Part shown: in pieces, positions 1 to 50,980 of the stretch
Position numbering within the stretch: the stretch's first letter is position 1
How the letters are laid out: the number at the start of each line of letters is the position of its first letter
From: Akkermansiaceae bacterium
GTDB taxonomy: Bacteria > Verrucomicrobiota > Verrucomicrobiia > Verrucomicrobiales > Akkermansiaceae
Direction of reading: 5' to 3'
Length of the DNA stretch: 50,980 bases
Assembly: GCA_903875675.1 (NCBI GenBank)
Contig: CAIQXC010000287.1
Location: forward strand, 1-50,980
Made by a program: the position numbers and the translations under genes
The notes under the pieces: generated by a model
Databases searched by the model: none
Seen by the model: only the letters and a program-made list of their open reading frames with translations
Told to the model about the DNA's origin: nothing

Positions 1-1
1 C

Positions 2-427
2 GAGGAGGCGTTTGAAAAAGACATCACCGCCTTTGACGGGCTCTACGGCAGCCGCCATTACGCCAACTCATGGCCGGCTAGCGTCGCTAAACCGAGTTTC
101 GGGGTTTTGCTAGATATGATTGGCCACAAGGACTTGACGATTCGTTTGCCCTCGGACACGCCCGACGTTTTGCGTGAGGCTGTGCTGGCGTCGGCGGCCA
201 AGCAAGGGGCTGGCAAGTACTTCGCAGTGGGCCCGATCCCGATCACTGACGATCACACACCGCTGTCGCGTGCCGGGTTTCCGATGGTGGACATCATCGG
301 GGATTTTACCCAGTTTTCTTGGTGGCACACGCCAGCCGATAATTTTCGCAACCTCTCGGCCGATTCCCTCGATATATCCATCCGGGTCACGCTTGATGTG
401 CTAGGCAGGTTGCTGAAACAGCCCTAG
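2..427 (+). CDS. M28 family metallopeptidase / glutaminyl-cyclase-like protein, 5'-truncated by the window edge
   Basis: Frame is open from base 2: EEAF...DGLYGSRHYA...LLDMIG...ITDDHTPL...WWHTPADN, which are the M28 zinc-site motifs (EE, LLDMIG, DDH, WHT.xD). Confidence 0.8.
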   Translation, partial: EEAFEKDITAFDGLYGSRHYANSWPASVAKPSFGVLLDMIGHKDLTIRLPSDTPDVLREAVLASAAKQGAGKYFAVGPIPITDDHTPLSRAGFPMVDIIGDFTQFSWWHTPADNFRNLSADSLDISIRVTLDVLGRLLKQP

Positions 428-435
428 AGTGCTTG

Positions 436-470
436 AAAATCCAAAATCAACAAGCGTCAATCGTCAATCC
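436..470 (+). repeat. Degenerate 7-bp tandem repeat
   Basis: AAAATCC AAAATCA ACAAGCG TCAATCG TCAATCC directly after the M28 stop codon. Confidence 0.5.
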
Positions 471-609
471 ATTCGGTTCTGGAAAACTTGACTCCTACAC
501 AAGCTCTAGGGCACGGCAAGGGGGATGGTTCTGCAATCCCTTTGGGAGAATGAATTGAAATCCGCCGCCTTTCGAGCCACACTGAAGGTGCCGCCGCGTG
601 CTCCCCACC

Positions 610-1839
610 ATGAGCCTGAACACGATCCTTCTCACGCTCGCCACTTTATGCCTGCTGGCTTGGGTGCTGCGCCAGCGTGCCGTCATCCTTCGCTTGCGCC
701 ACTTGCTGCAACGCCAACAGGCTCAGCACTTGCGGGCGCTGGCTGCGGTGCGCAGTGAACGCGACGGGCTGCTTAACGCCTTTCCTGATGCCTTTCTCAT
801 TGCCGACGCCCAGGGGCTGATCCAACATTGCAACCAGGCCGCCGCCGCGTTATTGGGGCCTGCGCCAATCATCGGTCGCACGGTGCTCGAAGTGCTTCGC
901 GATGCGCGGCTCGCCGCTCCCTATCTGGCGTGCCGCAACACCGGCGAGCCAACAGCCGCGCAGGTCCAATTGCCCGCCGAGGCCGCCCCTGCCCGCCATC
1001 AGGACACCGCTGCCGGCGACTCGGTGTGGTTGGTGGATGCCGCTGCGTTGCCTCAGGCCGACGCCGCGCCGCACATCCGCATCTTGTTGCGCGATCTATC
1101 GGCCGCGCATCAGCTTGAGCAAATCCGCAAGGACTTTGTAGCTAACGCATCTCATGAATTGCGCACACCCATCACTTTGGTCGATGGGTATCTGGAGACA
1201 TTTCTAGAGGCACCAGACATGCTGGATGATCGAGTTGGCACGTTGCGCATTCTGGGCATCATGCGCAAGCACACCGGGCGCATCACCCGCATCATTGAGG
1301 ACATGCTGCTCATATCGCGGATTGAGTCGGGCGATGCCTCAACGTTGCGCATGGAGGAGTTTTTGCTCATTGAATGCGTGCGGGACATGATTGACCGGCT
1401 GGAGCCGCTCATCCGGGCGCAAAATGCCACGGTAGCCATTCAGTTGCATGATTCTGCGGTGACCCTCTACGGCGACCGGTTTTATTGGACGCAGATCTTG
1501 TTCAATCTCATTGAGAACGCCCTCAAACAAAACCCCAAGCCCGGCCTGCAGGTGGGCATCCTCAGCGCCGTGTTCGGCGAGGGACTGCGCCTGGCCGTCG
1601 TTGACAACGGCATCGGTATCCCTGCCGCAGATCTGCCGTTCATCTTCAAGCGCTTTTATCGGGTCGAAAAACACCACTCCCAAAACCAGATCAAGGGCAC
1701 CGGGCTGGGCCTCTCCATCGTTAAGCGCGCCATCGAAGCCCACTGCGGCGGTATCACGTGTCAGTCCGCCCCAGGGGTGCGTACCAGCTTTGAAATCACG
1801 TTGCCCCGCCAGCAATCGGAACGCACCAAGAGTTTCTAG
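610..1839 (+). CDS. Sensor histidine kinase, PhoR-like (N-terminal TM helix, PAS, HisKA, HATPase)
   Basis: H-box DFVANASHELRTP, N-box NLIENALK, G1 DNGIGI, FKRFYRV and G2 GTGLGLSIVK. ATG at 610 is preferred over GTG at 598. Confidence 0.9.
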   Translation: MSLNTILLTLATLCLLAWVLRQRAVILRLRHLLQRQQAQHLRALAAVRSERDGLLNAFPDAFLIADAQGLIQHCNQAAAALLGPAPIIGRTVLEVLRDARLAAPYLACRNTGEPTAAQVQLPAEAAPARHQDTAAGDSVWLVDAAALPQADAAPHIRILLRDLSAAHQLEQIRKDFVANASHELRTPITLVDGYLETFLEAPDMLDDRVGTLRILGIMRKHTGRITRIIEDMLLISRIESGDASTLRMEEFLLIECVRDMIDRLEPLIRAQNATVAIQLHDSAVTLYGDRFYWTQILFNLIENALKQNPKPGLQVGILSAVFGEGLRLAVVDNGIGIPAADLPFIFKRFYRVEKHHSQNQIKGTGLGLSIVKRAIEAHCGGITCQSAPGVRTSFEITLPRQQSERTKSF

Positions 1840-1855
1840 GAACCCAGCCGGCGCG

Positions 1856-2170
1856 TCAGTCAAAGCGAAATGCCCGGGTCTTGGTGTGGCGAAGTGGGAA
1901 GCGCCCACCGCCGGCCCGCCGGATGGGATCAAACACGCTGTCCATGCCCACTGCCTTGATTTCAAAAACCTGCTCCATCAATTCGCCGAGGCGGCCTTTG
2001 GGAAACCCGCGTTCCTTGAACCACGCCAGGTACTCCGGTGGCAGGTCGGTGATAGGCACCCCGTTCGGCGGATAGGCCTTGATCCCGAACTTGCCGAAGG
2101 GCATGCGGGTGTTGCCAATTTCCTCTAGCAAATTGCGGAAATCCTCTCGGTCGATCTCTGTGATGTCCAT
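1856..2170 (-). CDS. DUF3820 family protein
   Basis: MPFGKF...DLPPEYLAWF...GFPKGRLGELM signature. ATG at 2170. Confidence 0.8.
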   Translation of the reverse strand: MDITEIDREDFRNLLEEIGNTRMPFGKFGIKAYPPNGVPITDLPPEYLAWFKERGFPKGRLGELMEQVFEIKAVGMDSVFDPIRRAGGGRFPLRHTKTRAFRFD

Positions 2171-2227
2171 CGCAACCGCAGCCAAACACTTCACCGCCCC
2201 AATGGCAATGCGCAATCACATGCGGAA

Positions 2228-2255
2228 CGACCCTTGCCAAGCGACCCTTGCCAAG
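2228..2255. repeat. Perfect 14-bp tandem duplication (CGACCCTTGCCAAG x2)
   Basis: Read directly in the divergent DUF3820/rsgA intergenic region. Confidence 0.85.
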
Positions 2256-2383
2256 TGTCGTGTGAAGAGGTGCTGAGGAAAGTCGCTGAACGGGAGGTCC
2301 GGGGCGGATGCCTATGCGCGGCAGGGCATCGAGGGTGATGTTGATTTCGCTGCGCCCAGGGATGAAGGCTGGGATGTCGCGGG

Positions 2384-2412
2384 TTGACGGCGCGGGCGGA
2401 TCCAGCTAGGAT
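2384..2412 (+). promoter_or_regulatory. Putative sigma70 promoter of rsgA
   Basis: TTGACG-N17-TAGGAT, ending 9 nt before the ATG at 2422. Confidence 0.6.
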
Positions 2413-2421
2413 GCGTCCCAG

Positions 2422-3525
2422 ATGACCCTGCGCAGCTTGGGATGGACCCCTGAATTTGCTCAAGCCTTCGCCGCATACCGCGCCAAAGGCTGGGTGCCCG
2501 CCCGTTTGATCCGCGAGACGCCCATTAATTTCGGGGCATTCCTCGCAGACGGCGAGGAGATCGACGTCATCCTCTGCGGCCGCCTGTGGCACGCTGCGGT
2601 CTGCGATGCGGATTTGCCGGCGGTGGGGGATTGGGTGGCGGTGGAGCTCGGCAACGAGAATCAGGCCCACGTGATCCGGGCGCTGTTGCCGCGGCGTTCC
2701 TGTTTTTCGCGAAAAATGCCCGGCAACAGTTCGCAAGCCCAGGTCATCGGGGCCAACATCGATCTGGTTGCCGTGGTCACCGACGCTGGAGCCGACTTTA
2801 ACCTGCGGCGCATGGAGCGCTATTTCACCCTCATCGGGCTGAGCGGGGCCAAGGCGGTCGTACTCATCAACAAGGCCGACCTCTATCCGCCCGAGCAAAG
2901 CCTCCAGGCCGCCGCTCAAATCTCCGCGCTGTGGGACGCCGCAGCAGTCCACGTCACCAGCGCCCTCAACGGTGAGGGCTTGCGTGCCCTCAAAAAACAC
3001 CTCAAAAAGGGCCTGACGATGTGCATCGTCGGGTCCAGCGGCGTGGGCAAGTCCACCCTCGTCAACCAGCTCTACGGTGAGGATTGGCAATGGACCGACG
3101 AGGTCAATGCCGTCACTGGCAAAGGCCGCCACACCACCACCAGCCGTGAGTTGGTGCCACTGCCCGGCGGCAGCATGCTCATCGATAACCCCGGCATGCG
3201 CGAAATTCAAATGTGGACCGACGAGACGACCTTGCGCGAGAGTTTTGCCGACGTCGAGGCACTCACGGCGCAGTGCCGCTTCGCCGATTGCAGCCACCGC
3301 CAGGATGCCGGATGCGCGTTGCGGGCGGCCGTCGAAGATAGCCGGATCGAAAGCGCCAGGTATGCGAGTTTTCTCAATTTGGAAAATGAAATAGCGGCCT
3401 TGCGCAAGCGGGCTGCCAAGCGCCAGATGGCCACAGAGCGCTGGGCCAAGCGCAATAACCGGGTGCAGGCCCGCAACCTCAACGATCGAATCCAGCTCGA
3501 AAAAGACGCCCGCGGAGACGTTTGA
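2422..3525 (+). CDS. rsgA: Ribosome small subunit-dependent GTPase A
   Basis: Circularly permuted GTPase motifs NKAD, GSSGVGKST, GRHTTT and DNPG, plus the zinc motif CRFADCSH...GC. Confidence 0.95.
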   Translation: MTLRSLGWTPEFAQAFAAYRAKGWVPARLIRETPINFGAFLADGEEIDVILCGRLWHAAVCDADLPAVGDWVAVELGNENQAHVIRALLPRRSCFSRKMPGNSSQAQVIGANIDLVAVVTDAGADFNLRRMERYFTLIGLSGAKAVVLINKADLYPPEQSLQAAAQISALWDAAAVHVTSALNGEGLRALKKHLKKGLTMCIVGSSGVGKSTLVNQLYGEDWQWTDEVNAVTGKGRHTTTSRELVPLPGGSMLIDNPGMREIQMWTDETTLRESFADVEALTAQCRFADCSHRQDAGCALRAAVEDSRIESARYASFLNLENEIAALRKRAAKRQMATERWAKRNNRVQARNLNDRIQLEKDARGDV

Positions 3526-3531
3526 GATGTT

Positions 3532-3583
3532 GTCGTCAGTTATTAGTTCTCAGTGATCATCAGTCATTAGTCATCAGTTATGA
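3532..3583 (+). repeat. Degenerate 7-bp tandem repeat (GTCATCA/GTCATTA-like)
   Basis: GTCGTCA GTTATTA GTTCTCA gtg ATCATCA GTCATTA GTCATCA GTTATGA fills the rsgA-DUF1080 intergenic space. Confidence 0.6.
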
Positions 3584-3600
3584 ATTCAGCCACCAACCTC

Positions 3601-4287
3601 ATGAAATCAGCCATCATCATCGCCACCCTCGCGGGCATCTCCGCCCTCGCTTCCGCCCAACCGCAACCTCAACCGAAGGCCGACGGCCCGGGTTGGTCGC
3701 CGCTGATTGCCACCGATTTTTCCAATACGGAGAGCGCCGCCGGGGTCTGGTCTGTCGCCAATGGCGAGCTCACCGCCAATGCTGACGAGTGCATTTGGTG
3801 CAAGGCGGAGTACCAGAATTTCCTGTTGGATTTGGAGTTTAAGAACGCCGCAGGTACCAACAGTGGCGTCCTTATCTATTGCACCGATACCCCTAACTGG
3901 ATCCCTCATTCCGTTGAAGTCCAGATCTTGGATCAAACCGCGGAGAAATGGGCCAAGACGGATCCAACTTGGCACAGCGGCGGCATCTTCGGCCACCTGG
4001 CCCCTGCCAAGGCCATGACTAAAAAACCCGGCGAGTGGAACCACATGACGATTGAGGCCAAGGGCAAAAGTATCAAAGTTTGGCTCAACGGCGAGCTCAC
4101 GGCCGATATGGACATGGCGCTGTGGACGTCTGCCACGAAAAATCCCAACGGCACCGACATCCCAAGCTGGCTCAGCACCCCCTGCGCCGAATTGCCCACC
4201 AAGGGCCGCATCGGCCTCCAAGGGAAACACGGCGACGCCACCGTCTGGTTCCGCAACGTCCAAATCAAATCCCTCGAAAAGGAATAG
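3601..4287 (+). CDS. Secreted DUF1080 (3-keto-disaccharide hydrolase-like) domain protein
   Basis: Signal peptide, then W.V.NGEL, YQNFLLDLEFK, NSGV, EVQILD, GEWNHMTI, GRIGLQGKHG and WFRNVQIK. Confidence 0.9.
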   Translation: MKSAIIIATLAGISALASAQPQPQPKADGPGWSPLIATDFSNTESAAGVWSVANGELTANADECIWCKAEYQNFLLDLEFKNAAGTNSGVLIYCTDTPNWIPHSVEVQILDQTAEKWAKTDPTWHSGGIFGHLAPAKAMTKKPGEWNHMTIEAKGKSIKVWLNGELTADMDMALWTSATKNPNGTDIPSWLSTPCAELPTKGRIGLQGKHGDATVWFRNVQIKSLEKE

Positions 4288-4308
4288 GCCGTTGCAGTCA
4301 CAGGAGCT

Positions 4309-4383
4309 CCGATTCAGGTTGATACCCGAATTTCAGAAATTCATATCTTTTTCTCTTGCGAGTCCTGAATCGGGTGCTACCGT
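4309..4383 (+). promoter_or_regulatory. Putative promoter/operator of the large operon, with nested inverted repeats
   Basis: TTGCGA (4356-4361)-N16-TACCGT (4378-4383) with an extended TG. 10-bp inverted repeat CCGATTCAGG (4309-4318)/CCTGAATCGG (4364-4373). Palindrome GAATTTC-A-GAAATTC (4328-4342). Confidence 0.5.
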
Positions 4384-4392
4384 CAACATCAA

Positions 4393-6756
4393 GTGACCCT
4401 AGCCTGCCCCAAACCTATGATCTGTAAACGAAAGTCGAATGTGCTTCCATTGGTATTCGGTGGCCTTGCGTGGGTTGGCGTCAGTTTGCCACAAGTTTGG
4501 GCGGCACCTGTGGCCGGGTGGCTTGGGTGGCGCGGGCCCAACCAGAACGGCAGTTCACAGGAGACGGGCCTGCCGGCCAAGGTGGAAGTGGGCGGCAAGA
4601 GTCAATTGTGGTCGAGTGAATTTCCCGGGCAAGGGACGCCGGTGATTGCCGGTGGAAAACTCTACGCGATGGGGTATGTCGGTGAGGGGGCTGACTTGCA
4701 GGAAGGCATCGGCTGCTTTGACGCGGAAACCGGCAAGAAGCAATGGCAGCAACTCTATAACGACTTTTTAAGCGACACCATCTATCTTCGCTACGCCACC
4801 TCCAGCCCGACCATCGACGCCGAAACGGGCCATGTCTATATGCAGGGCACCCAGGGCATTTTGGGATGTTTCAGCGCCACTGGCAAACTGCTATGGCAGC
4901 ACAGCATGATGGAGGAATTTGGACGGCTCACGTTTCCGAACGGGCGCACCGCCTCGCCGGTGATTGACCACGACCTCGTCATCACCCGCGCCGTCACCGC
5001 CAACTGGGGTGCGCAGGGCCCGGCTGCGGACCGGTTCTATGCCTTCGACAAGATCACCGGCGACTTGGTCTGGGACTCGAACCCGGGTGACAAACCGAAG
5101 GACAATTCGTTCTCGCATCCGGTTCTTGGCTGGCTCAACGGCAAGAGGGTTTTCTATGCTGCCTGTGGTGATGGCAGCATCGTTTGCGTCAATGCCCGCA
5201 ACGGCGCGGCACTGTGGCGGGTGCCGGTTTTCAAGGCAGGCATCAACGCCTCGCTGGTGGTCCATAACAACGACAAGATCATCGCGATCTTTGGCACGCC
5301 TTACGAAAAGGGCGAAACCATCGCCATCAAAATTCCTAACGTAGAACCCGCAAAACCCACCGACGGCCCGGTAGTGGTGGACCCGGCAAGCGTGACCCTC
5401 TGGCACAATGAACTCTCAACCTCAACAAGCTCGTTAACTCTCAACGAGGACCGGGTCTATCTGGTGACCGAAACCGGCGAACTCTGCGCCCTCGACGCCA
5501 ATACCGGCAAGACCGCCTGGAAACTCAAGCTCGGCATCGAGCAGCGCAACGCATCACCGTTGTTTGCGGACGGCAAGCTCTATCTATCAATCCTCAACGA
5601 GCCCGGCAACGCCAAGGGTGACGACTCCTCGGACGCCGGCAGCAAGGGGGCGTTCTACATCATTCGCCCCGGGCCAAGCGAAGCCAAAATTCTCAGCCAC
5701 GTGGCCCTCGAAGGTCGCTGTTTCGGAAGTCCCTGCGCCTACAACGGCAAGGTATATGTCCAAACTACCAAAAAACTCTACTGCTTCGGCAGCAAAGGCC
5801 GCAACCGCGGACTCGCAGCTGAACCCGCTGCCGAAAAATGGCCGCAACCCGGCCCTGCCAAGCAACTCCAGATCATCCCGTCCGAAGTGTTTCTCAAACC
5901 CGGCCAATCCCTCGCCTTGAGAGTCCGATCGCTCGACGCCAATGGCTCTACCGTCAATGAAAACGTCGATCCAAAGTCGCTCGCTTGGGAAGCCTTTATT
6001 CCGGCCACTGCCAAAGTGAAATCCATGCTCAAAGCCAACATCGATAACGCAGGAATGCTGGTCGCAACTTCCGATAGCGTCCCTTCGGCCGGGATGTTCC
6101 AAGCGTCGTTAGGCGACTTGCACGGCTTCATGCGCGGCCGGGTCCTGCCCAATCTCCCCCTCAAGAATGACTTCGAGGATTTTAAACTCAGCGAAACCAA
6201 CCCCGCCGAAGATGCGGCCTTTGCCTACCCGCCTCTGCCATGGATCGGCGCCCGATTCAAATTCGAAGTGCGAGAACGCGACGGCAATAAGTCTCTAACC
6301 AAGACAATCGACAATAAATTCTTCCAGCGCGCCCAAGTGTTCATCGGTCATGCCGATATGCAAAATTACACCGTCGAAGCCGACGTCCAAAGCGACGGCA
6401 ACAAGCGAAAAATGTCGGATGTGGGCGTCATCAACCAGCGCTACGCCGTGTTGCTCAAGGGCAACGAGCAAAAACTTGAGGTCAACTCCAACCTCGAACG
6501 CCTCCGCGAAGCCGTTCCCTTCAAGTGGTTACCTAACGAATGGTACCACCTCAAAACTCGCGTCGATGTCGCCGCCGACGGCTCTGGAACCGTGCGTGCC
6601 AAGGCATGGAAACGCGGCGACCCCGAGCCATCCGCCTGGACCATTGAAGTGGCCCATCACAGCGCCCACCGCAATGGCTCTCCCGGCCTGTTCGGCTTCG
6701 CGCCGCAGGACATGCGCGTTTTCATCGACAACATCACCGTTACCCCCAATGATTAA
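4393..6756 (+). CDS. Secreted PQQ-like beta-propeller protein with C-terminal Ig-like and ConA/DUF1080-like beta-sandwich domains
   Basis: Signal peptide, GWLGWRGPNQNG N-terminal motif, and repeated 'cfDAETGKxxW' blades. C-terminus has NYTVEADV...WYHLK...VFIDNITV. Start is GTG 4393 or ATG 4417. Confidence 0.8.
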   Translation: MTLACPKPMICKRKSNVLPLVFGGLAWVGVSLPQVWAAPVAGWLGWRGPNQNGSSQETGLPAKVEVGGKSQLWSSEFPGQGTPVIAGGKLYAMGYVGEGADLQEGIGCFDAETGKKQWQQLYNDFLSDTIYLRYATSSPTIDAETGHVYMQGTQGILGCFSATGKLLWQHSMMEEFGRLTFPNGRTASPVIDHDLVITRAVTANWGAQGPAADRFYAFDKITGDLVWDSNPGDKPKDNSFSHPVLGWLNGKRVFYAACGDGSIVCVNARNGAALWRVPVFKAGINASLVVHNNDKIIAIFGTPYEKGETIAIKIPNVEPAKPTDGPVVVDPASVTLWHNELSTSTSSLTLNEDRVYLVTETGELCALDANTGKTAWKLKLGIEQRNASPLFADGKLYLSILNEPGNAKGDDSSDAGSKGAFYIIRPGPSEAKILSHVALEGRCFGSPCAYNGKVYVQTTKKLYCFGSKGRNRGLAAEPAAEKWPQPGPAKQLQIIPSEVFLKPGQSLALRVRSLDANGSTVNENVDPKSLAWEAFIPATAKVKSMLKANIDNAGMLVATSDSVPSAGMFQASLGDLHGFMRGRVLPNLPLKNDFEDFKLSETNPAEDAAFAYPPLPWIGARFKFEVRERDGNKSLTKTIDNKFFQRAQVFIGHADMQNYTVEADVQSDGNKRKMSDVGVINQRYAVLLKGNEQKLEVNSNLERLREAVPFKWLPNEWYHLKTRVDVAADGSGTVRAKAWKRGDPEPSAWTIEVAHHSAHRNGSPGLFGFAPQDMRVFIDNITVTPND

Positions 6757-8263
6757 TCTGCCGCTGCTATGCTCTGGACTACTTCTAATCGCCTTGGCGC
6801 GTGCCGACGACTGGCCACAATGGGGCCGTACGAACGAGCGCAACATGTATTCGCCGGAAACCGGCCTGCCTAGCAGTTTCGATCCTGGCAAATTCAAACT
6901 TGGCACCGAGGAGGTGGACCTGGCGACGACGAAAAACGTCAAGTGGGTGGCCAAGCTCGGATCGCAGAGTTATGGCAACGTGACGGTGGCTGGCGGACGG
7001 GTGTGCGTCGGCACCAATAATGACGCCCCGCGGGACCCGCAGCACCAGGGCGACCGAGGCGTCCTGATGTGCTTTGATGAAAAGTCCGGCGGCTTCCTCT
7101 GGCAGTTGGTCGTGCCCAAACTCGCTTCCGGCAAGGTCAATGACTGGGAGAGCCTCGGCATCCTCTCCTCACCCACCCAAGACGACAAGCACGTCTATCT
7201 GGTGACGAACCGCTGCGAAGTGGTGGCCCTCACGGCCGATGGTCTCGGAAAAGAAAATGTCGGTCCATTCACCGACGAGGCCAAGTACGTGACCGGACCG
7301 GGCAAGCCACCCGGCAAGGTTGGAGCGAAGGATGCCGACATGGCCTGGCGCTACGACATGATCGACGAGTTGGGGGTTTTCCCACACAATGCGTCCAATT
7401 GCAGTCTGCTGATTTTGGACGACGAAATCATCTCGACAACTTCTAACGGCCAGGACTGGTCACATACGAATATTCCATCGCCCAATGCTCCGTCGCTAAT
7501 TGCGCTCGACAAGAAGACCGGCAAATTTCTCGGCGAAGACGATGCACACATGGGCCCGAAGATCTTTCATGGCATCTGGTGCTCTCCGTCGGCGGGCAAG
7601 GTCAATGGCAAAACCCAGGTTTTCTTCGGCGGCCCGGACGGCTCGCTGTACGGCTTTGATCCGAAGCCCGTGAAGGAGGGCGATGACCTCCACTTGAAGC
7701 GTGTTTGGTGGTGCGACGCCAACCCCGCCGGTTACCGGGCTAACAAATATCCGGCTGCCAAAGGTCCGAGTGAGATTAATGCCACACCGGTGTTTTACAA
7801 CAACCGCGTGTACGTCGCCATCGGCCAGGATCCGGAGCACGGCGAGGGTATCGGCAATCTCATTTGCGTGGACCCGACCAAGACCGGGGATATCACCAAG
7901 ACCGGCATCATTTGGTCATATAACAAGATTCACCGCAGCCTTTCCACCTGTGCGATCACACCCGACGGCCTGTTGTTTGTGGGCGACTTCAGCGGCTTTG
8001 TCCATTGCCTGGATGCCGCAACCGGCAAAGTCCACTGGGTTCACGACATGAAAGCGCATATCTGGGGATCGGCGCTGGTGGCCGACGGCAAGGTGTACAT
8101 CGGCACCGAGGATGGCACGCTGGCGGTGTTTGCCGCAACCAAGGAGAAAAAGAAACTGGCTGACATTGATATGGGTGCGCCAGTGTATGCCACCCCAGTT
8201 GTGGCTAACGGCGTCCTTTACATCCAGACCACAACCCATCTTTACGCAATTAGCAACCCATGA
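6749..8263 (+). CDS. Secreted PQQ-like beta-propeller protein
   Basis: ATG 6749 overlaps the previous stop. Signal peptide, then DDWPQWGRTNERNMYSP and blades such as CFDEKSGGFLW, ALDKKTGK and CLDAATGKVHW. Confidence 0.85.
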   Translation: MINLPLLCSGLLLIALARADDWPQWGRTNERNMYSPETGLPSSFDPGKFKLGTEEVDLATTKNVKWVAKLGSQSYGNVTVAGGRVCVGTNNDAPRDPQHQGDRGVLMCFDEKSGGFLWQLVVPKLASGKVNDWESLGILSSPTQDDKHVYLVTNRCEVVALTADGLGKENVGPFTDEAKYVTGPGKPPGKVGAKDADMAWRYDMIDELGVFPHNASNCSLLILDDEIISTTSNGQDWSHTNIPSPNAPSLIALDKKTGKFLGEDDAHMGPKIFHGIWCSPSAGKVNGKTQVFFGGPDGSLYGFDPKPVKEGDDLHLKRVWWCDANPAGYRANKYPAAKGPSEINATPVFYNNRVYVAIGQDPEHGEGIGNLICVDPTKTGDITKTGIIWSYNKIHRSLSTCAITPDGLLFVGDFSGFVHCLDAATGKVHWVHDMKAHIWGSALVADGKVYIGTEDGTLAVFAATKEKKKLADIDMGAPVYATPVVANGVLYIQTTTHLYAISNP

Positions 8264-8481
8264 AGAAAGTCCTCCTCTGCCTGCTGATTGCAGGAGTGTA
8301 CGTGCTCCACCAGGATTTCTGGAACTGGCGCACAGCCCAGCCACTGGTGTTTGGTTTTCTACCCATTGGATTGGCCTACCATGCCGCCTATTCCATTCTG
8401 GCATCGGCCACGATGGCCATCCTCGTTAGTACGGCGTGGCCAAAACATCTCGAAACCACCGAAGGAGCCGAAACCAAGTGA
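8260..8481 (+). CDS. DUF3311 family small membrane protein (symporter accessory subunit)
   Basis: 73 aa with two TM helices and LHQDFWNW...FGFLPIGLAY. Lies immediately upstream of an SSS gene with 4-bp overlaps on both sides. Confidence 0.8.
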   Translation: MKKVLLCLLIAGVYVLHQDFWNWRTAQPLVFGFLPIGLAYHAAYSILASATMAILVSTAWPKHLETTEGAETK

Positions 8482-10013
8482 ATCCTGTTGTAGTAGTCGG
8501 CATCTATCTGGTGATTATTGCTGTTATCGGCAGCGTTGCCTACACCCGTGGCAAGTCAAATACCGAAGACTTCTTTCTCGCGAGCCGCAGTATTGGTGGA
8601 CTGGTGTTTTTTCTATCCATCTTCGCCACCAACATGACTGCCTTTGCCATCCTTGGCAGTTCCGGCCAGGCGTATAGGCAGGGGATTGGCATCTATGGTT
8701 TGATGGCCTCCTCGTCAGGCCTGGTCATCCCTCTGACGATCTTCTTCATCGGCACCCGGCTGTGGGCACTCGGCAAAAAATTCGGTCACCAAACGCAAGT
8801 GGCGTTTTTCCGGGATCGCTGGGAATGCGACTCTATCGGAACTGTCATCTTTGTGCTCAGTGTGGCGATGCTCGTGCCCTACATGATCATCAGTATCATG
8901 GGCGGTGGCCGGGTGCTCTGCGATATCAGCGGCGGCAAGGTGGATTATTGGCTGGGCTGTCTGGTCGTCGTCTTGGTGGTGACCATGAATGTGTTCTTCG
9001 GCGGCATGCGGGGCACGGTGTGGGTGAATATCTTCCAAACCATCCTGTTTTTACTTTTCGGCACGGTCGCGGTGGTGGTCATCAGTCACGCGTTGCCAGG
9101 TGGCTTCGGTGAATACATACACAAGATTGCCGGCAATCCGAAGACATCTTTTCTGCTAACCCGGGAGCGGATGTCGCCGCAGTTTTTCTGGAGTTACACG
9201 CTTATTCCGCTGTCGTCGATCATGTTTCCGCACATGGCCATGATGTGTTTTGCGGCGAAAAAGGTCACCGTATTCAAGCGCACGGTCATTCTCTATCCAC
9301 TTGCCATCATGGCCATCTGGCTGCCTTGCGTCCTGCTAGGTGTGATTGGCACGCAGGCCGCACCTGGCCTGAAGAATCCTGACGGGGTTCTGCTGCATTT
9401 GCTAACCGGCCATGCGCCTATCTGGCTGGCGGGAATTCTTGGTGCGGGCATCATCTCCGCCGTCATGGGCTCAGACACCCATCAGGTGCTTGCCGTGAGC
9501 ACCATGTTCACCAAGGACGTTTTTGCTCATTATGGCGGTGAGAAGCGCTTTGGTGAACGCGGCACGGTTTCATTCGCACGCATCTTCATTGTGTTTGTGA
9601 CGCTGGTGGCCTACGTCGTCGCGCTTAACACCCCAGAAAGTATCTTTGAACTCGCCGTGCGCTTTGCTTTCAGCGGCTTTGCCGCAATGGCCCCGGTGAT
9701 GATTGCCGCGCTGTTTTGGAAGCGCAGCACCAAGTACGGGGCGCTCGCCTCCACGCTATGGGTGGCGGCCTGTCTAGCCGGTATTTGGTACTTGCAACAT
9801 ATATCCGACACCATGCTGCCGAAGCCGGGACAGGCACCGACGGTTATCTTTCCGGCGATCGGGCATTTGTTTGAGCGCACGATCGCCAACGTCACCTGCT
9901 TCGGCTTCCTGCCAGTGGTTCCGATGGTACTCGGCTCGGCGGTCCTGATGATTATCGTATCGCGGTTCACCCCGCAGCCGAGCCTAGCCACTATCAAGAA
10001 ATATTTCCCATGA
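8478..10013 (+). CDS. Sodium:solute symporter (SSS family)
   Basis: EDFFLASRSIG, FATNMTAFAILG, GGMRGTVWVNIFQ and GIISAVMGS motifs, many TM helices. GTG start overlaps the DUF3311 stop (GTGA). Confidence 0.92.
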   Translation: MNPVVVVGIYLVIIAVIGSVAYTRGKSNTEDFFLASRSIGGLVFFLSIFATNMTAFAILGSSGQAYRQGIGIYGLMASSSGLVIPLTIFFIGTRLWALGKKFGHQTQVAFFRDRWECDSIGTVIFVLSVAMLVPYMIISIMGGGRVLCDISGGKVDYWLGCLVVVLVVTMNVFFGGMRGTVWVNIFQTILFLLFGTVAVVVISHALPGGFGEYIHKIAGNPKTSFLLTRERMSPQFFWSYTLIPLSSIMFPHMAMMCFAAKKVTVFKRTVILYPLAIMAIWLPCVLLGVIGTQAAPGLKNPDGVLLHLLTGHAPIWLAGILGAGIISAVMGSDTHQVLAVSTMFTKDVFAHYGGEKRFGERGTVSFARIFIVFVTLVAYVVALNTPESIFELAVRFAFSGFAAMAPVMIAALFWKRSTKYGALASTLWVAACLAGIWYLQHISDTMLPKPGQAPTVIFPAIGHLFERTIANVTCFGFLPVVPMVLGSAVLMIIVSRFTPQPSLATIKKYFP

Positions 10014-11047
10014 TCCTTGACGAATATTTCCGTGGCATCATTGACTGGCATTTCAGTCCCGAGTCCGGTTGCCCGTTCTGGCTCGACTGGGCCAGCCGCA
10101 ACTTTGATCCGCGTGAGGAAGTGAAGACGTTTGCAGACTTGTCGAAGTTTCCGCATTTCCAAGATGAATGGCTGCGCGATCTGCAACCTGAAGTGTGGGT
10201 TCCAGCGGCATTCAGAGGCCAACCATTCAACATCTTTGAAACAGGCGGCACCACCGGTATGCCCAAGCAGCGCATCGGTTGGCATGATTACAAATTCGAC
10301 TACGAAGAGTTCAGCGGAAAGCTCGACGAGGACCATTTCCCGCGCGGCGAGGCATGGCTGATGGTCGGCCCTACCGGCCCGCGCCGCTTGCGCCTGGCCA
10401 TCGAGCACCTGGCAAACTTCCGTGGTAGTTCCTGTTACTTCATCGACCTCGACCCGCGCTGGGTGAAAAAACTCATCGCCGCCAAACAATTCGATCAGGC
10501 CCGGGCTTACATGGACCACGTCGTCGATCAAGCGGTTACGATTCTCAAGCACCGGAAAGTGGCCGGACTGTTTACCACGCCCAAACTCCTGGAAGCCTTG
10601 GCCGAAAAGGTCAATCTCTACCAAGCCGGCGTCCGGGGCGTCTTCTGTGGCGGGACCACCATGGCTCCACAGGCGGTGCGCTTCATCATCGAGGAAGTCC
10701 TCGAAGGCAATATCGGCTTCTATCCAACCTATGGCAATACACTGATGGGCCTGGCCGCCAGCGCCCCACTCCGCCCCGAGGATCATTACTCGATCACCTA
10801 CTTCGCACCGCAGCCACGCGCCGTGCTGCGCGTGGTCGATCCACTGCAAACCACCGAGACGGTGGGCTACGGTGAGTGGGGCCGGGTCGAGCTAACGACC
10901 TTGACCAAGGAGTTTTTCATGCCGCGGTTTTTGGAGCGCGACGAAGCCATCCGGCGCGAGCCACGTGCGCCGTACACTTGGGATGGCGTCGCAGAGGTTC
11001 GCCCTCTCGGCTCGATGGAAAAACTCATTGTTGAAGGAGTTTACTAA
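10010..11047 (+). CDS. Short adenylate-forming enzyme, EhpF / LuxE (acyl-protein synthetase)-like
   Basis: WHFSPESGCPFW N-terminus typical of EhpF-like proteins, P-loop ETGGTTGMPK, PTYGNT and FLERD. At 345 aa it appears to lack the ANL C-terminal subdomain. Confidence 0.7.
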   Translation: MILDEYFRGIIDWHFSPESGCPFWLDWASRNFDPREEVKTFADLSKFPHFQDEWLRDLQPEVWVPAAFRGQPFNIFETGGTTGMPKQRIGWHDYKFDYEEFSGKLDEDHFPRGEAWLMVGPTGPRRLRLAIEHLANFRGSSCYFIDLDPRWVKKLIAAKQFDQARAYMDHVVDQAVTILKHRKVAGLFTTPKLLEALAEKVNLYQAGVRGVFCGGTTMAPQAVRFIIEEVLEGNIGFYPTYGNTLMGLAASAPLRPEDHYSITYFAPQPRAVLRVVDPLQTTETVGYGEWGRVELTTLTKEFFMPRFLERDEAIRREPRAPYTWDGVAEVRPLGSMEKLIVEGVY

Positions 11048-12399
11048 TGGCCCAGCATATTTCAGCGCTGCGACTGGGCAGGCCTTATGAAAGTCTCGAT
11101 CGAATCGAGTTGAAGGACGGCCTTGGCACCGTTAGCCAGGTGAATGCAGGGATGATCCGCAAAGATCTTAAGCAAATCGGCGCAGCACACGCCGCCCTTA
11201 AAAAGTTTACCGTCGCCCAGCGCGTCGATATGTGTGCTCTCGCCGGTGATATATTCCTAAATGCTAACGACCCGAAAACCTATGTGGAGACGCTCTCGGC
11301 CACCAGTGGTTTGCCCCACTCGTTGGTGAGGCGCAACATGCATCGGATCCATGCGGTGCTTGCAAACATGGATGAAGTGCTGCGCGGCCTGACGCGTGGC
11401 CTGGACCTCGACGATGACACGAGCCCGTACAGTTTTTTTCCGGTGACCCACAGCTTGGGGTTGGTGATGCCTAGCAATTCGCCTGCTGTCAATTCGTTGT
11501 GGTTGCCGGCCATCGCACTGGGCATTCCGGTGGTTATCAAACCCGGCCGTGACGAACCATGGACCCCTTACCGGCTGATTCAATCGTTCATCGCTGCCGG
11601 GATGCCGTCGGCTGCATTCGGGTTCTATCCGACGGATCATGAGGGCGCGGATGCTATTTTAAGGTTGTGCGGCAGGTCCTTGGTTTTTGGCGATCAAAGC
11701 ATCAGTGACAAATATGCAGGCAACCCATCGATCCAAGTCCACGGGCCGGGTCACAGCAAAGTCCTCATCGGCGCGGATCTCATCGGGCGCTGGCCCGAAT
11801 TTATCGATGTGATCGTAGAGTCAATTGCCGCCAATGGCGGCCGCAGCTGCCTTTGCGCCTCCACCATCGTCGTCCCATCCCATGCTGACGAAATCGCCGA
11901 TGCTCTGGCACGACGACTCGCGCCTATCGCCCCCTTGCCTGCTGCCGATCCCGCCGCCAGCCTGTCGGCTTTTGCCAACCCGCAGATGGCCGATGCGATC
12001 GATGCAACCCTTGAGCAGAGCCTCACAGGTGCGGTGGACGTCACTGCCGCCTATCGGCACGGCCCACGCAAGGGGCTCTTCGATGGCGCAACCTATCTGC
12101 GTCCGACCATCGTCCGTTGTCCCTCGTTCGAACATCCATTGGCAAACCGCGAGTTCTTGTTCCCGTATGCCAGCGTCATCGAAATGCCGCAGGAGAAGAT
12201 GCTCGAACAAATCGGACCATCGCTCGTCGTTACCGCCATCACCAGCGACGAGGGTTGGATCCGGGAACTCATGGAATTCACCCCCATCGATCGGCTGAAT
12301 ATCGGCCCGATTCCTACTCTAACGATATCATGGGATCAGCCGCATGAGGGCAACTTGTTTGAGTTTCTGTACAAGCGCCGGGCCTTTCAACGCGTATGA
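11047..12399 (+). CDS. Aldehyde dehydrogenase-fold protein, EhpG / LuxC-like acyl reductase
   Basis: MPSNSP (PWNFP-equivalent), IKPG, catalytic Cys in NGGRSCLCAS and REFLFP. HGPGHSK occupies the position of the LELGGK motif. Confidence 0.8.
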   Translation: MAQHISALRLGRPYESLDRIELKDGLGTVSQVNAGMIRKDLKQIGAAHAALKKFTVAQRVDMCALAGDIFLNANDPKTYVETLSATSGLPHSLVRRNMHRIHAVLANMDEVLRGLTRGLDLDDDTSPYSFFPVTHSLGLVMPSNSPAVNSLWLPAIALGIPVVIKPGRDEPWTPYRLIQSFIAAGMPSAAFGFYPTDHEGADAILRLCGRSLVFGDQSISDKYAGNPSIQVHGPGHSKVLIGADLIGRWPEFIDVIVESIAANGGRSCLCASTIVVPSHADEIADALARRLAPIAPLPAADPAASLSAFANPQMADAIDATLEQSLTGAVDVTAAYRHGPRKGLFDGATYLRPTIVRCPSFEHPLANREFLFPYASVIEMPQEKMLEQIGPSLVVTAITSDEGWIRELMEFTPIDRLNIGPIPTLTISWDQPHEGNLFEFLYKRRAFQRV

Positions 12400-13481
12400 A
12401 CTTCGACTGGCAAGCTAACACCCGAATCGTCTTCGGTGCCAACAGCGTCGATCGAGTCGGTGAACTTGTACGCGAACTCGGTGGCACCAAGGTGTTGCTG
12501 GTCACGGATCCCGGCATCGTAGAGGCTGGCCACGCCGCTCGCGTGTTAGATCTCTTGCCAAACGCCATTATGTACGAGCAGGTTCGTGCCAACCCAACCA
12601 CCCGTGATGTCGATGAGTGTGCCGCGTTTGCCCGCTCCACAGGCTTGGATCTGTTGGTGGCCATCGGTGGCGGCAGCAGCCTGGATACTGCCAAGGGCGC
12701 AAATTTTCTTCTAACCAACGGCGGTCGGATGCAGGATTACTGGGGCGTCGGCAAGGCAACAAAAGCGATGCTGCCCTTGATTGCCATACCAACCACTGCC
12801 GGGACCGGCAGCGAATGCCAGTCGTTTGCCCTGATCGCCGATGAACAGACGCACCAGAAAATGGCCTGTGGCGACTCGAAGGCAGCGGCCCGGGTGGCGA
12901 TTCTCGATCCGACGCTGACGCTGACGCAACCGCGGCATGTCACTGCCTGCACTGGCTTGGATGCGTTGGCCCATGCGGTGGAGACATGGGCCACGACCCG
13001 GCGCAGCGAATTGTCAGCGATGTTCAGTCGAGAGGCATACCGGCTTATCACATCCAATCTAACGCAGGTGCTGGATCAGCCGCTGGATCTATCGGCCCGC
13101 TCGGCAATGCAACTCGGCGCGGCCCTTGCGGGCGTGGCCATCGAGAACAGCATGCTTGGAGCGGCTCACAGCGCGGCCAATCCGCTCACCGCCCATTTCG
13201 GCATCGTCCACGGCCACGCAGTCGGCATGATGTTGCCGCATGTGGTTCGATATAACTCCTCTGCCGGGGATTTTTACGCCGATCTTGATCCGGACCTCGT
13301 CACTCGCCTGACTCAGCTCTTGGCCTCCACCCAACTCCCTACGCGCTTGTCCGATTGCGGCGTGCCCGAATCATCAATCCCGATGCTGGCCGAGGAGGCA
13401 GCGCGGCAGTGGACTGCCCAGTTCAACCCGCGACCGGTGAGAGTAGCGGACTTTGTGAAACTATACGAATATTGTCTATGA
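12396..13481 (+). CDS. Iron-containing alcohol dehydrogenase
   Basis: GGGSSLDTAKG, IPTTAGTGSE, GLDALAHAVE, GAAHSAANP and HGHAVG metal/NAD motifs. Confidence 0.95.
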   Translation: MNFDWQANTRIVFGANSVDRVGELVRELGGTKVLLVTDPGIVEAGHAARVLDLLPNAIMYEQVRANPTTRDVDECAAFARSTGLDLLVAIGGGSSLDTAKGANFLLTNGGRMQDYWGVGKATKAMLPLIAIPTTAGTGSECQSFALIADEQTHQKMACGDSKAAARVAILDPTLTLTQPRHVTACTGLDALAHAVETWATTRRSELSAMFSREAYRLITSNLTQVLDQPLDLSARSAMQLGAALAGVAIENSMLGAAHSAANPLTAHFGIVHGHAVGMMLPHVVRYNSSAGDFYADLDPDLVTRLTQLLASTQLPTRLSDCGVPESSIPMLAEEAARQWTAQFNPRPVRVADFVKLYEYCL

Positions 13482-14800
13482 ACGACCTAACGACAGCCCA
13501 GCCTAAACAAACCCGACCAGGCAACTACTTCGTCGCCAACTATCCGCCGTTCTCGTTCTGGAATCACGAGCAACTCAGCGAGGTGCAGGCGGCGCTGGAT
13601 CGTCCACCGGTCGCAGGAAATTCGTTAGGAATGTATGTGCACATTCCGTTTTGCCGCAAGCGCTGCCACTTTTGCTACTTCAAAGTGTACACCGATCAAA
13701 ATGCGGCGCGTGTGCAACAGTATATCGATGCGGCGGTAGCAGAGTTGGAGAGCTACGTCCTCAAGCCGTTCATTGGCGGCCGATTGCCCGAGTTTATCTA
13801 TTTTGGCGGCGGCACGCCGTCGTATTTGTCGGTCAAACAGCTGGAGAATCTCACCTCACGACTCAAGGCACTGTTGCCTTGGGATGCTGTCAAGGAGGTC
13901 GCTTTTGAATGTGAGCCAGGCACCCTTAGCGAGGCCAAACTCGAAGCGATTCGCGACATGGGAGTGACCCGCTTGAGCCTCGGCGTGGAGAATTTTGACG
14001 ATCACATCCTTGAGATCAACGGCCGGGCCCATCATTCCCAGGAAATTGCACGGGCCTACGGCTGGGCTCGTTCGTTAGGTTTTGACCAGATCAACATTGA
14101 CCTCATTGCCGGCATGGTTGAGGAGACTGATGCGAATTGGGTGAAGTGCGTTGAGCGGACCATCGAAATGTCGCCGGAGAGTGTGACTATCTATCAGATG
14201 GAGATTCCATACAACACGACCATTTACAAAGAGATGAAGGCCGACGGCAAGCTGGTGGCGCCGGTTGCTGACTGGGAGACGAAGCGCGGATGGGTGGCTT
14301 ATGCCTTTGCCGAGTTGGAGAAAGCCGGTTATACCATCGCGAGTGCCTACACGGCGGTGAAAAACCCGGCGCACACCAAGTTTCTCTACCGTGACAGGTT
14401 GTGGGAAGGCGCGGACTTGCTGCCGATCGGAGTGGCGTCATTTGGTCACATCAATGGCGTGCATTTTCAGAATGAACACGACATAGTACCGTACCTTGAC
14501 CAGGTGTCGCGCGGCGAGTTGCCGCTGTGGCGCGCGCTGGCCCCCAACGCCGAGGAGCGTCTGATCCGTGAGATGATCCTCCAAATGAAGCTCGGACGTC
14601 TGAGCCGGAAATACTTCCAAGAGAAGTTTGGGGTGGATATTGCCGAACGTTTTGCCGCTCCGCTGGGGCAATTGGCTGCCGAGGGATTTCTAGTCATCGA
14701 CGGCGACACGATTGGTTATTCCCGCCAGGGCTTGCTACAAGTTGATACCTTGCTCCACGACTTTTTCCTACCAGAACATCGCGATGCTCGCTACGCCTGA
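13478..14800 (+). CDS. HemN-like radical SAM enzyme (probably not a true coproporphyrinogen dehydrogenase)
   Basis: YVHIPFCRKRCHFCYF (CxxxCxxC), FGGGTPS, RLSLGVENF and NIDLIAG. ATG 13478 overlaps the ADH stop. Confidence 0.85.
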   Translation: MNDLTTAQPKQTRPGNYFVANYPPFSFWNHEQLSEVQAALDRPPVAGNSLGMYVHIPFCRKRCHFCYFKVYTDQNAARVQQYIDAAVAELESYVLKPFIGGRLPEFIYFGGGTPSYLSVKQLENLTSRLKALLPWDAVKEVAFECEPGTLSEAKLEAIRDMGVTRLSLGVENFDDHILEINGRAHHSQEIARAYGWARSLGFDQINIDLIAGMVEETDANWVKCVERTIEMSPESVTIYQMEIPYNTTIYKEMKADGKLVAPVADWETKRGWVAYAFAELEKAGYTIASAYTAVKNPAHTKFLYRDRLWEGADLLPIGVASFGHINGVHFQNEHDIVPYLDQVSRGELPLWRALAPNAEERLIREMILQMKLGRLSRKYFQEKFGVDIAERFAAPLGQLAAEGFLVIDGDTIGYSRQGLLQVDTLLHDFFLPEHRDARYA

Positions 14801-15386
14801 TATATCATCCCTTTGTTGCGGTGACTTCTGCCGAAAGCCCGCTGGCGGTTCCAGCGGGACAAAATGCGGATTGTGTCCGCTAGCCCGCTCTTACAGTGCG
14901 GTGGCGCAAGATATGCCTGCTGTTTGGGAGGTCGCTGCCTCTGATATTCCGCAGCCACAGCGGGACTTGTTAGCTCACAACGGCGACATGACCACAAAGC
15001 TGGAAGTCTTTCATGGTGATCACTCTCATTTGCTGCTATTGCGCAGCACGACGGACGGTGATATCTATCAACGTGAGGTCGTTCTGGTTTTAAATTCCTC
15101 TGGACAGCATGTTGAATTTGGCGCCATCACGATTCATCTCGATCGTTTGCCGCCGCTGCTGAGACGGGATATCATTCAAGCCGAGTTGCCCTTTGGCACC
15201 CTGCTTCACCTGCATCGCTTCGCATTCCGCAGCCGGCCGAAGTCCTTCATCTGCGTCGAGCCCGACGCGGTCATTAGCCGCGCGCTGGCACTTGAGCAGC
15301 CCGGCCAATTGTACGGCCGCTGCAATGCGCTGCTCACCCCCTCAGGCGAGGTGCTCGCCGATATTGTCGAAATTCTACCCCTATGA
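14784..15386 (+). CDS. Chorismate lyase (UbiC/UTRA)-fold protein
   Basis: LLAHNGDMTTKLE, YQREVVL, ELPFGTLL, YGRCNAL and IVEILP correspond in order to UbiC SMTKRFE, REILL, PLGRYL, GRRS and TELFLP. Confidence 0.65.
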   Translation: MLATPDISSLCCGDFCRKPAGGSSGTKCGLCPLARSYSAVAQDMPAVWEVAASDIPQPQRDLLAHNGDMTTKLEVFHGDHSHLLLLRSTTDGDIYQREVVLVLNSSGQHVEFGAITIHLDRLPPLLRRDIIQAELPFGTLLHLHRFAFRSRPKSFICVEPDAVISRALALEQPGQLYGRCNALLTPSGEVLADIVEILPL

Positions 15387-16645
15387 AAAAGAACTATGAT
15401 GTCATCGTAATCGGCGGAGGCCCTGCGGGGTCGACCGCTGCCGCTGTGCTGGCAATGAAAGGCCGGAGTGTTTTGCTGTTGGAGAAAGAGAAGTTTCCTC
15501 GCTATCACATTGGTGAGTCGCTTATTCCCTACACGTATTTCACGCTTGAGCGGCTTGGGATGCTGGACAAGCTCCAAAAAAGCCACTTTGTTAGGAAATA
15601 CAGTGTGCAATTTGTGCGGCAGGCTGGAGACGTATCATCGCCATTTTATTTCACGCAGAATTGGGATCATCCGTCGTCGAGCACATGGCAGGTGGTGCGC
15701 AGTGAGTTTGACGAGATGTTGTTGAACAACGCCCGTGAAAAAGGCGTCGAGGCTTTGGAAGAAATGACGGTGAAGGAACCAATTCGCGAGAACGGCAGTG
15801 TCGTCGGCGTCCGCGGGATCGATCAGCAAGGCCGAGAGTTTGAGGTGCACGCGCCAGTGACCATTGACGCCAGCGGGCGTGACGGCTTCACCCAGGTGAA
15901 GAACGGCTGGCGGATTCGCGATCCAAAGCTCAACAAGATTGCGGTGTGGACCTACTATCAGGGAGCACTGCGCGATCCCGGGATTGATGAAGGAGCCACC
16001 ACCGTTGCCTATCTGCCGGGCAAGGGTTGGTTCTGGTATATCCCATGGCCTAACGACATGGTGAGTGTTGGAGCCGTGGCTGAGAGTTCCTATCTGTATC
16101 GGGATCATGTTCGTGATCCCGAGCAAGTGTTCCAGCGCGAGGTGGAAAATAACCTCTGGATCAAGCAACACCTCGCCCCAGGCAAGGTGGCGGCCCCGTA
16201 TCGGGCGACCAGTGAGTATTCGTTTCGCTCGAAACATTGCGCCATGAACGGTCTGGTGCTGGTCGGCGACGCGTTCGCTTTTCTTGACCCGGTGTTTTCA
16301 TCGGGGGTGATGTTGGCCTTGCGCAGTGGCGAGTTGGCTGGCGATGCCGTTGACGCCGCGCTGAGTGCCGGGGACTATTCCGCAGCGATGTTTGCCGACT
16401 ACGGCAACACACTCTGCTACGGCATCGAGAGCATGCGCAAGCTCGTCTATGCGTTTTATGATCCGAACTTCCGCTTCAAGGAACTCTTCAACGCCTATCC
16501 GCACCTCCACAGCCGGCTGACCGACTGTCTAACCGGTGATCTGTTCACTGACTTTGACGAACTCTTCAGCCGCGTCGCGGAATTCGCCGATGTTCCCGCA
16601 CCGGTCACTCACGGCCAACCTCTGATGGAAACCGATGGCATTTGA
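15383..16645 (+). CDS. Flavin-dependent halogenase (PltA/CndH-like, acting on thioester-tethered substrates)
   Basis: GGGPAG, FPRYHIGES, candidate catalytic Lys72 in FVRKYS, VRSEFDEML, WFWYIP (WxWxIP) and GDAFAFLDPVFSSGV. Confidence 0.75.
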   Translation: MKKNYDVIVIGGGPAGSTAAAVLAMKGRSVLLLEKEKFPRYHIGESLIPYTYFTLERLGMLDKLQKSHFVRKYSVQFVRQAGDVSSPFYFTQNWDHPSSSTWQVVRSEFDEMLLNNAREKGVEALEEMTVKEPIRENGSVVGVRGIDQQGREFEVHAPVTIDASGRDGFTQVKNGWRIRDPKLNKIAVWTYYQGALRDPGIDEGATTVAYLPGKGWFWYIPWPNDMVSVGAVAESSYLYRDHVRDPEQVFQREVENNLWIKQHLAPGKVAAPYRATSEYSFRSKHCAMNGLVLVGDAFAFLDPVFSSGVMLALRSGELAGDAVDAALSAGDYSAAMFADYGNTLCYGIESMRKLVYAFYDPNFRFKELFNAYPHLHSRLTDCLTGDLFTDFDELFSRVAEFADVPAPVTHGQPLMETDGI

Positions 16646-17096
16646 ATATATACTAACGCGATCGGTTGAGTTTTCCGATACCGATATGGCCGGGATCATG
16701 CATTTCTCTAACTTCTTCCGCTTCATGGAAGCTACCGAGCACGCATTTTACCGCTCCCTAGGCATCGAGGTGCATCCCGCGTCGGGTGTTGGCAAGGTCG
16801 GCTGGCCGCGGGTACATGCCAGTTGCGATTACAAACATCCGTTGCGCTTTGAGGAGAGCGTTGATATCCAACTTCTGGTGCGGGAGATCCGCAGCAAGTC
16901 GCTGTCTTACACATTTATCTTCCGTACCCAGCATGACGGGCGCTCCATTGAAGTGGCCCGCGGCAGTCTTGTCGCAGTGGCCATCGGCATGGACCCGCTC
17001 AATCAGACGATGAAAGCTGTTGCCATTCCCCAACAGATCCGCGCCAAGCTGGAAGTGGCACCGCCCGAATATTTCCAACCCCAAACCACCGCATGA
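16635..17096 (+). CDS. Acyl-CoA thioesterase, 4-hydroxybenzoyl-CoA thioesterase/YbgC hotdog family
   Basis: VEFSDTDMAGIMHFSNFFRFME and CDYKHPLRFEE motifs. Confidence 0.9.
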   Translation: MAFEYILTRSVEFSDTDMAGIMHFSNFFRFMEATEHAFYRSLGIEVHPASGVGKVGWPRVHASCDYKHPLRFEESVDIQLLVREIRSKSLSYTFIFRTQHDGRSIEVARGSLVAVAIGMDPLNQTMKAVAIPQQIRAKLEVAPPEYFQPQTTA

Positions 17097-17641
17097 TGAT
17101 AGCTACTGATACGAACCAACCAGGCATGACCTGGCTCGCATTCGCCCTGATGACAGTCGTAAGCTGGGGGCTCTATGGAATTTTCCTGCACTCCGGGCAA
17201 GCGGGCATGGGAGATCCTGTGCATGGCCGCTACAAGGCGTTCTTGTTTGTCGGGCTGGCCTATTTTCTAACAGCCGTACTCGCACCGCTGGCAATTCTGG
17301 TAGTCAATGGTGCCGGTTGGAGGTTTCCGCTAGCTGGTATGGGTTGGTCGCTTTTGGCGGGCATTGTGGGGGCCGTTGGCGCGTTCTGCGTGCTGCTTGC
17401 ATTTGCTGCCAAAGGCCAGCCAAGTGTGGTCATGACCCTGGTGTTCGGCGGCGCTCCTGTCGTCAATGCCCTTGTCGCCGTGCTGATGCACCCGCCAGAA
17501 GGCGGCTTGGGGGCTATTCCCAAACCTTTCTACCTTGGCCTGCTGCTTGCCGTTGCAGGCGGGGGATTGGTCACTTTCTACAAGCCGGCTCCGCCCAAAC
17601 CCCAGCCTGCAGCCATCGTAAACCAAGGGCCGCCACCATGA
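17093..17641 (+). CDS. Small integral membrane protein (about 5 TM, DMT/EamA half-transporter-like)
   Basis: Five hydrophobic segments, SWGLYG motif, and ATGA overlaps on both sides. Confidence 0.65.
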   Translation: MMIATDTNQPGMTWLAFALMTVVSWGLYGIFLHSGQAGMGDPVHGRYKAFLFVGLAYFLTAVLAPLAILVVNGAGWRFPLAGMGWSLLAGIVGAVGAFCVLLAFAAKGQPSVVMTLVFGGAPVVNALVAVLMHPPEGGLGAIPKPFYLGLLLAVAGGGLVTFYKPAPPKPQPAAIVNQGPPP

Positions 17642-18903
17642 CTGGTACCGTGCAACTTCGGAAGCTGAACCGTTTATTGGCCGCGTTATCCCCGGACAAT
17701 CGCTTCTACGCAGGGAAGTTGCACAGTGCCGGATTTGCAAACGGGGCCGCCAGCATCGCCGAGTTTTTCGAGCGCATGCCCCTAACGACAAAGGCCGAGA
17801 TTGTCGCCGACCAGCTTGCACATCCACCGTACGGCACCAATCTAACGTACCCGCCGGATCGCTACACCCGCTTTACCCAAACCAGCGGCACCAGCGGCAT
17901 GCCGCTGCGCTGGCTTGATACACCCGATAGCTGGAGCTGGATGGTCGATTGCTGGACCGAGGTATTGCGTGCTGCTGGCGTTAGACCTGGCGAGCGTGTG
18001 TATTTCGCGTTTTCCTTCGGGCCATTCCTCGGGTTTTGGCTGGCCTTTGAGGCGGCCCAGCGGCTCGGCTGCCTGTGCCTCCCCGGGGGTGGACTCAGCA
18101 GTGCCGCCCGGCTGCAGGCGATCCTCGACAATCAAGTCGATCACCTCTGTTGCACCCCTACCTATGCTCTGCGACTCGGCCATTTCGCCCGGCAAAGCGA
18201 TCACGATCTAACGAAAATAAATATCCGCAGCCTGATCGTTGCAGGAGAGCCCGGTGGCAGCGTGCCGGCAACCCGCAGCCGTATTGAGGATTTGTGGGGC
18301 GGCGCGCGGGTGTTTGATCATCATGGCATGACCGAGATCGGGCCAGTGACTTACGAGGTTGCGCCAGGGATGCTCGCCATTCTTGACTCCGACTACCTTG
18401 CCGAGGTGATCAACCCGGCTGCGGATGGCACGGGAGAACTGGTGCTAACCAACCTTGGCCGCATCGGTTCCCCCTTGCTTCGATACCGGACCGGGGACTT
18501 GGTCAAACCTCTGAGGCGCGACGGGCATACGCTGCTCGAAGGCGGGATCCGCGGCCGCGTTGACGACATGGTCATCGTGCGCGGCACTAACGTCTATCCG
18601 ACCGCAATCGAGCAAATCCTGCGCTCCTGTCCTCACGTCGCCGAGTACCGCGTCGCGGTGCGGGAGGCCGCAGCCATGACCGAGCTGGAGATTACCTTGG
18701 AGCCAACACTGGATTGCCTTGACGCCGGGGCGATGGCAGATAAGCTAGCTGGCGAACTGCAAACTGTGCTGGCATTACGGATTCCCGTGCTGCTCGCCGC
18801 ACCGGGTTCGTTGCCACGTTTCGAATTCAAATCCCAGCGCTGGCAGCGTTTTCCTGATTGCCGCGATCAAACGAGCTGTGCCGATTGTGATGGCAACTGT
18901 TAG
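17638..18903 (+). CDS. Phenylacetate-CoA ligase (PaaK)-family aryl-CoA ligase
   Basis: PLTTKAE, QTSGTSGMP, CTPTYAL, AGEPG, HHGMTEIG, LRYRTGDL, GRVDDMVIVRGTNVYP and LPRFEFKSQR. ATG at 17638. Confidence 0.9.
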   Translation: MTGTVQLRKLNRLLAALSPDNRFYAGKLHSAGFANGAASIAEFFERMPLTTKAEIVADQLAHPPYGTNLTYPPDRYTRFTQTSGTSGMPLRWLDTPDSWSWMVDCWTEVLRAAGVRPGERVYFAFSFGPFLGFWLAFEAAQRLGCLCLPGGGLSSAARLQAILDNQVDHLCCTPTYALRLGHFARQSDHDLTKINIRSLIVAGEPGGSVPATRSRIEDLWGGARVFDHHGMTEIGPVTYEVAPGMLAILDSDYLAEVINPAADGTGELVLTNLGRIGSPLLRYRTGDLVKPLRRDGHTLLEGGIRGRVDDMVIVRGTNVYPTAIEQILRSCPHVAEYRVAVREAAAMTELEITLEPTLDCLDAGAMADKLAGELQTVLALRIPVLLAAPGSLPRFEFKSQRWQRFPDCRDQTSCADCDGNC

Positions 18904-18940
18904 CTACAACAAAACGAACCACGAAAAACAAGCGACGATC

Positions 18941-20134
18941 ATGAAAACACTCATTCCCTGGTTGATTCTCAGTGCCTGCTGCGCCCAAGCCGCCGATTGG
19001 CCGCAATGGCGGGGCCCTAACCGCGACGGTATTTCGACCGAGACCGACTGGACGAGCCAGTGGGGGGCGGACGCACCCAAGCAGCTTTTCAAGCTCAACG
19101 TCGGGATCGGTTGTTCCGCCGTGGCGGTGAGTAAAGGACGCTTATACACGATGGGCAACGCGAACAATTCCGACACGGTGCTGTGCCTCGATGCGGCCAC
19201 TGGCAAGCCGATTTGGAAACAGTCGTATGCCTGTCCGCTGGATCCACACATGTTTGAAGGCGGCCCGGGAGCGACGCCGACCGTGGACGGTGACCGGGTG
19301 TACACGCTGAGCCGGGCAGGACATCTGCATTGTCTCGATGCAGCGAGCGGCAAGGTCGTGTGGATGAAACATCTGGTGAAGGATTTGGGCGGCAAGGTGC
19401 CGACCTGGGGTTACGCCGGGTCACCACTGGTGCTGGAAAAACGGGTGATTGTCGATGTCGGAGCCCCGGGGGCAGCCACCGTGGCCTTGGACAAGACGAG
19501 CGGTGAAGTGGCCTGGAAGAGTGGCGACGAAGGGGCTGGCTACGGAGCGCCGCTGGCGTTTGAGCAGGGCGGCAAACGCTTGCTCGCGCTTTTCGACGGG
19601 TACGGCCTGGTGCTGCGCGAAGCTGATAGCGGCAAGCCGCTGGCACGCCAAGAGTGGAAGACCAACTATGAGATTAACGCCTCCACCCCGATTGTCAGCG
19701 GAGACAAGATATTTGTTTCCAGTGGATATGGCAAAGGGGCGGCGCTATTTGAATTCAGCGGCACGGAGTTGAAGTACGTCTGGCAGACCAAGAAAATGCG
19801 CAACCATTTCAACAGTTGCGTGCTTTGGAAGGGGTTCTTGTATGGGTTCGATGAAAGCAAGCTCACTTGTCTGGACTTCGCCACGGGCGATGTGAAGTGG
19901 TCGCAGGATGACCTTGGCAAAGGCTCCTTGATGATCGCCGATGGCAAACTTATCATCCAGTCCGAGACCGGGGACCTGGTCGTCGCCGACGCCTCGCCTC
20001 TTGCCTTCAAGGAATTGGCCCGCGCCAAGGTGCTCGAAAAACGCTGCTGGGTCGTGCCCGTTCTGGCTAACGGCCGCCTCTATTGCAAAAATAATATCGG
20101 CGACCTCGTCGCTCTGGCTCTCACCAAGCCATAG
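18941..20134 (+). CDS. Secreted PQQ-like beta-propeller protein
   Basis: Signal peptide, then ADWPQWRGPNRDG and blades CLDAATGKPIW, CLDAASGKVVW and ALDKTSGEVAW. ATG at 18941. Confidence 0.88.
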   Translation: MKTLIPWLILSACCAQAADWPQWRGPNRDGISTETDWTSQWGADAPKQLFKLNVGIGCSAVAVSKGRLYTMGNANNSDTVLCLDAATGKPIWKQSYACPLDPHMFEGGPGATPTVDGDRVYTLSRAGHLHCLDAASGKVVWMKHLVKDLGGKVPTWGYAGSPLVLEKRVIVDVGAPGAATVALDKTSGEVAWKSGDEGAGYGAPLAFEQGGKRLLALFDGYGLVLREADSGKPLARQEWKTNYEINASTPIVSGDKIFVSSGYGKGAALFEFSGTELKYVWQTKKMRNHFNSCVLWKGFLYGFDESKLTCLDFATGDVKWSQDDLGKGSLMIADGKLIIQSETGDLVVADASPLAFKELARAKVLEKRCWVVPVLANGRLYCKNNIGDLVALALTKP

Positions 20135-20242
20135 TAATCTAACGATCAAGGCGATTCGAAGCGCTGCTCGGGCACCGCCCGTCGCAGGTGCCGCCATGTG
20201 TAGAGTTACATCCGAAGGGCCGATCCATTTTCTGGATCCATC

Positions 20243-21517
20243 ATGAATCCAACCGCCATCGAAACCCACACCAAACTCGTTCTGCTCCAATGGATGATCA
20301 TCATAGGAGCGGCGTGGCTGTTTGGTCGGTTAGGGAAAAGGTTTGGACAACCGCTTGCAGTTGGGGAAATCACCGCAGGTATCGTACTCGGTCCTTCGGC
20401 CCTAGGCTTGATCTGGCCTGCGGGTTGGCCGCTTCTGTTTCCAAAAGAGACCCACGAATCCCTGCATTTGTTAGGGAAGCTCGGGCTGATTCTGCTGCTG
20501 TTTCAAGTTGGGATGGAGTTTGATTACGGGCATCTGCGTTCCCGCTCCAAGACCGTCACCGCCGTCTCGCTGGCGGGCATTGCCTTTCCGTTCCTTTGCG
20601 GTCTGGCCATCGGACCGTGGCTGCATCGGCACTTCGCCCCCGACCTACCAAAGTTCGGCTTCCAACTCTTTCTATGCATCGCGCTGTCTATCACCGCGTT
20701 GCCGGTCATGGGCCGCATGCTCCTCGAAATGAAGCTCGAGCGTTCCGTTATTGGCGTGATGAGCATCAGCGCGGCGGCCATTGATGACGTGATAGGCTGG
20801 ATGCTGCTCGCACTGGCCACCGCACTGGTCACTTCAGGATTCGACGGCTGGGGGCTGGCCCGACAAGTCCTCAGCGTACTGGTCTTGTTTTTCCTACAGC
20901 AAAAACTTATCGGCCCGTTGCTGTGCCGCGCATGGCGCAAGAGTTCGGTGCGCTACCCACCCGGCCACATGTCCGCCTCATTCCTCACGCTGCTGCTGAT
21001 CGTAATGATGGGCAGTTGTATTCTTAGCAACTGGTTAGGTGTGTTCGCGGTTCTTGGGGCGTTCCTGCTCGGGGTTGCGGTGCACGGGCAGCGCGACCTC
21101 GTCAAGGCATGGCGCGAACGTTTCGCGGATCTTGTCGTCGTCGCCATGGTGCCGATCTTTTTCACGATGACGGGATTGAACACCGATGTTGGCACGCTCA
21201 CCACTCCAGGGGCTTTGCTGGGATGCGGAGTAGTGCTGCTGGCTGCCGTCGCCGGCAAGCTGGGCGGTTGCTATCTCGCTGCGAGGCTGACCGGTCAGCC
21301 CAGGCGGGAAGCTGCCTGCATCGCAACCCTGATGAACACCCGGGCACTCATGGCACTGGTGGCAATCAACATCGGGCTAGACCTGGGACTACTCAACCGC
21401 GAGATTTTCACCATGCTCGTGATCATGGCCCTGTTGACCACTGCCATGACCGGACCGATGTTGCGCCGGTTGCTGCCTCAGCAATTCTCTATAACTCCGC
21501 TTGGCGGCTTGTCTTGA
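20243..21517 (+). CDS. Cation:proton antiporter (CPA2/Kef-type membrane domain)
   Basis: GQPLAVGEITAGIVLGPS, LSITALPV, AAAIDDVIGW, GKLGG and MNTRALMAL motifs. Confidence 0.9.
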   Translation: MNPTAIETHTKLVLLQWMIIIGAAWLFGRLGKRFGQPLAVGEITAGIVLGPSALGLIWPAGWPLLFPKETHESLHLLGKLGLILLLFQVGMEFDYGHLRSRSKTVTAVSLAGIAFPFLCGLAIGPWLHRHFAPDLPKFGFQLFLCIALSITALPVMGRMLLEMKLERSVIGVMSISAAAIDDVIGWMLLALATALVTSGFDGWGLARQVLSVLVLFFLQQKLIGPLLCRAWRKSSVRYPPGHMSASFLTLLLIVMMGSCILSNWLGVFAVLGAFLLGVAVHGQRDLVKAWRERFADLVVVAMVPIFFTMTGLNTDVGTLTTPGALLGCGVVLLAAVAGKLGGCYLAARLTGQPRREAACIATLMNTRALMALVAINIGLDLGLLNREIFTMLVIMALLTTAMTGPMLRRLLPQQFSITPLGGLS

Positions 21518-21555
21518 CCCCGATCCAAATTATCACCACAACCACAACAACGAAT

Positions 21556-22809
21556 ATGAACATAAAACCTGCTCTGCTCGCACTCATTTGCGTCCTTTCC
21601 ATCACGATGAGCCCGCCCACCCGGGCCGAGGATTGGCCTCAGTGGCGCGGCATCAACCGGGATGGCAAGTCATCTGAAACCGGACTGCTGAAGAGTTGGC
21701 CGGAGGGGGGACCCAAGCTGGTTTGGACGGCTCGCGAACTCGGGGGAGGCTATTCCACTCCGTCCGTGGCCGACGGCAGCATTTATGGCATGGGTTACCG
21801 CAGCGAGGAAGAAGTCGTGTGGGCTCTCGACGCCAAGACCGGCAAGGAAGTTTGGAGCACCCCCACGGCAGCCGCTAACCGCAAGATGGGATATCCCGAG
21901 GGGCCGCGCTGCACCCCGACGGTGGATGGGGAACGGCTCTTCACGCTGGGAGCCGGCGGCAATCTGGTGGCCCTCGATCGAAAATCCGGCAAGGTGCTTT
22001 GGCACAAGGAACTTGTCGATGATTTCGGCGGAAAAATGATGTCTGGTTGGGGATACTCAGAGTCGCCATGGGTCGATGGAGATCGGCTGGTTTGCACGCC
22101 TGGCGGAAGTAAGGGAACCATGTTAGCCCTCAATAAACTCACCGGTGAAAAACTCTGGCAGACCACCGACATCACCGATAACGCGGCTTATTCTTCGATT
22201 TTGCTAACAACCATCGCGGGCACCCGGCAATACGTTCAACTCACTGACGCCCACGTCTTCGGCGTGGCTCCAGAGACGGGCGCGGTGTTGTGGAAAGCCC
22301 CGCGTGCGGGCCGCACCGCCGTCATTACGACGCCGATCGTAGCTGGGGACATGGTGTATGTGACCTCCGGTTATGGGGTTGGCTGCAATGCATTCAAAGT
22401 GACCAGCGACGGGTCCAAGTTTAGTGCCGAGGAGATTTACGCCAACAAGGTCATGAAAAACCATCACGGCGGCGTCGTTCTCGTGGGCGATCATCTCTAT
22501 GGCCATTCCGACGCCAGCGGCTGGACATGCCAAAACCTCAAAACCGGCGAAGAGGTCTGGCAGGAGAAATCCAAGCTGGGCAAGGGCGCCATCGCTTATG
22601 CCGACGAACGGCTGTATTGCCGGTTCGAGTCCGAGGAAGGAACCCTTGCCCTGATCGAGGCCACTCCCGAGGGCTATCGCGAGCACGGCAGGTTCGACCA
22701 ACCCGAACGTAGCAAAAAGAATAGTTGGCCTCACCCGGTCATCACCGGCGGCCGTCTCTACATCCGCGATCAAAATATCCTCCTCTGCTACGACGTCAAA
22801 GCGCCCTGA
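21556..22809 (+). CDS. Secreted PQQ-like beta-propeller protein
   Basis: Signal peptide, then EDWPQWRGINRDG, blades ALDAKTGKEVW and ALDRKSGKVLW, and the C-terminal WPHPVITGGRLYIRD. ATG at 21556. Confidence 0.88.
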   Translation: MNIKPALLALICVLSITMSPPTRAEDWPQWRGINRDGKSSETGLLKSWPEGGPKLVWTARELGGGYSTPSVADGSIYGMGYRSEEEVVWALDAKTGKEVWSTPTAAANRKMGYPEGPRCTPTVDGERLFTLGAGGNLVALDRKSGKVLWHKELVDDFGGKMMSGWGYSESPWVDGDRLVCTPGGSKGTMLALNKLTGEKLWQTTDITDNAAYSSILLTTIAGTRQYVQLTDAHVFGVAPETGAVLWKAPRAGRTAVITTPIVAGDMVYVTSGYGVGCNAFKVTSDGSKFSAEEIYANKVMKNHHGGVVLVGDHLYGHSDASGWTCQNLKTGEEVWQEKSKLGKGAIAYADERLYCRFESEEGTLALIEATPEGYREHGRFDQPERSKKNSWPHPVITGGRLYIRDQNILLCYDVKAP

Positions 22810-22914
22810 GCGGGCCTGGATGAGATTGAGCCGGGGAAGAAAATGAGTCTGCGCGGATAAGGAAGCATTGCGAAAGCCGAACTGTCGAAAGCCGAATCTG
22901 CAATCCTGCGGGTA

Positions 22915-23691
22915 TCACTCGCTGGCTGGCCGGTGAGGCGGCTTTGCCAATTTTCGCAGTCTGCGTACTCCGATGAATCCCAGGCATCCGAGCCCCGTCA
23001 ATGCCACGGCGAGTCCGGCCACCAGTGGCCAGGGAGCTGGAACATTTCCCTTGAAGTGAATGACCACGGGCTTTTTCAGCCCTTCCTGCAACGTCTGATC
23101 CCAGATGAGCGTGCGGCCACCGTCCGCCGTGCGCGTCGCACTGGACGCCTCCACCACCATCGGCAGGTGCAGAATGTACACCAATCGCCGCCCGTTAAAT
23201 TGCGAGGCTGGCATCAAGAACGCCCCAGGCAGAGCCTGGGCCGGTTGCACGGTGCGTGTGAGTTCAACCGCTAGACCGCTGCGTTGGAAATCAAAATGTC
23301 CGATCAACGGCGGCACCGTGGATTTCAGATTCCCCGATGCCAACACCGAGTCGCCGCGCACCGCATTCATCAGATCGAGCGCGGATTTAAACGACGCCTG
23401 AAACTCCACAGCCGTGCGTTCGCCTTCACGGCTGACCCGTCGCGTCGCGTTTGTCAACGTCGGGGTTTGTCGGATGAACTCATCCAGAATCTTCTCCAAT
23501 CCCGGTTCGCCTCCGCAACTGCGCGCCAGACTCGACGGCAACGTGTACCGAATGAGCGCCCGCCCACTGCCATCACCCGCCAGCCAAAATTCCTCGCGTC
23601 CGTCGATGCACGATGCCAGCACGACGCAGCCAACCACCGCCAAGCACCGGATAAGGTACCGCCCGGTTGGTATTGCAATCTGAAAAAACAT
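22915..23691 (-). CDS. Putative lipoprotein with a C-terminal membrane anchor
   Basis: Lipobox VLAS-C followed by IDGREEFW.xxDGSG, and a C-terminal TM helix WPLVAGLAVALTGLGCLGFIG plus basic tail. ATG 23691; the ORF upstream of this overlaps the SDR gene. Confidence 0.65.
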   Translation of the reverse strand: MFFQIAIPTGRYLIRCLAVVGCVVLASCIDGREEFWLAGDGSGRALIRYTLPSSLARSCGGEPGLEKILDEFIRQTPTLTNATRRVSREGERTAVEFQASFKSALDLMNAVRGDSVLASGNLKSTVPPLIGHFDFQRSGLAVELTRTVQPAQALPGAFLMPASQFNGRRLVYILHLPMVVEASSATRTADGGRTLIWDQTLQEGLKKPVVIHFKGNVPAPWPLVAGLAVALTGLGCLGFIGVRRLRKLAKPPHRPASE

Positions 23692-23696
23692 CCGCC

Positions 23697-24401
23697 TCAC
23701 ATCCGTTGTTGGGCGCTGCGGATGAGAATATCCGCGATTTCCACATGGACGGGTGCTTCCAAGATGCCCAGAATCGCCCATGCCACATCTTCTGGATCCA
23801 ACATCTTCATGGCGGCCCGCGTTTGGCTGAGCATCGTCTCCCGGCCGCGGAAGTAGTCGTCGAGCAGTGGGGTATCGACGTAACCGGGTGAGACGCAAGC
23901 GACTTGGACCGGGGAGCCCGCGGATTTGAGTTCTAAGCGCAAGGCATCGGTGAGGGCACGCACGGCAAATTTGCTCGGCGAGTAAAACCCGCCGCTTGGC
24001 GGCACCCGGTGGCCGCTCAATGAGCTCACATTGACGATGCGTCCGCCGTCGATTGGGAAATGGGCCAGTGAGAGTTGGCAGCAAAGGGCGAGGGCCATCA
24101 CGTTGACTCGCCACATTTCCTCCCAATCGGCCGGATTGCCGTCGCTGATGCGCGATAGATAGGCCACTCCGGCACAATTCACGAGGGCATCGATTTTTCC
24201 CAGCCCATGAAAAATACCGGTAACCTCCTCGCGCTGCGTCAGATCGGCGACAATCGGTGAGACGTCCTGTGACAATGCGCCCGGCCGCCGGGTGACGCCC
24301 AGCACATTGGCGTCCCGGGAGACGAGCAGTTCACACAAGGCGCGGCCGATGCCACTGGAAGCACCGGTCACCAACAATGTTTTTCCTTGCAGGGAAGGCA
24401 T
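23697..24401 (-). CDS. Short-chain dehydrogenase/reductase
   Basis: TGASSGIG, VNCAG, NVSS, YSPSK (YxxxK) and SPGYVDT. Confidence 0.93.
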   Translation of the reverse strand: MPSLQGKTLLVTGASSGIGRALCELLVSRDANVLGVTRRPGALSQDVSPIVADLTQREEVTGIFHGLGKIDALVNCAGVAYLSRISDGNPADWEEMWRVNVMALALCCQLSLAHFPIDGGRIVNVSSLSGHRVPPSGGFYSPSKFAVRALTDALRLELKSAGSPVQVACVSPGYVDTPLLDDYFRGRETMLSQTRAAMKMLDPEDVAWAILGILEAPVHVEIADILIRSAQQRM

Positions 24402-24753
24402 GCCGATGAGCCTGTCACAACGCCCCGCAATGCGCAACCCCCGGCTTTTCGGGCAGAGCGCTTTTCACTCCCCCCTCTCAAAACCAAGCTGTCATTCATG
24501 GACCTTTCCGAGCGCTTGGCCCAGTAGGCTCCAGATGTCCCAGTGGGGCTAGTGGCCGCCAATTGGGGCGCTTACGTACCGATCGGGTCAAGTTCAATGT
24601 TATCATTCGACCTCAGCCATTCGTTTTGCAAAGAAACGGCATATTTCATGATTCCGGCTAATGAGGGGTGATTATCACCGATGGTTGAAGACTTCCCCCG
24701 CTGTAGGATTTCCCACAATCCAAAATCCCTCCTCTCCATTTTCAGGAAGAATA

Positions 24754-24782
24754 TCTCGCGCAAAGCCGCCAAGGCGCAAAGG
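24754..24782. repeat. REP-like octamer repeat (CGCAAAGC CGCCAAGG CGCAAAGG)
   Basis: Three units with an 8-bp period in the intergenic region downstream of dinB. Only one arm is visible. Confidence 0.45.
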
Positions 24783-24869
24783 ATGATGAGGAAGCCGCGT
24801 TTGGTGAGACGGGAAGAGAGAGTCGGAGCCGACGACGAGTTTGATGGAGAGGAATTGAGAAACCGGCAC

Positions 24870-26174
24870 TCAATCGCCCTCCAGCCCTGCATTCGGAATG
24901 TGGGTGAAGCTGATGCGCATCGGTGCAGCGTCGCGGCTTTCCTGGACGCTGCCATAGTAGATCACTTTGCGGCCGTAGCGGGCCCGCAGCTTGTCGAGGG
25001 CGGCATCGAGGCGTTGGTGTTTCCCGGGGTCGCTGTCTGCGGTGTTAGGCGGATTGTTAGGCGTGCCGCTGGTCTTGGCACGGGTTTTGGAAACGGCACC
25101 ATCCCCGTCTTGAAACAATTGTGGCGTGTGGTTGCCTAACTCACAGAGGTGGGTGAGCACGATGCCCACTTTAAGGATCAGGCAGCCGGGTTCGCTCCGC
25201 TGATGCCAGAGCCGTTCCATCAGGTGCATGAGGGTGGTGGTGGAATCGGTTTCCACTGTGTGGGCGTCGGCCGACCACGACGGTCCTCTGACGAATGCGA
25301 TCTGCAGGGTGAGCGAGCCGGTGAGCAGGTGCTCGGCCCGCAGCCGCTCGCAGGCCTTGTGCAGCAGTTTGCAGAGGATCGGCCAGGCTTTGTCAGGGAC
25401 GCGGCTATCGGGTGGCAGCACGTGACTGTGGCCGAGGGATTTGCGGGGCGACGGCAGGTCTGGAATCTCATCGCCGCGTAGCAGGTGCCACAACCGGTCG
25501 CCGAGGACACCGCCCCAGGCTTTGTGCAGCTCGGGCTTGGTGGCGTCGCACAGGCACTCCACGCTGCGGATGCCGAAGGAAAGCAGGCGGGCTTCCATGC
25601 TGCTGCCGATGCCGGTGAAGTCGCGCAGCTTGAGGGGATGGAGGACGTCGGGCAGCTGGGCGTGTTCGATGATAAACAAGCCGTCGGGCTTGCGCATCTT
25701 GCTGGCCATTTTGGCGAGGTATTTGTTTGGCCCGCCACCGATACTCACCTTGATGACCGGCGACACGTGGCGAGCGACGCTGGCCTTGATCTTGCGTCCG
25801 ATGGTCTCGACGGTGGCCCGTTCGCGCAGGTTGTATGGGAGCCAGGCCCACATTTCATCAATGCTCAGGACGGCTTCGATGTGGATACAGTCCTCGACCG
25901 CCGCGATGACCTGATGGTGGACCCGGAGGTATTCCGGTGGTTTGGCCTCGACGATGGCGATGCCGGGGCACATGGCGCGGGCATCGCTGACGCGGGTACC
26001 GGTTTTCACGCCGAACGCCTTGGCTTCGTAGCTGGCGGCAATGCAGCATGAGGTCTCGGCCATCACCGGTGCCACGCCCACCGGCCTGCCGCGCAGGGTT
26101 GGGTCGAGGTGCTGTTCGACTGAGGCGAAGTAGGAATCGCAATCGACGAACAGGGCTGTGAGAGGGCGCTCCAC
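24870..26174 (-). CDS. dinB: Y-family DNA polymerase (DNA polymerase IV/DinB-like)
   Basis: LFVDCDSYFASVE, AASYEAKAFGVKTG, catalytic SIDE, NKYLAKMAS, GIG and KSLGHSH. Confidence 0.88.
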   Translation of the reverse strand: MERPLTALFVDCDSYFASVEQHLDPTLRGRPVGVAPVMAETSCCIAASYEAKAFGVKTGTRVSDARAMCPGIAIVEAKPPEYLRVHHQVIAAVEDCIHIEAVLSIDEMWAWLPYNLRERATVETIGRKIKASVARHVSPVIKVSIGGGPNKYLAKMASKMRKPDGLFIIEHAQLPDVLHPLKLRDFTGIGSSMEARLLSFGIRSVECLCDATKPELHKAWGGVLGDRLWHLLRGDEIPDLPSPRKSLGHSHVLPPDSRVPDKAWPILCKLLHKACERLRAEHLLTGSLTLQIAFVRGPSWSADAHTVETDSTTTLMHLMERLWHQRSEPGCLILKVGIVLTHLCELGNHTPQLFQDGDGAVSKTRAKTSGTPNNPPNTADSDPGKHQRLDAALDKLRARYGRKVIYYGSVQESRDAAPMRISFTHIPNAGLEGD

Positions 26175-26392
26175 AAGAGAAATGGATGCACCGGGCGGGC
26201 TCCTCCGTCAAATGGAATGTGATCGGACCTGTCTTTCCCCATCTTCGGCATTTCAAGGGCTGCCAGTGCATCGGGCTTGAATCTGGTGCATTTCCGCGCA
26301 CACTCCGCACATGTCAACGCCGCTGAGCCCGAATACAAGGCGGCCGTGGCCTTTGCCCGGCGCATGCGCGAGGCGGGCTTTAGCCAATCACC

Positions 26393-27145
26393 ATGACCCC
26401 TCCCAAAGCTAACAAACAGAAAACCGAGCGTGCCGACGCCCTGCTCACCAGCCGGGGGCTGTGCGAGTCCCGTGAGCAGGCAAAGCGGCTGATTTTGGCT
26501 GGCGAGGTGCGCAGCGGCGACCGGCTCATCGACAAGCCGAGCAGCAAGTTGGCGGTGGATGCGCCTTTGGCGGTGAAGGAAAAACCGCGCTACGTCGGCC
26601 GCGGCGGGCTGAAACTCGAAGGCGCGCTGGATGCCTTTGCCATCGACCCTCAGGGCTGGGTTTGCCTCGATGTGGGGGCCTCCACCGGCGGCTTCACGGA
26701 TTGCTTGCTGCAACGCGGCGCGCTGCGGGTCCACGCGGTGGATGTGGGTACCAATCAGTTGGTATGGAAGTTGCGCAACGATTCGAGGGTGATTGTTAAG
26801 GAGCAATTCAACGCCCGGCACATGGTGGCGGCTGATCTAGGCGAGAGGGTTCGGTTGGCGGTGATGGATTTATCGTTTATTTCCTTAACGAAAGTATTGC
26901 CGGCGGTATTTTCGGTGTTGGACGAGTCGGGCAGCGTGGTGTGTCTGATCAAGCCACAGTTTGAGTTGCGGAGGGAAGATGTGGGCAAGGGCGGGATTGT
27001 GCGGGATGAGGCCTTGCACCAGCGGGCGGTGGAAAAGATCCGCCATTTTGTTAGTGAGACGGAGGGGCGTGAGTGGCGGGGGGTGATCGCCTCGCCGATC
27101 ACGGGGACCGATGGCAACCGGGAGTTTTTGGCGTGGATCGGGTAG
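26393..27145 (+). CDS. tlyA: TlyA family rRNA 2'-O-methyltransferase
   Basis: S4 domain, YVGRGGLKL, LDVGASTGGFTD, DLSFISL, LIKPQFE and SPITGTDGNREF. Confidence 0.95.
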   Translation: MTPPKANKQKTERADALLTSRGLCESREQAKRLILAGEVRSGDRLIDKPSSKLAVDAPLAVKEKPRYVGRGGLKLEGALDAFAIDPQGWVCLDVGASTGGFTDCLLQRGALRVHAVDVGTNQLVWKLRNDSRVIVKEQFNARHMVAADLGERVRLAVMDLSFISLTKVLPAVFSVLDESGSVVCLIKPQFELRREDVGKGGIVRDEALHQRAVEKIRHFVSETEGREWRGVIASPITGTDGNREFLAWIG

Positions 27146-27159
27146 GAGTGGCGGTGGGG

Positions 27160-29859
27160 CTACTCGGGAAACGGGTCGTGGATGAAGCGGAAATTTTGGC
27201 GTCGCACATCATCGTCGGAGGGCATGAAATTGACGGATTTTTCGGACCATTCGACGGCCTGTTTGCGGTTGCCTCGGGCGAATTGGAGTTCGGCCATGGT
27301 GTCGAGGTAGGCGGATTGGTTGGGATGGTTGGCCAGGGCCTGGCGGAGATGATCCTCGGCCTCATCGAGGCGACGCAAGGCGCGTGCGGCGAGCCAGGCG
27401 GCGGTGTTGCGTGTATTGTGTGAGAGCGGGTAGTGAAGGATGACGCTTTGAAGGTGATCCCAGGTGAGGGCGAACCAGGCGTCGTGTTGTTCGATGAGTT
27501 CGGCTTGGCGCAGGGCGGGGAAGAAATAATCGGCAAGCGAGCCATCGCAGGGCAGCAGGGCATGGCATTTTTCCAACAGAGCCAAGGCGCTGGGGCGTTC
27601 GGTGGCGAGCAGGCTGAGGGCTCGCGCTTGATCGGCCTGGAGGCGCAAGCGGAGGAACGTCAAGGGGGAATTGCTGCTGAGGCTGGCGCTGCTGAGGTTG
27701 AAGCCGCTGTAGCACTGGGCCAAAGCCTCAGAGGTGGCGGCGGCCTGGCTCCAGAGACCGCGCTTGAGCAGGTCGGTGGAGAGGACGCGGAGGATGGCGG
27801 CGTAGGATTCGCTATCGGGGGCGGCCTCGCGGGCGGCCCGCTCCCACCACGACGAGCAGCGGTCATATTCCGAGCCGAAGGCGTAGCCATGGCCAATGCG
27901 GATATAGGTAGCGGCATCGCCAAGCGCCAATTTTTCGACCCAGGCGTCGTGGATGGCGGCCTGGTCTGGGTGGCCGGCGCGGCGCAGGCAGGAGGCGGCA
28001 TAGGCGTGAAGTTCCGGGCGGGTGCTGGCGGCGAGATCTGTCTTGCTGGTTAGAAGTTGGAGGATGAGCTGGGAGGCTTCTTCCCAACGGCCGGCGGCGG
28101 AAAATTGCAACAGGGCGAGCCCATCCAGCTCGGTGACCGGCTCGTTGGGCGGCCGCATGTCACGGATTTTCAGGTTGGTGGCGGCGTCGCCGGCGACCCC
28201 GACGAGTGAGGCGAGGCGCTTGAGCAGCGGTGATTGTTGGTCGGCATCGGCCTTGGTGATGGCGGCCCAAGCGATGGCAAGCCATGTGTCGCGGAGGTGG
28301 TCGGGGTCGGCGCCATAGCCGGCGAGGGCGAGCATGGCGGCGAGGCGTTGTTTGCGGGATGCGTCGGGCTGGATGTCGGCGAACCACTTCCAACAGGCGA
28401 TATTGTCCTCGTTGTCACCGAAGGCGGCCAGCACGAGCTGTTCCCAGCGCTCTGGGTCGTCGCCGGCCCAAGTGGTGCCGGCACCCATGAGCGGGCCGAG
28501 GATACCGGTGCGAACGAAGCGGCTGCCGAAGAGGGAGCCGAGGAAATTGGTGAAGAGGTCGGGATTTTTTTTGGCGAGGTCTGCGAGGGGTGCGTCGAAG
28601 GTTTTGGAGAGTTGGTCATTGAGGCCGCGGTTTTCAAGGAAGCCGGCGAGGGCTGTGAGTTCGCTAATGGTGGTATCGTTCGAGTCGGGTTCTTTGAGGA
28701 GCAGGTCGAAGCGGGTTTGAGCCCAGGCGGAGAAGTCGGGATTTTCGGGGTCGAGGCCGATGGCGGCGAGAGCTTCGGGGACATGCTCCATGGCCTCGAA
28801 ATAGACGAAGGCATCGATGGGTGAGGATTTGATGAAGCTGGCTTCGGCGGCGGTGGGTTCTCCGAGGAGAAAGAGTGAGTTGGAAGCAAAGTTGCGGAGT
28901 CTCTGATTGCGCGAGCTGAGCAGCTTGAGACAGGGTTCCAAGTCGCTCTTTCGCAGAGCATGGTCTTGCCAGCGCTTGGTGGCCAGCGGCGAGTAAAGGT
29001 CCGGAGTGTCGCGGTTGGCGCGACGGTTGGCTGGGTGATGTTCCAGCCATGGCAGGGGATCACCCGCGAGCATGGCCATGGTGGCGGCGAGCAGGGGCTC
29101 ACCCGCGTCGGTGGCTAGGGAGCGGGCTTCGTTGAGGCGGCCGGCGGCACGCTGGAGAGCGAGTTGCCAGGCGAGGGCACCTTTGGCTTTGGAGGTTTTT
29201 GCGGATTGAAGTTCTTGTTCGAGGGAGCCGTTGGCTCGGTGGAATGCGGCCAGAGCCATCAGGCTTTTGGCATCGGCGGGTGCCAGCTCCAACAACTCGC
29301 GGGCCCCCGGGGCGTCGTCCTCCACCAAGCGTTCGCGGGCGGCAAACACGGCGATGCCACTGACGACAGTTTGCAGGTCGTTGCGGGTTTTCGGGTCGGT
29401 TTCTGCGGCGTAGAGCGTGAGGATTTGGCGATAGGCGTGCTTTTGCCGCATCGTCTTGAGAAGGGTGATCTTTTCACCAAGCGCGGCCTTGTTGTAGCGC
29501 TCCACCAAGGCGACGATCGACGGATCGGTATTGGGGGTGAGGTGGAGGTCAATCTTGTGCAGCAAAGCCTTGGCCCGGTGCGCCGCCTCGGGGTCGTTGC
29601 CTGCGGCGGCTTTTTGCAAGGCCTCGCGGGCGGAGTCGCCGAGTTGCCAAAGTTTCTTCGAAGCGGCTTCGCGCTGTTGGAAACTTTCGTCGGAGAGTTG
29701 GGCCATGAGCTGGGCCAAGGTGGGCTCGGCTGGGGAGGCTGGCTCGGACTGGGCAGTTGGTTCGGACGATTCCGCCGACGGCGGAACATCGTCCACGGCA
29801 ATCACTGCCGATGGGAAAACAGCCAGGCAGGTTAAGAAAGCAGCGCCTAAGGATTTCAT
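27160..29859 (-). CDS. Large secreted alpha-helical (HEAT/TPR) repeat protein
   Basis: Signal peptide, HEAT-like LSDESFQQREAASKKLW, and C-terminal TPRs (NTAAWLAA...YLDTMAELQFARG). ATG at 29859. Confidence 0.7.
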   Translation of the reverse strand: MKSLGAAFLTCLAVFPSAVIAVDDVPPSAESSEPTAQSEPASPAEPTLAQLMAQLSDESFQQREAASKKLWQLGDSAREALQKAAAGNDPEAAHRAKALLHKIDLHLTPNTDPSIVALVERYNKAALGEKITLLKTMRQKHAYRQILTLYAAETDPKTRNDLQTVVSGIAVFAARERLVEDDAPGARELLELAPADAKSLMALAAFHRANGSLEQELQSAKTSKAKGALAWQLALQRAAGRLNEARSLATDAGEPLLAATMAMLAGDPLPWLEHHPANRRANRDTPDLYSPLATKRWQDHALRKSDLEPCLKLLSSRNQRLRNFASNSLFLLGEPTAAEASFIKSSPIDAFVYFEAMEHVPEALAAIGLDPENPDFSAWAQTRFDLLLKEPDSNDTTISELTALAGFLENRGLNDQLSKTFDAPLADLAKKNPDLFTNFLGSLFGSRFVRTGILGPLMGAGTTWAGDDPERWEQLVLAAFGDNEDNIACWKWFADIQPDASRKQRLAAMLALAGYGADPDHLRDTWLAIAWAAITKADADQQSPLLKRLASLVGVAGDAATNLKIRDMRPPNEPVTELDGLALLQFSAAGRWEEASQLILQLLTSKTDLAASTRPELHAYAASCLRRAGHPDQAAIHDAWVEKLALGDAATYIRIGHGYAFGSEYDRCSSWWERAAREAAPDSESYAAILRVLSTDLLKRGLWSQAAATSEALAQCYSGFNLSSASLSSNSPLTFLRLRLQADQARALSLLATERPSALALLEKCHALLPCDGSLADYFFPALRQAELIEQHDAWFALTWDHLQSVILHYPLSHNTRNTAAWLAARALRRLDEAEDHLRQALANHPNQSAYLDTMAELQFARGNRKQAVEWSEKSVNFMPSDDDVRRQNFRFIHDPFPE

Positions 29860-30437
29860 GGAGGAAGCGAGGGTCCGCGATTTGAACGAAAAATCAACTC
29901 CGATCCTCAAGGGGGGAAAAGAAAACCGCTGTGCCGTTCTTGGCGCAATGAGCCACGTTCCTAAAGCTCAATAAGTGGGATCGCTTTGCCTTCAAAGGTC
30001 TTCCAGGGGAGGCATAACCTATCTGGCAAAGTAGTGATCCCGGTTCCATTGTATCGGTTCGGGCTTGCAACCAAATCGAACGCACACAGCAGTCGCGGTG
30101 AAGTTGCTGCGTCTTCAGCCGACCCGCAAGCTAATTTTGAAATGATTTTCTGGTCGAGCATAGTCGGCAGGCGATCAGGGATATTTGATCGAAATTCCTC
30201 AAAGTCCTAAAATTTTGGATGAGGTACATGGGTCAGCTGCCAGGCCAAGATTCGCGGGTATGCAGTGTTGCCGGTATTCGGCAATGATGTCACACTATGC
30301 CCGTTCAAGAATCTCGGTGACACCTCGCCCGAGCAACGGCCGCCCCGACGAAGAGCCTCAAGAAGCTGGAATCGCAAGTCCGGCAAGAGTTTGAAAAACC
30401 AAAATAGCCATCCCCCATGACCCCCATGCCTATCCCC

Positions 30438-31940
30438 ATGCGCCCTCTCCTCGCCTTGCTGCTGACTCTCGGATCGTTTGCCGCCGCCACCGCCGCTCCC
30501 CTGCCCGATGCCGGACCCGCTAAGCTGCCGCGCTGGCGCGGCTTCAATTTGCTGGAAAAATTCAACTTTGCCGGTAAACACGAGGCATTTCGAGAGGACG
30601 ACTTCCGGCTCATTGCCAAATTTGGCTTTAATTTCGTGCGGCTGCCGATGGATTACCGCGGTTACATTGTGGGCGGCGATTGGAACCGCTTTGATGAGGA
30701 GGCGCTCGGTCAGATTGACCAAGCCGTGGCCTGGGGCCGCCAGTACGGCATCCACGTGTGCCTGAACCTGCACCGGGCACCCGGTTGGACGGTGGCCAAG
30801 CCGGCGGAGGCCAAGGACTTGTGGAGCGACGCTGATGCCCGCCAAGCGGCCGCCCGCCATTGGGCGATGTTCGCGCGGCGCTACAAGGGCATTTCTAACA
30901 AAAACCTGAGTTTCAATCTTTTCAATGAACCCTCTGGGGTGAAGGCCGATGCCTATCTGGTGGTGGTGAAGGAGGTGGTGGCGGCGATTCGTGCCGAGGA
31001 CCCGCAACGACTGGTGGAGTGCGACGGTCTGCAGTGGGGGACTTTGCCAGTGCCGGAGCTCATACCACTCAAGGTTGCGATGATGACTCGCGGTTATACG
31101 CCGTTTCAACTGACCCACTACGAGGCGAGTTGGGTCCAGGGCGGAGCCTCGATGCCCCTACCAACCTGGCCGGAAGCCGGAGGCACCGGGGGCACTCTGA
31201 TCAGTCCGGCCAAGGGAGCGTTGTGTCATCCCCTGCAGATCAGCGGGGCGCTGGCTGCGGGGGCCAGATTGCGGTTGGTGGCCACGACGCTGTCCAGCAG
31301 CGCGGTTCTGACGCTGAGCGACGAGGCCGACAAGGAACTCTGGCGCCAATCCCTCAGCGCCGGACCGGAACAGGGGCCATGGCGCAAAAATGCCCTCGAC
31401 CCCCGCTGGAAATGCTGGCAGGCCGAGGGTGAAGTGGAATTTAACTTCACCCTGCCCCACCCGGTCAAATCGCTCACCCTGCGGGTTGTGGATGGCGATT
31501 GGCTGACGCTTGGCTTGTTAGGAATCCGGGCGTCTGAGGGCGCGGCAGAGGCTGTGGCGCGGCTCACGCCATCGTGGGATCAGGCACCCGAGACGTTGTG
31601 CTACAGTGCCGCCGATCCCTCAAAACCCAAGCTCGGTGTGCCCCACGACCGGGCTTGGTTGCGTGCCCAGACGATCCCGCCATGGCAGGCGTTTGCCGCT
31701 GCGGGAGGCGGTGTGATGGTCGGCGAATGGGGTGCCTATCAAAACACGCCGCACCCGGTGGTGTTGGGCTGGGCGGAAGATTGCCTGCGCAATTGGCAGG
31801 ACGCCGGCTGGGGGTGGGCGCTGTGGAACTTCCGTGGCTCCTTCGGCATTTTTGATAGCGGCCGCAAGGACGTCACTTACGAGACGTTTGATGGCCACCA
31901 GCTCGACCGCAAGTACCTCGAGTTGTTGCAGCGCTACTGA
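30438..31940 (+). CDS. Secreted glycoside hydrolase family 5 with an inserted domain
   Basis: RGFNL, GFNFVRLP, LNLH, acid/base FNEP, nucleophile VGEWG and WALWNFRG. Confidence 0.88.
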   Translation: MRPLLALLLTLGSFAAATAAPLPDAGPAKLPRWRGFNLLEKFNFAGKHEAFREDDFRLIAKFGFNFVRLPMDYRGYIVGGDWNRFDEEALGQIDQAVAWGRQYGIHVCLNLHRAPGWTVAKPAEAKDLWSDADARQAAARHWAMFARRYKGISNKNLSFNLFNEPSGVKADAYLVVVKEVVAAIRAEDPQRLVECDGLQWGTLPVPELIPLKVAMMTRGYTPFQLTHYEASWVQGGASMPLPTWPEAGGTGGTLISPAKGALCHPLQISGALAAGARLRLVATTLSSSAVLTLSDEADKELWRQSLSAGPEQGPWRKNALDPRWKCWQAEGEVEFNFTLPHPVKSLTLRVVDGDWLTLGLLGIRASEGAAEAVARLTPSWDQAPETLCYSAADPSKPKLGVPHDRAWLRAQTIPPWQAFAAAGGGVMVGEWGAYQNTPHPVVLGWAEDCLRNWQDAGWGWALWNFRGSFGIFDSGRKDVTYETFDGHQLDRKYLELLQRY

Positions 31941-31997
31941 GGAGAAAGGCGGGCCGTCTAACCGGCCATCAAACGGCACCAAGGGCCACCGCTATTG

Positions 31998-32825
31998 TCA
32001 CAGCTCCAGCGTGGGTGTGATGGCAGGCACGGCATCGAGGAACGAGGGGAACTGTGGCAGCCAGCCGCTGGCTTGGAGTTTGGCGCTGGATACTTGCTTG
32101 TGGGTCCAGCCACGCTTGCGGTTTGGATCGCGTGCTGCCGAGGGGGGGAGCGGCCGCTGGAAAAGCGCGCAGAGGTGTAGGTAGCAGGCACGCTGAGTGA
32201 GGGGGGTTGCATCGCTGAGGTTATACACCTCGCCGCGATGGCCGGACGCACTGCCGGCAAGCTGATGGATGGCAGACACCGCGTCGTCCCGGTGGATTTG
32301 GTTGAGAAAGCGCCCGCCGTTGTCTTCCATGACCGCTTCGCCAGTTAGAAACTTCCGCAAAATCACACTGCGGCCGGGACCGTAAATGCCCGACAGCCGC
32401 ACCACGATTCCGCCGCTCTTAAGAACGAATTGTTCGGCTTGCAATAAAAGCATTCCAGTATCTCGATCCGGCAGGGTGGGAGACATTTCTGTGACCACCG
32501 AGCCATCGGTTTGAGCATACACCGACGAGCTGGAAGTGAAGAGCAGCGGCACCCCGGGGAATGCCTCGAGCAGATGGCGGCAGCCATTGACGTACACGCG
32601 CTGATAGGCATCGGCACCGCCGCGGCCCGAAGCAGCGCAGTGGATGATGAAGTCTGGGGCGAACTTGGCAGCAAGAGCGGCGACGGCCTGCGCGTCGGCC
32701 ACATCGCAGGCATGGGAGGCATCGCCACCAGTGAGCGAGACGGTGGTGGCGAGCCAACCGGCTTGGCGGAACCGATGGCTGAGAGCCTGGCCCAAATACC
32801 CGTGACCGATGAGCAAAAGATGCAT
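31998..32825 (-). CDS. NAD-dependent epimerase/dehydratase (YeeZ-like atypical SDR)
   Basis: IGHGYLG, TSSSSVY, RLSGIYGPGR and NQIHRDD. ATG at 32825. Confidence 0.88.
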   Translation of the reverse strand: MHLLLIGHGYLGQALSHRFRQAGWLATTVSLTGGDASHACDVADAQAVAALAAKFAPDFIIHCAASGRGGADAYQRVYVNGCRHLLEAFPGVPLLFTSSSSVYAQTDGSVVTEMSPTLPDRDTGMLLLQAEQFVLKSGGIVVRLSGIYGPGRSVILRKFLTGEAVMEDNGGRFLNQIHRDDAVSAIHQLAGSASGHRGEVYNLSDATPLTQRACYLHLCALFQRPLPPSAARDPNRKRGWTHKQVSSAKLQASGWLPQFPSFLDAVPAITPTLEL

Positions 32826-33010
32826 AGGGGAAATTTTTCTGAGTGACGTTAGCGCCGGAGAATAGGTCGCCAGAGGTGTTGCGGAGCGATGGTAGTGGTG
32901 GAAAGCGAAATGGGAATCACGGATTGCAGGATTCCAGGCGTGGCTTGCCTCGTCCCCGATGCCACGACTCTGCAATCGACAGACGGGCAAACGCGATTCA
33001 AGCTCAGCTC

Positions 33011-34102
33011 ATGTCGCTTGTGCATGTGAATTTGGCCGAACGGTCGTACGATGTGGTTGTCGAATCCGGCCTGCTTGGGCGTGCAGGGGCCGCTATCAGT
33101 GAGACCAGTCTGGGTGGCCGTCGCGCGGCGCTCATCAGCGACGAGCGGGTGGCGGGCTTTCACAGTGAGGTTTTGCTCGACTCACTGGCAGCGGCCGGGT
33201 TCAGGCCGAGCTTGCACGTCATTGCGGCCGGGGAAGCATCCAAGACGATGGCGCAGGCGGAAGGACTGTGCCGCGAGATGATCCGCGCAGGCCACGACCG
33301 CCGGTCCCTGGTGGTAGCCCTCGGCGGTGGGGTCGTCGGCGACCTCGCCGGTTTCGTCGCCGCTATCTTTTTCCGAGGCATCCCACTCGTGCAAATCCCC
33401 ACCACCATCGTCGCCCAGGTCGATTCTTCCGTGGGCGGCAAAACCGGCGTGAATGTCGGTGAGGGAAAAAACCTGCTAGGTTGTTTTCATCAGGCGCATT
33501 TGGTGCTGGTGGATCCGCAGACGCTGCGAACGCTGCCGCAGCGGGAGTTTTGTGAGGGTTTTGCCGAGGCGATCAAGCACGCGGCGATCCGCGATTCGGC
33601 GATGCTCGGGGAGCTGGCGGCCCTCGATCCGGACAGCCGGGAGGTGCCCGCCGAGTTGATCGCCCGCAACATTGCTATCAAGGCGCGCATCGTCGAGGCC
33701 GACGAACATGAAACCCGCGGCATCCGCGCCTTGCTCAACTTCGGCCACACCATCGGCCACGGCATCGAGGCGGCCATTCCCTACGGCCAGATGCTCCACG
33801 GCGAAGCCATTGCGCTGGGTTTGCGGGCCGCGTTATTCCTCTCGCAACGCCACTGTCAGCTCGCCCCGGATGCGAGCCGCTCGTTGCTTGGCTTGTTGGA
33901 AAAGTTTCGTTTGCCGCTGGTGCTCGACGAGGAAATTGCCACACCAACGATCATGGGAAAATTGGCTCGGGACAAAAAATTCTCCGCTGGCAAGATTCGG
34001 TTTGTATTGCTCGATGCACCGGGTCACGCCTACGTCAGTGATGTGGTCACGCAGGAGGATTTGCGCGATGCGATCGAGCATTTGCGCCAGGAGCCGGAGT
34101 GA
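33011..34102 (+). CDS. aroB: 3-dehydroquinate synthase
   Basis: GEASK, GGGVVGDLAGF, PTTIVAQVDSSVGGKTGVN, KNLLG, LNFGHTIGHG and HGEA. Confidence 0.97.
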   Translation: MSLVHVNLAERSYDVVVESGLLGRAGAAISETSLGGRRAALISDERVAGFHSEVLLDSLAAAGFRPSLHVIAAGEASKTMAQAEGLCREMIRAGHDRRSLVVALGGGVVGDLAGFVAAIFFRGIPLVQIPTTIVAQVDSSVGGKTGVNVGEGKNLLGCFHQAHLVLVDPQTLRTLPQREFCEGFAEAIKHAAIRDSAMLGELAALDPDSREVPAELIARNIAIKARIVEADEHETRGIRALLNFGHTIGHGIEAAIPYGQMLHGEAIALGLRAALFLSQRHCQLAPDASRSLLGLLEKFRLPLVLDEEIATPTIMGKLARDKKFSAGKIRFVLLDAPGHAYVSDVVTQEDLRDAIEHLRQEPE

Positions 34103-34240
34103 GCCGTGCCACAGCGGGTCACGTCAGGGGGATCAGGAAATTGTTTGATATCCGTGCCAAAGCCAGGTCGCCGGAATGGGTTGGCGTGTGAGCTGTTTTC
34201 TCTGCTTGCCATCGGCCGGAGAGGCGTGGATAACCCGTGC

Positions 34241-35068
34241 ATGCCAGTCAAGGGAGCACGCGAGCGCTATTTGGTGAGACACGGATCGAAGGTGAATCTG
34301 GAGAAGATTGACGCCCAGGAGAAGGCGTTGTTTGGGGATTCCGGCAAGAATGAGCAGGAGCCGCAGTTTGAGCGGTTGCGGGCCGAACTCCGGGACTTGC
34401 AAAAAGTCCTCTACGCCCAGAACAAGCACCGGGTGTTGGTGGTGCTGCAGGCGATGGATACCGGCGGCAAGGACGGATGCATCAAGAACGTGTTTTCGCA
34501 AATTGATCCGCAGGGCATTCACGTCTGTTCGTTCAAGAAACCCAGCGAGGAGGAACTCGGTCACGACTTCTTGTGGCGCATCCATTCCAAGGTGCCGTCT
34601 AACGGGCAGTTGGTTATTTTCAACCGCAGCCACTACGAAGACATCATTGCGGTGCGGGTGAAACACATCTTTGCCGAGAGCGTCTGGCAGCGCCGCTATC
34701 GCCACGTCATCGAGTTTGAACGCATGCTCGTCGAGGAAGGCACCACCTTGGTGAAAATTTTCCTGCACATCTCGAAGGATGAGCAGAAACGCCGCTTGGA
34801 GGGCCGCCTCGCCAACCCCGACAAGCACTGGAAGGTCAATCCCGATGACCTCAAGGACCGCGTCCTGTGGGGCGAATTCATGCGGGTGTACGAGGATGTG
34901 ATTTCCCACACCTCCACCCCGCTGGCACCTTGGTATGTGGTGCCGGCCAACCGCAAGTGGTATCGCGACCTGTGCGTCGCCCGCATCCTCGTGGATACCC
35001 TCAAGCACTTGCAGATGAGCTTCCCGCCCATCACCTGGGATCCGGGCTCGATCCGCGTCGGAGACTGA
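34241..35068 (+). CDS. ppk2: Polyphosphate kinase 2 family (polyphosphate:nucleotide phosphotransferase)
   Basis: QAMDTGGKDG, FKKPSEEE.HDFLWR, FNRSHYED, KIFLHISKDEQ and APWYVVPANRKW. Confidence 0.93.
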   Translation: MPVKGARERYLVRHGSKVNLEKIDAQEKALFGDSGKNEQEPQFERLRAELRDLQKVLYAQNKHRVLVVLQAMDTGGKDGCIKNVFSQIDPQGIHVCSFKKPSEEELGHDFLWRIHSKVPSNGQLVIFNRSHYEDIIAVRVKHIFAESVWQRRYRHVIEFERMLVEEGTTLVKIFLHISKDEQKRRLEGRLANPDKHWKVNPDDLKDRVLWGEFMRVYEDVISHTSTPLAPWYVVPANRKWYRDLCVARILVDTLKHLQMSFPPITWDPGSIRVGD

Positions 35069-35185
35069 AGCGAAGGCTCTCAATTGCGGAAATTTCGCCG
35101 GCGTTGGCCTCATTGAGGCGCTGCATGGCCTTGATGACTTGAGAATTGGCTGGTCGCTGGCCGCGAATGGGTTCATTCTCGGCGC

Positions 35186-35821
35186 ATGCTTGAACGAATT
35201 GAACGCGGGCGCATCGTGCCCATCGTGGTGTTGGACGACGTGGAGGCCGCCGCCCCGCTGGCGGAGGCATTGCTGGCCGGTGGCCTGGATGTGATGGAAA
35301 TCACCTTGCGAACGGGGGCTGCACTCGGTGCCATCCGGCGGATTGCCAAGACCTATCCAGAGATGTTATTGGGAGCAGGCACCTTGTTGGAGCCCAGCCA
35401 GGTGGAGCAGGCGCGTGACGCCGGTGCTGTGTTCGGGCTGGCCCCGGGCCTCAACCCGCGGGTCGTGCAAGCCGCCGCCAATTGCGGCTTGCTCTTTGCG
35501 CCCGGCGTGATGACCCCGAGCGAAGTGGAGCAGGCATGGGCGCTGGGCTGCAAACTCCTCAAATTCTTCCCCGCCGAACCGGCTGGCGGCGTCGCCATGC
35601 TCAAGGCGCTGGCCGGTCCCTACGCCCATCTGGGGCTGCGCTTCATCCCAACCGGTGGAATCCACACCGGCAATTTGGCCGATTATCTGAAAGTGCCGCT
35701 GGTTGCGGCCATTGGCGGATCATGGATGGTCGATAAGGCGTTGGTGGCAGCGGGGCGCTGGGATGAGATCACCCGCTTGACCCGGGTGGCGGTGGCCGCC
35801 GCCGCATCGGTGCCCATGTAG
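35186..35821 (+). CDS. eda: KDPG/KHG aldolase
   Basis: EITLRT, GAGT, PGVMTPSE, KFFPA and PTGGI. Confidence 0.95.
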   Translation: MLERIERGRIVPIVVLDDVEAAAPLAEALLAGGLDVMEITLRTGAALGAIRRIAKTYPEMLLGAGTLLEPSQVEQARDAGAVFGLAPGLNPRVVQAAANCGLLFAPGVMTPSEVEQAWALGCKLLKFFPAEPAGGVAMLKALAGPYAHLGLRFIPTGGIHTGNLADYLKVPLVAAIGGSWMVDKALVAAGRWDEITRLTRVAVAAAASVPM

Positions 35822-35829
35822 CCAGTGGA

Positions 35830-36066
35830 TTATCTCGACGAGATCACGTTTCTCATTCTCTGACGGATCTCCTCCGGAATTTCGCTTGAGAAACTCACTC
35901 TCCATGACTGATCCATCCATATCTCGCCTTCTGATAGATTCGATTCGTTTGCCAATATCGTAATATCCCTCAAAAGGCGATTCATCAGCTTGCCTTTTGT
36001 GCAATGGGCTGATCCGTTCTTGATCTGGATCACTGATGTAGCAAAAAATCTTGAAATGAATTTCAT
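35830..36066 (-). CDS. DUF3634-like small protein
   Basis: 78 aa ending in VSFSSEIPEEIRQRMRNV, which resembles the DUF3634 'FS..IP...QR.RN' motif. AT-richer than its neighbours. Confidence 0.55.
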   Translation of the reverse strand: MKFISRFFATSVIQIKNGSAHCTKGKLMNRLLRDITILANESNLSEGEIWMDQSWRVSFSSEIPEEIRQRMRNVISSR

Positions 36067-36226
36067 GTCTCAGTTGCCGGGCGGTGTTAGTTCGCTGTGT
36101 GTCAGGGTGGGCGTGAGGGGCTGCTGTCTAACGTACCGGACCAAGACCACCTTGGCGAGTTCAATGTTTCTATTTTGGTTTTTTGATAGATAGCAATCAT
36201 CTTTCCTGTATCATCCATTTGAATCC

Positions 36227-37600
36227 ATGAAAATCATCTGCCTCTTATTCCAGTTGTTTTGGCTTGGTTGGCCAGCGACGGCCGCGCAACCCTGCAAGAT
36301 TGGGGTTGTTGACAAGACGAATGGCTGGCCGGTGCCGCTGGTTCGGCTCACCACCACGAATGATATCTCGTTGATCACCGACAACGCAGGACTCGTGGCC
36401 TTCGACGTGCCTGAATTCATGGGACGTGAGACATGGCTGACTGTCTCATCCGATGGCTATGAACTTAAACCGGATGGATTCGGAAATCGCGGGACCCGCT
36501 TCACTCCCGAGCCCGGCGGCTCATTTAAAATCGAAATCGATCGCATACAACCCGCCAAACGACTCGGCCGTCTGACCGGGGCCGGCATTTTCGCTGAAAG
36601 CCAAAAACTCGGTGAATGCGCAGCTTGGCAGGAATCCGGCGTCACCGGTTCCGATACCGTCCAGACAGCTGCCTACAAGGGGCGCTTGTTCTGGATTTGG
36701 GGCGACACGAATCTGCCTGCTTACCCGTTAGGCATTTTTGACACGCCAGCGGCCACGACGTCCCTCAAGCCCTTGGTATCACTGAAGCCACCAATCGGCA
36801 TCGTTTACGATTACGTTCGAAATGACAAAGGTATTCCACGAGGAACAGCCACCATGCCTGGCAAGGGGCCCAGCTGGGTGACGGGATTGGTCTCCCTTCC
36901 AGATCGGACTGGCAAGGAGCACCTCGTCGCCACATGTTCGAAGATTCCGGAGTTATTGAAAGCCGGAGAGATCGGGCTGGCGGAGTGGAATGAAACCATC
37001 TCGCGCTTCGAAGTTGTATCTACCATCTGGCGCCGATCCGCGGCGGAACCGGAGCCCCCAAATGTCTATCCAGACGGACACCCGGCCATCTGGAAGGATC
37101 CTGGCGGAAAATCTTGGCTCTACTTCAACGGTCCGCCGAATATGAAATGCCCGGCGACCTACGAGGCATGGAAGGACCGCTCGCAATGGCAGTCGATCGA
37201 AGCCCCCAAATCATTCAAGACCTCCGCTGGCGGGCCGGATGTGGTTGTGGCGTCAGGAGCGATTGCATGGAACAACTATCGGCAACGATGGATTCTCATC
37301 TTCCAACAGAAATTTGGCAAGCCCTCGGTCTTTGGTGAAGTCTGGTATTGCGAAGCCAAACAACCCGAAGGCCCGTGGAGCCCCGCCGTCAAGGTGGCCA
37401 CGCATGAAAACTATACCTTTTACAATGTGCAGATCGACTGGCAGCTCAGCTCCGCCGACGAATCGATTCTATTATTTGAGGGGACCTACACCACCACCTT
37501 CAGCGACAACCGGCTCAAGACACCGCGCTACGATTACAACCAAGTGCTCTATCGGTTGGATCTAGATGACCCGACCCTCGCACCTGCCCGCAGCGAATGA
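36227..37600 (+). CDS. Secreted hypothetical protein (N-terminal beta-sandwich plus probable beta-propeller, DUF4185-like)
   Basis: Signal peptide, LFWIWGDT, SGAIAWNNYRQRW, EGPWS and FEGTYT motifs. Confidence 0.6.
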   Translation: MKIICLLFQLFWLGWPATAAQPCKIGVVDKTNGWPVPLVRLTTTNDISLITDNAGLVAFDVPEFMGRETWLTVSSDGYELKPDGFGNRGTRFTPEPGGSFKIEIDRIQPAKRLGRLTGAGIFAESQKLGECAAWQESGVTGSDTVQTAAYKGRLFWIWGDTNLPAYPLGIFDTPAATTSLKPLVSLKPPIGIVYDYVRNDKGIPRGTATMPGKGPSWVTGLVSLPDRTGKEHLVATCSKIPELLKAGEIGLAEWNETISRFEVVSTIWRRSAAEPEPPNVYPDGHPAIWKDPGGKSWLYFNGPPNMKCPATYEAWKDRSQWQSIEAPKSFKTSAGGPDVVVASGAIAWNNYRQRWILIFQQKFGKPSVFGEVWYCEAKQPEGPWSPAVKVATHENYTFYNVQIDWQLSSADESILLFEGTYTTTFSDNRLKTPRYDYNQVLYRLDLDDPTLAPARSE

Positions 37601-37646
37601 GATTCCGGCGCTAGGTGTAGAGAACTTACCCCCGGCCTCACCGCAT

Positions 37647-38240
37647 TCAGTCATTATGGCAGGGCGCGTCGGGGAAATGTTTTCTTTGGCACTCGGGACA
37701 AATGCCATGGGTGAATCTCAGGCCGGAGTGTTCGGACACGTATTGCTCGAGTTGGCTCCAATAGCCGCTATCTTTGCGGACCTTGCTGCACCAGGAACAG
37801 ACCGGAAGGAGTTCCTGCAAACTCTTCACCTCGGCTTCCTGCGCGGCTTTGAGCTTGGCTCTGGCATCCACGCTCTCCGTCACGTCGATGCAACTTCCGA
37901 TATAACCGGCAAACCGGCCGGCGGCATCGTTGAAGGGCACGCCGCGGTCGAAGAGCCAGCGGAACTCACCATCCGAGCGGCGCAAGCGGTACTCCATCTC
38001 GAAGACTTCCTGGCGGGCAAATGCGCGGGTGTATAGGTTCAAGCAACGATCCAAATCATCGGAATGCACCCCGCTGGCCCAGCCATTGCCCATTTCCTCC
38101 TCCATGGCTCGCCCGGTAAACGCCAGCCACCGGGCATTGAAGTAATCACATCCCATCGTTAGGTCAGCCCGCCAAATCAAAATGGGTGCCTGTTCGACGA
38201 GGGTCTTGTATTCGGTGAATTGCAGGTCGCGCGTCGTCAT
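37647..38240 (-). CDS. PAS/PAC domain protein with a C-terminal CxxC...HGICPxC domain
   Basis: PAS_3 motifs YFNARW, VHSDD, EYRLRRSDGEFRW and GSCIDVTE, then LLPVCSWCSKVR...W...FTHGICPEC. Confidence 0.85.
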   Translation of the reverse strand: MTTRDLQFTEYKTLVEQAPILIWRADLTMGCDYFNARWLAFTGRAMEEEMGNGWASGVHSDDLDRCLNLYTRAFARQEVFEMEYRLRRSDGEFRWLFDRGVPFNDAAGRFAGYIGSCIDVTESVDARAKLKAAQEAEVKSLQELLPVCSWCSKVRKDSGYWSQLEQYVSEHSGLRFTHGICPECQRKHFPDAPCHND

Positions 38241-38251
38241 CTGGGCAATCT

Positions 38252-38935
38252 TCACTTTTTTGGGGCGGGCTTGGTCACCGGAATATCCTGGCAGGTGGCG
38301 ATGCGTGCCCGGTTAGAGGCGTCATCAAAGTAGGCATAGATCAGAAAGCGCATCCCTGGGGCGAAGCGCAGCAGGTTTTCATTGACGGTTCGCCACGAGT
38401 CATCCTGCTGGAACTCGGCGAGCAGGGCACCCATGTTGAAGGCGTCGAGGTTTTTTGGGCGGCCGAAGGTGTGAACCATGCCGGTGTGGAGCGTGACCGG
38501 GTTGTCGTCGATGGTGAAACGGACGTCCTGGCTGCAGAAGTTGGCAACCAAGGCACCGCTATCCGGGAAGTTGGCGGAAAAATCCTCGATCACAAATGTC
38601 CGCCATGGCAGGGAATCGCTCGCGTTTACGGCTGGCGCAAATACCAAGATAGCGGATTTCATGTTGGCTGGAACCGTGGCGAGCGCGGCGGGTTTGAGGT
38701 CCGATGCCGTCAAAAAGGTGATGGCATCCCCCTTGGCGTGGCAAACGACAGGCGCGGAAAACGTGTTAGGCGGGACGGTGCAGGGGGTTTTGACGCCTTT
38801 GGCCGAGAGGTTTATCAGTGATGGGGGGGCTGCCGCACCATCAAGACACACGAAGCGGCAACTCACTTTTCGGGCATCTTGGGAATTACCCAAAGCGGGA
38901 CACAGCACAAACAGACAAATGCATAACAGGCGCAT
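38252..38935 (-). CDS. Secreted hypothetical protein
   Basis: Signal peptide MRLLCICLFVLCPALG and typical codon pattern. No family recognised. Confidence 0.6.
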   Translation of the reverse strand: MRLLCICLFVLCPALGNSQDARKVSCRFVCLDGAAAPPSLINLSAKGVKTPCTVPPNTFSAPVVCHAKGDAITFLTASDLKPAALATVPANMKSAILVFAPAVNASDSLPWRTFVIEDFSANFPDSGALVANFCSQDVRFTIDDNPVTLHTGMVHTFGRPKNLDAFNMGALLAEFQQDDSWRTVNENLLRFAPGMRFLIYAYFDDASNRARIATCQDIPVTKPAPKK

Positions 38936-39152
38936 CGGGGGAGGTGTGGTGAGGTGGTGACGTAGTGAAGTGCTTGATCTGTTGGACGGAAGCGGGGCTG
39001 GCTGGCCACCGACGATCCCATTGGGGACGCAGAATACAAGCGGAATTGTGAATGTGATACCCATTCGCGCCGCGAGCCACCGGCCAGAATCCTACGGGCC
39101 ACCGTGACACGGACTTTCTGCCCGCTGGCATTTTTTCAACTTTTTAAGGGTG

Positions 39153-40085
39153 TTAGAAAGTGGAGCGGATGCCGAGGTGGAACTGGAGGATGTCGTGCTC
39201 GCGCTGGAGAGATGTGCCGAGCGCCTGGTTGGTATCCAGCAACCCGCCATTGACGATCCGATAGTATTGCGCGGCGGCGTAGAGCGTGGTGTTGATATCT
39301 TTGGTTGATAGGTATTTCAGCGGCAGGCTGAGCTTCAGGGCGGCGCTCATGAACCCGATGCCGCCTGCTGCTGGCCGCCCGCCACTGTCTTGATAGAAAC
39401 CCTCTGGCACCCATGTGAGGAAGGCCGGCAACTCCAGCTTGAGCGGGCCGAACTGATGCTGTGGGATGATGCCCAAGCGCAATGAATAACTTTCCCCGGC
39501 GATTTCCGGATCAATGACCGCGGTGGTGGAGCCGTGGATCTGCGGCCGGTACTCCACAAAGGGATGCAGTGCCTCATTTCCCAATAGCTCCGTATCGTCG
39601 TATGTCACTGCGAGGGCAAAATCCCAAGCGGTGGAGTAGGACTGCGTCTGGCTGAGATAGGCGGAGCAGAAGGCGGTCAACTGCCAATCGCGCTCTACGA
39701 TGCATGTGAGGCCGGAGAACAGGTCCACCTCGCGCCAGTTGCCGGGGTCCGTGCCGCCCGGGTGCGAATGCCAATTTCCCCAGCCACCCGCGGAGAAGGT
39801 GACATTGCCGAGCCAGTCGGCTGGATCCGCATGGAGCGGGGTGTAGAACGAAAGTAACGGTTGGATGATGAGCCCCTGATTTTCCAGGATCAAGCCGTGC
39901 GGGGTGACGTCCTGATCGGTGCAATCCAGATTGAACACCGCGTGCAGGGAGCCGGGGCGCGGGTAACCCACCACCGGTGCCCAGTAGGCTTCTTGGGCAA
40001 AGGGCACACCCGGCATGTCCGCCAATTCCCCGGCCCGCATCAGGGCGGGCGGCACCAAGGCCAAAATGATCAACAGGCGCATCAT
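39153..40085 (-). CDS. Putative outer-membrane beta-barrel protein
   Basis: Signal peptide, alternating aromatic/hydrophobic strands, and a C-terminal Phe (QFHLGIRSTF). Confidence 0.55.
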   Translation of the reverse strand: MMRLLIILALVPPALMRAGELADMPGVPFAQEAYWAPVVGYPRPGSLHAVFNLDCTDQDVTPHGLILENQGLIIQPLLSFYTPLHADPADWLGNVTFSAGGWGNWHSHPGGTDPGNWREVDLFSGLTCIVERDWQLTAFCSAYLSQTQSYSTAWDFALAVTYDDTELLGNEALHPFVEYRPQIHGSTTAVIDPEIAGESYSLRLGIIPQHQFGPLKLELPAFLTWVPEGFYQDSGGRPAAGGIGFMSAALKLSLPLKYLSTKDINTTLYAAAQYYRIVNGGLLDTNQALGTSLQREHDILQFHLGIRSTF

Positions 40086-40119
40086 GGGGAAGATCGGCGG
40101 TTGGGGTGGTGCCAGCGAT

Positions 40120-40770
40120 CTAACGGTCAGGGCGGGCGCACAAGTTATAGCCTTCCTGGGCTTTGGGGTAATCGGGGTTGATGCCTAACAGCAGGATAAA
40201 TTTGGTGTTTGCCGTGGCAGGATCCCCGGCCCGCAAGGAGGACCAGGCAGCGCCGCTCAGGGCGTCCGGATCGTCCGGGTAATTGACCAGCACGCGGGAA
40301 AAATCGACCGCAGCCTTGTCATATTCTTTTTGCGCGTAATGGAGGCCTCCGAGCGCCATGAGGGCGCGATAGTTGATCGGATCCACGCGCAGCACGGCAT
40401 CGGCGGCCCGTGCGGTATTGCGGATGTCGAGCATGGCTTGGGCGGCGTTGAGCGACCCGAGCAGCGCATTGAGCGAGGAGGGTTTCAAACTGGCGGCCTG
40501 ATGGTAGGCTTGGGCGGCATCCGCGTACTGGCCAGCTTGGTAGTGCAGCCAACCGGACCGCAAGGTGGCGATGAACGGGTCGCCGCCGCGTTGCTGATAG
40601 GACTTCATGGAGCTGATGGCAGCGGCATAGTCCTTGCTTTTCTCGGCCTTGGTGGAGGTTTCGAAAATCTTGCCGAGGGCAACCGGATCGGGTGCCGCAG
40701 GAGCGGCTGATAGCGGAGCGCCGCCGTCAAGTGCGGCGAGCAGAATGAGAAACATGGGCAAGCGACGCAT
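40120..40770 (-). CDS. Secreted tetratricopeptide repeat protein
   Basis: Signal peptide and TPR patterns GWLHYQAGQYADA and ALGGLHYAQKEYDKA. Confidence 0.8.
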   Translation of the reverse strand: MRRLPMFLILLAALDGGAPLSAAPAAPDPVALGKIFETSTKAEKSKDYAAAISSMKSYQQRGGDPFIATLRSGWLHYQAGQYADAAQAYHQAASLKPSSLNALLGSLNAAQAMLDIRNTARAADAVLRVDPINYRALMALGGLHYAQKEYDKAAVDFSRVLVNYPDDPDALSGAAWSSLRAGDPATANTKFILLLGINPDYPKAQEGYNLCARPDR

Positions 40771-40855
40771 GGCGGGTGGGATGGGAGGCGAGGGCGGCCG
40801 ATGAATGTGCCCCTCGCTGAAAATTTGTCAAGGTTGAGGGAAATGGCCAGGGGCG

Positions 40856-43630
40856 TCATGGTTTCTGATAGAGAAACATGGTTTTGCCTGCCGAGTAGCT
40901 GCAAGTGTCATTGAGATAACCGCCATTGGTTCCTCCGAAGACGAGCATTTCAATGCCGGTCCAGATGGCGGTGTGGCCGCTGCGGTTGGGAGGAGCGCCG
41001 GTATTGGAAGTGACAGCCCAGATGCCGGTGAGCGGAGCATAGTGCCCGCCGAGGCCGAGATAAGCGCCGCTGTAGCCGCCCCAGACGATCATTTCGGTGC
41101 CGCTCCAAACAGCGCTTTGATAGCTGCGGGCCACTGGAGCGCCGACCGTGATGGTGGCGGTCCAGGTGTTGGCGGTGGGGTCAAAGAGGGCCCCGTCGGC
41201 GAGGTTGGCGCTGCCGTTGTAGCCACCCCAGACGAGCATTGTCGAACCGGTCCAGAGTGCCGTGTGATCGGAGCGGGTGCCTGGCTCGTTGGTGGTAGGC
41301 AGGGTGACCCAGGTGTTAGTGGTTGGGGTGAAGCGGGCCCCATCCCCGAGGTGGGTGGTGGTGCCGTTATAGCCGCCGAAGATGATCATTTCGGTGCCGG
41401 TCCAGACGGCGCTGTGGTCGCTGCGGATGCTCGGTGCGTTGGTGGTACTCATGGCCGTCGGATTCCAGACGCCGGTTGTGGGGTTGAAACGGCCTCCATT
41501 GTTTAAGTAGGCGCTGCCGTTGTAACCGCCCCAGACGAGCATCTCTGTGCCCGTCCAGACCGCAGTGTGATAGTAGCGCATACCCGGACTGTTCAACGAC
41601 GGCAGCGCGCTCCACGAGTTGCTGGACGGATTGTAACGGGCACCATCGCCGAGGTAGGCACCGCCGTTGTAGCCGCCCCAGATGATCATTTCTGTGCCGG
41701 TCCAGACGGCGGTGTGGAGGTAGCGGGAGCTTGGCGCGCCGGTGCTGCTGATTGTGGTCCAGACGTTGGTGGTCGGGTCGAATCGAGCTCCGTCGCCGAG
41801 GGCGCTGCCGTTGTAGCCGCCCCAAATGATCATCTCGGTGCCGCTCCAGATGGCAGTGTGATTGGCGCGGCCACCAAGCGGGCAGGCGGGCGCGGCGGAG
41901 CTCCACGAGTTGCTGCTGTTATTGAAACCGGCGCCATCCGGGAAATAGCTGGTGCCGTTGCCCCCGCCCCAGACAATCATTTCGCTGCCGCTCCAGACGG
42001 CTGTATGGCCATAGCGGGCGCTTGGGGTACCTATCGGATTCATAGCGCTGGTGTTCCAGACATTGGTGACGGGATTGTACCGACCACCGCTATTGATGGC
42101 GGCAGTGCCGCTGTAACCGCCCCAGACGATCATTTCGGTATTTGTCCAGACTGCGGCATGGGAGTCGCGGGCGGCTGGCGCATTCACGGCAGAAATCGTG
42201 CTCCAGAGGTTGGTTGTCGGGTTGTAGCGGGCACCATCGGCAAAATCCGCGCTGCCGCTGTAGCCGCCCCAAACGACCATGTATGTGCCGGACCAAACAG
42301 CGGTGTGGAAATAGCGAGCGCTTGGGGCGGCGGTGGGGTTCATGGAAACCCAGACGTCAGTGGTTGGATTGTATCGGGCACCATCGGCCAGACCGGTGCT
42401 GCCATTCATGCCGCCCCAGATGAGCATTTCGCTGTTTGACCAGACTGCTGACTGATAGATGCGGGCGGAAGGCGCATTGGTGACGCTGAGTGCCGACCAG
42501 GTATTGGTGGTGGGATTAAAACGGGCACCGGTATTGAGGTAGGTGCCGTTGAATCCACCCCAGACGATCATCCCGGCTCCGTCCCAGACTGCGGTCGGGT
42601 TGCTGCGCGGCACAGGGGCATTGGTGGCGGGGATGCTGGTCCAAGTGTCGGTAGTCGGGTTATAGCGGGCACCGTCATTGAGATAGGTGCTGCCGTTGTA
42701 ACCGCCCCAGATGAGCATTTCCGTGCCGGTCCAGATGGCCGTGTGATTGGTGCGGCGGGTGGGTGCGCCGGAGGCATTGAGAGCGGTCCAGGAATGGGTT
42801 GTGGGGTTGTAGTTGGCACCATCGCCGAAGTATCCGTTGCTGGTGTGATACCCCCCCCAGACGATCATGCCGGCAGAGGTCCAGACGGCCGTGTGACCGC
42901 TTCGGGCTGAGGGCGAGCCATTGCCCCGCAACTGCCAGCCATCGGCCAGCGTGGTGGTACCGATCTTGACGAAACCCGCAGCGACCAACGCCGCGCTCTC
43001 TGCGGCCGATAGCACCAAGCCACCACTGCCAACCGCGCTTTGTCCGCTTGCGCTCAGGTTTGCGGAGGCCGCACCGGAAGCCAACTGGGTGGAACCCACC
43101 GAGCCGCTGGCCAGTTGCGAGGCCCCCACCGCGCCATTGGCCAGTTGTGCGGTGCCTACCGCGCCGGCAGCGATTTTGGCCGTGGTGATACTGCCGTCGG
43201 TGACGTTGCCGGCCATCATGGCATAACCCACGGCGGCGATGCGCTGATCTGGAGTGAGAAGTTGCGAGCCATGGGTGCCATCGTTGAACCACACACGCAG
43301 TCTCACGTCGGTATTGCTGAACACACTTGCCGGGATCGCCTGCATGTTGCCCAACGACGTGTCGCCCAGTTTCACCGTATAAAGCCCTTTGGTCACGGGC
43401 AGGGTGACTCCCGCGGTGGGTTGACTGCCGCCGGCGCTGGTGCCGTCATTGCTCCAGAATGTGGTGGCACCGGTGCTGTTGACCAAGGCGAACCGGAAGG
43501 TGCCGGTGCCATCAAAGTTCGTGGTGCCGACGAGCACCCGTCCCTGATAGTTGATGATTTGGGGCACCTGCGCCCGCAGCCCAAGGGATGCCAATAGCGA
43601 AAACAGGACAACAATAAGGACGCGGTACAT
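40856..43630 (-). CDS. Secreted Kelch-repeat protein (14 repeats) with a fibre-like N-terminus
   Basis: 14 copies of R..HTAVWTG.EM.VWGG, an N-terminal QVPQIINYQGRV domain, and 10-aa GAVGxxQLAx repeats. ATG at 43630. Confidence 0.85.
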   Translation of the reverse strand: MYRVLIVVLFSLLASLGLRAQVPQIINYQGRVLVGTTNFDGTGTFRFALVNSTGATTFWSNDGTSAGGSQPTAGVTLPVTKGLYTVKLGDTSLGNMQAIPASVFSNTDVRLRVWFNDGTHGSQLLTPDQRIAAVGYAMMAGNVTDGSITTAKIAAGAVGTAQLANGAVGASQLASGSVGSTQLASGAASANLSASGQSAVGSGGLVLSAAESAALVAAGFVKIGTTTLADGWQLRGNGSPSARSGHTAVWTSAGMIVWGGYHTSNGYFGDGANYNPTTHSWTALNASGAPTRRTNHTAIWTGTEMLIWGGYNGSTYLNDGARYNPTTDTWTSIPATNAPVPRSNPTAVWDGAGMIVWGGFNGTYLNTGARFNPTTNTWSALSVTNAPSARIYQSAVWSNSEMLIWGGMNGSTGLADGARYNPTTDVWVSMNPTAAPSARYFHTAVWSGTYMVVWGGYSGSADFADGARYNPTTNLWSTISAVNAPAARDSHAAVWTNTEMIVWGGYSGTAAINSGGRYNPVTNVWNTSAMNPIGTPSARYGHTAVWSGSEMIVWGGGNGTSYFPDGAGFNNSSNSWSSAAPACPLGGRANHTAIWSGTEMIIWGGYNGSALGDGARFDPTTNVWTTISSTGAPSSRYLHTAVWTGTEMIIWGGYNGGAYLGDGARYNPSSNSWSALPSLNSPGMRYYHTAVWTGTEMLVWGGYNGSAYLNNGGRFNPTTGVWNPTAMSTTNAPSIRSDHSAVWTGTEMIIFGGYNGTTTHLGDGARFTPTTNTWVTLPTTNEPGTRSDHTALWTGSTMLVWGGYNGSANLADGALFDPTANTWTATITVGAPVARSYQSAVWSGTEMIVWGGYSGAYLGLGGHYAPLTGIWAVTSNTGAPPNRSGHTAIWTGIEMLVFGGTNGGYLNDTCSYSAGKTMFLYQKP

Positions 43631-43871
43631 GAGGGTTGGCTTGGGATTTCGGGTTGAGATGGGATTCCGACGCCGCGACGAAATGCGTTCGCGTCGTGAA
43701 TCAAACCCGGGCAATTTGGCCGGGTCACCCCAGGATGCGAAGGGAAAAGTTGTAAAGTTTTAGTAAAGGTCTCCAGGTCGAATCGCGGTCCGCTTGCTCC
43801 GGGGCCTGTCAGTTAGATCGTGGCGACGTGTCTATGACCGCCGATGACCATGAGCTGCCAACAAATCCGCC

Positions 43872-45305
43872 TCAGAACACTGGACCTCGATCTTGTTCTG
43901 TGTTCGTTTGATGAGGCTGGAAAAGCCCGCGGTCTGCCAGATGCTGCAACCACGGCTCGAAGTCCAACTCCGGGCAGCAGGCGTGAGCCACGGCCGCCAA
44001 ATCGGCGTGGCTGCGCGTACCATCCATCGCGGCAAGCACTTCGTAATGGGCCGGGGGAAACCCCCAAGGCATGTGCCAGACATCTACGAAAGGCAGGCCG
44101 CGCCGGGCACAGGCCAGCAACAGGGGATTGAGCGAGGGGTGCGACGGCGGCCGTGCATCATAGCGCAGCGCCTCAATGCGCGGGCGGATCAACCCGTGGA
44201 TGATCCCATCGTACACCAGTCGGGCCAATGCGGCCGAATCTGCCTCCGGCATGGCAGCAACGATTTGACGCATCGGCACACAGGACGGGGCCACAGCCGC
44301 CAGCGATTGATAGAGCGCTTGCGCCAGCGGGGTCGCGCCGGTGGGGGTGACCTCGCCCGCCCGGACTGCCAGATCGAAGAGCCCGTCGTTTGACAGGCCA
44401 GGCCGCGTGGGGGCGTCATCGCGGCACAGGACGCCTGAGCGGAAGGTGCGGCCGACGGCAAAATCGGCGGCGAGTTGAGCATGCAGCGGGGTGGCGGCGA
44501 GTGGGGTGAGTGCCTCGCGTGAGGCGTCGCTGAGGACGGAGGGCAGGTTTTCGGAGGGATCACTTTCGCCGATCCAACGCAGGCCGGCGTGGGCGGCGGC
44601 CAGGACAAATTGATCGAATCGCCATGGATCATTGACCGGAGCGAAGTCATCGAACGGCAGGATATCAGGGCCCTTGGCCAACATGTCATCGATGATCCAG
44701 CGGAGATGAGCTCCGTGGGGAGTGGCCTCGTCAAGGGTATCACGCAGCAGATTGAGGGTGGCGATGAGTTCCCAGCCGGTGGCCGCCTGCAGGTCCCGCA
44801 CCATGGCGATAATGGGTTGGCGGTGGGCCCAGCCAGCGGCAAGGTTGAAGCTGATGGTGGCGACGCCGGCAGGTGCCAGATGACGGCGGCAGAAATCCAG
44901 CAAGGTGAGTTTCACCTCATCGGGCACCCACGAGAAAACCCCGTGGGCAATGATGTAATCGAAGGGTTCCTCGCCCGGGTCGAAATAACGCAAATCCACT
45001 GCGTGAAACTCCGCGTTACCTATCCCCGCCTCCACCGCAACTTGCCGCGCCTCCGCGATCGCCGGAACCGCCAAATCAATGCCCACCCACCGGCTCTTCG
45101 GCCAGCGCAGGGCCAGTGGCAACAGGTTGTGGCCCGATGCACAGCCAATCTCAAGCACCCGGGCGTGGCCGGGCTCGGCGGTGGTAAGACCGCCTAGACG
45201 CGCGGCCACCGCCGTCACTGCGGGGTCGCTGAGCGGATGGCTCATCGCCGGATAGCGACGGGTTTGATAGAGCTGGTCAACGGGGCAATCGGCGGTGGAC
45301 GGCAT
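43872..45305 (-). CDS. Class I SAM-dependent methyltransferase with a methyltransferase regulatory domain
   Basis: RVLEIGCASGHNL, GIDL and FDYIIAHGVFSWVP. Start is ATG 45305 (alternative TTG 45338). Confidence 0.85.
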   Translation of the reverse strand: MPSTADCPVDQLYQTRRYPAMSHPLSDPAVTAVAARLGGLTTAEPGHARVLEIGCASGHNLLPLALRWPKSRWVGIDLAVPAIAEARQVAVEAGIGNAEFHAVDLRYFDPGEEPFDYIIAHGVFSWVPDEVKLTLLDFCRRHLAPAGVATISFNLAAGWAHRQPIIAMVRDLQAATGWELIATLNLLRDTLDEATPHGAHLRWIIDDMLAKGPDILPFDDFAPVNDPWRFDQFVLAAAHAGLRWIGESDPSENLPSVLSDASREALTPLAATPLHAQLAADFAVGRTFRSGVLCRDDAPTRPGLSNDGLFDLAVRAGEVTPTGATPLAQALYQSLAAVAPSCVPMRQIVAAMPEADSAALARLVYDGIIHGLIRPRIEALRYDARPPSHPSLNPLLLACARRGLPFVDVWHMPWGFPPAHYEVLAAMDGTRSHADLAAVAHACCPELDFEPWLQHLADRGLFQPHQTNTEQDRGPVF

Positions 45306-45362
45306 GGCGGGGGAAATCTGGGGTCCTTGCAAAGTCAAAGAGGTTGTTACTTTTCAGAAGCC

Positions 45363-46106
45363 TCACTGGGAAAGTTTGCGGACATCAATGCGCTCCCAGA
45401 ACATCCGGTCGCGCCAATCGTCAAACGCCGCGTCGAACGGCGCAAGCCGCGAGCGAGTCGCCACCTCCGCGCCAGCCACCAGCACCTCGTTCATGCTTTC
45501 GGAGGTCGTTAGACTGCGTACCACGGGAAACGTCTCCCGCAGGATTTGGCGGGTCTGCGACTGCATCCGGCGGTGACCGCTGCCGGTGACCAGATTGAGC
45601 GCCAGCAGCCCGCCGGCAGCCACCGCACGGCGCAGATGGCCGAGCAGCGCCGCGTCCCACACTCGCGAGCGGAACACATCGGTCTTACCCGCCAGATAGA
45701 TATCATCGAAGACCACGTCGAAGCGCCGCCGGTTCCTGGCGAGCCACGGATAGGCGTCGGCGGTGATGATTTCCAGGTCGAGGGCACCCAGATTCATGTG
45801 GGCATGGGCGAGGGCGAGGATTTCCGCATCGATGTCGATCGCGGTGATCCGGCACTCCGGTAGCAAATGCCGCAACACCCGGCAGGCGGTGCCCCCCGCC
45901 AAGCCGAGCATCAGCAGCGAGCGCGGCGGACCGGCGGCACGCAGCAGCGCGGCGGCGGCGATGAGGTCCCACGCCAGGCCCGTTAGAAACCGTGAGCGAT
46001 GGTGGGATGCATGGATCGCCCCCGCCACCCGGAACTCGGTGCTCGTATCGGATTGCCAAAGCTCGAGGGCTTGGAAGCGGGTTTGGAAGGTTCCTGTGCG
46101 GCGCAT
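45363..46106 (-). CDS. Spermidine synthase-like SAM-dependent methyltransferase
   Basis: MLGLAGGT, AIDIDAEI, ADAYPW and FDVVFDDIY. Confidence 0.75.
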   Translation of the reverse strand: MRRTGTFQTRFQALELWQSDTSTEFRVAGAIHASHHRSRFLTGLAWDLIAAAALLRAAGPPRSLLMLGLAGGTACRVLRHLLPECRITAIDIDAEILALAHAHMNLGALDLEIITADAYPWLARNRRRFDVVFDDIYLAGKTDVFRSRVWDAALLGHLRRAVAAGGLLALNLVTGSGHRRMQSQTRQILRETFPVVRSLTTSESMNEVLVAGAEVATRSRLAPFDAAFDDWRDRMFWERIDVRKLSQ

Positions 46107-46354
46107 CGCGGGAAAGGCTGAACCGCGCCGCCCGACACGTCAAGCGAGCGTCGGCACCGGTCAGAACCGGGTTGATTGCGGATTCAGCTCTAAAACGTGC
46201 ATCGATCTCCGGCCCGCCAGGTCCAGCCGTCATACGCCGCTCACAATCCGGATAGATATCGAACAGGCTCTGGAATTTCCAACCACGCTCGATGCTCAGC
46301 GGCGCAAACCTCTGAACCTGTGCTTTCCCAGCGGGCGCGGATGAGCTATAAATC

Positions 46355-47035
46355 ATGGCCATGACGCATCCAGTTCCCCACCGCGACCACCCGATCCGCT
46401 TGATATTGATCGAAGACCATGCCGATTTCCGCGAATCGGTGTCGATGGTGCTTGAGGAGCGTGGCGGCTACCACTGCGTCGGCGGGTTTTCCACCATGGA
46501 GGACGCGCTGGAGGCGATCCGCGGCGGCCTGGAGGCGGATCTGGTGCTATCGGATCTGGGCTTGCCGGGCATGAGCGGAGTGGCGGGCATCCGCAAAGTG
46601 CGTGAACTTTTGCCTAGGGCGCGGGTGCTGGTGCTCACCGCATTCACCGACAAAGCGAAGGTGTTTGCGGCGCTGGAGGCTGGGGCCCATGGATATCTGG
46701 TGAAGGCTGGAAGTGCGTCGCGACTGATCGAAACCCTTGAAGAAGTGCTTGCCGGCGGGACGCCACTGGATCCCAAGATCGCTGGCATGATCCTGCAGAC
46801 ATTCCGCAAACTCAGCCCGATCCCCGACGCTGAATCCCTCTCCGGCCGCGAGTGCGAGGTGCTCCAACTCGCCGCCAAAGGCCTCACCCGCCAGGAAATC
46901 GCCGACGCACTGAGCCTCAGCCCGCATTCGGTCACCGAGTACATCCAGCGCAGCTTCGACAAACTCCATGTGCGCAACCTGCCAGCCGCCGTCAGCGAGG
47001 CGATCCGCCGCGGCTTGCTGGACCTCTCACGTTGA
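46355..47035 (+). CDS. NarL/LuxR family response regulator
   Basis: IEDH, phosphoacceptor LSDLGLPG, LTAF, GYLVK and HTH LSGRECEVL...EIA. Confidence 0.93.
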   Translation: MAMTHPVPHRDHPIRLILIEDHADFRESVSMVLEERGGYHCVGGFSTMEDALEAIRGGLEADLVLSDLGLPGMSGVAGIRKVRELLPRARVLVLTAFTDKAKVFAALEAGAHGYLVKAGSASRLIETLEEVLAGGTPLDPKIAGMILQTFRKLSPIPDAESLSGRECEVLQLAAKGLTRQEIADALSLSPHSVTEYIQRSFDKLHVRNLPAAVSEAIRRGLLDLSR

Positions 47036-47052
47036 AACCCAGCCCCGCAAAT

Positions 47053-47691
47053 TTAAGGCACAAGCAGCAGATAGATCAGATAGCACAGCAGGGCACCGCC
47101 AAAGGCAACCACCAGACCGGTGGTCCGACGACGCCGAAAAAAGAACAGCAACGCCAACCCACTGAGCGAAATGCCAGTCATGATCACCGCCGAGGCATCA
47201 ACCAGAAACGACCATGAGCGACCGCTGTCGCGGCCCTTGTGGAGGTCGTTGAGCACCGCGACCAAACCGAGCCGGCTCTCATCCAGATCATAGTCGCCCG
47301 TGGCGCGATCAAGAAAGATATCCGCCGCGTAACCCGGCCCTTTGAACGAGATGGTGCATTGTGAATCGTCGATGATGAAATCACCGAGCGCACCCTTGAT
47401 GGAATGCTCCCGCCTAAGAAACTCAACAATCTCAAGTTTGGCTACGGCCGTGTCTGGCGGCTTGACCCAGCTGGGTTGGAGGTGCCCTTTGCAGCGACGA
47501 TCGGTCGAGTGTCCGGTTGTGAACCATTCGGCGTGATTGAGCGTCAGCCCGGTCACTCCGAAGAACAACAGGATGGCAAAGCTGATCATCGACAGATAGA
47601 TATGCATCCCGCGGAACCACGCCACGACGACGCGGCGCCAATATGCGTAAGTATTAATCCGCGGTGGCGGTGGCGGTGCCTCAGTGTGCAT
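47053..47691 (-). CDS. PepSY-associated TM helix domain protein
   Basis: HIYLSM...GVTGLTLNH, FKGPGY and LNDLHKGRDSG with conserved His residues. Confidence 0.85.
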   Translation of the reverse strand: MHTEAPPPPPRINTYAYWRRVVVAWFRGMHIYLSMISFAILLFFGVTGLTLNHAEWFTTGHSTDRRCKGHLQPSWVKPPDTAVAKLEIVEFLRREHSIKGALGDFIIDDSQCTISFKGPGYAADIFLDRATGDYDLDESRLGLVAVLNDLHKGRDSGRSWSFLVDASAVIMTGISLSGLALLFFFRRRRTTGLVVAFGGALLCYLIYLLLVP

Positions 47692-49369
47692 TGGCTTTGT
47701 GGTGGTAATCGAGGGCCGCAGAGGCGATCTCGACGTTGCCCTTCAAATCGACCTTGGCTGCGGTGCCGTTGCAATCCAGTTCCTGGCGCATGATTTGATA
47801 GGTTCCGTGCTCGCGGGCGGCCTCGAGGCAGATGGTGTATTTGCCAGACTTGACGAATTTGCCGGAGTTATCCTTGCCGTCCCACTTGAGGGTGTATTTG
47901 CCGGCCGGCCGGGTGGCGCTCGACACCGATGGGGTCAGCTCAGTGTTTTCCGCCAAGACCCGCAGTTGGTCGGAGCGATACCAGCCTTTGAGGTCCTCCA
48001 GCCAGCGCCCACCATTGGACCATAGTGCCAGCGTGCGAACCGGATATTTCTCTGCGTCTTCAATCCAAACCGCCACATAGGGTCGGCTCGCGCGGCGGCC
48101 CTCAAAACGGCTCAACTCAAGCTGCACCACCAACTCACACGTTTCGTCCCACAGGGCCGGGGCAGGTGTGCCAGCCGGGGCAGCCGGGGCAGCCGGGGCA
48201 GCCGGGGCAGCCGGGGCAGCGGGGCCAGCGGGGCCAGCGGGGCCAGCCGAGGCGGCAGCCGGGGTGGCGGCAGTCGGCGGCGGTGTAGCGGTATCGATCA
48301 ACCGGGGCCTTTGCGGCGTGACGAGAAGCCCTTGGATGTCGTCGGCAGCGGCCAGCACCGGAGGCACGGTTTCCAGCGTGTGCCAGCCCTTGCTGGTGAT
48401 GCGCTGGCCATCTGCGGTGAGCAACAGGCATTCAGCGGCGGGCTGCGACGCCACCAAGCGCAGGCTCGCATCTGGCTGCAGCACACAGCACGCGGTGGCA
48501 AGAGCCCCGGCATCGGCAGCATTGGCAGCAACAACCGTGGCACTGAGGACATGGGAGACGGGTTGACCGCTGCGCGGATCAACAATGTGTGAAAACCAAC
48601 GACCGGCGATTGTCACGCCCCGGCGGTAGTTGCCGCTGGTCGCCACCGCTTGGTTGCGGACCCGAATACTGGCAAGCGGCGGATCGTTTTCAGCATCGGC
48701 CTGCGGATTGGCAATCGCCACCGTCTCGGTGAGCTCGCCGCGCAGCACCAGGTCACCCCCGATGTTGACTAACAGGCCATCGACATGGGTGGCTGCCATG
48801 GCGGCATCGCAGGCCCGACTGGCGATATAACTTTTGGCAAATGAGTTAAAGACCAACGGTACGTCACTCAGATGAGTGGCGGTGTGGGCGGCAGGGTCGA
48901 GAGACCAATGCGGCTGCTTCACGGCGGTGACCGCAGCGGCGATGGCGGCGGGCTCCGGCATGCGGTCCTGGCGTGCGGCAACTTGCCACAATTGGCAAAT
49001 ATTTGCGGCAGCGGCATCCAGGGAGCCGTCGCTGCGATCGCGCCACTGGTCAAACAAAGCGAGCACCTCGTAGAGTTCGGCTGAAACTGCCACGGGCTGG
49101 CGCGACGTGCGCAGCCACCGGCTCACTTCGCTCGCACTCTCATAGCTGCTCAGAATGTGCGCCAAACGGTCGATTTCAGCCAAGGCTGCGGCCTCGGCAT
49201 GATCCGCTTGGTCCGGCGATGCGGCGAGCACTTTCAATTCGAGTGAGGTGCCCAAGACGTTCTCGTGTTGAAAAACATGCAAGTGCCCATGGATGGTGGC
49301 ATCAGCGGCGATGGCGGGCCATGCGACGCAACTCAGCAAGCCGCAAACAGCAAAGGACAGGGTCTTCAT
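47681..49369 (-). CDS. apbE: FAD:protein FMN transferase (ApbE) fused to a C-terminal DUF2271 domain
   Basis: ApbE motifs LGT, SEVSR, NSFAKSY, NIGGD, ATSGNYRRG, HIVDPRSG and AGALATA. DUF2271 motifs RPYVAVWIED, VSSATR and EAAREHG. Confidence 0.88.
   Translation of the reverse strand: MKTLSFAVCGLLSCVAWPAIAADATIHGHLHVFQHENVLGTSLELKVLAASPDQADHAEAAALAEIDRLAHILSSYESASEVSRWLRTSRQPVAVSAELYEVLALFDQWRDRSDGSLDAAAANICQLWQVAARQDRMPEPAAIAAAVTAVKQPHWSLDPAAHTATHLSDVPLVFNSFAKSYIASRACDAAMAATHVDGLLVNIGGDLVLRGELTETVAIANPQADAENDPPLASIRVRNQAVATSGNYRRGVTIAGRWFSHIVDPRSGQPVSHVLSATVVAANAADAGALATACCVLQPDASLRLVASQPAAECLLLTADGQRITSKGWHTLETVPPVLAAADDIQGLLVTPQRPRLIDTATPPPTAATPAAASAGPAGPAGPAAPAAPAAPAAPAAPAGTPAPALWDETCELVVQLELSRFEGRRASRPYVAVWIEDAEKYPVRTLALWSNGGRWLEDLKGWYRSDQLRVLAENTELTPSVSSATRPAGKYTLKWDGKDNSGKFVKSGKYTICLEAAREHGTYQIMRQELDCNGTAAKVDLKGNVEIASAALDYHHKANAH
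48172..48243. repeat. In-frame 9-bp tandem repeat (CAGCCGGGG x5 plus CAGCGGGGC x3) encoding the Pro/Ala/Gly linker of ApbE-DUF2271
   Basis: Read directly. The minus strand translates to GPAGPAGPAAPAAPAAPAAPAAPA. Confidence 0.9.
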
Positions 49370-49438
49370 TTGAAACAAACAGAATCGGCGGAACATCGGA
49401 GGTGGGGGAAAATCAGTGATACGGGGGCTCGCTTCGGA

Positions 49439-49999
49439 TCAATCGTCGTCGTCCTCTTTTTCGCTGGCTTTGCTGTTGGCACGGCGGGTTGGCGCGGCAC
49501 TTGCAGCGGCTTGGGCGGCGGCGAGTTTGACAATTTCCTCCTTGTCGAGGAAGCCATCCTTGTTCAGGTCGCCTTTTTCAAAAAGCGCCTGCAAGCGTTC
49601 GGGAAGCTCATCTTTCGCAAGCTTGCCGTCGCCATTCTTGTCGAATTGCATCAAGCGCACCACCATCGCGTCGGTGGCGTTGGGCTGGGCGCTGGCCCTG
49701 CGCTCGATGCGCGGGGCGGGCTGAACCTCATCCAAGGTGATCTTGCCGTCGTGATTCTTATCGAGTTTCTTGAGGGATTCGGCAGCATTGGCCATTTCCT
49801 TCTCGTCAATCACTCCGTCGCCGTTGGTGTCGAGCGCCACAAAGAGCAGGTTGCTGCGCAGCACCGCACGCTCACGTTCCCCACCCGTGCGGCGGATTCC
49901 GGTAGCTTCCACTGCGGCGGGGCGTGCTTCCTGAGCCTGGCTGGCGCAAATGGCAACCAGAAGAGTGGCAGCTAGCAATAAAGGGGATTTTGTTTTCAT
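49439..49999 (-). CDS. Secreted EF-hand calcium-binding protein (4 EF hands)
   Basis: DTNGDGVIDEKE, DKNHDGKITLDE, DKNGDGKLAKDE and DLNKDGFLDKEE, plus a signal peptide. Confidence 0.9.
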   Translation of the reverse strand: MKTKSPLLLAATLLVAICASQAQEARPAAVEATGIRRTGGERERAVLRSNLLFVALDTNGDGVIDEKEMANAAESLKKLDKNHDGKITLDEVQPAPRIERRASAQPNATDAMVVRLMQFDKNGDGKLAKDELPERLQALFEKGDLNKDGFLDKEEIVKLAAAQAAASAAPTRRANSKASEKEDDDD

Positions 50000-50087
50000 G
50001 GGCTATCGGGTTGCGGCGCAAGATACCGAGCGATCGCGCCAAGCCAAGAAATTTATCCAAATTTGTGCTGGTTTCGCGCTTTGGCAC

Positions 50088-50117
50088 TTGACGCCTCGCC
50101 GTCGCACTGCCCACCCT
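50088..50117 (+). promoter_or_regulatory. Putative sigma70 promoter for a leaderless adkA transcript
   Basis: TTGACG-N18-CACCCT, ending 7 nt before the ATG at 50125. Confidence 0.4.
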
Positions 50118-50124
50118 AGCAGCC

Positions 50125-50784
50125 ATGGCTAAGTTAATCATCGTTGCAGGTGTACCGGGTGCTGGCAAATCCACGGTTCTGGTCGAGGCATGGAAACAAG
50201 TCGAGCAAGACCTTCACTATTCAATCGTGTCCTTCGGCACCGAGATGCTCAACCTCTGCCTGGAGGCCGGTCTGGTCTCCGACCGCGATGAAATGCGCAA
50301 CCTCAGCGCCGACGCCCAGGAGGAAATGCAATGGCGCACCACCAAACGCATTGTCGAGCGCCCCGAGAACATCCTGCTAGACACCCACTGCACGATTAAG
50401 ACAGGTTCCGGGAGTTACCTGCCAGGGTTCACACCCCGCATGTTGGAGCGCATGTCTCCCAAGGCCATCATCCTGGTCGATGCCCATGAGGCCGAAATCC
50501 GCGGACGCCGCCGCCTCGACAAGTCGCGTCCGCTGCGCACCATCGAGGGCAACGACGATATCCTCGAGCACAAACTCATCAACCGCGCCTACGCCGCTGC
50601 CTTTTCCGCCCGTAGCAGTTGCCTGCTGCGCATCATCCAAAACAACACCGGCGAATTCGACCGAGCCGTCGAGGAATTTGTCAGTACCATTCGCTTCATC
50701 GGCATCGACAAGTACGCCAAGACCCCCAACGCCGTGGTCGGGACGCCCAACGTCGTGGCCGGGACGCCCAACGTCTCAGCATAG
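50125..50784 (+). CDS. adkA: Archaeal-type adenylate kinase
   Basis: GVPGAGKST, SFGTEM, GLVSDRDEMR, LDTHCTIKT...YLPG, EIRGRRRLD and EH..INR match the archaeal AdkA motif series. Confidence 0.85.
   Translation: MAKLIIVAGVPGAGKSTVLVEAWKQVEQDLHYSIVSFGTEMLNLCLEAGLVSDRDEMRNLSADAQEEMQWRTTKRIVERPENILLDTHCTIKTGSGSYLPGFTPRMLERMSPKAIILVDAHEAEIRGRRRLDKSRPLRTIEGNDDILEHKLINRAYAAAFSARSSCLLRIIQNNTGEFDRAVEEFVSTIRFIGIDKYAKTPNAVVGTPNVVAGTPNVSA
50721..50775 (+). repeat. 21-bp tandem repeat (about 2.6 copies) in the adkA 3' end
   Basis: GACCCCCAACGCCGTGGTCGG GACGCCCAACGTCGTGGCCGG GACGCCCAACGTC, encoding TPNAVVG TPNVVAG TPNV. Confidence 0.85.
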
Positions 50785-50791
50785 CGACGCT

Positions 50792-50813
50792 GCCGCCAGG
50801 ATGGCGGCGCTCC
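50792..50813. repeat. REP-like hairpin GCCGCCA-GGA-TGGCGGC-GCTCC
   Basis: Perfect 7-bp stem. The minus strand reads GGAGCGCCGCCATCCTGGCGGC, a GGAG tetranucleotide followed by a palindrome as in REP elements. Confidence 0.5.
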
Positions 50814-50842
50814 CCGCCAAATGCGCTGCTGACATGCGCTGG

Positions 50843-50980
50843 ATAGAGGTAGGAATGGGGCATTACTGCCCCACCCCTCCCTCAGAACCGGACAGGCGGA
50901 TTTCCCGCATCCGGCTCGCCAGTCGATGAGTGCCCGCATGTCAGGCTTGCGCCTTTCACTTCGTGGGACTCGCGGCTGAG
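50843..50980 (-). mobile_element. 3' end of a group II intron (domains V and VI); the rest lies beyond the right edge of the window
   Basis: Minus strand DV GAGCCGGATGCGGGAAATCCGCCTGTCCGGTTC (50917-50885) with the AGC triad. DVI AGGGGTGGGGCA-GTAA-TGCCCCATTCCT with a bulged A (50850) 8 nt from the terminal ...CTCTAT. Confidence 0.9.

Follow-up and report, generated by a model that had tools for sequence, protein, structure and literature searches.

A gene resembling chorismate lyase directly adjoins a flavin-dependent halogenase gene in two described systems, baaA/baaB and Bmp6/Bmp5, as it does in the locus analyzed here, and a halogenated 4-hydroxybenzoate is the proposed product. In Planctomycetales strain 10988, baaA/baaB were assigned to 3,5-dibromo-p-anisic acid, an assignment made without genetic proof, and BaaB shows about 44% similarity with Bmp5 (bioRxiv 10.1101/723874). 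Bmp5 lacks WxWxIP, one of the three motifs (GxGxxG, WxWxIP, and Fx.Px.Sx.G) by which flavin halogenases have been defined; in the same source, tethered substrates are given for PltA, Mpy16, Bmp2, ChlB4, and CndH, and CmlS is proposed to use a CoA thioester (PMC8407142). FasV, the best solved relative of the enzyme studied here, chlorinates a free, late-stage substrate. EhpG is the partner of EhpF in a two-protein aryl-carboxylate reductase. GriC/GriD of grixazone biosynthesis reduce a hydroxybenzoate, 3-amino-4-hydroxybenzoate, to the aldehyde (PMC10179220).

We analyzed a 50,980-nucleotide stretch of Akkermansiaceae DNA (the window), in which a preliminary description had proposed a self-contained, CoA-tethered aromatic halogenation module of four genes. 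Our analysis shows that these genes are one arm of a larger system of about 17 genes, which is inherited as a set across Verrucomicrobiota and had not been described as a pathway.

The operon around the four genes

All four reading frames are present on the plus strand with overlapping stop and start codons, and every motif quoted for them was found. Gene neighborhoods and co-occurrence do not bear out the self-contained module and rule out a stand-alone halophenol module: the four genes lie in the middle of an operon of about 19 kb (positions 3580 to 22809; Table 1), and their span includes a fifth gene, for a DMT/EamA-like membrane protein, that had been overlooked. The operon, of which the DUF1080 gene is probably the first, also encodes an EhpF/GriC-type acid reductase pair, an iron-containing alcohol dehydrogenase (Fe-ADH), a HemN-like radical SAM enzyme, a symporter, an antiporter, and four exported propellers. 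A complete operon in one piece is seen in genome G061 (locus L201).

Table 1. Genes of the operon, with positions in the window
Positions	Strand	Predicted product	Basis
3580..4287	+	DUF1080/3-keto-disaccharide-hydrolase-domain protein, signal-peptide-like N terminus	PF06439, E 5e-38
4393..6756	+	Exported PQQ-like beta-propeller 1, conserved partner of the EhpF-like gene	PF13360
6749..8263	+	Exported PQQ-like beta-propeller 2	PF13360
8260..8481	+	DUF3311 small membrane partner of symporter	PF11755, E 2e-9
8436..10013	+	Sodium:solute symporter (longest ORF; start probably later)	PF00474, E 2e-43
10010..11047	+	EhpF/GriC-type adenylating enzyme, first half of two-protein carboxylate reductase	PDB EhpF, E 1.6e-43, full length
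11047..12399	+	ALDH-fold protein, predicted GriD/EhpG-type reductase	PF00171; alignment to ALDHs
12396..13481	+	Iron-containing alcohol dehydrogenase	PF00465, E 2e-48
13478..14800	+	HemN-like (class C) radical SAM enzyme, CRKRCHFC motif	PF04055 and PF06969; PDB HemN, NocN
14784..15386	+	Chorismate-lyase (UbiC/DUF98)-fold protein, Cys-rich N-terminal extension	Model, Foldseek, hhalign
15383..16645	+	Flavin-dependent halogenase, FasV/PltA/CndH group	PDB sequence and structure matches; conserved motifs
16635..17096	+	Hot-dog-fold acyl-CoA thioesterase, 4HBT-I/YbgC type, Asp17	PF13279/PF03061; PDB 5wh9, E 4e-13
17093..17641	+	DMT/EamA-like small membrane protein	Atlas features and structure
17638..18903	+	PaaK-clade acyl/aryl-CoA ligase	PDB 2-hydroxyisobutyryl-CoA synthetase, E 3e-50; PaaK, E 9e-34
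18878..20134	+	Exported PQQ-like beta-propeller 3 (probable start 18941)	PF13360
20243..21517	+	CPA2 cation/proton antiporter, kind seen next to halogenases	PF00999
21109..22809	+	Exported PQQ-like beta-propeller 4 (longest ORF; true start about 21556)	PF13360

Propellers 1 and 2 are present in 43 and 48, respectively, of the 80 named loci, which were gathered by means of the EhpF-like gene; the Atlas clusters of propeller 2 come from Verrucomicrobiota and Planctomycetota. The radical SAM enzyme shows a mean column identity of 69% in an alignment of 12 sequences, and the ALDH-fold protein, when aligned to ALDHs, retains the catalytic Cys and has His in place of the general-base Glu. Promoter and terminator scans gave counts near the shuffle level (11 versus 7.7; 31 versus 20.1). 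Misbinning of the contig is unlikely, as the flanking RsgA is 72 to 76% identical to that of three genus-mates; when the insertion site was compared with the loci of three relatives, rsgA was the sole common gene.

Enzyme families of the halogenase arm

The flavoenzyme carries all the sequence features earlier claimed for it: GGGPAG at residues 11 to 16, K72, WFWYIP at 216 to 221, and FLDPVFSSG at 300 to 308. K72 aligns with a Lys of PltA and CndH that we take to be catalytic and is invariant, together with W216, F217, W218, I220, P221, and D302 to S306, in all 24 aligned sequences (that of the window and 23 orthologues). The family call holds in every ranking. PF04820 (Trp_halogenase) matches at 112 bits, and profile searches give E 2e-84 for halogenases versus 3e-28 for geranylgeranyl reductase, with alignments to PltA (residues 6 to 409) and Mpy16 (6 to 411) that reach into the C-terminal region. 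In Foldseek, FasV, PltA, CndH, Bmp2, ChlB4, and Mpy16 rank at the top (E 1e-36 to 6e-32), above geranylgeranyl reductase (E 5e-23), and structure alignments show 27 to 34% identity to known phenol and pyrrole halogenases; FasV is the top match in both sequence and structure. On these rankings, assignment as a geranylgeranyl reductase or monooxygenase was rejected. The orthologues group as a separate clade.

The protein at position 14784, for which a Pfam search found no match, bears out the proposed chorismate-lyase family call, in that its model (pLDDT 89) takes the UbiC/DUF98 fold and retains product-binding residues. Across the family, Pfam Chor_lyase stays below cutoff (best E 0.085; matches in 5 of the 99 members). 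The best Foldseek match is AF1396/DUF98 (E 8e-9; TM 0.63/0.78); GntR/UTRA ligand-binding domains, which have the same fold, rank above Escherichia coli chorismate lyase 1fw9 (E 7e-4; TM 0.49/0.58). A weak hhalign match to E. coli UbiC (E 6e-4; probability 28%) places M69, R97, and F137 at Met34, Arg76, and Leu114, which, with Glu155, are the product-binding residues of UbiC (PMC7879144). The counterpart of Glu155 is E196, as judged from the register just beyond the aligned end and also through AF1396. M69, R97, and E196 are invariant in all 99 members.

Pfam and PDB matches likewise support the family calls for the thioesterase and the ligase. The best PDB match of the thioesterase is named 4-hydroxybenzoyl-CoA thioesterase (5wh9), and D17 lies in a DTDxxG motif; this hot-dog family also includes YbgC and DHNA-CoA hydrolases. 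The ligase falls in the PaaK clade and has the P-loop, the C-terminal Lys, and invariant FxFGPFLGFW and DHHG; at 147 bits, it scores under the curated PaaK cutoffs (646 to 700 bits). Its best sequence match is an aliphatic-acid enzyme, 2-hydroxyisobutyryl-CoA ligase, at whose Tyr164 and Ser239 positions it has Phe130 and Ala202; PaaK-clade enzymes accept varied acids (PMC8388817).

A Pfam scan of 22 window proteins matched neither an ACP nor a flavin reductase family. When the ACP and the flavin reductase encoded by the genome itself were used as tblastn queries, neither gave a match in the window. These two queries, supplemented with two PCP domains, were likewise without a match in 192 loci plus the window, an insensitive search that missed two ACPs later found by Pfam. 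Among 49 small ORFs scanned with Pfam (of 64 candidates, the remaining 15 being repeats of already annotated families), the only PP-binding matches were two ACPs beside a 34%-identical paralogue; none adjoins a halogenase orthologue. Within this coverage, no carrier protein was found in the cluster, as the preliminary description had stated; a cognate carrier is the mark of variant B (carrier-tethered) halogenases. The genome has one free-standing ACP (contig C227), and the flavin reductase, predicted to be supplied in trans, was found as a PF01613 protein on contig C702.

Joint inheritance and gene linkage

An identical set of 26 of the 61 related genomes carries the lyase-fold gene, the ligase, and a halogenase orthologue of at least 47% identity; the three are often unlinked. 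Close kin being non-independent, this count overstates the number of independent events. The thioesterase orthologue is found in these 26 and one more, bearing out its claimed companionship, and that of the ligase, with the halogenase. The EhpF-like gene occurs in the same 26 genomes and as one contig-edge fragment, and the CxxC-bearing GT4 and propeller family in the 26 and four more. Genomes without the halogenase arm still have the GT4 together with a lipoprotein propeller and a MacB-type exporter, sometimes with NuoEF/Fe-S oxidoreductase genes adjacent, and 14 GT4-positive genomes retain propeller/GT4 genes without the flavoenzyme. The antiporter, which is 34% identical to that beside the C-1027 halogenase, adjoins the halogenase orthologue in 9/16 loci; it is ruled out as a strict member, being present in 18/26 genomes with the system and in 11/35 without it.

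Two gene blocks recur: radical SAM-lyase-(halogenase-GT4) and thioesterase-DMT-ligase-ABC-MacB. The GT4 gene follows the halogenase gene in 11 of 12 related loci and is missing at the window locus (the CxxC-GT4 of the source genome is on contig C778), which explains why halogenase and thioesterase genes are adjacent in the window. The ligase lies within just 3 of 12 lyase-halogenase loci; its neighbors include the DMT gene (14/20 loci) and the thioesterase (11/20).

The EhpF-like gene is 62 to 84% conserved across the phylum and marks at least 600 genome stretches. Of 24 genomes sampled in the order's other families, 19 have the halogenase pathway, at 50 to 80% identity. Such a distribution is more suggestive of core physiology than of a rare antibiotic cluster; in that case, organohalogens would have an unrecognized source in these bacteria.

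Proposed pathway and comparison with described systems

We tentatively propose, with somewhat less than even confidence, that the halogenase arm makes a halogenated 4-hydroxybenzoate-type acid, which the rest of the system reduces, glycosylates, and exports. Judging from its fold and retained residues, the UbiC-fold protein would convert chorismate to 4-hydroxybenzoate. The PaaK-clade ligase would place the acid on CoA, the halogenase, with FADH2 from the reductase in trans, and probably also the class C radical SAM enzyme would modify the ring, and the thioesterase would release the modified acid. If the EhpF-like and ALDH-fold proteins act as GriC/GriD do, they would turn the free acid into the aldehyde, from which the Fe-ADH would produce the benzyl alcohol; through the adjacent symporter, acid could additionally be imported. 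Gene linkage suggests that the CxxC-GT4 attaches a sugar, that the MacB/FtsX ABC transporter carries the product to the envelope, and that it is used or displayed there by the exported propellers. How the steps are ordered is a guess; CoA is a plausible tether for the halogenase.

Halogenation might instead take place on the free acid, aldehyde, alcohol, or glycoside, with ligase and thioesterase serving the radical SAM step or controlling the acid pool. The free substrate of FasV, the steady GT4-halogenase linkage, and the association of the thioesterase and DMT genes with the ligase all favor this possibility, which we nonetheless rate on the unlikely side, given the tethered substrates of most close structural relatives and a C-terminal region that aligns with those of PltA and Mpy16. 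If the tether were a protein, namely, the Cys of the ALDH-fold reductase carrying an acyl thioester or the housekeeping ACP acting in trans, the similarity of the halogenase to carrier-dependent enzymes would be accounted for, and that Cys, unaccompanied by the general-base Glu, and the free-standing ACP would be candidates. That the Pfam scan found no ACP next to an orthologue and that the CoA ligase and CoA-type thioesterase are co-inherited with the halogenase make a protein tether very unlikely.

The chemistry itself could also differ. Four propeller genes in the same operon, HMM matches that are weaker (121 bits for QhpG, 92 bits for LodB), and the resemblance of the system to core metabolism, where halogenation is unusual, would fit a hydroxylase or a QhpG/LodB-like maturase of a protein-derived cofactor in the propellers; CmlS at 188 bits, the conserved Lys, WxWxIP, and FxDPxxSxG-type motif, and the 14 genomes with propeller/GT4 genes and no flavoenzyme render this quite improbable. 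Similarly, we consider it unlikely that the UbiC-fold protein cleaves a chorismate relative (e.g., aminodeoxychorismate) or only binds the ligand for the radical SAM enzyme, with some other acid as the scaffold: the Arg/Glu/Met residues of UbiC are retained, AF1396/DUF98 is the top fold match, and Pfam and HMM scans found no pabB-like gene in the operon, even though the commonest neighbor of the lyase-fold gene is the radical SAM gene (19/25 loci; halogenase, 12/25), UTRA binding domains share the fold, and a 30%-identical Azospirillum relative adjoins pabB and a class IV aminotransferase gene.

Returning to the halogenated hydroxybenzoate, a more speculative extension, which we regard as rather unlikely to hold, is that the product is a halogenated aryl glycoside on which the expanded PQQ-like propeller family of PVC bacteria relies as a prosthetic group or redox cofactor. 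The GT4, lipoprotein propeller, and MacB exporter would then form a universal maturation and delivery core, with the halogenase arm as one aglycone source, and genomes without the arm would scavenge or use the NuoEF/Fe-S front end. Halogenation, on a CoA thioester and carrier-free, would in that case be core envelope metabolism of abundant soil and water bacteria. The nested pattern, in which GT4 coincides with the propellers and encloses the halogenase arm, offers a testable handle on PQQ-like propeller roles in PVC bacteria, and a PltA-type halogenase acting on aryl-CoA without a carrier protein would be a convenient biocatalyst.

Among described systems, the bmp analogy drawn earlier is loose: the lyase-halogenase pairing stands, whereas the halogenase type does not, since the window enzyme has WxWxIP and is PltA/FasV-like, which sets it apart from the Bmp5-type single-component brominase as published. 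The baa locus, as reported, consists of two genes plus a distant methyltransferase gene; ligase, thioesterase, radical SAM enzyme, reductase, GT4, and propellers are not named. The Halo_AMP pseudoclass of sponge-microbiome clusters is a search rule (a Trp_halogenase plus an AMP-binding gene), whose authors note PaaK-like (BagE/YtkN) ligases, radical SAM enzymes, glycosyltransferases, thioesterases, and frequent PQQ-like domains (main text of bioRxiv 10.64898/2026.08.03.742642). The window satisfies this rule, with PF04820 at 15383 and PF00501 matches at 10010 and 17638. In that main text, the rule comes without pathway, product, or function, the CC A core includes a P450, and the strings chorismate, Verrucomicrob-, and Planctomyc- are missing.

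The window halogenase shares fold, catalytic Lys position, and all three motifs with FasV, PltA, CndH, Bmp2, ChlB4, Mpy16, and CmlS; compared with FasV/PltA-type enzymes, its orthologues form their own clade, with no PKS/NRPS or ACP nearby. An antiporter gene is adjacent to the halogenase gene in the C-1027 cluster as in this system. As in GriC/GriD and EhpF/EhpG, a full-length EhpF match is followed by an ALDH-fold gene, but here the pair is coupled to an Fe-ADH, a symporter, propellers, and the halogenase arm.

Genes of the arm and their operon

The four reading frames of the arm lie where the preliminary description had placed them, with overlapping stops and starts, and a fifth gene stands among them.

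Reading frames of the arm in the window
Feature	Coordinates	Strand	Remark
Lyase-fold ORF	14784-15386	+	
Flavin halogenase ORF	15383-16645	+	
Thioesterase ORF	16635-17096	+	
DMT/EamA transporter-like ORF (fifth gene)	17093-17641	+	between thioesterase and ligase
Ligase ORF	17638-18903	+	

These genes belong to a co-directional run (3580 to 22809) that starts with DUF1080, two exported PQQ-like propellers, DUF3311, a symporter, an EhpF-like enzyme (match E value, 1.6e-43), an ALDH-fold protein, and an Fe-ADH and ends with a HemN-like radical SAM protein, the arm's five genes, a propeller, a CPA2 antiporter, and another propeller. The ALDH-fold protein retains the Cys and has lost the Glu. We read it and the EhpF-like enzyme as a putative two-protein carboxylate reductase because GriC/GriD convert 3-amino-4-hydroxybenzoate to the aldehyde (PMC10179220).

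The start codon (ATG) at 14784 is credible because the Cys-rich N terminus that follows it is conserved in 6 of the 26 aligned rows. In these closest relatives, the poorly modelled extension (window positions 14784 to 14880) keeps C12, C16, C28, and C31, possibly a metal site. The lyase-fold protein has no match in Pfam or NCBIfam; among 378 candidates, 115 relatives were found, some of them labelled chorismate-pyruvate lyase by JGI. A model built from 99 sequences (pLDDT, 89) matched, in order, AF1396/DUF98 (E value, 8e-9), UTRA domains, and Escherichia coli UbiC (1fw9; E value, 7e-4), and the predicted UbiC/DUF98 fold agrees with the chorismate lyase proposed earlier. Profile comparison with UbiC (E value, 6e-4; probability, 28%) pairs Met34, Arg76, and Leu114 of UbiC with M69, R97, and F137, and Glu155 corresponds to E196 by register; these UbiC residues are listed as contacts to 4-hydroxybenzoate in PMC7879144. 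M69, R97, and E196 are invariant in all 99 aligned sequences. A relative of this protein in Azospirillum (L217:13914-17531) precedes SDR, pabB, and class IV aminotransferase genes, which gives the family a second chorismate-linked context.

Joint inheritance and the wider core

The comparison covered 61 related genomes, including the source genome G000. Halogenase orthologues were defined by at least 47% identity (matches of 34 to 39% were classed as paralogues), and thioesterase orthologues were defined by E values below 1e-30. The lyase-fold gene, the halogenase orthologue, and the ligase occur in an identical set of 26 genomes; 10 more genomes have halogenase paralogues only. The EhpF-like gene is found in the same 26 genomes and as a contig-edge fragment in G011, and the thioesterase in the 26 genomes and G044. 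These counts overstate independence, and absence means "not found," because the 26 carriers include 6 near-identical genus-mates and the quality bar was missed by 21 of the 61 genomes.

Co-occurrence holds despite frequent scattering of the genes. Among 25 lyase loci, the radical SAM gene is present in 19 and the halogenase in 12; the 12 lyase-halogenase loci have GT4, a glycosyltransferase with an invariant CGxC motif, next in 11, the thioesterase in 6, and the ligase in 3. The 20 ligase loci include the DMT gene (14 loci), the thioesterase (11 loci), and the MacB/FtsX exporter permease (9 loci). The whole system exists in one piece in G061 (L201). In several relatives (L015, L020, L023, L024, and L025), small toxin-antitoxin-type gene pairs are inserted in or beside the operon. 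Atlas clusters for two of the system's proteins are rich in planctomycetes.

The propeller family and GT4 share a larger identical set of 30 of the 61 genomes, namely, the 26 carriers plus G019, G031, G036, and G044. In a phylum-wide draw of 141 genomes, GT4 was found in 13 and the halogenase orthologue in 3. The lipoprotein propeller is present in 9 of 10 GT4-only genomes versus 1 of 11 GT4-negative controls (a partial match), and MacB in 5/5 GT4-positive versus 0/5 GT4-negative genomes tested. The radical SAM orthologue was found in none of the 10 GT4-only genomes. Searches of five GT4-only genomes, run without a positive control, found neither propeller 1 nor the EhpF-like gene in any of them. 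At the 10 GT4-only loci, the MacB permease is adjacent in six, and NuoEF with an Fe-S/GltD-like oxidoreductase in three. From these patterns, GT4, the lipoprotein propeller, and MacB therefore form a core that has at least two front ends, the halogenase arm among them. At L202 to L204 and L183 to L185, from genomes without the arm, a NuoEF-like and/or 2Fe-2S/GltD-like oxidoreductase adjoins GT4 and the lipoprotein propeller; two of these loci also have ferredoxin and membrane 4Fe-4S genes.

Exactly the genes that the window's operon is without are found elsewhere in G000: a propeller-GT4-Fe-S gene set lies on contig C778, and C557 and C729 hold ABC/MacB pieces. About 55 residues are inserted in frame in the GT4 of G000 (L077:952-2481); 17 relatives do not have this insertion, which is possibly a small repeat element inside the gene. 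Identity to genus-mates is 72 to 76% for the flanking RsgA and 38 to 63% for operon proteins. On the EhpF tree, the window's neighbors are other verrucomicrobial lineages, and grouping it with its genus-mates in one clade was rejected (p-AU, 0.029; 28 rows, with long branches present); the arm was likely gained laterally. The records L096, L097, L106, L111, and L148 have titles (Bifidobacterium, Akkermansia muciniphila, and Saccharimonadales) that look out of place next to the environmental verrucomicrobial sequences around them on this tree, and they may be mislabelled.

Proposed pathway and its rivals

The reading that we tentatively favor is that chorismate would be converted to 4-hydroxybenzoate and loaded onto CoA, after which halogenation and radical-SAM modification would take place; the modified acid would be released, reduced to the alcohol, glycosylated, and exported. 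A hydroxylase or maturase in place of the halogenase is improbable. Every halogenase motif cited in the preliminary description was found, all 24 aligned sequences share K72, W216-x-W218-x-I220-P221, and D302-S306 without change, and sequence, profile, and fold rankings group the flavoenzyme with FasV, PltA, CndH, Bmp2, ChlB4, Mpy16, and CmlS; geranylgeranyl reductases score far lower by all three. At 9 of 16 loci, the antiporter adjoins the halogenase, and an antiporter 34% identical to it stands next to the halogenase of the C-1027 plasmid cluster; this arrangement fits true halogenation, although the antiporter gene is not restricted to the system. At L068 and L070, the orthologue is clustered with one or two more-distant halogenase-like paralogues (with the antiporter at L068), and L065, L066, and L072 each have an NMT1-type ABC importer immediately upstream of either the halogenase or the antiporter-halogenase pair.

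The main rival, halogenation of a free form, is rather unlikely. FasV uses a free substrate (PMC11420778); PMC8407142 lists PltA, Mpy16, Bmp2, and CndH as carrier dependent and gives malonyl-CoA as the substrate of CmlS. A protein tether has a low probability, similar to that of the hydroxylase. G000 has one free-standing ACP elsewhere. A scan of 49 small ORFs placed no ACP beside any halogenase orthologue; both of the ACPs that it did detect flank a 34%-identical paralogue, with an SDR-like gene, in a separate carrier-protein cluster (L192:16842-19498). Another scaffold is about equally improbable. The top match of the thioesterase is named 4-hydroxybenzoyl-CoA thioesterase, and the PaaK-clade ligase scores highest against 2-hydroxyisobutyryl-CoA ligase, with Phe130/Ala202 at the sites of Tyr164/Ser239, the specific pair of that enzyme according to PMC8388817. 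A CoA tether is plausible. The flavin reductase, expected in trans, has a candidate in one PF01613 reductase elsewhere in G000, in which PF03358 had no match. Overall, the observation behind the proposed CoA-tethered halogenation module stands, and its interpretation holds in part.

Nearest known systems

The pathway is real, widespread, orphan, and assembled from known enzyme kinds, and its possible link to the propeller family is testable. In the literature searched (subscription papers were mostly outside reach), there was no functional description of the system and no paper combining halogenase, Verrucomicrobia, chorismate, and radical SAM. Nothing relevant to the system came from bioRxiv 10.64898/2026.07.10.737718 or PMC11848864. 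The nearest known systems are baaA/baaB, with a Bmp5-type halogenase (bioRxiv 10.1101/723874), and the Halo_AMP clusters (bioRxiv 10.64898/2026.08.03.742642). Halo_AMP CC A has a P450 among its core genes; here, a cytochrome P450 with an HlyIII-type membrane gene follows GT4 in two genus-mates (L015 and L017).
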